Positions 1 through 64,000 of a DNA stretch of 64,000 nt are shown in pieces. Position 1 is the stretch's first letter. Every line of letters starts with the position of its first letter. Under the pieces are notes generated by a model that had not been told where the DNA came from, did not search any database, and saw only the letters and a program-made list of their open reading frames with translations. A program made the position numbers and the translations under genes. The stretch is from an uncultured Gammaproteobacteria bacterium (lineage in GTDB: Bacteria > Pseudomonadota > Gammaproteobacteria > UBA9214): contig CAWHCQ010000012.1 in NCBI GenBank assembly GCA_963827755.1, forward strand, positions 107,843 to 171,842. Reading direction: 5' to 3'.

Positions 1-213
1 AGACGGGCGGCCGACAAAATTCTTCAGATCATCATCCAGTTCAGCGAGGAATTCCGGGTCTTGCAGATATTTTTTGTAGGCCTTGTTTAACTCGTCCAGT
101 GGAAACATCAGGGTCTCTGCCACGAATTGCCCGCCAAAGGCACCAAAATGTCCGCGCTCATCCGGTAATGTCTCACCGGTCATCTTGATATCAGCTGCCT
201 GCGTCTGATCCAC
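1..213 (-). CDS. trpB: tryptophan synthase beta chain, 5' part (runs off the window)
   Basis: Manual translation gives (M)[41 protein letters not shown]...FVGRPS, the TrpB N-terminus; it follows trpF. The start is GTG at 213 or ATG at 183. Confidence 0.9.
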
Positions 214-826
214 TTTTCTGTACTCCTGTCATGAATGCCAAAATCTTGTCTGCGGATTTAATGCCGCCGGCGCTTTCCACGCCGCTGCTGACGTCAACGG
301 CATACGGTCTCACGGTGCTGATGGCCCGGGCAACATTTTCCGCTGTCAGGCCGCCGGCAAGAATCAGCGGCACCTCGTGCATTACCGGCACCAGCGCCCA
401 GTTGAAGACCTTGCCGCCGCCGCCGTGTGTGTCCGGCTGGTAGGTATCCAGCAGAAATCCGCTTGCATCCGGGAATTGTGACATCTCTGATGATAAATCG
501 GTTTCACGCTTCATGGGGATTGATTTTATAAATGGCAGCCCAAATTGATTACAATCTGCGTTTTTTTCCTGACCATGAAACTGCAACAAGGCAAGGGGTA
601 CAGCCGCCGTCACAGCACGAATATCTGCCGGGGCGGCATTTACGAACAGGCCGACCAGCGAAACAAAGGGCGCAACAGCCCGGGCAATTTTCTGTGCCTG
701 CTCAACGCGGACACAGCGCGGACTCCGTGGATAAAAAACCAGACCGATTGCATCGACCCCGCTCGCGACGGCGATGCGGGCATCCTGTTCACGGGTAATG
801 CCACAGATTTTTACTCGAGTACGCAT
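191..826 (-). CDS. trpF: phosphoribosylanthranilate isomerase
   Basis: Motifs [18 protein letters not shown] and DVSSGVE; order truA-trpF-trpB. Confidence 0.96.
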
Positions 827-908
827 GACCACCCATCAACCCTGTTGTCCACCATCCCCGTTTAAATGTAACAGAAACCCGGTCGCATGCGGACAATAGC
901 AGCCAGCC

Positions 909-1688
909 TTATCCGCAAACCGGCATCCAGCCTCCGGGTGGCACGTTGAACTTGTCAGGATACTCCACTCTGACGAGGTATAGACCCGCAGCGGGGGCAT
1001 TTACACCTGCCAGGGTCCGGTCCCGGGCTGCGATCAGTTCCGGTATCCAGTCGCTTGAGTGCTCGCCACGCCCGATTGCCAGCAGGACGCCGGCTATACA
1101 GCGAACCATGTGATGCAAGAAGGCATTGGCGACCACATCTATGTAAACAAAATCCCCGCTGCGCGTGACCGCAAGCCGGTAGACCGTCCTGACCGGGCTG
1201 CTCGCCTGGCAGGCAGCCGCCCTGAAGGACGTGAAGTCATGTTCGCCGAGCAGACAGGCAGCCGCCTGCTTCATTCGCGCGTCATCCAGTCGTGCATATT
1301 CCCGGCAAGTACGCTTCCTCAACAGTGCCGAAGCCGTTGCCTGGTTATGGATGATATAGCGATAGTGCCGCCGGCGGGCTGAAAAGCGCGCATGAAAATC
1401 ATCGTCCATTTCCGCAACCCAGTGCACACGAACGTCACCGGATAAATTTGAATTCGTACCGTGTATCCAGCCCTTGCTGCTGCGGACTGCGTCCGTGTCA
1501 ATATGGATAACCTGGCCGGTCGCATGCACGCCGGTATCCGTCCTGCCGGCACAGACCACGACAATTTCCTGATTCGCAACCTTCGAAAGCGCCTTTTCAA
1601 GACTCCCTTGCACGGTACGCTGACCGACCTGGCGCTGCCAACCGAAGAAATCCGAGCCATCATATTCAACGCCGAGAGCAAGACGCAT
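909..1688 (-). CDS. truA: tRNA pseudouridine(38-40) synthase
   Basis: Motifs EYDGSDFFGWQ, catalytic AGRTDTGVHA, FHARFSA and FLHHMVR. Confidence 0.97.
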   Translation of the reverse strand: MRLALGVEYDGSDFFGWQRQVGQRTVQGSLEKALSKVANQEIVVVCAGRTDTGVHATGQVIHIDTDAVRSSKGWIHGTNSNLSGDVRVHWVAEMDDDFHARFSARRRHYRYIIHNQATASALLRKRTCREYARLDDARMKQAAACLLGEHDFTSFRAAACQASSPVRTVYRLAVTRSGDFVYIDVVANAFLHHMVRCIAGVLLAIGRGEHSSDWIPELIAARDRTLAGVNAPAAGLYLVRVEYPDKFNVPPGGWMPVCG

Positions 1689-1795
1689 CTCAGTACCTGC
1701 CACTGACTGCACCAGCCAGTCCCGGTTTACATGAAGCGGTGCGCATAGCGAATGATAGTACCCTTATCGAACAGACAGCGGGCGTGAACCATGGA

Positions 1796-2473
1796 TCAGA
1801 ACAGCAGGAAGATACCTGTGCCCAGCAGCAAGGGGATGAGCCATTGCCAGAGGGCCGGCTGTGCTGCTTCCGTTATGCTGATTGAATCGCAGTCAGCCTG
1901 CCCGGCCGTGTCGAGAACTGCCGTGTAAATATCAGCGGCTGCAATACCTGCTGCTGACAAGTTTCGACTCACCAGGGAACGCCCGGACAGTGTCCCGTGC
2001 AACAGCGGCTGTATCCGGCTGACGGCTTCCATGGACAATACAATACGCACGGCCAAACGCTCCCTCGATTTGCGCGACAAAAACGGAGTAAACAGCTGCA
2101 TCAGGGCAGCGAGCAGCTGTTCGCGCGCGGTTCTCTGCAGCAACAGGTGTACAGCCGCGACAATAATGACCAGTACCAGCATGCGGATGGCACCCAGTTG
2201 CAGGCCCTCGACTGTCGGTGACAACGTTGGGGAAGCCGGGAACAGGTGCTCACCGGGCGTCCACCAGCCATACACCAGCAGGATGGCCAGCATCAGCCAG
2301 CGCAATCGGTTCAGCATGGCCAGCAGCTTGCCCATGGCGGGAAACCCGTTTGCGAGGTAAATTACGGCGAGCAGAACCAGCCCGGCGATGAGCAATGCCG
2401 GTCGTGCGAGTGAAGTGCCGGCAGAAAACAGCAGCAAGCTGACGACACGGATCAGGGGATGTATTTCAGACAA
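1796..2473 (-). CDS. CbiQ/EcfT-like integral membrane protein
   Basis: Several hydrophobic segments with IHP...RLRWL...GWWTPG...LLAAL...RLAVR. The probable TTG start overlaps the fimV stop. Family assignment is by resemblance only. Confidence 0.6.
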   Translation of the reverse strand: MSEIHPLIRVVSLLLFSAGTSLARPALLIAGLVLLAVIYLANGFPAMGKLLAMLNRLRWLMLAILLVYGWWTPGEHLFPASPTLSPTVEGLQLGAIRMLVLVIIVAAVHLLLQRTAREQLLAALMQLFTPFLSRKSRERLAVRIVLSMEAVSRIQPLLHGTLSGRSLVSRNLSAAGIAAADIYTAVLDTAGQADCDSISITEAAQPALWQWLIPLLLGTGIFLLF

Positions 2474-4784
2474 TATTGGAAATGAGGGCCTGTGCCTCGC
2501 TTTTCTGTTCTGCACTGCCCTCTTCAATCACTTCCTGCAGGATACTGCGGGCACCTTCCGGGTCTTCCATATCGAGATAGGCTCGCGCCAGGTCCAGTTT
2601 GGTGGCTACCTCATCAGCGCCTGCCAGCAGCCCTTCTCCCTGTGCCTCATCCTCGCCGGCATCGTCCAGGCTGAACTCCAGGCTTTCAGGGATTTCAGCG
2701 GCCACGCTGGTCTCTGTATCCACAGTCAGGTCCAGGTCGTCGGCATCCGCGGTCACTTCGGGCCTGGCGGAGATATCATCCATCCCGGACAGATCCATAT
2801 CAAAATCGACCGTGTTTTTTGCTTCGCCAGTGAGCTGTTCCGCCGAGCTGTAAAGTTCATTACCGGGAGAGAGTTCGTAACCCATTGTGGCAATACCGCT
2901 CCAGTGCACGTCATCTTCAGGTGCCAGTTCCCTGTACTCGCTCGCGGCGATATTAAATGCCGCGACATTGCCGGCCGCGTGGAACACTTCCAGCAACTTG
3001 GCACGGATAGCAATATTATCCGGATCATTCTTCAAGGCCGCTTGCAGCACATCCTCTGCCTGGTGAACACGCCCGTAAGCCAGGTATACATCAGCTTCGG
3101 TCAAGGGATCGTTTGCAACCTCGGACGAGGCCTCATGCAGGACATCCACTGCATCCTCGGTATACGGACCCGGATCAGTGACAGTGAATGCCGGTTTGTC
3201 CGATTTTGATGCATCATCACTTCCCTGTGCGAGCTGGTTATCGAGGGTCGCTTCATCGTCAAACATACCCCGGCTCCTGCTTTGACGCAGACTGCCCCAG
3301 AGAAAACCGCCGAGTAACATGGCAACCAGTACACCAAGCCCGGCAAGCACCGGGTTATCCATCAACCGGTTGACGATCCCGCCCGTTTCACTGACTGGCG
3401 AATCTTCATCAGCAGCCATGTCGTCAGCGGCCACCTCTTCTTCAGCGACATCCCCGCTTTCCGCCGCAATACTGCTTTCATCATCGCTGTCAGCTGCGGC
3501 TGATTGTTCTGCTTCGCCGGCGGGCTCTTCAACACCGGTATCGAGTGCTGCTGCTTCATCGCCGGGCATCGCCCCTGCAGCATCAGCACCTGCGGAATTT
3601 TGCAAGCTGGCCAGGGGATCACTCTTCAGCTCCAGCAAGCGTTCCATTCTCTTGATGGTCGCTTCCAGCTCCATCACACGAGACTGCAATTCTTCGGCCT
3701 TGGCCTTGCCGGCTTCGATCTCTTCCGCTGCCAGTGCCAGTTTCTGGCGGATGATCTCGTCTCCGCTTGCTTTCGTACCGGGGTCACCTGCCTCGCCGCT
3801 GGTCGTTGCCGAACCTGCCCCCGGGTCACCTTCAGGTGGTGTTAATTTCAACTGGGATTCCGTCGCAACGACAGTCGCGCTTGCCTTGGCGGGCATATCC
3901 ATGACCGGCTCTTCAACTGCAGCCTTTTGCGTAACTGCAGGTTTCTCCCTTACCGCCGCCCTGGCGGCATTACGCTTGGCGCGCCATTCATTATATTGCC
4001 GGGTGGACTCTGCACGTGCCTGGTTGGCGGTCAGCGCAAGGATAGCCTCCCTGTCCGGAATCGTCAGGGTACTGCCCGCCTTCAGGTTATTGATATTGTT
4101 GTCCGTAAAGGCCTCCGGGTTGGCCCGCAGCAGCGCAATCATCATTTGGTGAATAGTGATATCACCGCCAGGGCGCAAACGTTCCGCGATACCCCACAGG
4201 GCCTCTTCCCGGCGCACTGCGCCGTAGGTGTTTGCTGTCTTCTTTCCGGCGGGAGCCGGTCTGTAGGTGGTGGGTGCCGTCTGCGCAGCCGCGGCCGGTC
4301 GTATCTGCCTGACCGGTTCAATCCGGGCCGGTACAACAGCCGGTGCCGACACAACCGGTGCGAGCGGTGCAACGGGTGTTGCCGGCATGGTAACCGGCGG
4401 ATCAACGAGTACCGTGTACTCCCTCACCATGCGGCCATTCTCCCATACCATTTCCAGTAAAAATTCGAGATAGGGCTCGCGTACAGGTTCAGAACTGCTG
4501 ACATTAATGACCGCCATGCCGCGGTCATCCAGGGCAACCTCGAACTTGAAATCACTGAGGATTTTAGCGCGGATCAAACCAAGGCGCTCATGCTCTTCAC
4601 GGGATGCCAGGGCGATCTTGACCTGGGATACATCCACGCCCACCGAAGAATTCAGGATGATACCGGCTTTCATGGGCTGGTTCAGGGCCGATTGCATTTC
4701 AATCTCGCCAAGACCGAGCGCATTCAGACGGATAGACACCGTCAATAACACCAGCGCTAGCGCAACAGCCGATTTCCTGAACAT
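2466..4784 (-). CDS. fimV: FimV/HubP polar landmark protein
   Basis: Signal peptide then ALGLGEIEMQSALNQP, LysM-like LWGIA...ANPEAF, a TM segment, EADVYLAYGR and C-terminal TKLDLARAYLDMED; asd-fimV-truA synteny. Confidence 0.95.
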   Translation of the reverse strand: MFRKSAVALALVLLTVSIRLNALGLGEIEMQSALNQPMKAGIILNSSVGVDVSQVKIALASREEHERLGLIRAKILSDFKFEVALDDRGMAVINVSSSEPVREPYLEFLLEMVWENGRMVREYTVLVDPPVTMPATPVAPLAPVVSAPAVVPARIEPVRQIRPAAAAQTAPTTYRPAPAGKKTANTYGAVRREEALWGIAERLRPGGDITIHQMMIALLRANPEAFTDNNINNLKAGSTLTIPDREAILALTANQARAESTRQYNEWRAKRNAARAAVREKPAVTQKAAVEEPVMDMPAKASATVVATESQLKLTPPEGDPGAGSATTSGEAGDPGTKASGDEIIRQKLALAAEEIEAGKAKAEELQSRVMELEATIKRMERLLELKSDPLASLQNSAGADAAGAMPGDEAAALDTGVEEPAGEAEQSAAADSDDESSIAAESGDVAEEEVAADDMAADEDSPVSETGGIVNRLMDNPVLAGLGVLVAMLLGGFLWGSLRQSRSRGMFDDEATLDNQLAQGSDDASKSDKPAFTVTDPGPYTEDAVDVLHEASSEVANDPLTEADVYLAYGRVHQAEDVLQAALKNDPDNIAIRAKLLEVFHAAGNVAAFNIAASEYRELAPEDDVHWSGIATMGYELSPGNELYSSAEQLTGEAKNTVDFDMDLSGMDDISARPEVTADADDLDLTVDTETSVAAEIPESLEFSLDDAGEDEAQGEGLLAGADEVATKLDLARAYLDMEDPEGARSILQEVIEEGSAEQKSEAQALISNIV

Positions 4785-4859
4785 ACCTGGCTCCCCTGCA
4801 GTTGACTCTTCCATTAAACCGTAACTAACACCTGCCCCTGATTCAGCGCAGACTATAAC

Positions 4860-5882
4860 TCACAAATAGTCTTTGACCAATATTTCAGCAATCTGGATGC
4901 TGTTCAGCGCAGCGCCTTTGCGCACATTATCAGACACAACCCATAGATCCAGACCTCTGGGGTGGGAAATATCCTCGCGGATCCTGCCCACATAAACCGG
5001 ATCATTGCCGGCACCTTCCGAGACAGCCGTCGGATAACCACCATCCACATGCTCATCGATGACCACGACCCCTGGCGCCGCCTTCAGCAGGGCGCGGGCC
5101 TGGTCTGCCGTGAGTTTATCCCGTGTCTCGATATGCACGGCTTCGGAATGGCCATAGAAAACCGGAACGCGGACGGCCGTCGGATTCACCCGGATCGAGT
5201 CATCGCCCATGATCTTCCGGGTCTCCCAGACCATCTTCATTTCTTCCCTGGTGTAGCCATTTTCCTGAAATACATCAATTTGCGGCAGGACATTAAAAGC
5301 GATCTGCCTGGGATAAACCTCGGCAACAATCGAATTGCCATTCAGCAACTGTGCCGTCTGCCCCGCCAGCTCCTCGATGGCCTCTTTCCCGGTCCCTGAA
5401 ACCGCCTGGTAGGTGCAGACATTTATGCGTTCAATTCCCGCCGCGTCGTGCAGGGGTTTCAAGGCCACCAGCATCTGGATGGTCGAACAGTTCGGATTGG
5501 CAATAATCCCGTGAGTTGTGTAACCGCTGATCGCCTCCGGGTTCACCTCGGGTACCACCAGCGGAATGTCGTCCTCGTATCGAAAACGGGAGGTATTATC
5601 GATGACTACACAGCCGGCTGCGGCCGCAATCGGTGCGTATTTTTCGGATATACCCGCACCGGCTGAAAACAGGCCGATCTGTACCCTGGAAAAATCAAAA
5701 CCATCCAGATCCTCGACCGTCAGCCAGGTGTCCTTGAAGCGCATCTTTTTACCGGCCGAGCGTTTACTCGCCAGTGGATACACCTTGTTTACCGGGAAAT
5801 TACGCTCCCCCAGTATCTCCAGCATGGCCTCGCCTACAGCACCTGTGGCGCCGACTACTGCAACATCGTATTTGCCTGACAT
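4860..5882 (-). CDS. asd: aspartate-semialdehyde dehydrogenase
   Basis: Motifs VAVVGATGAVG, IIANPNCST and DNVRKGAALN. Confidence 0.97.
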   Translation of the reverse strand: MSGKYDVAVVGATGAVGEAMLEILGERNFPVNKVYPLASKRSAGKKMRFKDTWLTVEDLDGFDFSRVQIGLFSAGAGISEKYAPIAAAAGCVVIDNTSRFRYEDDIPLVVPEVNPEAISGYTTHGIIANPNCSTIQMLVALKPLHDAAGIERINVCTYQAVSGTGKEAIEELAGQTAQLLNGNSIVAEVYPRQIAFNVLPQIDVFQENGYTREEMKMVWETRKIMGDDSIRVNPTAVRVPVFYGHSEAVHIETRDKLTADQARALLKAAPGVVVIDEHVDGGYPTAVSEGAGNDPVYVGRIREDISHPRGLDLWVVSDNVRKGAALNSIQIAEILVKDYL

Positions 5883-5915
5883 CTTGATTGTTACCTTATT
5901 TAGGAGAAAATCCGT

Positions 5916-6999
5916 CTAACCCGCCTGTAGTGCGGCCACCACTGCATCGCCCATCTCGCGGGTACCCACTTCTCGCATTCCAGCTGAATAAATATCCGGG
6001 GTCCGCAGGCCCTTGTCCAGCACCCTGCCTACCGCCTTGTCAATGCGTCCGGCCAGCTCCGCTTCACTCAGGCTGTAGCGCAGCATCATGGCGACCGAAA
6101 GTATCGTTGCCAGCGGGTTGGCAACACCCTTACCCGCAATGTCGGGCGCCGAGCCATGGATCGGTTCGTACATGCCCTTGCCGTTACTGTCGAGCGAGGC
6201 GGAGGGCAGCATGCCGATTGACCCGGTCAGCATGGCGGCCGCATCCGAGAGGATGTCGCCAAACATGTTTCCGGTCACCATGACATCGAACTGCTTCGGT
6301 GCACGCACCAGCTGCATGGCTGCGTTATCGACGTACATGTGACTGAGCTCGACATCCGGATACTCACCTGCCAGGTCGATCATCACGCTGCGCCAGAGCT
6401 CGGAAACCTCGAGGACATTGGCCTTGTCAACTGAACACAAACGCCTGCCGCGCTTGCGTGCGATTTCGAACGCAGAACGGCCAATTCGTTCGATTTCCGA
6501 TTCACTGTACACCAGGGTATTGAATCCCTGTCTCTGTCCGTTTTCCAGCGTGCGGATGCCACGCGGCTGACCGAAATAAATACCGCCGGTCAACTCACGC
6601 ACGATCATGATATCCAGCCCGCTGACAACCTCGGGTTTCAGCGTCGAGGCATCTGCCAGCTGCGGATAGAGTATGGCCGGGCGAAGATTGGCAAACAGGT
6701 CCAGTTCCGCGCGCAGGCCCAGCAACCCCTGTTCCGGCCGCAGGGCACGCTCCAGCCCGTCCCACTGCAGGGCCACCTACCGAACCCAGCAGGATGGCAT
6801 CGGCCGAGCGGACACTGTTCAGGGTGACCTCGGGCAGCGGATGTCCATGGGCCTCGTACCCGGCACCGCCGACAGGCATGCGCTCGGTTTCAATATCGAG
6901 GCCGAAGTCAGCCGCCAGTGCGTCAAGCACCTTTTCAGCCTCGGCGATAATTTCCGGGCCGATGCCGTCGCCCGGTAATATAGTTATTTTATGTTTCAT
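5916..6999 (-). CDS. leuB: 3-isopropylmalate dehydrogenase (apparent +1 frameshift near 6770)
   Basis: ORF 6595..6999 holds LPGDGIGPE; ORF 5916..6776 holds NMFGDILSD and [13 protein letters not shown]. Removing one base at GGP/QW joins them. Confidence 0.93.
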
Positions 7000-7015
7000 A
7001 TTAGTTGGTTATGAG

Positions 7016-7676
7016 TTATTCCTGATTACGTTTGTCAAATAGCCAGGGCGCTCGCTGTCGGTGCGCCTGCTCAAAGGCGCGGATCTCGCCGGCATGCTCC
7101 AGCGTCAGGCCGATGTCATCCAGTCCGCGAATCAGGCAATCCTTGCGAAAGCCATCCACCTCGAAGTGGATGACATCACCCCCGGGAGTGCTGATCACCT
7201 GACCGGGCAGATCAACGGTCAAGGCATAGCCCGGCGCCTGTTGCAGCTCGGTGAACAGGCGATCAACCACGTCGACTGGCCAGCGCAACGGGCAACACGC
7301 CGTTCTTGAAACAGTTATCCATAAATATTTCGGCAAAGCTCGGGGCAATGACGACACGAAAGCCGTAATCGAGCAGGGCCCAGACGGCATGCTCGCGCGA
7401 GGAGCCACAGCCGAAATTCTCCCGCGCCAGCAGGATGGCTGCGCCGCGGTAACGCGCGTTGTTAAGGACGAAGTCAGGATTTGGAATACGTGCAGCATTG
7501 TCCATGCCCGGTTCACCCGGATCGCTGTAGCGCCATTCGTCAAACAGGTTCGGGCCAAAGCCGCTGCGCTTGACCGATTTGAGAAACTGCTTGGGTATGA
7601 TGGCATCGGTATCGACATTCGCCCGATCCATCGGCGCAACCAGGCCGGTAAAAGTCTCGAACTTGTCCATACTCAC
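7016..7676 (-). CDS. leuD: 3-isopropylmalate dehydratase small subunit (apparent frameshift near 7280)
   Basis: [13 protein letters not shown] and [11 protein letters not shown] in 7263..7676; C-terminal GLDDIGLTL in the 7016 frame. Confidence 0.93.
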
Positions 7677-9082
7677 CCCGTCTCCTTGCTGACATCGACA
7701 AAATGTCCGGTCACTGCCGCGGCAGCCGCCATCGCGGGACTGACGAGATGCGTACGTCCGCCCTGTCCCTGGCGACCCTCGAAATTACGGTTCGACGTCG
7801 AGGCACAGCGATCGCCGGGCGCAAGCCGGTCCGCATTCATGGCAAGACACATGGAGCAGCCGGGCTCACGCCATTCGAACCCGGCTTCTTTAAAGATGAC
7901 ATCCAGCCCTTCCGCCTCGGCCGCACGTTTGACCAGGCCGGAACCCGGCACCACCAGCGCCTGGCGGATGCTGCCCGCAACCTTGCGGCCGCGTATCGCT
8001 TCGGCCGCTGCACGCAAATCCTCGATCCTTGCATTGGTGCATGAACCGATAAACACGTGATCCGGACGAATCTCGCTGATCGGCGTGCCCGGCTTCAGGT
8101 CCATGTACTTCAGCGCATTGCGCATGCCCTCACGCCTGACACTGTCGCTTTCCCTGTCAGGGTCCGGCACCACCCCGTCCACGGGTACCACCATTTCCGG
8201 CGAGGTGCCCCAGGTCACCTGCGGCTTGAGCCGGTTGGCATCGATTTCAACGGTCCGGTCATATTCGGCCGACGCGTCACTGTGCAAGTCCTTCCAGCTG
8301 TCCAGCGCACGATCCCACAAAGCGCCCCCGGGTGAAAACGGACGCCCGGCCAGGTAATTGATGGTCGTATCATCCACGGCAACCATGCCGGCACGTGCCC
8401 CGGCCTCGATGGACATATTGCATACCGTCATTCGGCCTTCCATCGAGAGTCCGCGAATGGCCGGGCCGGTAAATTCGATGGTATAGCCGGTACCCCCGGC
8501 GGTGCCGATCCTGCCGATGATGGCGAGTACCATGTCCTTGGCGGAAACACCGTCTGCCAGGCGGCCGTCTACGCGCACCTGCAAGGAACGGCTCTTCCTC
8601 AAAATGATGCACTGCGTCGCCAGAACGTGCTCGACATCGGATGTCCCCACACCGAATGCCAGTGCCCCGAAGGCACCATGGGTCGAGGTGTGCGAATCGC
8701 CGCACACCAGCGTCATGCCCGGCAGGGTTGCACCCTGTTCCGGCCCGATCACGTGGACAATGCCCTGGCGCGGATCATTCATGGAAAATTCCGTAATACC
8801 GAACTCGCTGCAGTTGCTGTCGAGTGTTTCAACCTGCAGGCGCGAGACAGGGTCAACAATCCCCCCCGCCCGGTCCGTGGTGGGTACATTGTGATCCGGC
8901 ACGGCAAGAATGGAATCCGTCCGCCACGGCTTGCGCCCGGCCAGCCGCAGGCCTTCGAACGCCTGCGGTGAGGTCACCTCGTGGACAAGGTGGCGATCGA
9001 TATAAATGAGCGCCGTGCCGTCGGCATCCTCGCGAACAAGGTGCGATTCCCAGAGTTTGTCGTAGAGCGTCTTGCCGGACAT
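7673..9082 (-). CDS. leuC: 3-isopropylmalate dehydratase large subunit
   Basis: Motifs [30 protein letters not shown] and [12 protein letters not shown]. Confidence 0.98.
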
Positions 9083-9161
9083 TGATCCTGACCTGTTGTT
9101 TGCAGTGCCGCCGAAAAAGCGAAATTATATAGGATGTTGGCTATGAAACCATCATTACCCT

Positions 9162-10301
9162 TCAGGCATCGGGCACATTGCGAATGCCGAGATGCGTCAG
9201 CAGTACCGCGCACAGTGCAACCCCCGCGGCCGCCAGGTACATTGCCTGTGGCCCGATACCGCTCCACAGGTAGCCACTGGCGAGGCTGCCGATTGCCCCG
9301 CCCGCACCAAAACTCAGGCTGCTGTAGAGTGCCTGCCCGCGCCCCTGGTGCACACCGGTGAACAAGCGGTGAATCAGGAATATCACGACAATATGGTAAA
9401 GCCCGAAACTGGCGGCATGCAGCAACTGTGAAAAGGCAATAATGGCGATATTGTCTGCAAAACCGGCAACCAGCAACCAGCGCAGCGTGGTCAATATGAC
9501 CGCGACCAGTAACAGCGCGCGCGTACCGAAACGGGGCAACAGTACCGGCATCAACAGAAAAACACCGATCTCTGCCAGCACACCCAGTGCCCACAGTTGA
9601 CCGATAAGGGCGGTCGAGTAGCCCTGGTTCTCCAGGTAGATACTGAAAAACACGTAATAGGGGCCGTGACTCACCTGTACCAGGAAACTCACCAGTAACA
9701 GGGAAAACACGACCGGGCGTTTCAAAACATCAAACAGGTGCTCCTGTCCAAGTGGCAGGTGGCCGGCCGCGGATTCCGGCACCATCAGGCTGCTGAGCCA
9801 GATACCGCCAAACAGCACCAGCAGCACCCAGGGAAGCAAGGCGGTTCCATAGGCGCCCAGTACCGGGCCGAGCGCGGCAACAGCGATAATGAAGCCAACC
9901 GATCCCCACAGGCGAATGCCGCTGTAGTGATGCGTGTTGATGCCCAGGTGGTTCATGGTGGTTGCCTCGAACTGGGGCAGCGAGGCATTCCAGAAAAAAC
10001 TGTAGACCGTCATCACCAGTGCCAGCCACCAGTAGTTATTACTGACAAACACCCCTGCAAACGTCACGGCTGCCAGCAGCGAGGCAATCCGCACGATCTG
10101 CATACGTGCCCCGGTATGATCGGCGATCCAGCCCCATACATTGGGCGCCACGATCTTGGTCGCCATCAGAATGGCCACCAGCTCGCCAATCTGGCTGACA
10201 CTGAAACCGAGCGACTTGAGATACAGGCCCCAGTACGGAACCAGTGCGCCAAGGGTGGCGAAATAAAACAGGTAAAAACCGGACAGGCGCCAGTAGATCA
10301 T
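9162..10301 (-). CDS. MFS transporter (MFS_1_like)
   Basis: About 12 TM segments, WGWIAD and RLWGSVGF motifs; lies downstream of aroC. Confidence 0.85.
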   Translation of the reverse strand: MIYWRLSGFYLFYFATLGALVPYWGLYLKSLGFSVSQIGELVAILMATKIVAPNVWGWIADHTGARMQIVRIASLLAAVTFAGVFVSNNYWWLALVMTVYSFFWNASLPQFEATTMNHLGINTHHYSGIRLWGSVGFIIAVAALGPVLGAYGTALLPWVLLVLFGGIWLSSLMVPESAAGHLPLGQEHLFDVLKRPVVFSLLLVSFLVQVSHGPYYVFFSIYLENQGYSTALIGQLWALGVLAEIGVFLLMPVLLPRFGTRALLLVAVILTTLRWLLVAGFADNIAIIAFSQLLHAASFGLYHIVVIFLIHRLFTGVHQGRGQALYSSLSFGAGGAIGSLASGYLWSGIGPQAMYLAAAGVALCAVLLTHLGIRNVPDA

Positions 10302-10340
10302 GTCACAAAACGCAGGACCGGGGTTTAGACGATGCTGGTG

Positions 10341-11444
10341 CTAGTCCGCAGCACTTGAGGGAATTACCGGCGTATCGGAGCTGACATCCATGTTCTGTGC
10401 CCGGTGCCGCAGCACATGGTCCATCAATACAATGGCCAGCATGGCCTCTGCAATCGGGGTCGCCCGAATGCCCACGCAGGGGTCATGGCGTCCGGTGGTG
10501 ACCACCTCTACCGGCTTGCCGTTGACGTCAACGGTTTTCCCGGGGAGCCTGATACTCGAGGTCGGCTTGAGTGCAATACTGGCGATGATGTCCTGGCCGC
10601 TGGAAATACCGCCCAGCACCCCGCCCGCGTGGTTGCTTAAAAAGCCCGCCGGGGTGATTTCGTCCCGATGCTCGGTACCCTTTTGTTCGACACTGGCAAA
10701 CCCGGCGCCGATCTCCACGCCCTTGACTGCATTGATGCTCATCATGGCATGGGCAATATCGGCATCCAGCCGGTCAAAAATCGGTTCGCCCAGACCCGGC
10801 AGCATGCCGCTGGCGACGACGTTTACCCGTGCACCGATCGAGTTGCCTTCCTTGCGCAGGGCATCCATGTAGGTCTCCAGCTCTGCCACACGTTCCGGGT
10901 CCGGACAAAAGAACGGGTTCTCGCCGACCGCGGACCAGTCCTTCAGCGCCAGCCTGATCGGCCCAAGCTGAGCAAGGTAGCCATGGATTTCAATGCCGTA
11001 GTGCTGTTGCAGGTAGCGCTTCGCGATTCCCCCGGCGGCAACACGCATGGCTGTCTCCCGCGCCGATGAGCGGCCACCCCCGCGGTAGTCGCGAAAGCCG
11101 TACTTTTGCTTGTAGGTGTAGTCGGCATGGCCCGGGCGGAAACGATCCATGATATTGGAATAGTCTTTCGATTTCTGGTCCGTATTCAGGATCATCAGCC
11201 CGATCGGGGAGCCGGTGGTCCTGCCTTCGAAGACACCGGAAAGAATCTGCACCTCGTCCGCCTCGCGCCGCTGCGTGGTGTGGCGGGATTTTCCCGGTTT
11301 GCGGCGATCGAGATCTTCCTGCAGGTCCGCCGCGCACAGCTCCAGCCCCGGCGGGCAGCCATCGACGATACAGCCCAGTGCGGGTCCATGGCTCTCGCCA
11401 AACCCGGTTACCGTGAATAATTTTCCGAAGCTGTTTCCTGACAT
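10341..11444 (-). CDS. aroC: chorismate synthase
   Basis: Motifs [22 protein letters not shown] and GRHDPCV. Confidence 0.98.
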
Positions 11445-11492
11445 GAAGTTATTGTAACGACTCTCGAGAGCACAGTCGCCCCCCGGCTGGAT

Positions 11493-11519
11493 TAAAGCTC
11501 GCCGGTCAGCGTCCGATAT
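11493..11519 (+). promoter_or_regulatory. putative sigma28 (FliA) promoter
   Basis: TAAA-G(N14)-TCCGATAT, a 15-nt spacer against consensus TAAA-N15-GCCGATAA, 40 nt upstream of ORF 11560. Confidence 0.6.
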
Positions 11520-11559
11520 GCTTGCTATAGCTATCGATTAACCCCGCGCGGAGAACATA

Positions 11560-11760
11560 ATGGCCCAGATACAGGCACTACGGAATACTTTGCTTGGCGA
11601 CTTCCTCGGACAACCGATCTACCAGACGATCGAATCCCAGAATCTCACCTACGTTTTTGATCGCATTGCAGACAATATTGACGGCGAATTCCCGCTCGAC
11701 CAGTTGAACAAGGACGAACTGCTGGTCAAACCCGGCCTGATCTATCGCCTCAAGGCCTGA
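11560..11760 (+). CDS. small hypothetical protein (66 aa)
   Basis: GGAG RBS, ATG start, fills the gap between aroC and the convergent ORF, globular-looking sequence, sigma28-like promoter upstream. Confidence 0.65.
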   Translation: MAQIQALRNTLLGDFLGQPIYQTIESQNLTYVFDRIADNIDGEFPLDQLNKDELLVKPGLIYRLKA

Positions 11761-11799
11761 CCCGGGCACACCTTACGGCCGGCCCTGCTGCGGGATGAT

Positions 11800-12117
11800 T
11801 CAGTCACCCTGCAGGTCCAGGCCTTCCCTGTGTGTCTGGTTGATCATGTAAAGCAGGCGTATGCAGGGCAGTTGAATATCCGAAAGCTTCTTCACCAGGC
11901 GCATGTAGGGCAGGTCAGTCCGGCCGAACTGATAGCTGCCGTCAGCCATCGATGCACGCAGTTCACGCATATCCTTCATCAGGACATCCACAAACGATAA
12001 ATCTCCCTGGTCCTCGTCAAAGGCATACCCGGTTACTTCCCTGATATCCTCGAGCTCGTCGATTACCTGTTCGATCAGCCTGACATACTCCTGTGCGGTC
12101 CTGGCACGCAGCCCCAT
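11800..12117 (-). CDS. hypothetical helical protein coupled to prmB
   Basis: Start overlaps the prmB stop (TAATG); acidic, amphipathic helical composition. Confidence 0.7.
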   Translation of the reverse strand: MGLRARTAQEYVRLIEQVIDELEDIREVTGYAFDEDQGDLSFVDVLMKDMRELRASMADGSYQFGRTDLPYMRLVKKLSDIQLPCIRLLYMINQTHREGLDLQGD

Positions 12118-13082
12118 TATTCTGTAACCTCATGTTGAATTTCGCTTGCCAGGCCCCGCTCGACTGCAACCTGGCGAAACGTCTGTGCATGTTCCCGCAG
12201 GCGGGCTGCCTCCAGCAAAAACACCCCTTCGCCGCCATATTCAAAATCCAGCCACAGGAACGGGACCCGGGGGTATTGCTCAACCAGCCGCTGCTGCGAA
12301 TGGCCGACCTCGACAACCAGTATGCCATTATCCTGAAGGCAGGCAGCGGCCTCGTTCAGGATGATGCTCACGATATCAAGACCATCCGATCCGGCAACCA
12401 GGCCCAGCGCAGGCTCATGCCGGAATTCTGCCGGTAACTCGAGTACTTCCTGCCGGGGCACATAGGGCGGGTTCGATACAATGATGTCATAGCGTGCAGC
12501 TGTCAATCCGGCAAACAGGTTCGACTCGATGGCTGTCACCCGGCTTTCGAGGTGATGACGGCGGATATTCACGCCGGCGACTTCCAGCGCATCCGCCGAG
12601 ATGTCTGCCATGTCAACACGAGCATCGGGGAATGCGCAGGCACAGGCAATGCCTATACAGCCACTGCCGCAACACAGGTCAAGAATCCTGGTCACGCGCT
12701 GCGGATCGATCCACGGGGCGAACCCGGCCTCAACCAGTTCGGCAATTGGCGACCTGGGTACCAGCACCCGCTCATCCACATAAAATGACAGCCCCGCAAA
12801 ACGGGCCTCGTTGAGCAGGTAGGCTGCGGGCTTGCGGCTGGCAACGCGTCGTTCGAGCAGCTCCATCACCCGTAGACAGTCTTTATCGTCCAGCGCAACA
12901 TCGAGCGCCTCATCGGGCTCATCGTACCCGATATGCAGTTCATGCAGGACCAGCGCCGCCGCTTCATCCAGCGCATTGTCCGTTCCATGCCCGAAAAAAA
13001 GACCGGCCTGCTCAAACAACTCCGCGCCCCGGTGGATCAATAACCTTGGAGTTAGCGGTGATTCTGTTTCGAATAGCGTCAT
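12117..13082 (-). CDS. prmB: ribosomal protein L3 glutamine methyltransferase
   Basis: Motifs FGHGTDNA, VDERVLVPRSPIAE, LDLCCGSGCIG and SNPPY; upstream of aroC. Confidence 0.95.
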   Translation of the reverse strand: MTLFETESPLTPRLLIHRGAELFEQAGLFFGHGTDNALDEAAALVLHELHIGYDEPDEALDVALDDKDCLRVMELLERRVASRKPAAYLLNEARFAGLSFYVDERVLVPRSPIAELVEAGFAPWIDPQRVTRILDLCCGSGCIGIACACAFPDARVDMADISADALEVAGVNIRRHHLESRVTAIESNLFAGLTAARYDIIVSNPPYVPRQEVLELPAEFRHEPALGLVAGSDGLDIVSIILNEAAACLQDNGILVVEVGHSQQRLVEQYPRVPFLWLDFEYGGEGVFLLEAARLREHAQTFRQVAVERGLASEIQHEVTE

Positions 13083-13146
13083 GACAGTGCGTTCCAGGTC
13101 AATGGACAGGGTGCTTCAGGCAACACTCTGTGAAATAATAACCACA

Positions 13147-13794
13147 ATGTCTACCCCCGCAAAACATCGAAACATCGCACGCATCCTGTTCCTGATAATT
13201 CTGGCCGTGCTGGCTACAGCGACGGGTATATGGTCTGCCACCGTGATACTGGACCGCCGGGCCGATCTGCAGGATCTGGAGGCAACCCGCTTCCCGGTGG
13301 CCCGGTCACTGGCCCCCTTTGAACTGGTAGACCACAACAACCGGGTGTTCAGTGAAGCAACGCTGCGAAACAGGTGGTCTTTTCTGTTCTTTGGCTACAC
13401 CCACTGTCCGGATGTATGTCCAACCACGCTCAGCGTCCTGAACACGGTTGCCAACCGCCTGGAGGACGTCGACGCCGATGTGCGTTTTGTATTTGTCAGT
13501 GTTGACCCGGAACGGGATACCCCGGAACAACTTGCCAGGTTCGTGACTTATTTCAACGGAGAGTTCATCGGCCTGACCGGCTCAACGCAGCAAATCGAAC
13601 AATTCACCAGGGATCTCGGCGTCATGCACATGCGGGTTGCAGCAGAAAAAAATACACCGGGCTATCTCGTCGACCATACGGCATCCGTGTTCCTGATCGA
13701 CCCTGACGGCCGCTACCATGCGGTGTTCAGTCCACCACTGGCAGCGGATAAAATCACTGCCGATTTCAGAAAAATGCTCAAGGCCTATCACTAG
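13147..13794 (+). CDS. SCO1/SenC copper-insertion protein
   Basis: N-terminal TM, FFGYTHCPDVCP (CxxxC), SVDPERD and VDHT copper His. Confidence 0.92.
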   Translation: MSTPAKHRNIARILFLIILAVLATATGIWSATVILDRRADLQDLEATRFPVARSLAPFELVDHNNRVFSEATLRNRWSFLFFGYTHCPDVCPTTLSVLNTVANRLEDVDADVRFVFVSVDPERDTPEQLARFVTYFNGEFIGLTGSTQQIEQFTRDLGVMHMRVAAEKNTPGYLVDHTASVFLIDPDGRYHAVFSPPLAADKITADFRKMLKAYH

Positions 13795-13858
13795 ACCCGG
13801 TATCACTGCACGCCAGGACAGCAGCACCCGATTCACTACAACACACTCGAACCAGCCA

Positions 13859-14323
13859 ATGAGAACAACACCCCTGTCGCTTTACCTTGTCATGTTGACT
13901 GCCCTGTGTCTGTGCAACACTGCACAGGCCGCGACACTTGAAATCTTCCATCCCTGGGTCAGGGAGGCACCCCCGTCCAGCCGGGTGCTGGCCGCCTACA
14001 TGACCGTCAAAAACCCGGGAGATGCCGCCATCAGCATCGAAGGGATCTCCAGTCCTGATTTTGAATCTGCCGAAGTACACCGCACCGTCGTCCACGAAGG
14101 CATGGCGCGCATGCTGCATATCAAACAACTCGAGATACCGGCAATGGGAACGGTCAGGCTGGAACCCGGCGGGCTGCACCTGATGCTGTTTAACCCGAAC
14201 CGTTCGCTGGCCACCGGTGACAGCGTCACCCTGACCCTGCACCTTGGCAACGGCATCTGCCTGACACTGGACATGCCCGTTATACGACAGGCAGCCGATG
14301 ACCGGGCGCCCCGACACCATTAA
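13859..14323 (+). CDS. PCu(A)C periplasmic copper chaperone
   Basis: Signal peptide, PWVRE, AAYM, EVH...MARM and LEPGGLHLML; follows the SCO gene. Confidence 0.9.
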   Translation: MRTTPLSLYLVMLTALCLCNTAQAATLEIFHPWVREAPPSSRVLAAYMTVKNPGDAAISIEGISSPDFESAEVHRTVVHEGMARMLHIKQLEIPAMGTVRLEPGGLHLMLFNPNRSLATGDSVTLTLHLGNGICLTLDMPVIRQAADDRAPRHH

Positions 14324-14341
14324 ATCCCCAGGTTCAGCAGG

Positions 14342-15226
14342 ATGACCCCGACAAACGCAAGCCTCCCGGACCTGCTAAAGTCCTGGCCCCTGGCCATCCT
14401 GCCGCACCAGCTGCTGTCCAGGCTGGTGCGCAGCGCGACACGCTGGAAAACCGCTTTCTGGAAAAATACCCTCATCGGGCTGTTCATCAGGCACTTCGAT
14501 GTCGACATGACAGAAGCGGAATTTCCGAATGCAAAAGACTATGCCGATTTCAACAGCTTTTTTACCCGGGCCCTCAGGGCCGGCGTCCGGCCGGTTGACC
14601 GGGACCCGCAGGCCATTCTCTCCCCGGTGGATGGGCGCGTCAGCGAGGCAGGCGCTATCAGCAACGGGCGCCTGATCCAGGCAAAAGGCCGTGACTACTC
14701 ACTCAACACCTTGCTCGGGGGTGATGAAAACCGCGCGCATCCTTTCGAGGCCGGCAGCTTTGCCACCCTCTACCTGTCACCGCGCGATTATCACCGCATC
14801 CATATGCCCTGCAGGGGGCGGCTGCTGGAAACCGCTTACATTCCAGGCAGGTTATTCAGCGTAGGCCCGCACACGGTCCGCGCCATCCCGAACCTGTTTA
14901 CCCGCAATGAACGCCTGGTCACCCTGTTTGAGACGGACGCCGGGCCCATGGCGGTCATCCTGGTCGGCGCCATTTTCGTGTCCTGCATGGAAACCGCCTG
15001 GGGCGGCATCGCCAACCCGGACATGGGCGCTGACTTGCAAACCACATCCTTTGATCAACCCGGGAGTACACCGGTCGAGCTCCAGCCGGGTGACGAGATG
15101 GGGCGATTCAACATGGGCTCAACCGTGATACTGCTCTATGGCCCCGGCCGGGTTGACTGGGTCGACAAGCTGCGCAACGGCCAGCAGGTGCGCATGGGAG
15201 AGGCGATCGGCCGGCAGTTGCGCTGA
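14342..15226 (+). CDS. psd: phosphatidylserine decarboxylase proenzyme
   Basis: Motifs FNSFFTR, SPVDG, YLSPRDYHRIHMP and the self-cleavage motif RFNMGSTV. Confidence 0.93.
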   Translation: MTPTNASLPDLLKSWPLAILPHQLLSRLVRSATRWKTAFWKNTLIGLFIRHFDVDMTEAEFPNAKDYADFNSFFTRALRAGVRPVDRDPQAILSPVDGRVSEAGAISNGRLIQAKGRDYSLNTLLGGDENRAHPFEAGSFATLYLSPRDYHRIHMPCRGRLLETAYIPGRLFSVGPHTVRAIPNLFTRNERLVTLFETDAGPMAVILVGAIFVSCMETAWGGIANPDMGADLQTTSFDQPGSTPVELQPGDEMGRFNMGSTVILLYGPGRVDWVDKLRNGQQVRMGEAIGRQLR

Positions 15227-15245
15227 ATATCGAGTAATCACCTGT

Positions 15246-15270
15246 TAACCAAACGTGCGCCCCCCCGTTA
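15246..15270 (+). promoter_or_regulatory. putative ECF sigma promoter
   Basis: TAAC-N16-CGTTA matches the generic ECF AAC-N16/17-CGT pattern, 36 nt before the His-rich gene and upstream of the ECF sigma gene. Confidence 0.5.
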
Positions 15271-15305
15271 GCGGCTTATGAGTCAACCAGAAAGGAGCCG
15301 CACTC

Positions 15306-15650
15306 ATGAAAATTCGTTCACTGTTCATTCCGACATTCCTTGCAGTGGGCCTGTCGCTTGGTTTGTCGACCTCTGCCCAGGCAAGAGACACGCATTATTC
15401 CGTCATCCTGCACGGTGGCGATCACGGCTATGCTCACACCGGGCACCAGCGTGACTACCGACGTCATTTCAAACATCACCGCCGCGCTTGTGATTATCGT
15501 GGCCATGGGCATCACAAGCGTCATTACGGCCGCCTTGATCCGTACCATAGTGATCGCTACCGGAAACATCACAAGCGCGACAAACAGCACGGATACCGGC
15601 GGGACAGAGACCATCATGACGACCATGGCCGCGGCCGCCACAGGGGTTAG
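15306..15650 (+). CDS. secreted His/Arg-rich low-complexity protein
   Basis: AGGAG RBS, signal peptide ending AQA, about 20 His in the ~88-aa mature part. Confidence 0.75.
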   Translation: MKIRSLFIPTFLAVGLSLGLSTSAQARDTHYSVILHGGDHGYAHTGHQRDYRRHFKHHRRACDYRGHGHHKRHYGRLDPYHSDRYRKHHKRDKQHGYRRDRDHHDDHGRGRHRG

Positions 15651-15798
15651 TCCAGGGCATGAATCGGTTATACTGCACGGACTGGTGCGGTGTGTCCCGG
15701 CAACGGGACACACCGTAAAAGTTATCACCATGGATTGCCCGAAAGCGCTCTGCATCGCCAGTACCGGGCGCATTCCCGACCATCGCCCTGGAGCTGTT

Positions 15799-16401
15799 TT
15801 GCCCCTGGACCAGCAAAAAAACCGGCAACTGGAAAGCTTCTTCACAGACTGGGAAGAACGGGCATTTTATATTGCCTATGCCGCCCTCTGGGACAGGGAG
15901 TCCTCGCTGGATGCCGTCCAGGAGAGCATGACCCGGTTGATAGAATACTACCGTGACAAACCGGCTGAGGAATGGCCGGCGCTGTTCCGCACCATTCTGA
16001 ACAGCAAGATCAACGATATTCGACGCCGGCGAATGCTGGAACAGGGCAAGCACAAACTGGTGTCATTGACCGGCCTCTTCCAGAAAGACAGGGAAGAGAC
16101 CGGGGCGAACACGGAATATGAACTGCCGGCCGACGGCCGCGATGACGATATAACCGCTCCGGAGGCGGAAATTGTCGCCACAGAACTGCGCAGCAAGGTG
16201 GCCGATGCCTTGCAATCGCTCTCTGAAAGACAACGTCAGGTATTTATTCTCAGGGAATGGCGTGGTATGACTATCAATGAAACAGCGCAGACGCTCGGCT
16301 GCTCGAAAAACAGCGTCAAGCAGCACCATTTTCGGGCGCTGCGTACATTACGCGTGGAACTAGCGGAGGTGTGGGATCATGCACAGCACACAACATCCTG
16401 A
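15799..16401 (+). CDS. ECF RNA polymerase sigma factor
   Basis: Region 2 DAVQESM...LFRTIL...INDIRRR and region 4 LQSLSERQRQVFILREW...ETAQTLGCS. Probable TTG start at 15799 within ORF 15340..16401. Confidence 0.88.
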   Translation: MPLDQQKNRQLESFFTDWEERAFYIAYAALWDRESSLDAVQESMTRLIEYYRDKPAEEWPALFRTILNSKINDIRRRRMLEQGKHKLVSLTGLFQKDREETGANTEYELPADGRDDDITAPEAEIVATELRSKVADALQSLSERQRQVFILREWRGMTINETAQTLGCSKNSVKQHHFRALRTLRVELAEVWDHAQHTTS

Positions 16402-16849
16402 CCCGGAACAGCTGGATCGGCTGCGTGCCGGCCTGCTGGATGACAAGGCCGATGAAAAAAGGTCACTGGAAAAGCATCTCGAAGACTGCCCGTCCTGCCA
16501 GTCGCACTACACCAGCTGGCAGCAACTCGGCCCCGCAGCACTGGGGCCGCAGCTGGGCACGGCATCACTGGGCAGCTCCCTGCAACAGGCACGCCGGCAG
16601 GCCCTGGATAACGCAGATACACGCCATTCGCGCTCATACACCCGTTACGCAACAGCGGCACTGCTGCTGGTCGCAGTATCGATCGGTTTCTGGGTGGCCC
16701 AGCCGGAATTCCAGGAGACACAGCTGGCGACGGCGGAGTCTGGCCAGGAGGTTCCGGACCTGTATGAAGATATAGACTTTTACCTCTGGCTTGCCGGGCA
16801 GAATGGTAATAGCATCGATAATGAAGACACCAACCCGAACAATACCTGA
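16379..16849 (+). CDS. zinc-binding anti-sigma factor with TM helix
   Basis: ZAS motif HLEDCPSC (HxxxCxxC), one TM segment, C-terminal DLYEDIDFYLWL; overlaps the sigma gene stop. Confidence 0.8.
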   Translation: MHSTQHPDPEQLDRLRAGLLDDKADEKRSLEKHLEDCPSCQSHYTSWQQLGPAALGPQLGTASLGSSLQQARRQALDNADTRHSRSYTRYATAALLLVAVSIGFWVAQPEFQETQLATAESGQEVPDLYEDIDFYLWLAGQNGNSIDNEDTNPNNT

Positions 16850-16850
16850 C

Positions 16851-17174
16851 ATGAGCCCTGTGATCGCCATACGGTCCGTGCTGCTGGTGCTGGCTTTGAT
16901 GGCCAGCTCCCAGGCCGCGCTTGCGGCCAGGGGTATACCCTGGAATTCCCTGGACGAGACCGAGCAGTCGGCGTTGCAGCAGTACCGGGGAAACTGGTCG
17001 AACATTGCCCCGGAAGAACAGCAAAAACTGCGCCAGGGTGCGCGCAAGTACCTCAAGCTCAGCCCGCAACAGCGTCAGGCAGTCGAGCGAAAACGCAATC
17101 AATATGAAAAAATGCCCCCGCAGCAACGCCAGCAGTTACGCAGGGAATATCGCAAACAGAAACAGCAAAGATAA
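16851..17174 (+). CDS. DUF3106-like periplasmic helical protein
   Basis: Signal peptide and W-x-x-L-(S/P)-x-E-Q-Q repeats; typical third gene after an ECF sigma and anti-sigma. Confidence 0.75.
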   Translation: MSPVIAIRSVLLVLALMASSQAALAARGIPWNSLDETEQSALQQYRGNWSNIAPEEQQKLRQGARKYLKLSPQQRQAVERKRNQYEKMPPQQRQQLRREYRKQKQQR

Positions 17175-17288
17175 TCCCCCGTCCGGGCGGTACGGCTCAT
17201 ACCACCACGCTTACCACTGACAGCCCTTCTCTGCTATGCTTCGCGCGCCCGCTCACCGGGTACTTGAACAGAATACAGGCAGGCAATC

Positions 17289-18086
17289 ATGCACCCCACC
17301 CTGAATATCGCTGTCCGAGCGGCACGTAGCGCCGGCAACGTCATCATCCGCAATCTTGGCAAGCTCGACTCGCTGACCGTACACTCGAAGAATCGCAATG
17401 ATTTCGTCAGCGAAGTGGACACGCAGGCCGAGCAGGAAATCATCCACATCCTGCGCAAGGCCTTCCCCGACCATGGCATCCTTGCAGAAGAAAGCGGTCA
17501 TCACGATGGCGATGCCTATCAATGGGTCATCGACCCGCTGGATGGTACGACAAACTTCCTCCATGGTTTTCCACAGTTCGCCGTATCCATCGCCCTGAGG
17601 CACAAGGGCAGACTGGAACAGGGCGTCGTCTATGATCCGTTGCGCCAGGAACTGTTTACCGCGACTCGCGGAGCCGGCGCCATGTTGAACGACCGCCGCA
17701 TTCGGGTAACAAGTCGCAAGTCACTCGACGGTGCCTTGCTGGGTACCGGCTTTCCGTTTAAATCGCAACAGCATCTGGACGCCTACCTGGATATGTTCCG
17801 TGTCCTGTTTCCCCGGTCAGCCGGGATCAGGCGCGCCGGCTCAGCCGCTCTCGACCTCGCCTATGTCGCCAGCGGCCGCCTCGATGGCTTCTGGGAGATC
17901 GGTTTGAGCATATGGGACATGGCTGCAGGCATTCTGCTGATCCAGGAAGCAGGCGGCCTGTGTGCTGATTTCACCGGCGGGCATGATTATTTGGGCAACG
18001 GAAACCTGGTCACCGCCAACCCGAAACTGTTTGCTGAAATCCTGAAAACCATTCGCCCCTTCGTGACAGACGAACTGCGTACCTGA
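17289..18086 (+). CDS. suhB: inositol monophosphatase / SuhB
   Basis: Motifs WVIDPLDGTTNF, RRAGSAALDL and WDMAAG. Confidence 0.96.
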   Translation: MHPTLNIAVRAARSAGNVIIRNLGKLDSLTVHSKNRNDFVSEVDTQAEQEIIHILRKAFPDHGILAEESGHHDGDAYQWVIDPLDGTTNFLHGFPQFAVSIALRHKGRLEQGVVYDPLRQELFTATRGAGAMLNDRRIRVTSRKSLDGALLGTGFPFKSQQHLDAYLDMFRVLFPRSAGIRRAGSAALDLAYVASGRLDGFWEIGLSIWDMAAGILLIQEAGGLCADFTGGHDYLGNGNLVTANPKLFAEILKTIRPFVTDELRT

Positions 18087-18173
18087 TTACTCCCGCCGGG
18101 CGTCCACCGGGCTGGCTGCGCAATCGCCGCTGCCGGGAAAGGATTTCACGCCCGCGAACACCCCCGGCCGGGT

Positions 18174-18200
18174 TCAAGTTTGATGTCCGGGTGCCGATTA
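18174..18200 (+). promoter_or_regulatory. putative sigma28 (FliA) promoter
   Basis: TCAAGTTT-N11-GCCGATTA, close to the extended consensus TAAAGTTT-N11-GCCGATAA. Confidence 0.7.
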
Positions 18201-18260
18201 TTGAGCCATATAGATGCTGCATCCCGGGCCCCACCGGGTTGATAAACAGGATAAATAGAT

Positions 18261-18488
18261 ATGGCTAACTCATTAAAAGGGAAGAAGATTAATAATAGCG
18301 CCATGGAGGTTATCATGCGCGATGTCCTGCATGGGATGGCAGAGTTCACTCGGGACAACAGCTGCGGCAGCCAGCTCGGCAACCTGGAAATCATCGCCGT
18401 TGAGAGTCCGCGCCGTCATCTGCCGACGAGCGCCAGGATACTGCCCTTTCCTTTAGCCGGAACGACTTCCACAAAAAAACAGCCGTAA
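18261..18488 (+). CDS. small hypothetical protein (alternative start 18315)
   Basis: Follows the sigma28-like promoter, GGAGG RBS before ATG 18315, fills the suhB-secF gap. Confidence 0.55.
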   Translation: MANSLKGKKINNSAMEVIMRDVLHGMAEFTRDNSCGSQLGNLEIIAVESPRRHLPTSARILPFPLAGTTSTKKQP

Positions 18489-18515
18489 CGGCATCCGCCA
18501 GTGTCACACGGCAGT

Positions 18516-19454
18516 TTAAATACTGCTGCCTTCCTGTCCTTCCTCTTCTTTTTTCGCCGGCATTAAATCGGCCTTGGTGACACCCAGCGCCAGTGTGGCG
18601 GTACTTGCCACGTAGATCGATGAATAGGTGCCAACCACAACACCGAGAATCAGGGCCAGGGAGAACCCGTGAATCACTTCCCCGCCAAAAACAAACAGGG
18701 ACGTCAGCACAATCAATGTGGTCAGCGAGGTCATCAAGGTTCGTGACAGGGTCTGGTTGATAGAGGCATTTATTACCTGTATCGAAGTCCGCTTGCGCAT
18801 TTTACGGAAGTTTTCGCGGATCCGGTCAAACACCACGATGGTATCGTTGAGCGAGTAGCCGATAACCGCGAGCAGGGCCGCGACCACTGTGAGATCAAAA
18901 TCGCTCTGGGTCAACGAAAAGAAGCCGACAATAATGAGCACATCGTGAATGAGAGCGGCGACAGCCCCGGGCGCAAAGCGCCACTGGAAACGGACAATAA
19001 TATAGAGAAGAATCCCGATCAGCGCGTAGATCATCGCCAGGGCACCCTGCTCAGTCAGTTCCTTGCCAACCTGCGGACCAACAAATTCAACACGACGCAT
19101 CTCGACGCTTGCATCCTGCTTACGCAAGGCTGCGAGCACATCCTCGCTAAGCTGGGCACTTTTTTTGCCTTCACGGGGCGCGATCCGTATGAGGACATCA
19201 CGCGAGGTGCCGAAATGCTGTGCCTGCGCCAGGTCGAAACCTGCATCGGACAGCACTGCACGAATCGTTTCCAGCTCCGCGGGTTGCGGGTAGCCAACCT
19301 CGATCAATGTGCCACCGGTAAAATCAATGCCCAGGTTCAACCCCTTGTACAGCAGTGAACCCGCAGCAATAACAAGCATCAATGAAGATACTATGACGGC
19401 AAAACGCCGCTTGCCCATAAAATCAATATTCAGTTTGCCTTTTAAAAGTCGCAT
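18516..19454 (-). CDS. secF: protein translocase subunit SecF
   Basis: Motifs GIDFTGG, FVGPQVG and GYSLNDTIVVFDRIREN. Confidence 0.97.
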   Translation of the reverse strand: MRLLKGKLNIDFMGKRRFAVIVSSLMLVIAAGSLLYKGLNLGIDFTGGTLIEVGYPQPAELETIRAVLSDAGFDLAQAQHFGTSRDVLIRIAPREGKKSAQLSEDVLAALRKQDASVEMRRVEFVGPQVGKELTEQGALAMIYALIGILLYIIVRFQWRFAPGAVAALIHDVLIIVGFFSLTQSDFDLTVVAALLAVIGYSLNDTIVVFDRIRENFRKMRKRTSIQVINASINQTLSRTLMTSLTTLIVLTSLFVFGGEVIHGFSLALILGVVVGTYSSIYVASTATLALGVTKADLMPAKKEEEGQEGSSI

Positions 19455-19473
19455 GCTTATCCGCCTTCAGCCA

Positions 19474-21330
19474 TCAAATCGACAGCCGGGAAACACGCCG
19501 GCCACCATAGACAAGGTTTATCACTGCACGGGTACCCATAATGGCAGTGAACATCGAGGTTAATATCCCGATCGACAGGGTCACTGCAAAGCCCTTGACA
19601 GGACCCGTTCCATAACTCAACAGGACAACGGCAGCAATCAGGGTGGTGATATTTGCGTCGGCGATCGTGGAAAACGCCTTCTCGTATCCGGCCTGTATAC
19701 TCGCCTGCGGACTGTTGCCGTTACGCAGTTCTTCCCTTATACGTTCGAAAATCAACACATTCGCATCCACTGCCATACCCACTGTCAGCACGATACCGGC
19801 GATACCAGGCAAGGTCAGCGTCGCCTGCAACATCGAGAGGATAGCGATGATCAGTACGAGGTTCACTGTCAGCGCAATATCCGCAACCAGCCCGAACAAG
19901 CGGTAGTAAAGCACCATAAAAACCAGCACTGCACAAAACCCGATCAGCACCGAGTTAAAACCCTGGTCGATATTATCCTTACCCATGCTCGGACCGATGG
20001 TGCGCTCCTCGACAATCTCGATCGGCGCTGCCAGCGCACCGGAGCGTAACAGGAGCGCCAGTTCGTGCGCTTCTCCGGGACTGTCCAGGCCGGTAGTCTG
20101 GAAGCGCTTGCTGAAGACGCCCTGTATGGTGGCGACACTCACCACGTCCTCAACCTTTTTCCTGGTCTTCACAGGTTTGCCGTCCACGAGGCGTGTTTCC
20201 GTCTTGTTCTCGATAAATACCACGGCCATTGGCTTGCCGACACTTACCTTGGTGAACTTCAACATGCTGCGCGCACCTTTTGCATCGAGCATGACAGTCA
20301 CATTAGGTGAGCCTGATTGCTGGTCAAAACCGGAATTGGCATTGATGATCTGGTCACCGGTCACGATAACCGATTTCTTCAACAGGACCGGGGTGCCATC
20401 GCGGCTGTAATACAGCCTGGAACCGGCAGGAACCTTGCCCGCAACGGCAGCTTCCAGGTCATGCTCAACGTCGACCGCGCGGTATTCAAGCGTTGCTGTT
20501 GCCCCGAGTATTTTCTTCGCCTGCGCCGTGTCCTGCACACCCGGCAACTGCACAACAATACGCTCGGTTCCCTGTTGCTGGATAATGGGTTCCGCCACCC
20601 CCAGTTCGTTGACACGATTACGCAGGGTGAGAATATTCTGCTGCAGGGCCAGCTGCTGAATTTCCTTTATCTCGTTCTCGTCAGGCCTGGCAAACAGGGA
20701 AGGCTTGTCCGCATCATCCCCTGTCTCGAGCTGCAGCCTCGGGCTGTCTTTTCTGATAAGGGCATAGGCCCGCTCGCGGTCTTCGCTGTTGCGGAAAATA
20801 ATCTGCACGCCCTGTTTCTGGGAACGTACGCTGGAGTAGCGTATTTTCGCTTCCCGCAACAGTGTGCGCAGGCCCGCGTTGTAGCTGTCGATAGACTTCT
20901 GGGTTGCAGCATCAATATCCACCTCCATGAGGAAGTGAACACCACCACGCAGATCAAGGCCCAGGTACATGGGCAAGGCATTAAAAGTGTCCAGCCACGC
21001 CGGTGTGGCGGGCGCCAGGTTCAGTGCAATGATGTAATCCGTCCCGAGTGCAGCCTGGGCATACTCAACGGCCTTCAGCTGCTCTTCGGTATCATCAAAA
21101 CGGATCAACAGCTTGCCGGCGCCGGATTCAACGGACTTCCTGGTGATGCCGGCCTCATCAAGCGTTTGCAGCAGCCTGTCCGTTACGCTGTCATCGAGAA
21201 CGGCATTACGCGTACCGGATATCTGCAGCGCCGGATCCTCGCCATAAAGGTTCGGTAGCGCGTAGATTGCGCCAATCACCAGCACAAAGACAATGAGAAG
21301 GTACTTCCAAACCGGGTACTGGTTAGTCAT
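19474..21330 (-). CDS. secD: protein translocase subunit SecD
   Basis: Motifs LGLDLRGG, RVNELGVAEP and GMAVDANVLIFERIREE. Confidence 0.97.
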   Translation of the reverse strand: MTNQYPVWKYLLIVFVLVIGAIYALPNLYGEDPALQISGTRNAVLDDSVTDRLLQTLDEAGITRKSVESGAGKLLIRFDDTEEQLKAVEYAQAALGTDYIIALNLAPATPAWLDTFNALPMYLGLDLRGGVHFLMEVDIDAATQKSIDSYNAGLRTLLREAKIRYSSVRSQKQGVQIIFRNSEDRERAYALIRKDSPRLQLETGDDADKPSLFARPDENEIKEIQQLALQQNILTLRNRVNELGVAEPIIQQQGTERIVVQLPGVQDTAQAKKILGATATLEYRAVDVEHDLEAAVAGKVPAGSRLYYSRDGTPVLLKKSVIVTGDQIINANSGFDQQSGSPNVTVMLDAKGARSMLKFTKVSVGKPMAVVFIENKTETRLVDGKPVKTRKKVEDVVSVATIQGVFSKRFQTTGLDSPGEAHELALLLRSGALAAPIEIVEERTIGPSMGKDNIDQGFNSVLIGFCAVLVFMVLYYRLFGLVADIALTVNLVLIIAILSMLQATLTLPGIAGIVLTVGMAVDANVLIFERIREELRNGNSPQASIQAGYEKAFSTIADANITTLIAAVVLLSYGTGPVKGFAVTLSIGILTSMFTAIMGTRAVINLVYGGRRVSRLSI

Positions 21331-21350
21331 TACGGGCCGTCCTTTTGGCG

Positions 21351-21674
21351 TTACAGCTCTTTGATCGTTCCCTTCGGCATGAGCATGGAAACTGCATGGC
21401 GCTGAACTTTCAGGTTCACACCGTCGGCAACCTCAAGCTCTATAAAATTGTCCCCGAGCTTTACAATCTTTCCCAGCACACCGCCGTTGGTAACAATCTC
21501 GTCGCCCTTGGCCAGCGCCCCGATCATCAGTTTCTGTTCCTTGGCCTTTTTACTTTGCGGGCGAATCAACAAAAAATAGAAGATGACGAAAATGACAATC
21601 AACGGTAAAAAACTTGTCAGCGCATCACCCTGTGCCTGGGGCGCTGCCATCGCATCTGAGATAAAGAAATTCAT
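21351..21674 (-). CDS. yajC: preprotein translocase subunit YajC
   Basis: Motifs FYFLLIRPQ and GDEIVTNGG; tgt-yajC-secD synteny. Confidence 0.96.
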   Translation of the reverse strand: MNFFISDAMAAPQAQGDALTSFLPLIVIFVIFYFLLIRPQSKKAKEQKLMIGALAKGDEIVTNGGVLGKIVKLGDNFIELEVADGVNLKVQRHAVSMLMPKGTIKEL

Positions 21675-21776
21675 GCCTGCTGTTCACTCCTTAAATAGGT
21701 TTGTATCCCGGTTCATCGAACGGCTGATCCGCCCGTACTGCCCGTACCGGCCGGACTGCCCCGGCCAAAGCGGGCA

Positions 21777-22907
<1,131 letters not shown>

Positions 22908-23944
22908 CTAATCAGCCGCACGGCGGTTGATAAACATCGCATCGCCATAACTGTAAAAACGGTATCCGGCCTCAATGGCGTGCCGGTAGGCCGACATTGT
23001 CGTTTCATAGCCTGCAAAGGCCGACACCAGCATCAGCAAGGTCGACTCCGGCAGATGAAAATTGGTTAACAGCGCATCAACACACTGAAATTGATAGCCG
23101 GGGGTGATAAACAGATTGGTTTCTCCCCGGCCGGCTTTCACTACCCCGTCTTGTGACCGCAGACTCGAGACTGCGAACCACGGTCGTGCCAACGGCAACC
23201 ACGCGCCCGCCATTTCTGCGGGTTTCTTCAATCCTGCTACTGGTCGCTTCACTTACCTCATAGTATTCGTAATGCATGACATGGTCGGCCAGGTCCTCAA
23301 CCCGCACCGGCTGAAAGGTTCCCGCGCCGACATGCAGGGTAACGAAGGCCGTATCGATGTCACGCGCAGCGAGTTGCTGCATTATGTCCGGCATCAAAAT
23401 GCAGGCCGGCAGTCGGCGCCGCGACCGCCCCGGGTACCCGGGCATAAATGGTCTGATAACGTTCATGGTCGACGGGTTCATCCGCCCGCTTTATGTACGG
23501 GGGCAACGGCACATGGCCATACGCCTGCAACTGCTCCATGACCGTTTGCCCCGGCGGAAATTCAAGCCGGAACAGGTCGGCATCACGGCCTTTGACCTCG
23601 ACCGTGAGGGCGTCTTCAAGTATCAGGCGGGTACCCGGCCCCGGTGATTTGCTGGCTCGTACCTGCGCGAGCACCTCATGCCTGCCGGTAATACGCTCTA
23701 CCAGCACCTCTATCCTGCCGCCGGATTCCTTGATCCCCTGCAGGCGCGCCGGTATCACACGCGTGTCATTGAAGACCAGCAAATCCCCGGGCATCAGCAT
23801 GCCGGGGAAATCCTGAAAAAGGGCATCGCGGAGTTCGTCACGACCAGGATCAATATACAAAAGGCGGCTGGCGCTGCGCTGCCTGCCCGGACGGGATGCA
23901 ATCTGTGTTTCCGGGAGATGGTACTGAAAATCACTGCGCTGCAT
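22908..23944 (-). CDS. queA: S-adenosylmethionine:tRNA ribosyltransferase-isomerase (frameshifts near 23390 and 23160)
   Basis: Three frames carry [27 protein letters not shown], then [12 protein letters not shown], then [17 protein letters not shown]. Confidence 0.92.
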
Positions 23945-24034
23945 GGCGCGCGATGGTAGCACAGGGCCCGGAAAAACCTCAGTGAGACTGCTTGCCCGGT
24001 AGCCGGGAATCTTTATACTAGGCAGGCTCTGATT

Positions 24035-24120
24035 GCCGGGGTGGCGGAATTGGTAGACGCGCCTGACTCAAAATCAGGTGGCCTTTGGTCGTGCGAGTTC
24101 GATTCTCGCCCTCGGCACCA
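24035..24120 (+). tRNA. tRNA-Leu(CAA)
   Basis: Cloverleaf with anticodon arm CCTGA-CTCAAAA-TCAGG, long variable arm, GTTCGA and 3' CCA; divergent from queA. Confidence 0.95.
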
Positions 24121-24208
24121 TCAGGAATATGATTTATCGAAAAGCAAGCGGCCGAAACTGAAGGCCCGCACGATGCGTGAACACCCTACCCCTAACTGCT
24201 AGAAAGGT

Positions 24209-26774
24209 TTGTACATGCCAGGCACCCGTTTTGTACTTGAAGTCCAGCCCATTATCCCCGCAGCGCTGAAACGCCTCGAGGAACTTGCCAGCGATCTTTT
24301 ATACAGCTGGGACCGGCAAGTCAGGCGGCTGTTCACGCGGCTTGACAAAGACCTGTGGGGAAGCTGCGGCCACAATCCGAAAACGTTTTTACGGCGGATC
24401 TCGCAACAGCGTCTCGAAGCAGCCGTCGAAGACCGGGTCTTCATGGAAGACTTTCAGCGCGTGCTGTCCGCCTACGACACCTATCAGGAACAGAGCATGC
24501 ACCCGGGGCTTGAGGAACACATCAGCGCCGATTCTGACCTGATCGCCTATTTCTGTGCCGAATTCGGCTTTCATGAAAGCCTGCCGATTTATTCCGGTGG
24601 GCTGGGAATTCTTGCCGGCGACCATTGCAAGGCTGCCAGCGACCTGTGCATCCCGTTCATTGCCGTGGGCATTCTCTACCGCCAGGGTTACTTCATCCAG
24701 AGAATCGATGAGCACGGCAACCAGATTTCACACTACACCCCGTCTGACTTTCACCAGTTACCGGTAAGCCAGAGCGTCGACAAGGATGGCAAGCCGCTGG
24801 TTATTTCGATTGATTTTCCGGGCCGGAAGGTTTTTCTGCACGTCTGGGAAGCACGTGCCGGCCACATAAAACTGTACTTGCTCGACAGTGACCTGAAAGA
24901 AAACCAGGAACATGATCGCATTATTACCCACCAGCTTTACGGTGGCGACAAGACCACACGCATCCAGCAGGAAATCGTGCTTGGAATCGGCGGGGTACGG
25001 GCATTACGCACCCTGGGCATCGAACCAACCGTGTGGCATATCAACGAAGGCCATTCCGCCTTCCAGATTCTGGAACGCTGCCGGGAATATGTACAAAAAG
25101 GCCGGAATTTTTCACAGGCGCTGGAACTCATCGCCTCCGGTACGGTGTTCACCACGCACACACCCGTCGCGGCCGGCCATGACATCTTTGAGCACGGCCT
25201 GATCTCCAGCTACTTCCGCGACTATATCAATGAACTGGGCATTGATATGCAGCAATTTCTGGCCCTCGGCACCACACCGGATTCCCATGGCGGGTTCAAC
25301 CAGACGGCATTCGCACTGCGCGGATCACGTTTTCATAATGGCGTCAGCCGCATCCATGGCGGCGTGGCCTCGGAAATGGAACACTACATCTGGCCCGAGG
25401 TGCCGCACAGGGAAAACCCCATCAGCTATGTCACCAATGGCGTACACCTGCAGACGTTCCTCGCGCGTGAGTGGTCAAACCTTTATGACATGCGCTTTGG
25501 CCGTGCCTGGCGTGATGAATTGCTGAACCGGGAATACTGGGAACGAATAGACGAAATACCCGATCACAGCTACTGGAGTCTGCGCCAGTCAGCTGAAAAC
25601 CGAGCTGTTTGAAAATGTACTGCACCGTGCCCTGCTGCAGTATCGCCGTAACGGCTGCAGCGAAGCGCTGATGGACAAGTTAACAACGAACCTGGCACCC
25701 GGTAACAGCGACATTCTGACGGTTGGCTTTGCCCGCAGGTTTGCCACCTATAAACGTGCAACCCTGCTGTTCTCCGATCCGCAACGACTCAGCCGCCTGC
25801 TGACGAACCCGGAACGGCCGGTACTATTGATCTTTGCAGGCAAGGCACACCCCAGTGATTTACCGGGGCAGGAACTGATCCGCACCATTCACGAGTTCTC
25901 CCTGAAACCTGAGTTCATCGGGCATATCCTGTTGCTTGAAGGCTATGACCTGGCACTGGGACGCAAGCTGGTTACCGGCGTGGATGTCTGGCTGAACACC
26001 CCGGAATATCCACTCGAGGCCAGCGGCACATCCGGACAAAAGGCCGCAATGAACGGCGTCATAAACCTCAGCGTCCTCGATGGCTGGTGGGCTGAAGGAT
26101 ATAATGGCGAAAACGGCTGGGCCATCACCCCGCATGAACCCCACTTCGACGCGGGCTACCGCAATCATGAAGAAGCCACCGAATTACTGGACTTGCTGGA
26201 AAACAAGGTAATCCCGCAATACTACAACCGCGATGGCCAGGGTTATTCTGAAGACTGGGTGAGGATGTCAAAAGCATCCATGAAATCAAGCATCCCTGAC
26301 TTCAATGCCCAAAGGATGGTCAGGGACTACGTTACCAACTGCTATGGTCCGGCAAGCCGTCAAAACAAACGCCTGCGTGAAAACAATTCAAGCGGTGCAC
26401 AGAAACTGGCTGAATGGAAGGCCAGAATAAACCGCTCCTGGGACTCGGTAAAACTGCGCCGCATAGACAAATCAGGCAATTCCCTGACAGCCGGACAAAG
26501 CCTCAAATTGGGAGTGGCGGCAAGCCTCGGGGAATTAACGGCATCTGATGTAGTCCTGGAATGCCTGGTCGGCACAGAATCCGCACACGAAAAGTTCATC
26601 GTGCACAATAAAATACAACTGCAAAGCAGTGGTGCCAATAAAGAAGGCGAGGCCTTGTTCGAGCTGGACCTGGAACCGCCACTGACCGGCCTGCAATTCT
26701 ACAAACTGCGTCTCTACCCGAGCCACCCGTTGTTGAGTCACCCTTTCGAGACAGGTCGCATCATCTGGCTATAG
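24209..26774 (+). CDS. glgP: alpha-glucan (glycogen) phosphorylase (apparent frameshift near 25590)
   Basis: YSGGLGILAGD, NEGH and TNGVH in the first ORF; RRFATYKR and the PLP site EASGTSGQK in the second. Confidence 0.92.
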
Positions 26775-26782
26775 ACTGGTGC

Positions 26783-28240
26783 TCAGCTACACCGGCCAGC
26801 TTGTTTAACCAGCGCTCGCAAGCGTTCGGGCAGCGTCTCCGGGACCTGGCTCCAGTCGAACCGCCAGCGCCAGTTGCCGCCGAGACTGCCCGGTGTATTC
26901 ATACGGTGTTCGCTGCCCAGTGCAAGCAAGTCCTGCAAGGGGATGATTGCAAGCACGGCTTTTGATTCCAGCGCCGCCCTGATTAACGGCCACGGCATGT
27001 CATCTTCCGTGGTTCCCAGGTATTCATGCACGAGCCGCTGCAGTTCGCTGCTGGCGCTTGCATACCATCCGAGTGTCGTATCGTTGTCATGCGTGCCCGT
27101 GTAGACCACGGACAGGGGCTCGTGATTTTTCGGCAGGTATGGATTATCCGGCCCGCTTTCAAATGCAAATTGCAGAATCTTCATTCCGGGAAATCCGTAC
27201 TGCAGGCGCAATGCATCCACCTCCGGGGTGATAACACCAAGATCTTCCGCCACCAGCGGCAGCTCGCCGAATTCCTGCACAAGCGCATTGAGCAGGTCTT
27301 CACCGGGACCGTCCACCCAGCGCCCGTTAACCGCCGTCTCTGACGCTGCCGGGATCTCCCAGTATTTTTCAAAACCCCGGAAATGATCCAGGCGGATAAT
27401 ATCGAACAGGTCCAGCTGGGTACGAAACCGGTCCACCCACCAGCCATAATTACGCTGCTTGAGCACATCCCACCTGTACAGGGGATTGCCCCAGCGCTGA
27501 CCGGTCACCGAGAAATAATCCGGTGGCACACCGGCAACCACATCGCTCGCGCCGGCCTCGTCTATCGTAAACAGGTCACGGTTGGCCCAGACATCAGCAC
27601 TGTCGTGGGCCACGTATATCGGCATATCCCCGAACAGCAGGACACCGCGTTCATTCGCGTAGGCCCGCAAGGCATACCATTGTGAAAAAAACAGGTATTG
27701 TTCAAAACAGGCCTGCTCGATCAGGCCGGCGTGGCGCTCGCTGAATTCGCCCAACGCCCGTGGTTCCCGGTCGCGCAGCGCCGGCTCCCACTCAAACCAG
27801 GATCTGTGCTGGTGTGTCTGCCGGATTGCCTGGTAAGCGGCATAGTCAGACAACCAGTAGCCGTGGGTCTGCTTGAATTCAAGATAATCTTTTTTTTCAG
27901 AAGCTTGCGCAGCATTCACAAATTCTGCATGAGCTTCGATCAGGCAGTCCTGCAGGGACAAGGTGTGGCGCAGCGAGGGCTTCAGCCAGCCACGCACGAC
28001 CAGCTCATCCAGGTTGATGAAGCTGGTGTTGCCGGCGTGTACAGACAGGCACTGGTAGGGAGAATGATCGGCGTGGGTCGGACCCAGCGGCAGTGTCTGC
28101 CAGACGCTGAATCCCGAATCCTGTAAAAAATCGATGAAGCGACGCGCTTCATTTCCCGAACCGCCCGTGTCATGCGCCCCCGGCAGGGATGACGGATGCA
28201 ACAACACCCCGGCGCGACGCTCTGTCAGATATTTATGCAA
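26783..28240 (-). CDS. malQ: 4-alpha-glucanotransferase (GH77)
   Basis: Motifs LHPSSLPG, GVPPDYFS, RLDHFRG, AEDLG and YTGTHDN. Confidence 0.95.
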   Translation of the reverse strand: MHKYLTERRAGVLLHPSSLPGAHDTGGSGNEARRFIDFLQDSGFSVWQTLPLGPTHADHSPYQCLSVHAGNTSFINLDELVVRGWLKPSLRHTLSLQDCLIEAHAEFVNAAQASEKKDYLEFKQTHGYWLSDYAAYQAIRQTHQHRSWFEWEPALRDREPRALGEFSERHAGLIEQACFEQYLFFSQWYALRAYANERGVLLFGDMPIYVAHDSADVWANRDLFTIDEAGASDVVAGVPPDYFSVTGQRWGNPLYRWDVLKQRNYGWWVDRFRTQLDLFDIIRLDHFRGFEKYWEIPAASETAVNGRWVDGPGEDLLNALVQEFGELPLVAEDLGVITPEVDALRLQYGFPGMKILQFAFESGPDNPYLPKNHEPLSVVYTGTHDNDTTLGWYASASSELQRLVHEYLGTTEDDMPWPLIRAALESKAVLAIIPLQDLLALGSEHRMNTPGSLGGNWRWRFDWSQVPETLPERLRALVKQAGRCS

Positions 28241-28264
28241 GTGGGATGTGCCGGGCTGTCCGTA

Positions 28265-29971
28265 TCAACCTGTAAACTTTCCCTTGCGCATTGCGCCACC
28301 ATCGACCGGTGCGCCGCTGCCGTGGGCAAAGACATGGCTCAGATATTCCGGGGGCTCCCTGCCGAGCATGCTGTAGAGGTTGGACAGGTGCACGCGAAAG
28401 AGTCGCTCGAAGTCACTCACCGTGTCCGCAGAGTTGTAGTCGCCAAACCACCAGAACCAGTCGGAGCCTTCACAAATGGATAACTGGTGCTGGGCAGCAA
28501 GCATCTGTTCGCTATCCAGACTGCCTGCGGACATGACCTGGTCAAAGACCTGCTTCGCGTCGCCCAGCATCTCCCAGCCACGGTTTTTGTCCGGGTCACC
28601 GATCCAGGTAGAGAACGTACCGTATACCCAGCTGCCGCTGACCAGTTTTTTGATAGCAGGCAGCTTTTTATGATTCTCGAGGTATTCAGAGTAGGTGGTC
28701 ATATTCAGATCAGGATGCTCGGAGAGTCTTTTGTAGAGCGTATTCAGAAAGTGGAACCCGTTTTCCGGAAAATGTTCCCAGGCATTTTCACCATCGAGGA
28801 TTATCGAAACCAGCGGATGCGTCTGCCCGCGGCAAGCCTCGGCAATATTATCAAGATGCTGGATCAGGTTGGCGACGGCATCATCGGCATGCCAGTCGGA
28901 ATAGGTAAACCCGATAAGATCGGAGAGGCCGTCATCGCGGAAAAAACAGGCCGTTTTTCCGCCTTCTACCCTGAATGGCTGGTACAGGCTGGCCTCCTTC
29001 AGGGACACATTCGCCGGGTTGGCCATACTGTGGCGAAATACCGATTCGCCACTGGCTGCCCATGTAAAGCCGTATTCCTCCAGCAGGGCCAGGGTCGCCT
29101 TGCTGACACTGCCTTCCGAGGGCCAGCAGCCGGCCGGTCGGGCCCCGAAGTACTCCTCGAACGTGGCAATACCCTCTTCAATATGCCAGCGGGCGCGTTC
29201 CTCACCACCGGGATAGGCCTGCAGGCGGGGCATGGTTATATCCGGCATGGCATCCCGCGCGGTCTCGAGATCCAGCATCAGGGGAATGATCGGATGGGCA
29301 TAAGGTGACATGGACAGCTCCACCTGGCCACGTTCAAGCAGCGTCCGGTAGCCGTCGATCACGCTGGAGAGCAGTTCGCCGATGAGTTTCAGCAGCTGGC
29401 GGCGATCATGGATGGTGAAGCCATTGCCCTTCTCCATCAATGTTTCCACCAGGGCGTTATTGCGGCGAACCGTTTCCCCCATCCAGGCCAGGTGGTACCA
29501 GACCAGCAAATCAATAATGAACTGGTCACCGACATAGAGCATGCCGGTGGGATGCCGGCTGAACCAGCCGGCCATTTCCGCCAGGCTCTGGTAGGCTGAA
29601 AAACGCTTGATGGAACGCAGTTCATTTGCCTTCAGGCAGGCACTGATCAGGCCCATCCTGTGATTTTTTCCGCTAGGTAATACCGGGCATGCCAGCGCAC
29701 TCAGCAACGGATCGCGAATGGCCTTGTTTTCAGAGAGAAAGCCGTTGATCTGGCCGGCATAGTCTGACAGCTGCTCCAGCAATATGGGTGCAAAATTAAC
29801 CACCGCCCGGGCACCCGGTACGGCTTCAAGATGTGCCGCCATATCGATGTAATCCTTGGTGGCATGCAGGTAGGACCACGGCAGCTGATAAATGCCGCTG
29901 ATCTGGTCACAATATTGTGGCTGGTGCATATGCCAGCAAATGACAACATTCAGCGACTGCTTACCTGACAT
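28265..29971 (-). CDS. glycoside hydrolase family 57 protein
   Basis: GH57 motifs [25 protein letters not shown] and EGSDWFWW. Confidence 0.9.
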
Positions 29972-31229
29972 GGTGAAGTTCCTGGTCCAGCATCTCGGGC
30001 GTCACCAGTACAACCCCGCCCGGGCTGACATAAAACCGCTCTGCATCGGACTCGGGATCCTCGCCGATGACGGTACCGGCAGGCAGCACGCAGCCCTTGT
30101 CGATGATTGCCCGGGTAATATGGCAGTCACGCCCGATGCGCACATTCGGCAAGGCAACCACATCCTCCAGTTCCGAGTAGGAATTTACCCTGACATTGGA
30201 AAACAACAGGGAATGTCGAACCGTGGCGCCGGAGATGACGCAACCGCCAGAGACCATTGAATCCAGTGCCATGCCGCGCCGCTTTTCATCGTCGAAAATA
30301 AACTTGGCAGGAGGCAATTGTTCCTGGTAGGTCCAGATTGGCCAGTTTTCATCGTACAGGTTCAGTTCCGGGAGAACCCCGATCAGCTCGAGGTTGGCAG
30401 CCCAGAAGGAGTCGATGGTTCCCACATCACGCCAGTAGGCAGATTGCGTATCATGGGTATCCCTGAAGAAGTAAGTCATCACCCGGTACTTCTCTACAAG
30501 GCGCGGAATGATGTCTTTGCCGAAGTCATGGGTTGAATAGGATTCATCTGCATCCCTGATCAACTGCTCGTAGAGGAAGGCCGTGTTGAAGACATAAATG
30601 CCCATCGAGGCCAGCGCCGTGCCCGGCTGACCGGGTATTGGATCAGGCTGCTCCGGTTTCTCCTTGAAACTTAATACCCGCCCCTCCTCGTCGACAGACA
30701 TGACACCGAATGCCCTGGCAGTTTCCAGTGGCACCTCGATGCAACTGACTGTCAGGTCCGCTTTCGATTCCACATGCTTGGCAATCATGGTCCCGTAGTC
30801 CATCTTGTAGACATGATCACCTGCCAGTATCAGCACATAGTCCGGCTTGTGGGTGCGGATGATATCGAGGTTCTGGTAGACCGCATCGGCCGTTCCGGCA
30901 TACCAGGAATCCTGAATGCGTTGTTGTGCCGGCAGCAGCTCGATGAATTCCTTGAATTCTCCGCGCAGAAAACTCCAGCCGTGCTGGATGTGCTGGATCA
31001 GTGAATGCGCCTTGTACTGTGTCAATACCCCGATCATGCGAATACCGGAATTCAGGCAGTTGGATAAGGGAAAATCAATAATCCGGAATTTCCCGCCGAA
31101 GGGGACCGCGGGCTTGGCCCGCCACAGCGTTAATTGCTGCAGGCGCGAACCGCGCCCGCCAGCGAGAATCAGCGCCAGCGTATTGCGGGTAATACGGCTG
31201 ACAAAGCGCATATCTTGAGTGAGTGGCAT
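29961..31229 (-). CDS. glgC: glucose-1-phosphate adenylyltransferase
   Basis: Motifs [24 protein letters not shown] and SMGIY; likely start 31229 with an AGGA RBS. Confidence 0.96.
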
Positions 31230-31359
31230 CAAAACATCCTGTTCAATGGGTTCGGGCAAGGACGTTATTGTATGGGCAAGTCCATTGACTGTATAGTTAC
31301 CTCGCGATACCGGCTGATTGCCCGAATACCCGACAGCGACACTCAGGAAATATTGATTC

Positions 31360-33561
31360 ATGCAGGATTCTGATACAGCCAATTCTCCATCATCCGGACA
31401 CTCCCCGGAGATAATCCGGCTGCTCGAAGCACGCCACCATGACCCGTTTACCCTGCTCGGAAAACACGGCTATGCTGAAAAGGACCTGGTGCGGGTTTTT
31501 ATCCCCGGCGCCGCCTGGGTGCGAATCGCAGAAAACGGGGCCTCTCTGAAACGTGTCGGCAATACCGATCTGTTTGAGTGGCATGGCCCCGCCGGGCAGG
31601 TGCCGAACCATTACCGGCTGATCTGGTGTGACCGCTACGGGGCCGAGCACGTGGCCTATGACCCTTACTGTTTCCCGGCGCAACTCTCGGAATTCGACCT
31701 GCACCTGTTTGGAGAAGGACGGCACTGGCATATTTACCGCGTGCTTGGCGCGCACAAGGAGCAGATTGACGGCATCAACGGTGTCCGCTTCAGCGTCTGG
31801 GCGCCCTCGGCGGAACGTGTCAGCGTGGTCGGTGATTTCAATAGCTGGGATGGCCGCTGTCACCCGATGCGGGTCAGTGGCGGAGGCGGTGTCTGGCAAC
31901 TTTTCATTCCCGGGCTGGGTGCCGGTCAACCCTATAAATACGAGATTCGTACCCGCCCGCATGGCAGGATTCTGCTGAAAACCGATCCCTATGGCCAACA
32001 CTTCGAGCTGCGCCCTGCCAATGCTGCACGCATCCCGGAAAACAGGCCTTATCACTGGAAAGACAGCAGCTGGATGCAACAACGTCCCGATTCGGACTGG
32101 CAGCACATACCGATTTCTATTTACGAGGTGCATCTCGGCTCATGGAAACGTGATCAGCATGGCGACTTCCTCGATTACCGCACCCTTGCGATCGAGCTGG
32201 TCGAGCATGTGAAACAGACCGGCTTCACTCACATCGAATTGTTGCCGGTTACCGAGCATCCGCTCGATGCTTCCTGGGGCTACCAGACGACCGGCTACTT
32301 TGCAGCGACCAGCCGTTTCGGCAACCCGGATGATTTCCGTTTCTTCGTTGATTACTGCCATCAAAACAACATCGGTGTCCTGCTGGACTGGGCACCGGCG
32401 CACTTTCCAAGAGACGCACATGCGCTGGCCAGCTTCGATGGCACGGCATTGTATGAACATGCCGACCCGCGTCGCGGTGAACACCTGGACTGGGGCACAC
32501 TGATCTACAACTACGGCCGCAACGAGGTCAGGAATTTCCTGCTTTCCAGTGCGATTTACTGGCTGGAGGAGTTTCATATCGATGGCCTGCGCGTCGACGC
32601 GGTTGCCTCCATGCTCTATCATGACTATTCACGCAAGTCCGGTGAGTGGCTTCCCAACATCCATGGTGGTCGCGAAAACCTTGAAGCCGTTCACTTTCTG
32701 CGCGAGCTCAATACCGTCACCCATGCCGAGTATCCCGGGACCCTGATCATCGCGGAAGAATCCACCGCCTGGCCCGGCGTCAGCCGGCCGGTTGATCATG
32801 GCGGTCTGGGCTTCAGCATGAAATGGAACATGGGCTGGATGCATGATTCCATACGCTACATGCAACATGAACCCGTACACCGGAAATACCATCACAATGA
32901 CCTGACATTCGGCCTGCTGTATGCATATACAGAAAATTTTGTACTGCCTTTTTCACATGACGAAGTCGTACACGGGAAAGGTTCCATGCTCTACAAGCAG
33001 ACCGGGGATGACTGGCAGCGCTTTGCCAACCTGCGACTTTTGTATACCTACATGTTTACCTTCCCGGGCAAGAAACTGCTGTTCATGGGGGACGAGATTG
33101 CCCAGGGAAACGAATGGAATTTCGATGCCAGCGTGGAATGGCACCTGCTGGAATATGAAGGCCACCGGGGCGTGCAGAAACTCGTCAGCGACCTGAACCG
33201 CATCTATCGCGATTATTCAGCGCTGCACCGGTTTGATTTCACCCCGGAAGGTTTTGAATGGATCGACGGCAATGCCTCCGAGCTTTCGATTCTTTCTTAC
33301 CTGCGCCGCGACGGCGACAATATTGTCATCGTGGTACTCAACTATACACCGGTACCACGCCATGCCTACCGGGTCGGGGTACCTGTGGCAGGCCAGTATA
33401 CTGAACTGCTCAATTCGGACTCCGATTTTTACGGCGGCTCCGATGTCGGCAATATCGGCCAGGTAAGCACCGAGGACGTGCCCTGGAACAACAAACCCTG
33501 CTCGCTGTCACTCTCCTTGCCGCCACTGGGTGGTCTCGTATTGCAATTGCAGACCGGCTGA
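31360..33561 (+). CDS. glgB: 1,4-alpha-glucan branching enzyme (GH13)
   Basis: Motifs [22 protein letters not shown] and SHDEVVHGK. Confidence 0.96.
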
Positions 33562-33665
33562 CGGACCCCGGGCGGGTGGCTGCGCTTTACAGGCCTTGCA
33601 AATACCGGCTGTAGCGCCTATCTGTTAAACAGGACTGTCGTGAAATCACTGCCGGAGATGCCATC

Positions 33666-34454
33666 ATGGAAACTATCAGGGAGCCTGCGGTAGCTGGCAG
33701 CTTTTATCCAGCCAACCCGCTGGAGTTAAGGTCAATGCTGCAAGGCTACCTGGCGCAGGCCGCTGCAGGCGGGCCTGCCCCGAAGGCAATGATCGTACCG
33801 CATGCCGGTTATATTTACTCAGGCCCGGTAGCAGCCAGTGGTTACGCCCGCCTGCTGCAGGCAGCCGATCGCATCAACCGGGTAATCCTGCTCGGACCCG
33901 CTCACCGGCTCGCATTCAGGGGGCTGGCAGTGCCCGACGCCGACGGCTTCAGAACCCCGCTGGGCATCATATCCCTGGACAAGCCCGCGATCCGGGAGCT
34001 GCTCGCCCTGCCGCAGGTCCATCTCAGTGAGGAGGCACACCGCCAGGAACACAGCCTGGAAGTACACCTCCCCTTCCTGCAGGCCACCCTGCATGATTTC
34101 ACCCTGGTACCGCTGGTGGTCGGGGACGCCTCACCCGCGGAGGTGAGCGAGATTATCGGGCATTTCTGGGACAGCCCCGGGACACTGATCATTATCAGTT
34201 CTGACCTGAGCCATTACCATGACTACGACACAGCGGTAAAACTCGACAAAATGACAGCACATGCCATCGAAAACCTGGCGCTGGAAAATATCGGCTATGA
34301 CCATGCCTGCGGCCGTAATCCCGTCAATGGCCTGCTGCTCTATGCCAGGGAGCATGGACTTGCTGCGCAGACAATCGACCTGCGCAATTCGGGCGACACC
34401 GCCGGCCCGCGCGACCAGGTGGTCGGTTACGGCACCTGGGTAATCAACCAGTAG
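33666..34454 (+). CDS. amrB: AmmeMemoRadiSam system protein B (MEMO1 family)
   Basis: Motifs RxPAVAGSFYP, VPHAGYIYSG, EHSLEV and SSDLSHY. Confidence 0.9.
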   Translation: METIREPAVAGSFYPANPLELRSMLQGYLAQAAAGGPAPKAMIVPHAGYIYSGPVAASGYARLLQAADRINRVILLGPAHRLAFRGLAVPDADGFRTPLGIISLDKPAIRELLALPQVHLSEEAHRQEHSLEVHLPFLQATLHDFTLVPLVVGDASPAEVSEIIGHFWDSPGTLIIISSDLSHYHDYDTAVKLDKMTAHAIENLALENIGYDHACGRNPVNGLLLYAREHGLAAQTIDLRNSGDTAGPRDQVVGYGTWVINQ

Positions 34455-34455
34455 C

Positions 34456-35049
34456 ATGACCTGCACACCTGAAGAACAAATGGGCCTGCTGCAGGTGGCG
34501 TTGGAATCAATTGAATCCGGCCTGGGATCAGGCAAACCGGCAAGCGGCGACAGCCGTGCAAGCATCGGGGCTCTCGATAAACCAGGTGCCAGCTTCGTTA
34601 CCCTGAAAAAACAAGGTGCGCTGCGTGGCTGTATCGGCACGCTTGAGGCACACAGGCGCCTGGTTGACGATGTTGCCGCCAATGCCTTTGCAGCGGCATT
34701 CCGCGATCCGCGTTTTGATAAACTGGCAAGCGAGGAACTGGACTCCCTGGAAATCGGAATTTCCATACTCGGACCCAGGGAAGCGCTCGTATTTGATTCA
34801 CAGCAGGCATTGCTTGACATGCTGCGCCCCGGCGTGGACGGCCTGGTTCTGCATGACGGCAATGCCAGGGCAACGTTTTTGCCTGCTGTCTGGGAGTCAC
34901 TACCGCAACCTGCGGCGTTTCTTGGGCAACTCAAGCAAAAAGCCGGGTTACCGGCCGACTACTGGTCGGATACGCTGGAGGTCTGGCGCTACACGACCGA
35001 ATCGTTTGCTGGCGCCGTTGCGGAAATAAGAAATTCGAAGGACAGTTGA
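34456..35049 (+). CDS. amrA: AmmeMemoRadiSam system protein A (AMMECR1 family)
   Basis: Motifs FVTL, LRGCIG, DPRF, ATFLPAVW and LKQKAG. Confidence 0.9.
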   Translation: MTCTPEEQMGLLQVALESIESGLGSGKPASGDSRASIGALDKPGASFVTLKKQGALRGCIGTLEAHRRLVDDVAANAFAAAFRDPRFDKLASEELDSLEIGISILGPREALVFDSQQALLDMLRPGVDGLVLHDGNARATFLPAVWESLPQPAAFLGQLKQKAGLPADYWSDTLEVWRYTTESFAGAVAEIRNSKDS

Positions 35050-35050
35050 T

Positions 35051-35560
35051 TTATTGCTGAGCAGGACTCAGCCAGGCAAACATAACGCTTGCCAGCAACA
35101 TCATCAACAACAGGACCCGCAAGCGTCTTGAATCCGGTCGCTTGCTTTCGGATGACATGGCACCGGCAAACAGGTAGTGGCTTAACAGGGTATTGGCATC
35201 TTTACCACGACGGTTCGGTGTTGTTCTGCGTTCTCCATGGGATTTCAGGTGATGCTTGTCATTAGTACTGCGACGGTCATTGCGGCGCTCATCCGCCTTC
35301 ATATGAGCAATCACCAGCCGCTCATAGTCATCCCGGCCGGATTGACCTGCCAGTTCGGCCGGCAGCAGGCTGGCAAGACGCCGTGCAACAGACCAGTTCT
35401 CACGGTCCTGGCTGAGCTCGTCATCCAGGCGTATACGCCCGAGTAATAGATAGCTGGAGATATTTTCAGCCGTAAATGGCCCGCGCATTACTCCGTCACG
35501 CCGCGTATACCAGCACCTTCCAGGATGCTCGTCATGCTTGACGGGAGATATCAGGCTCAT
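35051..35560 (-). CDS. hypothetical protein: GYF_2-like N-domain, ERR/DRR-rich linker, C-terminal TM
   Basis: WY...GPF...L.LGRI...W pattern, DERRNDRR/ERRTTPNRR and a hydrophobic C-terminus; 13 nt after fliA. Confidence 0.65.
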   Translation of the reverse strand: MSLISPVKHDEHPGRCWYTRRDGVMRGPFTAENISSYLLLGRIRLDDELSQDRENWSVARRLASLLPAELAGQSGRDDYERLVIAHMKADERRNDRRSTNDKHHLKSHGERRTTPNRRGKDANTLLSHYLFAGAMSSESKRPDSRRLRVLLLMMLLASVMFAWLSPAQQ

Positions 35561-35573
35561 CGTTTTTCGCTCG

Positions 35574-36302
35574 TTATTCGACCAGCCAGTTCTCCATGCG
35601 TGCACGCAAACGAATCAATGCCTGGCCGTGAATCTGGCACACCCTTGATTCGCTCACACCGAGTATGTCACCGATCTCACGCAGGTTGAGTTCTTCGTCA
35701 TAGTAGAGGGCCATTACCAGGCGCTCACGCTCAGGCAAACCCTTGATGGCCTCGGCCAGACCCTCCTTGAAATCTTCATTCTGCAGGGTATCCAGCGGCT
35801 GGTTCAGCTCGCGGCTGTTGCTGGCATAACCTTCCTCGCCGGCGTTCCCGGGATCTTCAAAACTGAATATCCGGCATCCTGTCGCATCCTGCAGGATCTT
35901 GTGATAATCCTCCAGTTCAAGGCCCATGGCTTCAGCAACCTCCACGTCTCGCGCATCGCGACCCTTCTCGTTCTCGATCTTGCGTACAGCCTCTGCAACC
36001 TCGCGCGCCTTGCGATGCACGGAACGCGGCGTCCAGTCGGTGCGCCGTATTTCGTCAAGCATGGCACCGCGAATCCTGATTCCGGCATAGGTCTGGAAAC
36101 TTGCCCCCTGTTCCGGATCAAACTTTCTCGATGCCTCTATCAGGCCGATCATGCCAGCCTGGATCAGGTCATCTACCTGCACGCTGGCCGGCAAACGGCT
36201 CATCAAGTGATAGGCAATACGCTTGACAAGTGTTGCATGGCTTTCGACAAGGTCGTTATTCGCTCTAAATTCACCAGCCTGTTTCGCTGTATTGGATTTC
36301 AT
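35574..36302 (-). CDS. fliA: RNA polymerase sigma-28 factor
   Basis: Motifs DDLIQAGMIGL, RIRGAMLDE, DWTPRSV and SESRVCQIH. Confidence 0.96.
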   Translation of the reverse strand: MKSNTAKQAGEFRANNDLVESHATLVKRIAYHLMSRLPASVQVDDLIQAGMIGLIEASRKFDPEQGASFQTYAGIRIRGAMLDEIRRTDWTPRSVHRKAREVAEAVRKIENEKGRDARDVEVAEAMGLELEDYHKILQDATGCRIFSFEDPGNAGEEGYASNSRELNQPLDTLQNEDFKEGLAEAIKGLPERERLVMALYYDEELNLREIGDILGVSESRVCQIHGQALIRLRARMENWLVE

Positions 36303-37186
36303 GACAACACCTCCACGTTTATATCTTCATTTTGAATAAGACGTTCTACAAAAAATTCCAGGTGTCCGCCTGCACGGTCAGGCCGTGGCCATGCAAGTAC
36401 CCGCCTGGCCAGACTCTTGAGTGCCATTGCAGCGCGGCTGCGCGGAAAGGCAGCAACAACTGCCTGATGCTGCGAAACAGCATTGCGGAGATTCTCATCG
36501 AAAGGAATAAAACCGGTATAGGAACAAATGATATTGTGATTTGTCGAAGTCAGGCGCTGCAATGACCTGAATGTTTCTTCGCCTTCGGCGGCGGTCCTGA
36601 CCATGCTGGCCAGTATCCGGAAACGCGAAATTCCGAACTCCGATGACAACATATGGATCTGTGCCGCGCTATCCCTGAGCGAAGCCGGCTCATTGCAGAC
36701 GACCACCAGGACTTCGGTCGCAGCACTGCAAAAACTGGTGACGACATCGGAAATTCCGGTAGCCGTATCGATCACCAGGGTATCAACAGGCTCTCTCAGA
36801 TCACTGAATGCGCGAACAAGTCCGGCACATTCATTGATGCCGACATTCGCCAGTTGCCTGATACCCGATGCCGCTGGAATAATCATCAGGTTATCCGTGC
36901 CATCAAGAATGACATCTTCCAGCAGGCATTCGCCGCTAAGGACATCGAGCAGGGTTATGTGCGCATCCAGGCCAAGCAACACGTCAACGTTTGCCATGCC
37001 AAGATCGGCATCCAGCAACATGGTGCGATGCCCTTCAGCCGCCAGCGCCAATGCAAGGTTGACGGCAATGTTGGTCTTGCCGATGCCGCCCTTGCCGCCG
37101 GTCACGGCAATTACCTGCACCGGCCGCTTGTCCGTGGCTTGTGTTGCTGCCTCGCAGCCACCCAGCTTGACTTCAGACTGTGGCAT
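36299..37186 (-). CDS. fleN: FleN/FlhG MinD-like ATPase
   Basis: Motifs VTGGKGGIGKTN, LDADLGMANVDVLLG and C-terminal GGHLEFFVERL; overlaps the fliA start. Confidence 0.88.
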   Translation of the reverse strand: MPQSEVKLGGCEAATQATDKRPVQVIAVTGGKGGIGKTNIAVNLALALAAEGHRTMLLDADLGMANVDVLLGLDAHITLLDVLSGECLLEDVILDGTDNLMIIPAASGIRQLANVGINECAGLVRAFSDLREPVDTLVIDTATGISDVVTSFCSAATEVLVVVCNEPASLRDSAAQIHMLSSEFGISRFRILASMVRTAAEGEETFRSLQRLTSTNHNIICSYTGFIPFDENLRNAVSQHQAVVAAFPRSRAAMALKSLARRVLAWPRPDRAGGHLEFFVERLIQNEDINVEVLS

Positions 37187-37277
37187 GTGAATGTTCCCCG
37201 GTTGTTTGCAGTGCGCGACGTTTGCTCATGACTTTTCCTGTTTATGTGGTTACGTATTTGTGCGTACCTACCTATCA

Positions 37278-37293
37278 AGCAAATTGCATACCA
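37278..37293 (-). promoter_or_regulatory. sigma54 (-24/-12) promoter for fleN-fliA
   Basis: Minus strand reads TGGTATGCAATTTGCT (GG-N10-GC), about 90 nt upstream of fleN. Confidence 0.7.
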
Positions 37294-37537
37294 GATTTTT
37301 TCAGCCATGAAAAAAGTCCGAAAAAAATCGCCAAGTAATTGTATTTAAATAATATATTAGAAATTGATCAGCAGGCGGGGTAAGGTGATAGTGCGTCATA
37401 TACTTGACGAACCGGAATGAATGCCAGGGATCCGGCGCTTTTATGCAGGAGGTTGGCGGACGGAATGCCGGGGCAACAGACAGCAGGGTCAGCCGCCCCG
37501 GGCGATGCTGAAGTGACACTTCAGCGGGGCGGGTACT

Positions 37538-39782
37538 TCAGCCGGAAGCGCGGGCAGCGGCTAACCAGCTTGAGAAATGCTCGTCCGGCAAGGGTTTGCA
37601 CATATGAAATCCCTGGGCTGCATCACAGCCGAGACTGTCGAGCATATCCCAGGAGGAACTGTTTTCCACGCCTTCTGCTATGACCTTGAAGCCGAGGTTA
37701 TGTCCCAGGTCGATAATTGAACGCACAACGGCGACATCCTGCTGACCGGAGGCAGGGTCCGTTATGAATGACTGGTCAATCTTCAGTGCGTGTATCGGCA
37801 GATGCTTCAAGACGGGAAAGCGAGGAATAACCGGTGCCAAAATCGTCAATCGCAACCGATACGCCGCAATCACTCAACTGCATCAATACCTCCGCTGCAT
37901 GATCAATATCCCGCATCAGTGTCGCTTCGGTTATTTCTATTTCCAGACAGTCTCCATCAACGCCTGCCTCGTTTATTGCTTTGCGTATTCTGTCAAGCAA
38001 GCGTGGATCGTGAAAGGTTTGCGCAGAAAGATTTACGGATACCGGCACGGGTGTGCCCTCGAACGACCATTGCCTGCACTGCAGCAACGCCGTGAGCAGC
38101 ACCCAGTCAGTTAACTGCGTTATCAATCCCAGTTGTTCTGCAAGAGGAATGATCCTTTGCGGCATTAGCACGCCTTCCAGGGGGTGAATCCAGCGCAACA
38201 GGGCCTCGGCAGCGTTGATACGCGAGGTCTGCATATCAAGCTGCGGCTGGTAATACAGTTCAAACTCGTCGTTTTCCAGCGCAGCAGGCAGTTGTCCGGA
38301 AAAACGCAACTGTTCGACCGGACTGACATCAGTCAACGGGGCAAAATACTGATAAGGCAAACCATCCCGCCTGGCACGCTTCAGGGCATTTTCTGCATTC
38401 TCGAGCAGGGATTCCTCATTCATGCCATTTTCAGGAAAACAGCTGATTCCAAGCGTGACGCCAACACACAACTGTTTGTCCCGTACGAGAAAAGGTATGT
38501 TCATTGCATCCAGAATCCGGGTGATGACACGATCCGCCGCAGCCCTTGCATGACTCGCAGGCTGCAACATGATACCGAAGCAATCAGCCCCCAGACGTGC
38601 CAGCAAATCTGACTCGCGCACAAGCGCATGCAGGCGCCTGGCAACATCATGCAGAAGGATGTCGCCAACATCATCTCCAAGGGTATCGCTGTACATCCTG
38701 AATTGATTGATATCCAGCACTATCACAACAAGCTGTGAACCGGGTACGCGCCTGGACACTGCCAGTGCCATGCTCAAATGACTCATCCAGAGTGCACGGT
38801 TCGGTAATTGCGTGAGCTTATCGGTCGTCGCGAGGCGTTCAGATTCGCTGCGCTCAGCAGTCAGCTGGTGGATGTCCTCTACAACGCAATGAATCTTTGC
38901 AGTTCGACCCAGACGGTTGCATACCGGATAAAACGCAACCCGGTACCAGTGTAATTCTCCACCGGCAAGCGACATGCGCACGTCGACATGACCGGTACTT
39001 CCATCGACAGCGTTCGTCCAGCCCGTAAGCAGCTTCTGCCGATCTTCCTCGCAGGTGTCAGACAAGCAGGGTAATGGCGCCTCCAGGCCTTCCCCGTACA
39101 GGCCCTGCGAGGACCGGTTTGCGAAAACCACGTTATTTTTCCTGACGTCCACGCTCCAGAACAGGCCGGGCAAACTGTCGAGCAACTCTTCAGCCCTGCC
39201 CCGGTCCTTTTCAAGACGGGCCAGTTCGCTGCCGACAGACTCCCCGGCTGCCTGCCAATAACCCTCCATGACCAGGCCAAGGTTTCGAAGCAACAACCTG
39301 TTCAGCACAGATTCAAGTTTCCGGCTGTCATCCGGCGCGAGGTTCAGACCGGGTAACAGCCCTTTAAGATGATCGATAAACAGATGATAGGTAGCGATAA
39401 TCCAGACCGGCTTGAAACCCTGCTCGAAGTGTTGCGCACCCGCTCCTGCCAGTGTGTTTTCATGGCCAGAATCTTTTTCCGGCACAAACACATCAAACAG
39501 GCAGGCCAGCTGCGCACGAACCCATTGGCCGATATCGCCCCCCTTTCTTTCGCAGGAATACAATATGTTGGCAATATCGGGGTTTCCGAACAGGTATTCA
39601 TAATATATCTCTGCAAACCCGGTGGCTGCACGGGCAATACGATCCCGATATCTGTTGAAAATCCGGTTATCTTCAGCCGATAACCGAAACACATAGTAAT
39701 ATTCTTTTGCGTAAACACCCTGCCGGTTTATCGCATCAACTGATGCAGGACTGGCATTACGATTGTTCTTTTTTTCTGTCAT
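37538..39782 (-). CDS. globin-coupled PAS-GGDEF(degenerate)-EAL protein (apparent frameshift near 37815)
   Basis: Protoglobin-like FAEIYYEYL...GAQHFEQG, PAS-like segment, D.LT.LPNR with RLGADCF, intact AEALLRW and DDFGTGYSS. The C-terminus (KIDQSF, AEGVE, QG) is in ORF 37538..37873. Confidence 0.85.
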
Positions 39783-40132
39783 GACCTGAATCGGGTTATG
39801 ATTTTCATTAAACGATTGCGCAAGCACCGGGACATCAATCGGAGCTGCACTCGAACACACACAATGACCCGGTCGCCTGTATGTCAGTACGACGGATCAG
39901 GGTAATCAGCAAATGAAATAATTATTATTCCCGGAAAGCCCCCTCCCGGTCATATTTTGCGAATGAATCTACCACAGCAACGATTCGGGAGAAAGTCTGT
40001 TTATCGACAACAGTTCATCTGTTATCGCGCCAGCATGCGAATGCTATGCTATTAATCGCTTTCTTTATGACATTAACCGGAACCGGTTAACGTTGTCCGA
40101 CACAAAAGTTTACAAAATAGTTGTCGTCAGGG

Positions 40133-41563
40133 TTATGACGCTTGCGAGTTTCTCTGCAGACCATACTTGCGAAGTTTTTCTACCAGCGTTGTTCTGCGCA
40201 TACCCAGCCGTTTGGCCGCATGCGCCACCACACCACCTGATTCCGACAAGGCCTGCTTGATGTAACTGATTTCCAGGGATCCAAGGTGCTCCTTCAGATT
40301 CAAGCCATCCCTGGGAAGACGCGGATCAAGATCCTCCGAGGTAACCGGGGAACCGATCAAGGCATCGAGCATTTGCTCGGAAACCTCGCCATCGTCGCTG
40401 CGGAATTTTTCCGGAAGATCGGCCGCGTCAACAACGGCATACGGATGCAGGATTGCGAGACGCTCGATCAGGTTGGCCAGCTCCCTGACGTTGCCGGGCC
40501 AGCTATACTGGCAGAGCGCGTAAATAGCGGCCGGTGAAAACCTCACCGAGCCGCGCTTCTCGTGCTCGATCCGGCGCACCAGTTCGTTGGTCAGCAGGGG
40601 AATATCCTCGAGCCGCTGACGCAACGGCGGCATCTCGATCGGGAACACGTTCAGCCGGTAAAAAAGGTCCTCGCGAAATTCGCCCGCGGCGATCGCCTCC
40701 TCCAGGTTTTTGTGCGTCGCTGCAATAATCCGCACGTCTGTGGTAATGGTTTGATTCGACCCGATGCGTTCAAAAGTACGCTCCTGCAGGACGCGCAATA
40801 TCTTGACCTGCATCTGCAAGGTCATGTCGCCGATTTCATCGAGAAACAGGGTGCCCCCGTTGGCCATTTCGAAGCGGCCCTCACGATCCGAAATCGCCCC
40901 GGTAAACGCGCCCTTGGTGTGGCCGAAGAGTTCAGACTCAAGCAAGTCACCCGGAATTGCGCCGCAGTTGACCGGCACGAAAGGCCCGTTGCGACGGGCA
41001 GAATAATAATGGAGGTTCCTGGCTACGACTTCCTTGCCGGTTCCGGACTCGCCCAGAATAAGCACGTTGGCATCGCTTTCAGCAACCTGCTTGATCATTT
41101 TCCTGACATCCTGAACCGCGCGGCTGCTGCCAACCAGGCTTCTGAACAACTCAACCGGGCGATGGGGCACGGCCTCGGACTGCTGCGACTCCACGTAGAC
41201 CTCGGCCTGGTGCAGGGCACTCGTCAACTGGGCGTAATTCGGGGGAACGTCCAGACGTCCGAGAATGCAGGAGCCCGGGTCGATGGTAATCGTTGGTTCC
41301 TTGCCCTTCTCGGAGAGTAAATATATCGGCAGATTTTCATCAACATCATGAATTTCGCCGACGATCTTCGACAACCTCGCGTCTGTTTCGCACGAGCCGA
41401 TCATGACCGTCAAAAAATCGGAACAGTCGCCGGCCCGTTCTTTCCAGCGGTCACAATCACTGACCAGCAACGGGGCACAATTGACGAACTTGAGGACGGC
41501 CTGCAGTTCTTTTCCCTTCTCCGGATCTGAATCGATTATCAAGACCTTGGGTTCGCTTTGCAT
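40133..41563 (-). CDS. fleQ: sigma54-dependent flagellar master regulator FleQ/FlrA
   Basis: FleQ-type N-domain, [22 protein letters not shown] and C-terminal [16 protein letters not shown]. Confidence 0.9.
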
Positions 41564-41992
41564 GTGAATTCCTGAAGGTGTGGTTATTTTGACTGATTAT
41601 TATAAAAACCGGAGAATTATTAAAGTTATTTATGAACGATCTCTGTACTCGCCTATCCCGCTGAAGTTAACCACCCCGAAGCAAGGTTGTCAAAACATCA
41701 CTGCTGGCAAACAAATACGTAATGTCGGGACTTTACATCGACCCTGCGGGTCTTTCTATCTCATTGTAAAAAGTTAACAATCCGGGCTGACGGAAAATAC
41801 ACCCCTTCGGGCAGGCCTGCTCGTCCGTGCCCCCGCCTTATCGCTTCCCGCCAGGGGTTTTATACCGCTCGACAGAACCCTGCAGCTGAATAACCGGCAT
41901 CAGCATCACCCTGCCGGTGTCTGTCAATCTGAATGATAGACCAGGTTTCGCCATTTTTTCGCCGCTTTGTGATCGACACCCCAAAATCACCC

Positions 41993-42019
41993 TAAACTCA
42001 CCCCCGGCGGTGACGATAC
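41993..42019 (+). promoter_or_regulatory. putative sigma28 promoter for the flgM-like gene
   Basis: TAAA-N15-GACGATAC directly upstream of ORF 42036. Confidence 0.6.
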
Positions 42020-42035
42020 CTTTACTAGATCAATT

Positions 42036-42272
42036 GTGATCAGTACCAACAACAATCACCGACAAACAAGCCGCAAAATTTACCAAAAACGGTACAAGCA
42101 TCCTATGATTATTCAACCGCCAGATATCCCGGAAATCAGTACAAGCCGGATTGATACCATCCGTAACCGGCTGGATGAGGATAACTACATTGTCGACATT
42201 CAACAGATAACCAGCAAATTCATTGACCTGGAAATAGCCCTGACGGGGCCAGGCAACGCACGGGTCGCCTGA
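42036..42272 (+). CDS. flgM: FlgM-like anti-sigma28 factor (short; alternative start 42105)
   Basis: PEISTSRIDTIRNRLDEDNYIVDIQQITSKFIDLE matches the FlgM C-terminal pattern P(E/D)...(K/R)(V/I)..I...I..G.Y.VD...IA.K. It lies near fliA and has a sigma28-like promoter. Confidence 0.65.
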   Translation: MISTNNNHRQTSRKIYQKRYKHPMIIQPPDIPEISTSRIDTIRNRLDEDNYIVDIQQITSKFIDLEIALTGPGNARVA

Positions 42273-42381
42273 GCAGACTCTCTTCCCGAAATCCGGATTC
42301 ATCCTTCATATAGAATGCTCTTTGTACAGGGTGTTAGAATGCCGTCTGGTTTTTCAGGAATAAACCTATTAAACCTGTAAC

Positions 42382-42457
<76 letters not shown>

Positions 42458-42509
42458 CTTTTCATTGGACAGGCTCGTGTCTGGCCTCTTTTCGATTATC
42501 CGCACCAGG

Positions 42510-42586
42510 GTCCCGGTAGCTCAGCTGGATAGAGCAAGCGCCTCCTAAGCGCTAGGTCGGAGGTTCAAATCCTCTCCGGGACGCCA
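42510..42586 (+). tRNA. tRNA-Arg(CCT)
   Basis: Anticodon arm AGCGC-CTCCTAA-GCGCT, GGTTCAAATCC T arm, 3' GCCA. Confidence 0.95.
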
Positions 42587-42610
42587 TTTTAAAAACAGGC
42601 GCGCTGCCCC

Positions 42611-44783
42611 TTACACCACCCGGCGCGCCTCGACCACGTTCGGCAACTGGCCGATCAGGGTAAGCACACGACTCAGTTGCCCGATGTCGGAAATCTCCAG
42701 CGTCAGCCGCATGCGGGCAATCCCGTCGCGCTTGTCGGTTGCCGTATTGACGCCGCCCAGGTTTATTTTTTCATTGGCCAGCAAGGCCGTGATATCGCTG
42801 AGCAGGCCGGAGCGGTCATAGGCCTGCACCGATATCTCCACCGGGTACGTGTCTTCGAAAGACTCCCCCCACTCCACCTCGATCAGGCGGTCCCGGTCAT
42901 CGCCCTGCAACCTCAGCACATTGCCGCAATCCTGGCGGTGAATACTGACACCACGCCCGCGCGTGATATAGCCGACAATCGGGTCATTCGGAACCGGGCG
43001 GCAGCACCGCGCGATGGTTGTCAACAGGTTGCCGACACCAAGAATCTTTATTCCGCCGGGTGAGCTGGGCTGCTTCTTTTTCCTCGCTGCGTTTCTTTTC
43101 CGGCTGCACAGGGGCGCTGCGCGGCACCAGTTCGCTGGCGGCATTGGCAAGCTGGCCGGTGGTGATATCACCCCGCCCGATCGTTGCCAGCCATTCATCC
43201 ACCTGCTTGAAATTGAACCGGCCTGCCATTTTCTCGATGGGCAAGCCGCTGATACCAAGGCGATGGTATTCCCGGTCAAGAATCGCGCGGCCGGCACTGA
43301 CATTGAGCTCGTAGTCCTGGTGCTTGAACCAGGCACGGACACGCGAGCGCGCGCGGGAGGTCTTCAGGTAGCCCAGGTGGGTATTGAGCCAGTCCCGGCT
43401 CGGCCCGCCGTGGCGGGCGGTCAGGACCTCGACCTGCTCGCCGTTTTGCAATTCCCGGGTCAAGGGCACGATGCGGCCATTCACCTTTGCACCGCGACAG
43501 CGATGTCCAACCTCGGTATGGACCGCATAGGCAAAATCCAGAGGCGTTGCACCCTGCGGCAAATCGATAATCCTGCCCTGCGGGGTCAGGACATAGATAC
43601 GCTCGAGGAAGGCCTCGGATTTGAAACCGGTCGACAAAATCACCGGCACTGTGCTCCTCGTCCTTCCATTCAAGCAACTGCCTCAGCCAGGCAATCTTTT
43701 CCTCGTAGCCGGGATCAAAACCGCTGCCTTCCTTGTAGCGCCAGTGGGCCGCGACGCCCAGCTCGGCATGCCGGTGCATTTCCTCGGTGCGAATCTGTAT
43801 CTCCAGGGTGGCGTTTTCCGGCCCGACGACGGCCGTATGCAGGGAGCGGTAGAGGTTGTCCTTCGGGTTGGCGATGTAGTCGTCGAACTCCTTCGGGATG
43901 TGGCGCCACAGGCCATGCACGATACCCAGTGCGGCATAACAGTCCTTTTCCTCCTTTACCAGTATACGTACCGCGCGCATGTCGAAGATCTGGTCAAAAT
44001 CCAGGTGCTTGCGCTGCATCTTTCTCCAGATGCTGTTGATGTGCTTGGGGCGGCCGCTGATCACCGCCCGAATACCCTCCTTTTTCAGGGCCGCTGTCGA
44101 GAATATCGATGACCTTGTTGATGTAACGTTCACGCTCTTCCCGGCTTTCATGCAGCTGGTCCACCAGGTTCTGGTAGGCATCCGGTTCCAGGTAACGCAA
44201 CGCCAGGTCCTCCAGCTCCCACTTGATCTGCCAGATACCGAGACGGTTGGCCAGCGGCGCGTAGATCTCCATGGTCTCCCGGGCAATGCGCTGCTGCCGT
44301 TCCTTGTCCAGGTGCTCCAGGGTGCGCATGTTGTGCAGCCGGTCGGCCAGCTTGATCAGCACCACGCGGACATCTTCCGCCATGGCCAGCAGCAGCTTGC
44401 GCAGGCTCTCGGCCTGCCCGCCTTCATAGAGGCCGGCCTTGCCGGCGTCCTGGAATTCACCGATGCGGTCCATTTTGGTGACGCCGTCCACCAGGCGGGC
44501 AATCACCGGGCCAAAACCGTCCTCGATCTCCTTCAGGGTAAGCGTCGTATCCTCGACGACATCATGCAAAATCGCAGCCGCGATTGTTTCATGGTCGAGT
44601 TTCAGCCCGTTGAGGATCGCGGCCACCGCCAGCGCATGCAGGTAGTAGGGCTCCCCCGAGGCGCGCTGCTGGTGCTGGTGGGCCTCGACGGCCGTGTTGA
44701 CGGCCCTCGTGAGGATCGCCCGGGCGTCGTCGGGACGATCGGCGAGCAGCGATCTCGACGCTCTGCCGGGCTGCCTCCTTCAC
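42611..44783 (-). CDS. relA: (p)ppGpp synthetase RelA, long RSH (frameshifts near 44750, 44100, 43620 and 43060)
   Basis: Successive frames give QRASGEPYYLH/HDVVED, RPKH/EFDDY/EIQIRT, the TGS domain (DFAYAVH), and ZFD (ARCCRPVP) plus ACT domains. The start is approximate. Confidence 0.88.
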
Positions 44784-45079
44784 GCCTGATTCTGCCTGCA
44801 AAGGCCTGATCCTGAATGACATCGGCCCAGGCGCACGGAGTACATACGCCCGTTTAACCGGCAGGATTTCCTGTTTTCCATTCGCATCAGCGTCCTCTGT
44901 ATATCTCCTTGTTTACAATGAGAATAGTATCTTATAATGAATGCGGACGCGAAACCTGTAGTGGCCACCGATATTGTAAAGTAATCCAGACAATCCTGTG
45001 GGCGAGGCCGAATACCGCTAAGCCCTTGTTATGAATATAAGTTGCATGAAGTCATGGTATTAGACAAGCTATATAGCTG

Positions 45080-45096
45080 TGTCAGGATATCTTACA
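45080..45096 (+). promoter_or_regulatory. putative enhancer-binding-protein site (TGT-N11-ACA)
   Basis: TGTCAGGATATCTTACA about 75 nt upstream of the sigma54 promoter. A second TGT-N12-ACA is near 44975, and an IHF-like AATCAATGATATA is at 45151. Confidence 0.5.
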
Positions 45097-45168
45097 AAGC
45101 GGCTGGCAGTTACTCGAGTAACTGCTCCCAACGATGGTATATCGCTTTAAAATCAATGATATATAAAG

Positions 45169-45185
45169 TTGGCACTGATTGTGCT
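45169..45185 (+). promoter_or_regulatory. sigma54 (-24/-12) promoter
   Basis: TTGGCACTGATTGTGCT (GG-N10-GC) upstream of the PEP-CTERM-type gene. Confidence 0.75.
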
Positions 45186-45273
45186 TTTATTTAACCGTGC
45201 AAAGGCAGACTTCGCTATGATCTGTCTTCACACATTCACCAACAATCACACAGAGATCTAGAGAGGAAGTAAA

Positions 45274-45953
45274 ATGTTAAAAATCATAATTAAACCAATG
45301 ATCACCATGTTTGCCCTGTTCGCACTGGCTGGTACTGCAACCGCAGCCCCATCAGATATTCCAGACTGGACCCAGATCGGCGGTGCAAACCCGGTTACGC
45401 CAACCAATATCCTCAGCACTGGCGGCGATTTCAAGTACAAGGTGGGCAGCAAGGGCAGTGTCAAGATGAGCTACAAGGCCAAGGGCAGCAAGGGTGCGGT
45501 CACCCTCAATGACGTCTCACTTGGTGGCGGTACACAGTTAGGCAACAGCATCACTATCCAGAAGTCAAAAGTTGATGTCAAAAAAGGTAAAATTAAAATA
45601 ACCGGCATCGACCCCCTGGGGACTTCCAATAAAAAGGTGACCCTCGTGACGGCTGAGTACGATGAATCGGCGTTCTTCTTTGACTACTCCGGCACGCTGC
45701 CCGGTCTTCGGGTCATGACCTGTTCGGTGTGAGCACATTCAACATCGATTGCCCCGTGTGGAGCTTCTGCACCACAGCTGAGAGCTTCTACGTTGCCGGC
45801 GACTTCGGAAACGACCCCAACAAGATCAAGCTTAAAGGTTCCAAGGGTGGCGCAACGGCTGTGACGACCATTCCGGTTCCTGCGGCAGTCTGGCTGTTCG
45901 GCTCCGGTCTTCTCGGCCTGGTCGGTGTTGCACGACGCAGGAAACATAGCTGA
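45274..45953 (+). CDS. PEP-CTERM-type (VPLPA-CTERM) exosortase-sorted surface protein (frameshift near 45705)
   Basis: GAGG RBS and signal peptide (ATA-A) in 45274..45732; C-terminal IPVPAAVWLFGSGLLGLVGVARRRK in the 45953 frame. Confidence 0.85.
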
Positions 45954-45981
45954 ATCACTAAAAATACGTCTCTGTGAATTC

Positions 45982-46015
45982 ACCCTGGTTGCAGGTTTCT
46001 GCAACCAGGGTTTTT
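45982..46015 (+). terminator. rho-independent terminator
   Basis: 13-bp perfect stem ACCCTGGTTGCAG-GTTT-CTGCAACCAGGGT followed by TTTT. Confidence 0.85.
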
Positions 46016-46332
46016 CTGTGTCCGTGCACCTGTTAATTCCCCGCCTCTTCATTGGTCTGACCGGGTTGAAAATACCCTCATCGACCTGCCGCTGTATCCC
46101 CCGATAAGACTGACCAGGGCTGACTTGCCAATCGGTAGCGCGCCCTCAATAGTTGCACTTCCCGCGCAGCTTTGTACAACCTGCAGTTCCAGGACCCGCT
46201 GGTAATGGCGCACCTCCACCCCCACGGGCGTTAAGAATCGCCGCGGATCGTCGTTGCACGACGGCCACAAACAAGCATGTAAGTGTGCAACAGGGAAGGT
46301 AAGTGCCAGTGGCTGCCCGGGAGCAGAGAAAT

Positions 46333-47865
46333 TCAGTCAGGCGACGATTCGTTAACAGCCGATTTACTCGCTTCGCGGCCGGCATTCATGTCCCGGGGCG
46401 GCTTGCCTGTTTCAAGTGGCGCAAGTTCACCGGACGGGTCCGTGAAGCCGTCATTCAATTTCTGCACAAAGCGGTTGGCCTCTGCAATTACCCGGTGCAG
46501 CCGTTTACGGGCACGATTATTCCAGCCCACCGGGGCCTTCCTGAAGACACTGTGCCAGGCGCGGGTGTTATGCAGGAAAGCCTGGCGCAGGCGGCCGCGT
46601 TCGGTACCCGGGACGATGTGTTTATCGATCTGTTTCAGGATCCGCCCGGCAGCAAAGCGGCGCATCCTGGAATGCAGGTAGGCAAACAGGACAACAGCGG
46701 CCAGGCCTGTGGCCACGGCCAAGGCGATATCACTCGTTGAGCCCTGCCACCACGCCGGGCTGACCAGCTGCCAACCGTCCCTGAGACCCGCCAGGCTGGC
46801 AAGCACGCTGCCCGCCACCAGGTAGCCGGCGGCAATGACACCATCGCCCCAGAGGACCAGCTTGCGCCAGCAGGCCCGGTAGGCGCGCAGACGCGGTACC
46901 GTCTTCTCTTCAATGTGGCGCGCCTGTTTTTCCAGCGCACCGGTGATCCGGTAGGCCCTTTCCACACCGACGCCCTGAATGCGTTTGTGTATCTCGCCGA
47001 GGTCGCGATCGCGCTTGGACTCGAAGCGGCTGCGTACGGCGTCGTCCTCGATGGTCACCGCGACATTCGGGTTGTAGATGCAGTAAAAACGGCCGGCCGT
47101 GAGGCCCTCCTGTGCCAGTGCCCGCTGCCAGGCGCCCACCACCTCTTCCGGGTTGTCTTCCCGTGCCGTGGTATCCATCTGGTTGAGGATATAGACGAAC
47201 TTGGTGGCATCCGGCCTGTGGATGGTGTCGCCGACCAGGTGCGCCAGGGTATCGCGCATGGCGCCGGGCTCGGGGTGGCGCGCATCGAAGAACACCAGCA
47301 CCAGGTCCGAGATATCGATAATGTGGTCGGTGAGCCGCAGGGTTGCATTGCGCTGCGAATCCGCATCGAATCCGGGAGAGTCGATAATGATCCGCCCGCG
47401 CACCTTCTCGCTGGGCACCGTCTTCAATTGCAGGTAGCTGTCGACCCGCCGCCCTTCTCCGCCGGCCACCTTCTCGAGTTCGTTGCTGATCTGGTAGAAC
47501 GGGAAGCGCGGGTCCGCGTCAAGTGCCGACCCGGGCAGGGCCTGTGAGCCCTGCTCGCCGCCAAAGCAGATCACCGTGAACTTGTCATCCACCGCCTGGT
47601 TGCCGGTACTTTGGATCGACTCGCCCAGGTAATGATTGATAAAGGTGGATTTACCGGCAGAAAAGGTCCCCAGCACCGAGATCATCGGCCACCAGGAAAT
47701 TTGTGTTGCGAAAGATTGTTCCGAATTCAGCAGGCCCAGTGAACGGCCGACCTGGTCAAGCTGGCGGTAGGTCTGGACGGCACTCACCAGCACCGGGTTT
47801 TCTTTTTTCAGATGCGACTCAAGACTTTTCAGCCGCTGTTTGATGGTTTTTGCTTCGCCAGACAT
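46333..47865 (-). CDS. dynamin/EHD-family GTPase with two C-terminal hydrophobic segments
   Basis: G1 GTFSAGKS, G2 Thr in QSTG, G3 DSPG, G4 NQMD and two hydrophobic helices near the C-terminus. Confidence 0.8.
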   Translation of the reverse strand: MSGEAKTIKQRLKSLESHLKKENPVLVSAVQTYRQLDQVGRSLGLLNSEQSFATQISWWPMISVLGTFSAGKSTFINHYLGESIQSTGNQAVDDKFTVICFGGEQGSQALPGSALDADPRFPFYQISNELEKVAGGEGRRVDSYLQLKTVPSEKVRGRIIIDSPGFDADSQRNATLRLTDHIIDISDLVLVFFDARHPEPGAMRDTLAHLVGDTIHRPDATKFVYILNQMDTTAREDNPEEVVGAWQRALAQEGLTAGRFYCIYNPNVAVTIEDDAVRSRFESKRDRDLGEIHKRIQGVGVERAYRITGALEKQARHIEEKTVPRLRAYRACWRKLVLWGDGVIAAGYLVAGSVLASLAGLRDGWQLVSPAWWQGSTSDIALAVATGLAAVVLFAYLHSRMRRFAAGRILKQIDKHIVPGTERGRLRQAFLHNTRAWHSVFRKAPVGWNNRARKRLHRVIAEANRFVQKLNDGFTDPSGELAPLETGKPPRDMNAGREASKSAVNESSPD

Positions 47866-48189
47866 CAATGATTCCTGCGGGTTGGAAGTCGCGTAATAAA
47901 CCCGTTAAAACGGGAATACCCCGGACATATCAATGCTGTCTCCATCGCACTGCAACTCTTTATTGTTTTCTTCAGAATCAGTCATTCAGGGACCTCCGGG
48001 GGGATTCTCTGGTGTGGGATCGGGACAGTATAACCAAGTCGCTGACGAATTTCGCCACCGACATCCTGATCGAGGCCCAGGCCGGGGTGTGAATAAAAAC
48101 CAGGAAACACACCGCCCGGCACCCCGGAACTGCGGCTTCTCAGCCACTTTTAGTCCCGGTGCGCCATGCGGCTGCTTTTCAGGATCCTG

Positions 48190-48800
48190 CTAGAAATCTC
48201 CCGAGGCACCGCGATTCATAATATCCAGAATCGTATCCTTGACCTTGTTCGCCTCTTCAAACAGGTCTGGAGAAAGCGTGCTGCCGCCGTGGATCATCAT
48301 GTCCATATTCAATGAATAGATCCAGAGTTTTCCGCTCTTGTCCTCGACGACCGAGACGCGGCACGGCAGGTAGGCTGAATATGCACCTGAATATTCCAGC
48401 ATCTTTGCAGCTATTAAAGGATCACAAAACATGTAGATCTTCCAGAAGCGTTGCTTTCTCACCCGTCATGGCCTCGACCTGGGCAGAGAGCGGCAACTCG
48501 CCGACATTTTTAATATTGTGTTCGTTGGCAACAAAACGCATCGTTTGCTCAACGTCTTCCGCACTCAGGTCGTCCGCAACCGGGATCTTCCAGACCGTGG
48601 CCTCGGCCGCATTGCCCGAGGCAAGCAAACGCTTGGACATCTCCATGTAGACTTCGGCCGGCCTTGCCATCAAATTCCGACAGGTTTTTAAGGTCCTTGA
48701 TATTCTGCAGGCCGAAATCATGACTGACCGCCAGCCAGATCACACCCGCCAATAACGCCAGACCCAGCAAGGCCAGCAAGTTCCAGATCAGTTTAAACAT
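48190..48800 (-). CDS. DUF302 domain protein with N-terminal TM (frameshifts near 48660 and 48455)
   Basis: AGGAG RBS; MFKLIWNLL TM, then NIKNVGELPL, then IYMFCDP...YLPCRVSVVED DUF302-type motifs over three frames. Confidence 0.75.
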
Positions 48801-48833
48801 ATCGCTCTCCTCGTTACTGTATGTTTGTAATGA

Positions 48834-50344
48834 CTATTCTGAGTCAGACCGGGCCATCTCGATCTCGTGTTCGAGGGCATCTGCCTGGGGGCCGTTCAGC
48901 CCGCGAATCACGTCAACCAGCCCACTGGCCGGTGCCAGCAAACCGGACTCGACAAGACGCAAGCCGGCCTCGTAATAGGCCGAAGCGGCCGCTTCCCAAT
49001 CACCCTGGCTGAAATACATATTCGCAAGCTCTCCATAACCATCGGGATTATTCGGGTCCTGCAGGATCATCTGCTGGTAGTAGTCCCCGGCCGCCTGGTA
49101 ATCACGCATCCAGTAGGCTTCCCGTGCCAGTGCCAGCAGCTGGTGGGCAGAAAGCGTTGCATCGACAGGCGTTGCCGGCACGGGTGCCCGCATTGTCGCT
49201 TCGGCCTGTGCGGGAATCGCGTCAATGACATACGCATCATCAAGGCTCGCCACAGGTGCATGGGACAGGCCTGAATCCGGCGCGCCGTTTTCACTGGCCA
49301 CGGTGGCTGGAGCCGTTCCGCTCGCAGCCGCTGCGGCAGCCGCACCCGACTCCGCTGTCACGGGCGCGATAGCTTTTTTGGCTGCCGTGTCCCGGGCAAG
49401 CCCTGCGGCGGCCTCTTCGATTTCTTCAGTGTCATGCGGATATGCCGTCACGACATCAGCACCTGGAAGCCCGGGGCGCGTGCCGACATCCGGAATCGCT
49501 GTCGCCGAATCCATAGCAGCGGCTTGCATCGGTCGCGGCCTCTGCGGCGTCTTCCGCCACTGCTGCACGTCCCGTATCCGTTGCCTTTGTCAACGCAACC
49601 GCCGCACCCGGGGCCGTGATGGCTGCTTGCTCGACAGGTGCCTGCAGACTTTCTGCAACGGGCGTTTTGGCTGTTTCCATCGCTGCTGACATCCCGGCGC
49701 TGGCTGATTCTGCAGTGGACGGCATCGCTGCAGCGCCGGTCCCTGAAGCAGGTATCTCTGTCTCGACTTCCTTGACAGATTCAGCTGCCTTAATCACAGC
49801 GGGCTCGCTGGTTGCAATCGCATCAGCACCGGCAGGCTCGCTTGTGTCTGTTTCATCAGCACCGGCAGGCTCGCTTGCATGGCCTGTCTGCTTCAGCGCC
49901 GGCAGGCTCGCTCATGGCCGCTGCTTCAGGGGCAGCAGCTTCGCTTTCATCGGCTTCATCAGCATCATCCGTTTCATCAACTCCGCTCCCGGCAGTCGCA
50001 GCGGCAATCGCCGGCCTGCTGTCGGCGGGCAAACCGGCATCGGGTACGCTCACCCTGTCGACAGGCGGTACCGTGGCGGAAACATCGCCAGTGCGGACAG
50101 TCGGGGCATCCCGGCTGCCTGTAGCCAGTGCCGGTCGCATGCCGTCAAGCTGTACCGGTGCGGGCTCAATTTTTCCTGCCAGCCGGCCATCGCCGGTATC
50201 TTTTGCTGAATCAAACACCAGGAATTCCGGGAGTTCCCAGTCGGGAAACAATTCACCCCGGTATATAAATCCGATGGCCAGCAACAGCACCAGTGCAATT
50301 GCAAAACCGTGACTCATTAAACGTGCTATAAATTTCATAACCAC
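48834..50344 (-). CDS. membrane-anchored Ala/Glu-rich disordered protein with C-terminal TPR-like module (frameshifted)
   Basis: N-terminal TM (49856..50344), low-complexity A/E/D/S middle (49456..49797), then LAREAYW...PDGYGELANMYF...AYYEAG TPR-like end (48834..49568). Probably one ~500-aa gene. Confidence 0.7.
49796..49915 (-). repeat. short coding repeats (SEPAGAD-like, about 4 copies)
   Basis: CAGC(A/G)CCGGCAGGCTCGCT occurs three times, plus a degenerate CAGCGGGCTCGCT. Confidence 0.7.
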
Positions 50345-50362
50345 TGCTCCATCATTAATATA

Positions 50363-51022
50363 TTACGAATTTCCGGGCGCATCAGGGTAAAGTGCGCTTG
50401 CCAGTGAACGAAATTCCTCAGCCGCCTTGCTGCGCGGCCACATTTCGAAAACGGCAAGCCCTTCACTCAATGAGCGCCTGAAACTGGTCCTCATGGAAAG
50501 GCGTTGCGGCAACACGTCATCGATCGCCGGTAACATCTGCAAGGCCTCCTCTGTCTCTGCTGTCTCCCGAATTGAATGATTGGTATCGGCCCGGTTTATA
50601 AAGGCAATTGTCCTCTGACCCCCGCTCATTTTCACTGCGTCCAGATCCGATCCTATAATGTGGAGAAAACGCTGCGTGGCCCAAACATCCGGCTGGCTGG
50701 GTGGCACCGGGATCAGGATTCGGTCTGCTGCTGTCATCGCCTCTTTCATGGCAGCCATATTGGCGGCTCCAACATCGACAATGACCTCCACCCCTTCATG
50801 TGCAAGCAACTGGTTTTTCAGCACGGCGCGCACCGAGTGGATCGTCAGATCCGGTGAGGTTCCCACTTCCTTTCGCAGCATGGCAAGGTCGCTGAAGGTA
50901 CATTGCGGATCAAGATCATAACCGACTACCGGGACGGCGTTCTTCTCCAGCCATACAGCCAGGTTGAAAGCGACGGTACTTTTCCCGGAACCACCCTTGA
51001 GATTGGCAATAACAGTAATCAT
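50363..51022 (-). CDS. orphan ParA/Soj-family ATPase
   Basis: Deviant Walker A ANLKGGSGKST, DLDPQ and IVDVG; 219 aa, no N-terminal HTH, no parB nearby. Confidence 0.88.
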   Translation of the reverse strand: MITVIANLKGGSGKSTVAFNLAVWLEKNAVPVVGYDLDPQCTFSDLAMLRKEVGTSPDLTIHSVRAVLKNQLLAHEGVEVIVDVGAANMAAMKEAMTAADRILIPVPPSQPDVWATQRFLHIIGSDLDAVKMSGGQRTIAFINRADTNHSIRETAETEEALQMLPAIDDVLPQRLSMRTSFRRSLSEGLAVFEMWPRSKAAEEFRSLASALYPDAPGNS

Positions 51023-51209
51023 ACAATCCTTCTACATCCCGGTAAAAAATTCACAATGTATAAAACGAGCCATAACGCATGACTGCGCCAGGCGCGTTCG
51101 CTTGCTGGCTGATTTTTATCGAGCGGCCGGTATTACCGGCACCGATGCCGGAGCGATCTCGCGCGAACCAGACCCGCCATGATTGATAACGCGCAGTATA
51201 AACCGATTC

Positions 51210-51866
51210 CTACCAAACATATCCAGGATATCCCGCACCCGGCATAACGCCATCAGGTGCCGCCCCCCAGCCGTAATATCCGCCGCCGGTCGGTGTCCCC
51301 CACTGGTATGGATTCGGTGGCTGCCGGGTCGCCTGTTTGGCGGAATTTGACTGACGGCCTCGAGAAGCACCTGCCTGCTGTCCCCAGGGCCGCTGGTCGT
51401 ACTGGAACTGCTGTGTTGTTTGCGGGTCCTGCTCTGGAAACGTCCAGATCTTCTCAGCCATATTTCGCTGAGTTTGGGAAGTACCATACCTCGGGGCCTC
51501 GTATGTCTGCTGCGGTGCCTTGTATATCTGCTGTGCCCCCCAGGCCGGCTCTGACTGAAACGAAGTTTGACCCTGCGAGCCCCATTCCTGCTGTGGTGGC
51601 GCCGGAGGATATGTCTGTGCCGGCATCCTGTTCACCTGTTTCGGTGCACTAACCGCCCCCGCGGCGGGCCGTTGATAAACCCGGCCCGGTGCCTGATATT
51701 GCGCAGCAGGAGAAGTCACGGATTCGGGAGGCGGGCAATTGCAGGCTGCAGCCTTTTTATCCGGCTCGTCATCACCGCATGCACTTGCCAGGAGCGAGAC
51801 ACAAAGCAGGACTATCCGGCAAGTTGGATGCGTTGTAAATGATTCAGTCCCCGCGACCATGCTCAT
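51210..51866 (-). CDS. Pro/Gln/Tyr/Gly-rich lipoprotein
   Basis: Lipobox LASAC, CNC motif, disordered P/Q-rich body and a G/Y/W/P tail (GGGYYGWG...GAGYPGYVW). Confidence 0.7.
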   Translation of the reverse strand: MSMVAGTESFTTHPTCRIVLLCVSLLASACGDDEPDKKAAACNCPPPESVTSPAAQYQAPGRVYQRPAAGAVSAPKQVNRMPAQTYPPAPPQQEWGSQGQTSFQSEPAWGAQQIYKAPQQTYEAPRYGTSQTQRNMAEKIWTFPEQDPQTTQQFQYDQRPWGQQAGASRGRQSNSAKQATRQPPNPYQWGTPTGGGYYGWGAAPDGVMPGAGYPGYVW

Positions 51867-51902
51867 TAATCAGGTAAGGTGAATGCCAACACGGGGTTGT
51901 CA

Positions 51903-52604
51903 TTAGCGCCCTGCACCACTCTGATATGCGCCGGGTGGTGCCTGCATCATGGCATCGTACACCGCTGGTGGCGGTACTTCCTCTTCAGCCTGATAAGGCT
52001 GTGAAGGATAATACCCGCGTGGTGGCGGTACTTCCTCTTCAGCCTGATAAGGCTGTGAAGGATAATACCCGCGTGGTGGCGGCCGGCTCCCGAAATCCTG
52101 TCCGTCCATTTGTCCCATGTATCCCGAAGGCCGGGGCCAGGCCTTCACAGGCAACTCCGGCGTCCTGTTTTGATAGGCACCCGGTACCCGCGCCAGCGGC
52201 TGTTTTCTTGCCGGCTGACCGACTGGTCCCCGCATCACCGGTGCCTGATAGGCTGGTACCTGCTTCATTGGTGCCTGACGTACCGACGCCGGGTTCACTG
52301 GCGCCCGGTAGTTTGCCCGTCCCCCGGCTGCCTTTGCCGCAGCGCTTGTGTCAGGCACCCTGTTTCCAGTGGGTTGCGGAAACAGGGGTATATTGCCCCT
52401 GGCAGAAGTCCCTGCCTGTCCCGGTATGCGTGGATCAAGATTAACCGCCCGGTAGGGACCCGGAGGGGGTGGCGCCGACACCCTGCGCCAGTCGCCCGTA
52501 TCAGCCGATACGGACACTACGGTGGTCATGAGTATTGCAGTACCGCCGACGATTATGGACATCAGCAGAGATAAATATCCTGTCAGACTGTGGGCATCTT
52601 TCAT
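51903..52604 (-). CDS. exported Pro-rich low-complexity protein
   Basis: Hydrophobic N-terminus ending VSA-D, APPPPGPYRA motif, P/A/G/Y/Q-rich body, AGGAAG RBS. Confidence 0.7.
   Translation of the reverse strand: MKDAHSLTGYLSLLMSIIVGGTAILMTTVVSVSADTGDWRRVSAPPPPGPYRAVNLDPRIPGQAGTSARGNIPLFPQPTGNRVPDTSAAAKAAGGRANYRAPVNPASVRQAPMKQVPAYQAPVMRGPVGQPARKQPLARVPGAYQNRTPELPVKAWPRPSGYMGQMDGQDFGSRPPPRGYYPSQPYQAEEEVPPPRGYYPSQPYQAEEEVPPPAVYDAMMQAPPGAYQSGAGR
51967..52082 (-). repeat. exact 54-bp tandem duplication (PPPRGYYPSQPYQAEEEV x2)
   Basis: GGTGGCGGTACTTCCTCTTCAGCCTGATAAGGCTGTGAAGGATAATACCCGCGT at 51967 and again at 52021. Confidence 0.9.
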
Positions 52605-52659
52605 CGCCAGCTTCCTTTGGTTTGACGCACTACTCAAATACTACCCGCTTGCTCCATCT

Positions 52660-55600
52660 CTAGCTTAGGTCCTGCTTTAAACGAATGCCACGACGTTTCC
52701 TCCCGGGACTATCATCCGGGCCATCGTCTGAGTGAACTTCCTCCGTATCGGCTGCATCAGATGCTGTTACCGTTGCCGGTGGCGACTCCTCCGCTGAAGG
52801 TGGCGTTCCAGCTGCTGCCGGGGTCTCCCCCGGTGGCGGTGGCGTACCAGCCGATGCCGGCGTCTCCCTCGGTGGCGGTGGCGTACCAGCCGATGCCGGC
52901 GTCTCCCTCGGTGGCGGCGGCGTACCAGCCGATGCCGGCGTCTCCCTCGGTGGCGGCGGCGTACCACCTGATGGTGGCGCCTCTCTCGGTGGCGGTGGCG
53001 TACCAGCCGATGCCGGCTTCTCCCTCGGTGGCGGTGGCGTACCACCTGATGGTGGCGCCTCTCTCGGTGGCGGTGGCGTACCGCCGGACGGTGGCATCTC
53101 TCTGGGTGGCGGTGGTGTTCCCCCGCCCCTGGGTGGCGCCGGGGGTGGCGGCGTTCCGTCAGGCGAAGGCTCGCGTGGCGGTGGTGGCGTACCCTTGTCG
53201 CGCCGCCCCATTACACCCTTGAAACCCATGGCTACCAGGTTGAAGATCGCCTTGATAATGATGAGCACCCACCCAAGCATCGAGATGATCCCACCCCACA
53301 GGCGCACCGGTAGTGACGTACCCGAGGCGCCAGATTCTGTTTTTTCAGGAATCTTCTCCATTCGTTCATAGGCAGGGTTGATCGCTACGGTCCCGTCATC
53401 ACCCGTCTCGATGTAGAACTGTTTCTTGGCGCTGATACAACCCATTGGAATGATAATAAAGGCCATCAGCGTCGAAACACCGGCACCAAATACCAGGCTG
53501 ATGGCCATGCCGTTGAAAATCGGGTCATCAAGAATGGCAAAGGCACCGGCCATTAATGTCAGCGAGGTAATCAGGATGGGGCGCATGCGCAGTTCAGCGC
53601 CTTTTACAGCCGCATCGGTAACATCCATACCCTTTGCGACCCCGAGTTTCACAAACTCCACCATCAGGATCGATTGTCGGACAATGATTCCACCGAGCGC
53701 GATCATGCCGATCATGGATGTTGCAGTGAATTCCGCACCCATGATCCAGTGACCGGGAACAATTCCCAGCATGGTTATGGGGATCGGTGACATGATCAGC
53801 CCGGCCAGGGCGAAATTCTTGAACTCCCAGACAATGAGTCCATAAATCAGGATCAGTGCAGCCATGAATGCACCACCCATGTCCCTGAAAGTCTCATAGG
53901 TTACGGTCCACTCGCCGGTCCACTCAAAATGTGATTTTGTGTCATCATAATTCAGCTCAAGCAGGGTCCAGGGCATGGTGTCCATCTTGACGCCGTCGGG
54001 TGTGGTGTATTCCTTTATCAGGTCTTCGACACCGAACATGCCGTAAATGGGGGCACCCAGGCGACCTTCCATTTCACCGACCACGTATTCAACACCCCGC
54101 AGGTCCTTGCTGTAGATCACCGGATCTTCATAGCCTTTTACAAAATGACCAAGCGATGATAACGGGATGGTTTTGCCATCGGCGGTCGGTATCGGCAGGT
54201 CGCCAAGACGTGAGACCTGCGAACGAATGGTCAGCGGCACCTGGATGATGATATAGGTGGGTTCGAGCACGGTGCCGCGCTTGATGTCACCCAGCTTGTA
54301 GCCGCCCATGGCCATTGCCAGGATACCGTTGATCGTATCCACAGAGACGCCGAGACGAACAGATTTTTCTGTTGCCACTTCAAATCGCCAGAATTCATAG
54401 GGGTCGGTCATGTAGGTGTCGGTATCAACGAGGTTCTCGACCTCGTCGAACATTGCCAGCATATCCGTGGCGACCTGGCGCCGGGTACCGGCATCCGGTC
54501 CATAGACCTCGGCAACGACCGTGTTCAGTACCGGCGGGCCCGGCGGCATTTCAACAACGGCAATGCGCGCACCCATGCGGTCAGCAATCGGTTTGAGAAT
54601 CTTGCGTGCCTCTACCGCGATTTCATGGCTGCCACGCTTGCGCTCCTTCTTGTCTGTGAGCATGACAAGCAGATCACCTTCCCATGAACGTTGGCGCAGG
54701 TAATAGTGCCTGACCATGCCGTTAAAGTTGAACGGTTGTGCAGTACCGGCATAGGTTTGTACGGCGGTGACTTCCGGCATGGCACGCACCGCTTCTGCCA
54801 GGGCCAGGGTCGCATTTGCCGTATCCGGCATGGCAGTCCCTTCCGGCATGTTGACGATGACCGAGAACTCCGGCTTGTTATCAAACGGCAGCATCTTTAC
54901 CGCCACGTGCTGCGTATAAAATGTCATACACACGGCAGCCGTGAGGCCGATAATGCCGAACAGGAAAATCAGCCCCAGTTTGCGATTTTTCACCAGGACC
55001 ATGATTACCGGCCGGTAAAAACGGCTGATCCTCTCATGCGCCTTTTTCTCGCGCATTGCCGCCTTCTCCAGCGCCGCATGTCGGGGCGCCACCTTGACAG
55101 CCATCCACGGTGTAAATATGAAGGCCGCAATCAGTGAAAAGAACATGGCAGATGAGCCAAGCACCGGAATTGGCCGCATGTACGGCCCCATCAAGCCACT
55201 GACCCAGCCCATGGGTAACAATGCCGAGATAATTGTCAGGGTTGCGAGGATTGTCGGGTTACCGACTTCACGGACGGCATCGATGGCGACGGCAACGCTG
55301 GTCTTGCCCTTTTCAAGCCAGTGTCGAAAAATATTTTCAACCACGACCGTTGCATCATCAACGAGGATACCGATAGAAAATATCAGGGCGAAAAGGCTGA
55401 CACGGTCGATGGTGTAGTCGACCATCATCGCCCACCAGATCGTCAACAGAATAACAACCGGGATAACCGCGATAACCACGAATGCCGCACGCGCACCCAG
55501 TCCGATAAGACACAGAAATGAGACAATCAATGCGGCTTCCAGCATCGCGCCAAGCAGGTCATTGACCTTGTCATTCGCTGACTTGCCATAATCACGCGTA

Positions 55601-56658
55601 ACCGTGACATGGACATTTGCAGGGATCAGGCCTTTGTTGACATCCTTCAGCTCTTCAACCTTTGCCAGAATCGCTTTGGCCACCTTGACACCGTTGGTTC
55701 CTTCTTTCTTGGCCACGGCGATGGTTACAGCCGGCGCACCGTCGGCCACAGGTGTGGAATCATCATGCGCGGAACCGGTAAAATGCGTCACCATCCTGGT
55801 TGGATCGGATGGCTCCTGGGACACATCGGCCACATCGCGCACATAAACCGGGGAACCATCACGCACTGCGACAACCAGGCGTTCAAGTTCTTTCGCGCTT
55901 GTGAGAAAAGAACCGGTGCGTACCGAAAACAGTGTGCCACCCGACTCGGCACTTCCTGCCGTCGTTTCCGCATTGGCGGTTTGTATGGTCTGCGCAACCT
56001 GGGCCAGGCTGAGACCGTAGCCGGACAGGCGCTCGGGCAGCACCTCGACTTTTATCTGCTCCTCACGACCGCCGACGATGAACCCCTTGCCGACATTGTG
56101 CACTTCACCCAGTCGCTGTAACACATCGAGACCGAGCGAGCGCAGGGCACCGTCATCCAGGTCTTCTGACCAGAGCGTCAGGGTTACAATCGGGACATCG
56201 TCAATTCCCACCGGCTTGATAAGCGGGGGGTTCACGTTAGGCGGAATTTTGTCCATGTTCGAGAGAATCTTGTCACGCACCTTGACAATCGATTCACCCA
56301 TATCCTCGCCGACCTTGAAACGCACCGTGACAATCGAATTCTCACGCTCGGTGGCTGTGTAGGTATGCCGTACACCGGGAATTTCCAGCAAGATGCGTTC
56401 CAGCGGTTCGGTCACCAGGCTGACTACCTGGCCCGCCGATGCACCGGGGTACTGAACGAAGATATCGATCATTGGAACCGATATCTGGGGATCTTCCTGG
56501 CGTGGTGTAAAAAACAGTCCGACCACACCCACAAGCAACGATACGATGAGTATCATGGGTGTAACCGGAGAGGTGATGAATATACGCGTTATTCTTCCGG
56601 CTATCCCCAGTGTGTGGGGGTCGTAATTGACAGGTGTCGAAAAATCTTGTTCAGCCAT
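52660..56658 (-). CDS. RND efflux permease (AcrB-like) with a long C-terminal extension
   Basis: PRQEDPQI, YPGAS, TM4 GILVDDATVVVENI, TM10 GIIVRQSILMVE and RMRPILITS; 1332 aa including a Pro-rich tail. Confidence 0.92.
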   Translation of the reverse strand: MAEQDFSTPVNYDPHTLGIAGRITRIFITSPVTPMILIVSLLVGVVGLFFTPRQEDPQISVPMIDIFVQYPGASAGQVVSLVTEPLERILLEIPGVRHTYTATERENSIVTVRFKVGEDMGESIVKVRDKILSNMDKIPPNVNPPLIKPVGIDDVPIVTLTLWSEDLDDGALRSLGLDVLQRLGEVHNVGKGFIVGGREEQIKVEVLPERLSGYGLSLAQVAQTIQTANAETTAGSAESGGTLFSVRTGSFLTSAKELERLVVAVRDGSPVYVRDVADVSQEPSDPTRMVTHFTGSAHDDSTPVADGAPAVTIAVAKKEGTNGVKVAKAILAKVEELKDVNKGLIPANVHVTVTRDYGKSANDKVNDLLGAMLEAALIVSFLCLIGLGARAAFVVIAVIPVVILLTIWWAMMVDYTIDRVSLFALIFSIGILVDDATVVVENIFRHWLEKGKTSVAVAIDAVREVGNPTILATLTIISALLPMGWVSGLMGPYMRPIPVLGSSAMFFSLIAAFIFTPWMAVKVAPRHAALEKAAMREKKAHERISRFYRPVIMVLVKNRKLGLIFLFGIIGLTAAVCMTFYTQHVAVKMLPFDNKPEFSVIVNMPEGTAMPDTANATLALAEAVRAMPEVTAVQTYAGTAQPFNFNGMVRHYYLRQRSWEGDLLVMLTDKKERKRGSHEIAVEARKILKPIADRMGARIAVVEMPPGPPVLNTVVAEVYGPDAGTRRQVATDMLAMFDEVENLVDTDTYMTDPYEFWRFEVATEKSVRLGVSVDTINGILAMAMGGYKLGDIKRGTVLEPTYIIIQVPLTIRSQVSRLGDLPIPTADGKTIPLSSLGHFVKGYEDPVIYSKDLRGVEYVVGEMEGRLGAPIYGMFGVEDLIKEYTTPDGVKMDTMPWTLLELNYDDTKSHFEWTGEWTVTYETFRDMGGAFMAALILIYGLIVWEFKNFALAGLIMSPIPITMLGIVPGHWIMGAEFTATSMIGMIALGGIIVRQSILMVEFVKLGVAKGMDVTDAAVKGAELRMRPILITSLTLMAGAFAILDDPIFNGMAISLVFGAGVSTLMAFIIIPMGCISAKKQFYIETGDDGTVAINPAYERMEKIPEKTESGASGTSLPVRLWGGIISMLGWVLIIIKAIFNLVAMGFKGVMGRRDKGTPPPPREPSPDGTPPPPAPPRGGGTPPPPREMPPSGGTPPPPREAPPSGGTPPPPREKPASAGTPPPPREAPPSGGTPPPPRETPASAGTPPPPRETPASAGTPPPPRETPASAGTPPPPGETPAAAGTPPSAEESPPATVTASDAADTEEVHSDDGPDDSPGRKRRGIRLKQDLS
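52797..53194 (-). repeat. ~39-bp coding tandem repeats (GTPPPPRExPxS, 10 copies plus one degenerate)
   Basis: Counted in the translation; visible on + as recurring GGTGGCGGTGGCGTACC. Confidence 0.92.
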
Positions 56659-56702
56659 GCTCTATTCCGCCTTATTATGTGCCTAGCTCGGTACGCTTAC
56701 TG

Positions 56703-57840
56703 TTAATTCCATGAGTTAGCGGGTTCGTTTGAGTCTCCTCCCTTGATAAAAATACGTTCCCCTATGCGCAGACCCGAGAGAATCGAAATCTTGTCAGCAC
56801 CGACGGTATCGCCGGTCCTCACCAGGCGCATTTCACGCTTGTTCTGTTCATTCATGACATAGAGCCCGGGCAAACTGCCACGCCATACCAACGCCTCGAG
56901 CGGGACAACCGGCAGATCGACAACCTGTGCATTGATATCCCTGATCTCGACTTCCGCGTACATGCCGGCACCACCCGGAGCGCCCGGTGGCAAATCCAGC
57001 TTGACGGTTACTGTATGACGGTCCTCGTCGGCAATCGGGAAAATCTGGGCAACACGCGCCTGGGTCATCACGTTGCCAACATCCAGCCTCGCCCTGAAGA
57101 CCATGTCTTTTTTAACACCCGGCATCAGCCGGGCAGGCACCTCGACCTTGATTTGCATTTTCGACAAATCGGAATACTTGATCAATGGTTGCCCGGGTTG
57201 TACCGGGTCACCTACTTCAACAAATTTTTTCGTGATCACGCCGTCAAATGGCGCAATCGATTTTGCGTCACGAATCTTGGTATCGATTTCCTCGATCGCG
57301 GAACGTGCAGCGATGAGTTGCCCGCGGGCCTGTTGTACAAACGTACCCTGCTGGTAGAGCTGTGCATGCCGGTCCATCCCCGGCGATGAATTACTACCCA
57401 TCATGCCCTGCATGGGATTGGTAAATCCTTTCATCATCGAGCCCAGGCCACCCATGGAATCATTGGCTTCACCGCCATAGGGCGAGATCACTTCGCGCGA
57501 ATACTGGACACCGGCGTTGCGCAGGGCAGCCTCGGCATTGGCAAGATTGGCAAAGGCCGCGCGGCGTTTGGCCAGCAAGTCATCGTCATTGATTGCAATC
57601 AGTTCCACGCCTTCTTCGAACTGGTCACCCTCTTCACCGGCAATGGACTTGATACGTCCGGGAATCTGCGCGGAAAACGTAACGTCTATAAAAGGAACCA
57701 CGGTGCCACCCAGCGTCACCATGGACCCGACAGGTACACCCTGGACAGTAATAAGCGTATCAGCCGCTACCGGCATAAGCACACCGAACAGCAGGACAGC
57801 CCCGGAAAGCAAGACTACTGACAAATTTTCTGATTATCAT
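56703..57840 (-). CDS. RND periplasmic adaptor (MFP) with Met/Gly-rich insertion
   Basis: Lipoyl halves SAQIPGRI...EEGD and APFDGVI...VEVGDPVQPG, C-terminal ILSGL. The likely start is ATG 57840 (GAGG RBS) with a 1-nt error, or TTG 57824. Confidence 0.88.
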
Positions 57841-58029
57841 TGCTAATCCTCACGCACATGACGCTGCAAGGCCAGGGTACACTTTGCAAGTACCGGCGCT
57901 GTCTGATGACAGCGCCTTTCAGGCCAACCAGACAACGGTTGGGTTGATCGAACCCTTACGGGCTTCTTCTGTCGATGAGGCAGCGGAGAGCATTATTCAA
58001 TATTATTGTTATCCACAAACTCACACTTG

Positions 58030-58060
58030 AAAAAACGCGCCCGCTTCATATCAGGCACGT
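58030..58060 (-). terminator. rho-independent terminator overlapping the SCP2 stop
   Basis: Minus strand ACGTGCCTG-ATATGAAG-CGGGCGCGT-TTTTT: 9-bp stem with two G:U pairs followed by a U tract. Confidence 0.55.
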
Positions 58061-58446
58061 CCCATTACAGTAAAACTTTTGATAAACGGGCCCGCCATCC
58101 GTGGATCCTTGATCATGGCGGCATAGTCGCCGATCTGGAACTTCAGCTTTCGCGAAGTGTAAGCCATACCCAGGCCCATCATACCGGGTGGCTTGGCCAT
58201 CCATTTGTTCCAGTTGTCAAAAGTAGCACGCAGATCCCAGCTCAATTTCTGGTCGTTATAGATCTCCCCGGCCGTCGCCTTGCCATTTTCAACGACGAGA
58301 ACGCAACGCGGTGTATCTTCGCCATCAAAACCGTAACCAATAACGGAATTAAAATTGATCTTTGCAAGCGCGTCTGATAAATCAGGCTCGGCATTCCACT
58401 GTTCCTGAAAACTGTTGACCCACTCACTGGAAAATAAATCTGCCAT
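58051..58446 (-). CDS. SCP2 (sterol carrier protein 2)-like protein
   Basis: GGAG RBS; LFSSEW start, LVVENGK, DLRAT...W and AYTSRKLKFQIGD resembling the SCP2 A-F-M-x-G-K-L-K-x-x-G-D motif. Confidence 0.7.
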   Translation of the reverse strand: MADLFSSEWVNSFQEQWNAEPDLSDALAKINFNSVIGYGFDGEDTPRCVLVVENGKATAGEIYNDQKLSWDLRATFDNWNKWMAKPPGMMGLGMAYTSRKLKFQIGDYAAMIKDPRMAGPFIKSFTVMGRA

Positions 58447-58909
58447 TTTTTTGTCTCCTCCGGATTATCGATCTTAATAAAACACCTAAGCTACGGAAAA
58501 AAAACCGCAAAAGCTACACAATCAAAATACCAAAACCCTGCCTGAAAATACAGATAAATGACGCCTGCTTAATCCGGGTAATCTTTAAGTTTCTGGTGAA
58601 AAAACAGAATATTAGTTATATAGTTGTGGTCAAGGCTAATTGCACCAGTTAAACCACCCCGTTATTATCCTTAAAACTATACACTATTTTCGAATATATT
58701 GGAATATTAATATCTAGTAGAATTCAACAGATTAGCCATATAGAATCATGTCAGGCCTGCAATTATTGCGAATGAGACGCATCTACGCAAACATGGGAAG
58801 CCTTACCCGGTTCCCCGCTGATCAAGTTCTTCAAGTAGCGTGCCGCTGACAAAGGGAATGACAGACAGCAAAGAAACGGGGCTGATGAATCCAGTACGAG
58901 GGAGCTAGC

Positions 58910-59383
58910 GTGAAAGAACAAAACGAAGAAACGAACGATTCGACGCACAGTGAACGCGGCATTGAAAGGCGCACCCCGTCATTATCGACCCTGCACGGCG
59001 CACTGTTTAAATATCGTCGTCGCGGCTCCCGGCGCCAGGGGGAGCACATCAATAGTTATGTTGACTGGTATGGCCACTGGACTCTGCTGGCAACCTTCAC
59101 GGTAATCCTGCTCTGCTGTGCAGATGCCTTTCTGACGATTGTTTTGCTGAGTAATGGCGCCGCTGAAATGAACGTCCTGATGGACTGGCTCATTCAGAAG
59201 GATATTCGTTCTTTTGCAGTTGTTAAAATGGGTGTTACCGGCCTGGCGCTTGTGGTACTGGTCATGCACCTTAACTTTCGTGTCTACAAGGTGATTGCCG
59301 TGCGTTACCTGATCTTTGCACTGGTGCCCATGTATTCAATGTTGATTGCACATGAACTGCATATGCTTTCCCAGCTTCACTGA
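58910..59383 (+). CDS. DUF5658-like membrane protein with Arg-rich N-terminus
   Basis: GGGAG RBS; ERR/RRR N-terminus, YVDWY, then DAFLT...GAAEMN...KM hydrophobic domain. Confidence 0.65.
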   Translation: MKEQNEETNDSTHSERGIERRTPSLSTLHGALFKYRRRGSRRQGEHINSYVDWYGHWTLLATFTVILLCCADAFLTIVLLSNGAAEMNVLMDWLIQKDIRSFAVVKMGVTGLALVVLVMHLNFRVYKVIAVRYLIFALVPMYSMLIAHELHMLSQLH

Positions 59384-59431
59384 CAGACTGGTTTGACAAT
59401 AGCAAGTCAGGTCTTCTTTTCACGGGCAGTA

Positions 59432-60055
59432 TTATTCAACAACCGGACAGACCTGCAGCAATTCCGCTGCAATCTCGCCGCTCAACTCTGCAATGGCCAT
59501 GCTGGATGCATGCACCAATGCCTCGTAGCTCCTCCCGGACATTTGCCTGGTGATCACTGAATCATACAAGCCAAGCGCCTTACCGGTTTTCTGGGAAACC
59601 AGTATCCAGCCGACATCCAGAATAACCGCACCACCGAACTGCCCGTCAAACTGCCTGACATCAAGCTCTATCCTGTAATCCGGCCTGAATCGCCGGGTCA
59701 GACGAAAATCCGCAACGTTACTGGATTGCAGCAAGCCGGACAGATTCTTTTTCATGACCCGTTCGAAATCATCCTGCAGGCTGCCGGCCCAGCGATGAAA
59801 TTCGTTGAAGTCCATCGTATTCGGGCCGCTGCGGGTAACGATCCGCGGCTGGTCCAGGTAACGCGGCCAGGTGACCGGTCCGATTCCAATCCCCTTCTCG
59901 CTACAGGCAGTGCCGGCAGATTCCGGCTGCACCGCCGGCATATCTGTACCGAGGGTATAGAAAGCAACCGGCGGTGACTTGCCGGCACAGCCGCTGGCAA
60001 GCATCACGACCAGGGCTGCCATTGCAGTCAGCATCCTGTACTTTTTTTTCATCAT
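59432..60055 (-). CDS. pqiC: PqiC-family lipoprotein
   Basis: Lipobox LASGC, FYTL, P.YLDQPRIV and HRWA; downstream of pqiB. Confidence 0.85.
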   Translation of the reverse strand: MMKKKYRMLTAMAALVVMLASGCAGKSPPVAFYTLGTDMPAVQPESAGTACSEKGIGIGPVTWPRYLDQPRIVTRSGPNTMDFNEFHRWAGSLQDDFERVMKKNLSGLLQSSNVADFRLTRRFRPDYRIELDVRQFDGQFGGAVILDVGWILVSQKTGKALGLYDSVITRQMSGRSYEALVHASSMAIAELSGEIAAELLQVCPVVE

Positions 60056-61603
60056 CAGTTCACCTTGCCCCGTATGAGTGCCTCGGGATGACGATCAAGA
60101 TAGTCAGCCAGGACACGCAGGGTACGTGCTGCCTCTGACAACTCGACCAGGGTATGCTGCAATTCCTGCGACAACGGTGCATCCGCCTCAAACATTTGTT
60201 TGACGGTTTTCAGCGTACTCTCGGCCTCGACAATGGTTTTATCCAGCTTGCCAAGCGTGACCGTCAGGTCCTTGCCCAGCTCGTCGAGTGGAAAATTCTC
60301 CAGCTTTTCCAGTACAGCAACAACACTCTTTGTGATCTCATCAATTGATGTCGGGAATGGTCGGCATCACCGGGTATTGACCGGACTTTTCAATGCGGGC
60401 CTGTTTGGCATCCGGATAAAAGTCCAGGTCCACATAAAGCTGGCCGGTCAGCAGATTGCCCATTTTCAGCTGCGCACGCAGTCCACGTTCTACCAGTCTT
60501 TCCAGCTGCGCCAGGCTCTCTTCCTCTGACTGCAGGAAACTCAATGGGGCAAGCCGCTCGGGTTCGGTTTCGATCAGGACCGGGATATGAAACTGCTCCG
60601 TTTCCGCATCAAACTCAATATCAACATCGATGACCCTGCCCAGCTGAATGCCCTTGAATTCCACTGACGCACCTTTTGATAAACCGCGTACCGAGCCGTC
60701 AAAATAGAGCAGGTACCTTCGTGTAATATTTGCCTCTCTGACCAGCACAGCTTCATGATTGTCATAAAGCTTGAAGACACTGTTTCTCGACGCAGGCCTG
60801 CCCAGTCTTCTGTTTTCCGGGACCTCGAAGGCAATACCGCCGATCAGCAGGCTGACCATGGATTCCGTCCCCACCTTGATACCTTCCGCCGTCATGGAAA
60901 AATCCACACCGCTGGCATTCCAGAAACGGGTATTCTCGGTAACATGCAGGTGGTGAGGAGCATACACAAAAACGGTAAAATCAACCGTTTCACCATCTTC
61001 AGACAGTTCATAGCTCTCTACCTCGCCGACCTTGATCTGGCGATAATAGATGGGGGCACCGACATCCAGCGAACCGCGCCGGCCCGCCTTCAGCACGAAG
61101 TGCAACCCGGGCTGATCGGTGGTGACGATCGGTGCAGATTCCAGTCCAATGAAATGCCTTGCTGATTCTCCCTCCTCAACCGGGTCAACTCCAATATAGG
61201 CACCACCCAGCAAGGTATTCAGGCCGGTCACACTTCCCGCGCTGATGCGGGCCCGCACCACCCAGAAACGGGTCTTGTCGGTCAGGTAGGGCCCGGCATC
61301 TTTGTTCATCTCGACGGTAACCAGCACATGCTCAAGATCTTCTTCAAGGTCGATTGCCGAAACCTGCCCGACCTCTACATCCTTGAATTTCATCTTTGTC
61401 TTGCCGGCCTCCAGGCCTTCAGCAGTCTTGAAGACAATGGTAATGGTCGGGCCGCGGTCGGAATATGCCTGCCAGGCTACCCATGCACCGATCAATGCTG
61501 CAACCAGCGGGATTAGCCAGACGATCGAGAAACCGCTGCGCGTGGTGGCTACGGCTTCCGGAATGGCATCATCAGACAGCGGATCAGGATGCGGGTTTGT
61601 CAT
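60055..61603 (-). CDS. pqiB: PqiB MCE-domain protein (frameshift near 60350)
   Basis: VWLIPLVA, three MCE domains (GLEAGKT, GSLDVGAPIYYR, GLSKGASVEFKG) and C-terminal HPEALIRGK before TGA at 60055. Confidence 0.88.
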
Positions 61604-62237
61604 CTATCGGTTCCAGGTTGTCCCAGATATGCCGGGGATCAAAAGACATGGCGGCAAAAATTGTAATGATAACAACAGCACCGAAAGAATATCGCACCAA
61701 GCCCCGCTTTGATGGTTGCGAGATTACCCAGGCTTACCAGTGCCACAAGAATAGTAACCACATAAATATCCGTCATCGACCAGCGACCCACGGCCTCGGT
61801 CATACGATACAGGCGCGCTCTCTCCTCGCGGTCGCCAGTGGGATTTTCGCTGCACCGAAATCAGCAGGTAGCTGAGCGTAATGATCTTTGCCAGCGGCAA
61901 CACGATGCTGGCAACAAATATCACCAGCCCGATCGGCCACTGGCCATGGAGCAAAAAATAGATAACACCGCTCATGATGGTATCTTCCTGCGTACTGCCA
62001 AGCGAGGTCACCGCTGTCATCGGCAGCAGGTTGGCGGGTATGTAACAAATAATCGCAGCAATCAACAGCGCCCAGGTGCGCGAAATACTGTTTGGTTTAC
62101 GTGCATGCAGAACCGCCCCGCAACGCGGACATTCAGCCTTTGCATGCGGCCCTGACGAAACCGCCTTGCTGAGCAGATTACAGCTGTGACAGGCGACCAG
62201 GCCGGCATCTGCAGCAGTTTTCTGCAACACCCGTCAT
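61584..62237 (-). CDS. pqiA: PqiA-family protein, second copy (frameshifted)
   Basis: ACHSC...CPRCG zinc ribbon, IPANLLP, GRWSM(T)D and C-terminal SFDPRHIWD, across several frames. Confidence 0.82.
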
Positions 62238-62845
62238 GCCCGGGACTCTACCCTGTTCCCACACAAGCCTGGGATCCAGGTTGGCTGACACGGCAGCCAG
62301 GACAAGAATAAGCAGCGCAAACGACCATAATGCAGTGCCGGGAATAATCTGTGCCATACCCACAAGTTTCACAACCGCGACCAGGATCCCGATCATGAAA
62401 ACCTCCATCATGCCCCAGGGCTCCATGCCGTGAAAAAACCGGAAAACAGTGCCCAGTTTCCAGGGTACGCGATTCAGGTACAGGGGCAGTAATACGTAGA
62501 GCAGCACCAGCAGCTGTAACAACGGCACGACAATGGTCGTCAACAACACCAGCAAGGATATTTCCCACATACCCTGCGTTGTATAGATCCACCACACCGG
62601 TAACGAGCGTGGTCTGGGTTTCCAGGCCCTGCATCTTGAAGGCAAGAAACGGGAATGAGTTGGCTACGACAAACAACATCAGTCCGGCCAGTGGTCAAGG
62701 CAAGCGAGCGTTCGATACTATTCGGAATACTTCGGTGCAGCAGGGCATTACAACGGCTGCACCTGGCAACACCGCCCCCTTGCTGTGCAGGAATACGCTG
62801 CAGCAGGTCACATTCATGACAGGCGATTAGATTCCCGTTATTCAT
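62234..62845 (-). CDS. pqiA: PqiA-family protein, first copy (frameshifted)
   Basis: ACHECDLL...CSRC, ANSFPFL, PWGMMEVF and DPRLVWE, across several frames. Confidence 0.82.
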
Positions 62846-62903
62846 CTATGGTGAAGCACCCTGTGTTCATCAAATACACCTGTTTTGATCTTACTATAAA
62901 ATT

Positions 62904-64000
62904 TCACGGCTTTTTGTCTTTATTAAAAATATGCACGAAATCGATAAAGCCCGGGGCAGACACGGCCTTTGAGTAGTACCAGCCCTGCGCATATTCGACC
63001 CCCCTTTCCTCCAGGTAGCGCTCCTGTTCAGGTGTTTCGATACCTTCGGCTATAACCTTCAGGCGAAGACGCTTTGCCATGTCGATGATTGAATCCACCA
63101 GGCCGGACATCAACGAATCTGTGCCGATTGTACTGACAAAAGACCTGTCGATCTTCAGGTAATCAAGCGGAAATGAACTGATATAACCCAGGCTCGAATA
63201 GCCGGTGCCGAAATCATCCAGCGCAATATGTGAATCACGCTTGCGTAACTTTGTCATCACGCCACGCGCCACCTCGTCATCATGCTGTATGAGGCCGCGC
63301 TCGGTAATTTCATAAATCAACTGGCTCGGCAGGATCACACTGTTGCCAAAAATCCTGCTGGATGTACTGAGTATCTTCTCCGATTCAAAATGGCAGGGAC
63401 TGAGGTTGATTGCGATATGTAAATCACGGTTCTCCCCGAGCAAGCCCTCCATCTCCAGCCGGATCTGCTTCATCAGCCATTCGGTCATCGGCTCGATCAG
63501 GCCCGTGTCCTCTGCCAGTGGAATAAACAGATCGGGACGCACCACCTTTCCGCCAGGCTGTATCCAGCTGATCAGGGCTTCTGCACCGACACAACGACCG
63601 GATTTCAGGTCAATCACCGGCTGGTAGTTGATCTCGAACTCGTTCTTCTGCAGGCTGCTCTCCAGTTCTCCCTGCAGCGACAGCCGACGCCCCAGTATCC
63701 CCAGTATCAGGAATATAAGAAATATCGAGCTGCCGACACCTATCGCACCCAGAATGAGGGCAACCCGTTTCCAGTCATGCAGAATCCATGCATCCGCGGC
63801 AGCAACCACCGAATACATGTCCGGGTAATCCTCGAGCTCGACTGCAAACAGCGTTCGCTTGATACCATCCTTGAACAGCGCCCTCAGCCGGGTGGATCCA
63901 TTACCACCCTCGGACTCGGATTCCACCATCTGCATTTCAGGCACATTTCCGTTGCGGGCAAATATATGGGTATCGTCCCGGCGCAACAGAACGGCAAAAC
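62904..64000 (-). CDS. membrane-anchored EAL-domain phosphodiesterase (5' end outside window)
   Basis: TM helix followed by YQP, GAEAL, EITE, DDFGTGYSS, KID, AEGIE and QGW, all intact. Confidence 0.88.
   Translation of the reverse strand, partial: FAVLLRRDDTHIFARNGNVPEMQMVESESEGGNGSTRLRALFKDGIKRTLFAVELEDYPDMYSVVAAADAWILHDWKRVALILGAIGVGSSIFLIFLILGILGRRLSLQGELESSLQKNEFEINYQPVIDLKSGRCVGAEALISWIQPGGKVVRPDLFIPLAEDTGLIEPMTEWLMKQIRLEMEGLLGENRDLHIAINLSPCHFESEKILSTSSRIFGNSVILPSQLIYEITERGLIQHDDEVARGVMTKLRKRDSHIALDDFGTGYSSLGYISSFPLDYLKIDRSFVSTIGTDSLMSGLVDSIIDMAKRLRLKVIAEGIETPEQERYLEERGVEYAQGWYYSKAVSAPGFIDFVHIFNKDKKP

What the first reader, a model, noticed from the sequence alone, without database searches (positions are those of the whole stretch)
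46333..58446. Candidate uncharacterised inclusion-building machine: SCP2, TolC-less RND/MFP, low-complexity exported proteins, ParA, TPR anchor, DUF302 and dynamin
Seen: nine co-oriented genes, several tightly spaced (gaps 18-60 nt, others about 190-320 nt), in the order SCP2-like carrier, MFP, RND, Pro-rich exported protein, P/Q/Y/G lipoprotein, orphan ParA, membrane-anchored disordered TPR protein, DUF302, dynamin-like GTPase. There is no outer-membrane channel or regulator gene in the cluster. Established: SCP2 domains carry hydrophobic molecules; orphan ParA/MinD ATPases position protein cargo such as carboxysomes and chemoarrays; dynamin-like proteins remodel membranes; sulfur globules of Chromatiaceae are periplasmic and coated by G/Y/P-rich Sgp proteins. 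Inference: a system that moves a hydrophobic substrate (plausibly S0/polysulfide or a lipid) into the periplasm and builds or positions an enveloped body, rather than a drug pump.
Basis: partly seen in the sequence, partly recalled or inferred. Interest (0 to 1): 0.85.

Follow-up and report, generated by a model that had tools for sequence, protein, structure and literature searches.

The report
Candidate sulfur-globule building and positioning machine
This gene cluster, kept together in many sulfur-storing bacteria and often carrying a sulfur-globule coat gene, encodes a membrane pump with no outer exit duct and a positioning motor, so it may be the undescribed machinery that fills and places the cell's sulfur storage globules.

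Summary
The nine co-oriented genes are real; three are split in the assembly, mostly by errors. They form one copy of a conserved cassette: SCP2-fold carrier, MFP, tailed RND, two Pro-rich exported proteins, [sgp, DUF4412], ParF-like ParA, TPR anchor, DUF302, one-helix coiled coil, dynamin-family NTPase. New evidence: a sulfur globule protein gene lies inside the cassette in 39 of 59 loci, in two classes. In 259 Gammaproteobacteria the RND subfamily is in 33 of 34 Sgp-positive and 12 of 225 Sgp-negative genomes. The RND's disordered tail ends in RRGIRL, which is lost together with the ParA four separate times, so it is a likely ParA partner peptide. The MFP carries an insert where others dock TolC. 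Against: the dynamin also occurs alone in genomes without dsrA, and likely Allochromatium orthologues are not co-regulated with dsr, sgpB or sgpD. Best reading: a pump that loads hydrophobic sulfur or lipid into Sgp-coated periplasmic globules and is positioned by ParA. Cargo and function are untested. This scan noted the same cluster before in another genome (e1-3527002); nine paper searches found no description.

The parts
58051..58446 (-). SCP2-fold protein, 131 aa, no signal peptide (cytoplasmic carrier of a hydrophobic ligand; ligand unknown)
   Evidence: AF2 pLDDT 95.5; Foldseek 2cx7 TM 0.76, UbiJ-SCP2; no Pfam/NCBIfam hit; homologues named 'SCP-2 sterol transfer family' in Magnetofaba, Thioalkalivibrio paradoxus, Chromatiaceae
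56703..57840 (-). RND periplasmic adaptor (MFP), N-terminal hydrophobic signal or anchor, no lipobox seen; start frameshifted in the assembly
   Evidence: TIGR01730 143 bits over cut-off 94.9; frameshift absent from short-read contigs
57366..57494 (-). Conserved Met/Gly/Phe-rich insert of about 35-40 aa at the MFP hairpin tip (approximate bounds)
   Evidence: alignment A4; profile positions 123-169 against 103-110 in 6VEJ and 121-165 against 101-113 in MexJ
52660..56658 (-). RND transporter of a distinct AcrB-like subfamily with a 253-aa Pro-rich C-terminal tail
   Evidence: PF00873; TM4 GILVDD and TM11 RxRPIxIT kept, TM10 Lys replaced by Arg; score gap between this subfamily (940 bits or more) and its sister clade (865 or less)
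52678..52695 (-). RRGIRL motif at the end of the RND tail; candidate ParA-binding and activating peptide
   Evidence: R-G-I-x-L invariant in 29 tails chosen for having the motif; present or absent together with the cassette ParA
51903..52604 (-). P4: exported Pro-rich disordered protein with a PPPPGPY motif
   Evidence: signal-like helix, 19% Pro; no family; motif after the RND in 28 of 78 MFP-linked and 1 of 20 stand-alone loci
51210..51866 (-). P5: predicted lipoprotein (LASAC), rich in Gln/Pro/Ala/Gly, Tyr/Gly/Trp-rich end
   Evidence: sequence, composition; no family; no PF17228 hit
50363..51022 (-). Orphan ParF/McdA-like ParA ATPase, no membrane-targeting helix
   Evidence: invariant signature Lys9 in KGGSGKS; nearest structures ParF, then McdA
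48834..50338 (-). N-terminally anchored protein with a long Ala/Pro/Glu linker and C-terminal TPRs; three frames in the assembly
   Evidence: TPR hits; whole 571-aa orthologue in L011
48190..48800 (-). Membrane-anchored DUF302 protein; three frames in the assembly
   Evidence: PF03625; both breaks absent from short-read contigs
47905..47985 (-). 26-codon remnant of the cassette's one-helix Met-rich coiled-coil gene (internal deletion)
   Evidence: start and end match the 171-aa gene L011:10154-10669; bridged without a gap in run X1
46333..47865 (-). Dynamin-superfamily NTPase with two membrane helices (343-398); closest solved relatives are EHD proteins
   Evidence: PF00350; G1 GTFSAGKST, G3 DSPG, G4 NQMD; PDB hits EHD4/EHD2

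Best explanation
The cassette is inner-membrane machinery for periplasmic sulfur globules. SHOWN: it is conserved, tracks Sgp/dsrA genomes, often contains sgp genes and has no linked TolC. The RND tail motif comes and goes with the ParA. INFERRED: the proton-driven RND takes a hydrophobic cargo (S8 or long-chain/organic polysulfanes; a lipid is the alternative) out of the inner membrane, helped on the cytoplasmic side by the SCP2 carrier. It passes the cargo up the MFP funnel, whose Met/Phe-rich tip contacts the Sgp-coated globule in place of TolC. P4, P5, DUF4412, the TPR anchor and DUF302 form the periplasmic scaffold. The ParF-like ATPase on the nucleoid binds the RRGIRL peptide at the end of the RND's flexible tail and so spaces or localises the pumps, and with them the globules. 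The dynamin-family NTPase and the one-helix coiled coil are optional membrane shapers. My odds for the steps: link to globules 0.7; tail is the ParA partner 0.7; cargo is sulfur 0.4.
For: Sgp inside the cassette: Pfam PF17228 over cut-off for 3 of 5 cassette genes tested, below cut-off for 2. An HMM built from 8 cassette Sgps finds one in 33 of 49 gammaproteobacterial loci (partly circular) and 16 of 19 loci of a second class. In that class, independent Pfam hits lie about 5 kb behind the RND in 3 of 3 Pfam-positive genomes. Profile over 259 Gammaproteobacteria: RND with Sgp 33, RND only 12, Sgp only 1, neither 213. Within the 78 dsrA genomes the same counts are 30/11/1/36; by family 24/8/0/31. 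SCP2 with Sgp 30/14/4/211. Phylum draw of 190: RND with dsrA 35, RND only 1, dsrA only 3, neither 151. The MFP is in 55 of 61 genomes of the family of Halochromatium roseum. An outer-membrane-factor HMM hits 1 of 126 and 0 of 20 loci. Tail motif against ParA in 49 loci: both 42, neither 6, motif only 1, ParA only 0. 5 of 5 motif-positive genomes without ParA in the cassette have it elsewhere (205-294 bits). 5 of 5 motif-negative genomes lack it (best 78 bits). The losses fall in four places on the RND tree. ParA partners use a basic disordered end (PMC10241942, passages).
Against: No experiment. Likely A. vinosum orthologues Alvin_1759-1764 (matched by annotation and gene order only) change 0.65-1.5-fold on pyrite against sulfide. 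In the same column dsrA falls to 0.04, sgpD to 0.06 and sgpB to 0.32; sgpA (0.63) and sgpC (1.05) change little. This window's copy has no sgp or DUF4412, and the coiled-coil gene is deleted. The dynamin is in 16 genomes without the RND, 12 of them also without dsrA, and dynamin, TPR and DUF302 were not found in the 19 second-class loci. In that class Pfam finds Sgp in only 3 of 35 RND-positive genomes. Subfamily RND+MFP pairs without the cassette exist (L082, L083, L139). The genome has five outer-membrane-factor genes elsewhere that could serve in trans. Known ParA partner peptides are N-terminal, not C-terminal. Genomes are related, so the p-values overstate, and about a third of the loci come from one genus.
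Confidence: 0.55

Rival explanations
1. The cassette serves globules, but in their use or envelope: it moves lipid to remodel the membrane around globules, or helps mobilise stored sulfur back towards the cytoplasmic rDsr pathway.
For: SCP2 and dynamin families are classically lipid and membrane related (established knowledge). An MlaC-like gene lies in 5 of 59 cassette loci and after one sgp of this genome. The RND tracks dsrA tightly in the phylum draw.
Against: The RND keeps the export-type proton-relay residues. It tracks Sgp better than dsrA: 36 of 47 dsrA genomes without Pfam Sgp lack it, and it is in 4 genomes without dsrA.
Confidence: 0.2
2. It is a sulfur-detoxifying efflux pump that borrows a TolC encoded elsewhere and throws elemental sulfur or polysulfide out of the cell; the sgp linkage reflects a shared regulon.
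For: AcrAB uses an unlinked TolC (established knowledge). This genome has five outer-membrane-factor genes. A Cys-bearing ArsR regulator sits between sgp and SCP2 in L128 and L129.
Against: The MFP hairpin tip, which docks TolC in other adaptors (recalled), carries a 35-40-aa insert. Efflux does not explain a ParA-coupled tail, periplasmic scaffolds or coat genes.
Confidence: 0.12
3. It is a general envelope or cell-shape module inherited in lineages that happen to store sulfur (for example intracytoplasmic membranes or other inclusions), with sgp genes as passengers.
For: Expression is flat in A. vinosum. The dynamin stands alone in non-dsrA genomes. Kinship inflates the profile.
Against: sgp genes hold the same slot before ParA in two classes. 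Only 1 of 35 RND-positive families lacks both dsrA and Pfam Sgp, and its cassette has Gly/Trp-rich Sgp-like genes by eye (L112; not found by the HMM).
Confidence: 0.1
4. Ordinary drug or metal efflux pump with unrelated neighbours.
For: Best NCBIfam names are multidrug RND permeases, all far below cut-off.
Against: Gene order is conserved across families and classes; the distribution is restricted; no linked outer-membrane factor.
Confidence: 0.03

Closest known systems
Sulfur globule proteins SgpA/B/C/D of Allochromatium vinosum (PF17228; PMC10386293, abstract, introduction and passages read)
   Same: SgpA/B-type genes lie inside the cassette in most relatives, and this genome has five Pfam hits elsewhere. 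P4 and P5 are likewise exported and low in complexity.
   Different: Sgps are described as coat proteins in separate transcription units; no transporter, ATPase or dynamin is assigned to globule building there. The exporter beside sgpD (Alvin_2516-2517) is a different locus from Alvin_1763-1764.
Tripartite HAE1 RND pumps (AcrAB-TolC, MexAB-OprM)
   Same: RND core with proton-relay residues plus an adjacent MFP.
   Different: No linked outer-membrane factor, an insert at the hairpin tip, a 100-390-aa C-terminal tail with a conserved basic motif, K940 replaced by Arg, all named NCBIfam models below cut-off.
McdAB carboxysome positioning and ParF-ParG partition (PDB 4DZZ, 5U1G, 6NOO; PMC10241942 passages)
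   Same: ParF-like ATPase with signature lysine and no membrane helix; candidate partner is a basic disordered peptide.
   Different: The peptide is at the C-terminus of an inner-membrane transporter, and the cargo would lie across the membrane in the periplasm; no McdB or ParG gene was recognised.
EHD2/EHD4 ATPases and bacterial dynamin-like proteins
   Same: Dynamin_N domain; best PDB matches are EHD4 and EHD2 (E 5e-7 to 1e-5 single sequence; weaker with a profile).
   Different: No EH domain; two membrane helices; G4 reads NQxD; no BDLP structure matched at E 0.01. The match covers the G domain only.
Magnetosome island (recalled, not tested)
   Same: A gene cluster joining transporter, TPR scaffold, membrane shaper and cytoskeletal positioner to build one inclusion.
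   Different: No shared gene families were looked for or seen; an analogy only.

Membership tests
HAE1 tripartite efflux pump | RND core with TM4 Asp-Asp, TM10 Lys and TM11 Arg/Thr proton relay | tested here: met
   GILVDD and RxRPIxIT kept; Lys replaced by Arg
HAE1 tripartite efflux pump | Cognate MFP | tested here: met
   TIGR01730 over cut-off, 44 nt upstream
HAE1 tripartite efflux pump | Outer-membrane factor partner and short hairpin tip | tested here: inconclusive
   1 of 146 loci has one nearby; tip insert; use of an unlinked one cannot be excluded
HAE1 tripartite efflux pump | Drug or metal export | not testable with these tools
   needs a mutant
Sulfur globule proteins (PF17228) | Pfam SGP match for P4 or P5 of the window | tested here: not met
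   no hit at E 0.01; Gly 10-11% and Tyr 6% against 36-39% and 9-12% in cassette Sgps
Sulfur globule proteins (PF17228) | Pfam SGP match for the extra cassette gene of relatives | tested here: met
   3 of 5 over cut-off, 2 below; 3 of 3 in the second class
ParA/MinD positioning ATPases, ParF/McdA type | Deviant Walker A with signature lysine; no MinD membrane helix | tested here: met
ParA/MinD positioning ATPases, ParF/McdA type | Partner protein with a basic disordered activating peptide | tested here: inconclusive
   co-loss with RRGIRL; binding not tested
ParA/MinD positioning ATPases, ParF/McdA type | ATP-dependent nucleoid binding | not testable with these tools
   conserved basic RTxFRRS patch only
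SCP2 sterol carrier fold | SCP2 fold | tested here: met
   Foldseek probability 1.00, TM 0.76; PF02036 not matched
EHD proteins | G domain related to EHD | tested here: met
   (weak, G domain only)
EHD proteins | C-terminal EH domain | tested here: not met
   no such Pfam hit; two membrane helices instead

The most novel reading that the evidence does not exclude
Sulfur globules are actively built, positioned organelles. A TolC-less RND pump loads elemental sulfur from the membrane straight into an Sgp-coated periplasmic body. A nucleoid-bound ParA spaces these pumps through a peptide on the pump's cytoplasmic tail, positioning a cargo across the inner membrane. An EHD-like ATPase shapes the membrane around the body.
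Probability: 0.3. Interest if true: 0.93.

Novelty: categorically new. Interest (0 to 1): 0.8.

Why it matters
How sulfur gets into and out of periplasmic globules, and what sets their number and place, is a long-standing gap (own knowledge). PMC10386293 describes only coat proteins and notes that globule localisation differs between species. The cassette names candidate genes in a genetically tractable organism (Alvin_1759-1764, by annotation and synteny), so the question becomes directly testable. It also predicts two things I know no precedent for: an RND that delivers into a periplasmic inclusion rather than through TolC, and a ParA whose partner is the tail of a transporter. The RND/SCP2 pair may also mark globule formers better than Pfam SGP, which misses divergent coats.

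Tried and rejected
Complex prediction of ParA-ATP with the RND tail was not available (queue full, last answer), so binding is untested. A single-sequence SCP2 model was poor (pLDDT 49.5) and was replaced by the alignment-based model. No solved relative was found for DUF302 or DUF4412. The Atlas gave no family for the one-helix coiled coil; its Pfam and NCBIfam hits are coiled-coil noise below cut-off. The promoter and terminator scan was at chance level: 10 against 7.8 and 16 against 12.4. The one RNA run held 0.06 of the words and gave only short contigs: no evidence on expression. The idea that P4/P5 are Sgps was rejected. The idea that the exporter beside sgpD is this RND was rejected: the matching gene order is at Alvin_1759-1764. 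Pseudogene decay was rejected for MFP and DUF302. The A. vinosum transcriptome (PMC3754752) and globule proteome (PMC3993150) papers are not held; their tables could show the cassette proteins in purified globules or an induction on sulfide against malate. Paper searches showed no description of the cassette; the library lacks most subscription papers. Dropped before counts: G236 (not scored for dynamin and RND), G019 (SCP2 hit at 29%), and duplicate loci L087, L093, L094. G057 is unpublished and enters only as one dynamin-positive row.
Full report
1. Observation. The nine genes are on the minus strand at the stated places and in the stated order. The genome (2.85 Mb, 52 contigs) has dsrA over cut-off and five Pfam SGP matches on other contigs. 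Its best DNA holders are sediment metagenomes. Many genes in the window are frameshifted. For MFP and DUF302, short-read contigs of three runs lack the extra bases; for the first TPR break two runs restore the frame. A 26-codon remnant of a tenth gene lies before the dynamin and appears to be a real deletion.

2. Conservation. A scan of genome contigs with the RND gave 74 loci, and I added regions from G-handle genomes. The order is kept in the genus and, at about 40-60% identity, in other families. Among 59 loci with MFP, RND and at least 8 kb downstream (window included, three duplicates dropped, about a third from one genus), I found DUF4412 in 46, the one-helix coiled coil in 45, ParA in 44, SCP2 in 43, Sgp in 39, TPR in 35, dynamin in 35, DUF302 in 26 and MlaC in 5. 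In Halochromatium, Lamprobacter, Thiocapsa and Sedimenticola the dynamin is head to head with the MFP. The MFP is in 55 of 61 genomes of that family. In a second class of the phylum, 19 of 19 loci fetched keep SCP2-MFP-RND-DUF4412, mostly followed by one or two sgp, ParA and the coiled coil, with no dynamin, TPR or DUF302 found. That class is unnamed in the output; Magnetofaba australis has the SCP2 at 79%, so magnetotactic cocci are my inference.

3. Link to sulfur globules. The gene that relatives carry before DUF4412 or ParA is an SgpA/B-type protein: PF17228 over cut-off in 3 of 5 tested, below in 2. The same even draw of 260 Gammaproteobacteria at least 90% complete was searched five times (259 counted). 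The RND subfamily separates from its sister clade by a score gap. It is in 33 of 34 SGP-positive and 12 of 225 SGP-negative genomes. Among the 78 dsrA genomes it is in 30 of 31 with SGP and 11 of 47 without; by family, 24 of 24 and 8 of 39. SCP2 behaves alike (30 of 34; 14 of 225). The dynamin is looser: 28 of 34 and 24 of 225, standing alone in the 12 RND-negative genomes whose surroundings I read. In the phylum draw of 190, RND and dsrA coincide in 35, with 1 and 3 exceptions. Pfam finds SGP in only 3 there, each about 5 kb behind the RND. My own HMM finds divergent Sgp-like genes in 16 of the 19 loci fetched. Kin are not independent, so these tables show a pattern, not a probability.

4. 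Anatomy. SCP2: fold confirmed, cytoplasmic. RND: proton-relay residues kept, with Arg for Lys940. An HMM from this genome's five outer-membrane factors hits 1 of 126 and 0 of 20 loci (not all hold the cassette); the one hit lies beyond SCP2 and an opposite-strand gene in L022. The MFP has a conserved Met/Gly/Phe-rich insert of 35-40 residues between the hairpin helices; that this tip docks TolC in other adaptors is recalled. The RND tail is of variable length and sequence but ends in RRGIRL(K). In this genome's open frames the pattern occurs 3 times in 1.5 million residues, and only here at a C-terminus. In 49 loci where the ParA slot is visible, motif and ParA are both present in 42, both absent in 6, motif alone in 1. 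Genome-wide, all 5 motif-positive genomes lacking ParA in the cassette have it elsewhere, and none of 5 motif-negative genomes has it. On the RND tree (61 sequences and an outgroup, FastTree) the motif-less cassette copies fall in four places. The ParA is nearest to ParF, then McdA. Partners of such ATPases use a basic disordered end, N-terminal in known cases (PMC10241942, passages). The dynamin-family protein has two membrane helices and matches EHD structures over the G domain. A DUF302 gene is reported in sox clusters that lack soxCD (PMC5037610 and PMC5248467, passages).

5. A model organism. The A. vinosum table in supplement 3 of PMC11267869 (parts 1, 8, 23 and row searches read) lists MFP, acriflavin-resistance RND, two hypotheticals, a CbiA/ParA and a hypothetical at Alvin_1764-1759, followed within six genes by efp and its modifier. 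The Halochromatium cassette has the same order and the same neighbours. Orthology is inferred; I did not compare sequences. These genes change 0.65-1.5-fold on pyrite against sulfide and 0.34-1.1-fold in the elemental-sulfur column, whose reference the table does not state. dsrA, dsrE, sgpB and sgpD fall strongly in both columns, sgpC only in the second, and sgpA changes little. So the cassette is not part of the sulfide-induced set; it behaves like sgpA. This counts against a simple sulfur regulon and is neutral for standing machinery.

6. Mechanism. Most likely (0.55) the pump moves hydrophobic cargo from the inner membrane into an Sgp-coated periplasmic globule, with ParA placing the pumps through the tail. 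Rivals: lipid remodelling or globule consumption (0.2), sulfur efflux with a borrowed TolC (0.12), a general envelope module (0.1), drug efflux (0.03). Conservation, profile and co-loss are shown; cargo, direction, binding and phenotype are inferred.

7. Known or new. Each part belongs to a known family, but the assembly fits none of the systems tested. Nine paper searches showed no description. Other papers seen as passages only: PMC6509183, 10.1101/2022.04.11.487978 (dynamin genes in Thiomargarita, no cassette), PMC11636981, PMC4136832, PMC10609205. An earlier agent of this scan reached the same sulfur-globule reading on another genome (e1-3527002); I had formed my reading before that look-up, and it is not independent support. 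The short note shown does not mention the tail-ParA co-loss, the MFP insert, the class- and phylum-wide profile or the A. vinosum locus.

8. Verdict. A real, widespread, apparently undescribed cassette tied to sulfur-globule formers, with a clear test in A. vinosum. Interest 0.8.

Noticed in passing
G000:C29:5466-6500 and G000:C28:1-900: An SgpA/B-type protein extended by a long Glu/Gln/Arg/Met-rich coiled coil (344-aa frame), like a fusion of the Gly/Tyr coat type with an SgpD-like rod, next to a [NiFe] hydrogenase cluster. The two contig stretches are near-duplicates.
   Followed up: no
G000:C28:23905-25357: A paralogue of the cassette's one-helix coiled coil (40% identity), followed by an exported charged coiled-coil protein; it may stand in for the deleted copy in the window.
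   Followed up: partly
G000:C14:84251-85291: An sgp resembling the cassette type followed by an MlaC-like gene; MlaC also follows the dynamin in L056, L063, L076, L132.
   Followed up: partly
L104-L111, L113, L114, L118, L119: The EHD-like, two-helix dynamin family stands alone at 46-59% identity in genomes without the RND, mostly without dsrA; its function there is unknown.
   Followed up: partly
L128:13823-14110 and L129:9480-9767: An ArsR regulator with an N-terminal Cys and a C-terminal CTNC between sgp and SCP2; it resembles persulfide sensors of the BigR/SqrR kind (label recalled, not tested).
   Followed up: no
L016-L020, L059, L067, L071, L078, L080: Stand-alone paralogues of the RND without MFP, with long tails and a degenerate or lost motif, closer to the window's RND than the cassette copies of the same families.
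   Followed up: partly
L012:21813-23234, L041, L051: A MoxR-type AAA gene pair follows the dynamin; in A. vinosum an AAA_3 gene (Alvin_1904) is next to sgpA. May be chance.
   Followed up: no
window 58910-59383 (+) and 59432-62845 (-): A DUF5658 gene, whose family clusters in 28 loci, and a frameshifted pqiABC-type lipid transport set lie just upstream of the cassette.
   Followed up: no
window 45274-45732 (+): A 152-aa exported protein with no Pfam or NCBIfam family between relA and the dynamin.
   Followed up: no
window 42611-44626, 24209-26774, 61724-62845: relA, glycogen phosphorylase and pqiA are also split over frames; the assembly carries many single-base errors.
   Followed up: no
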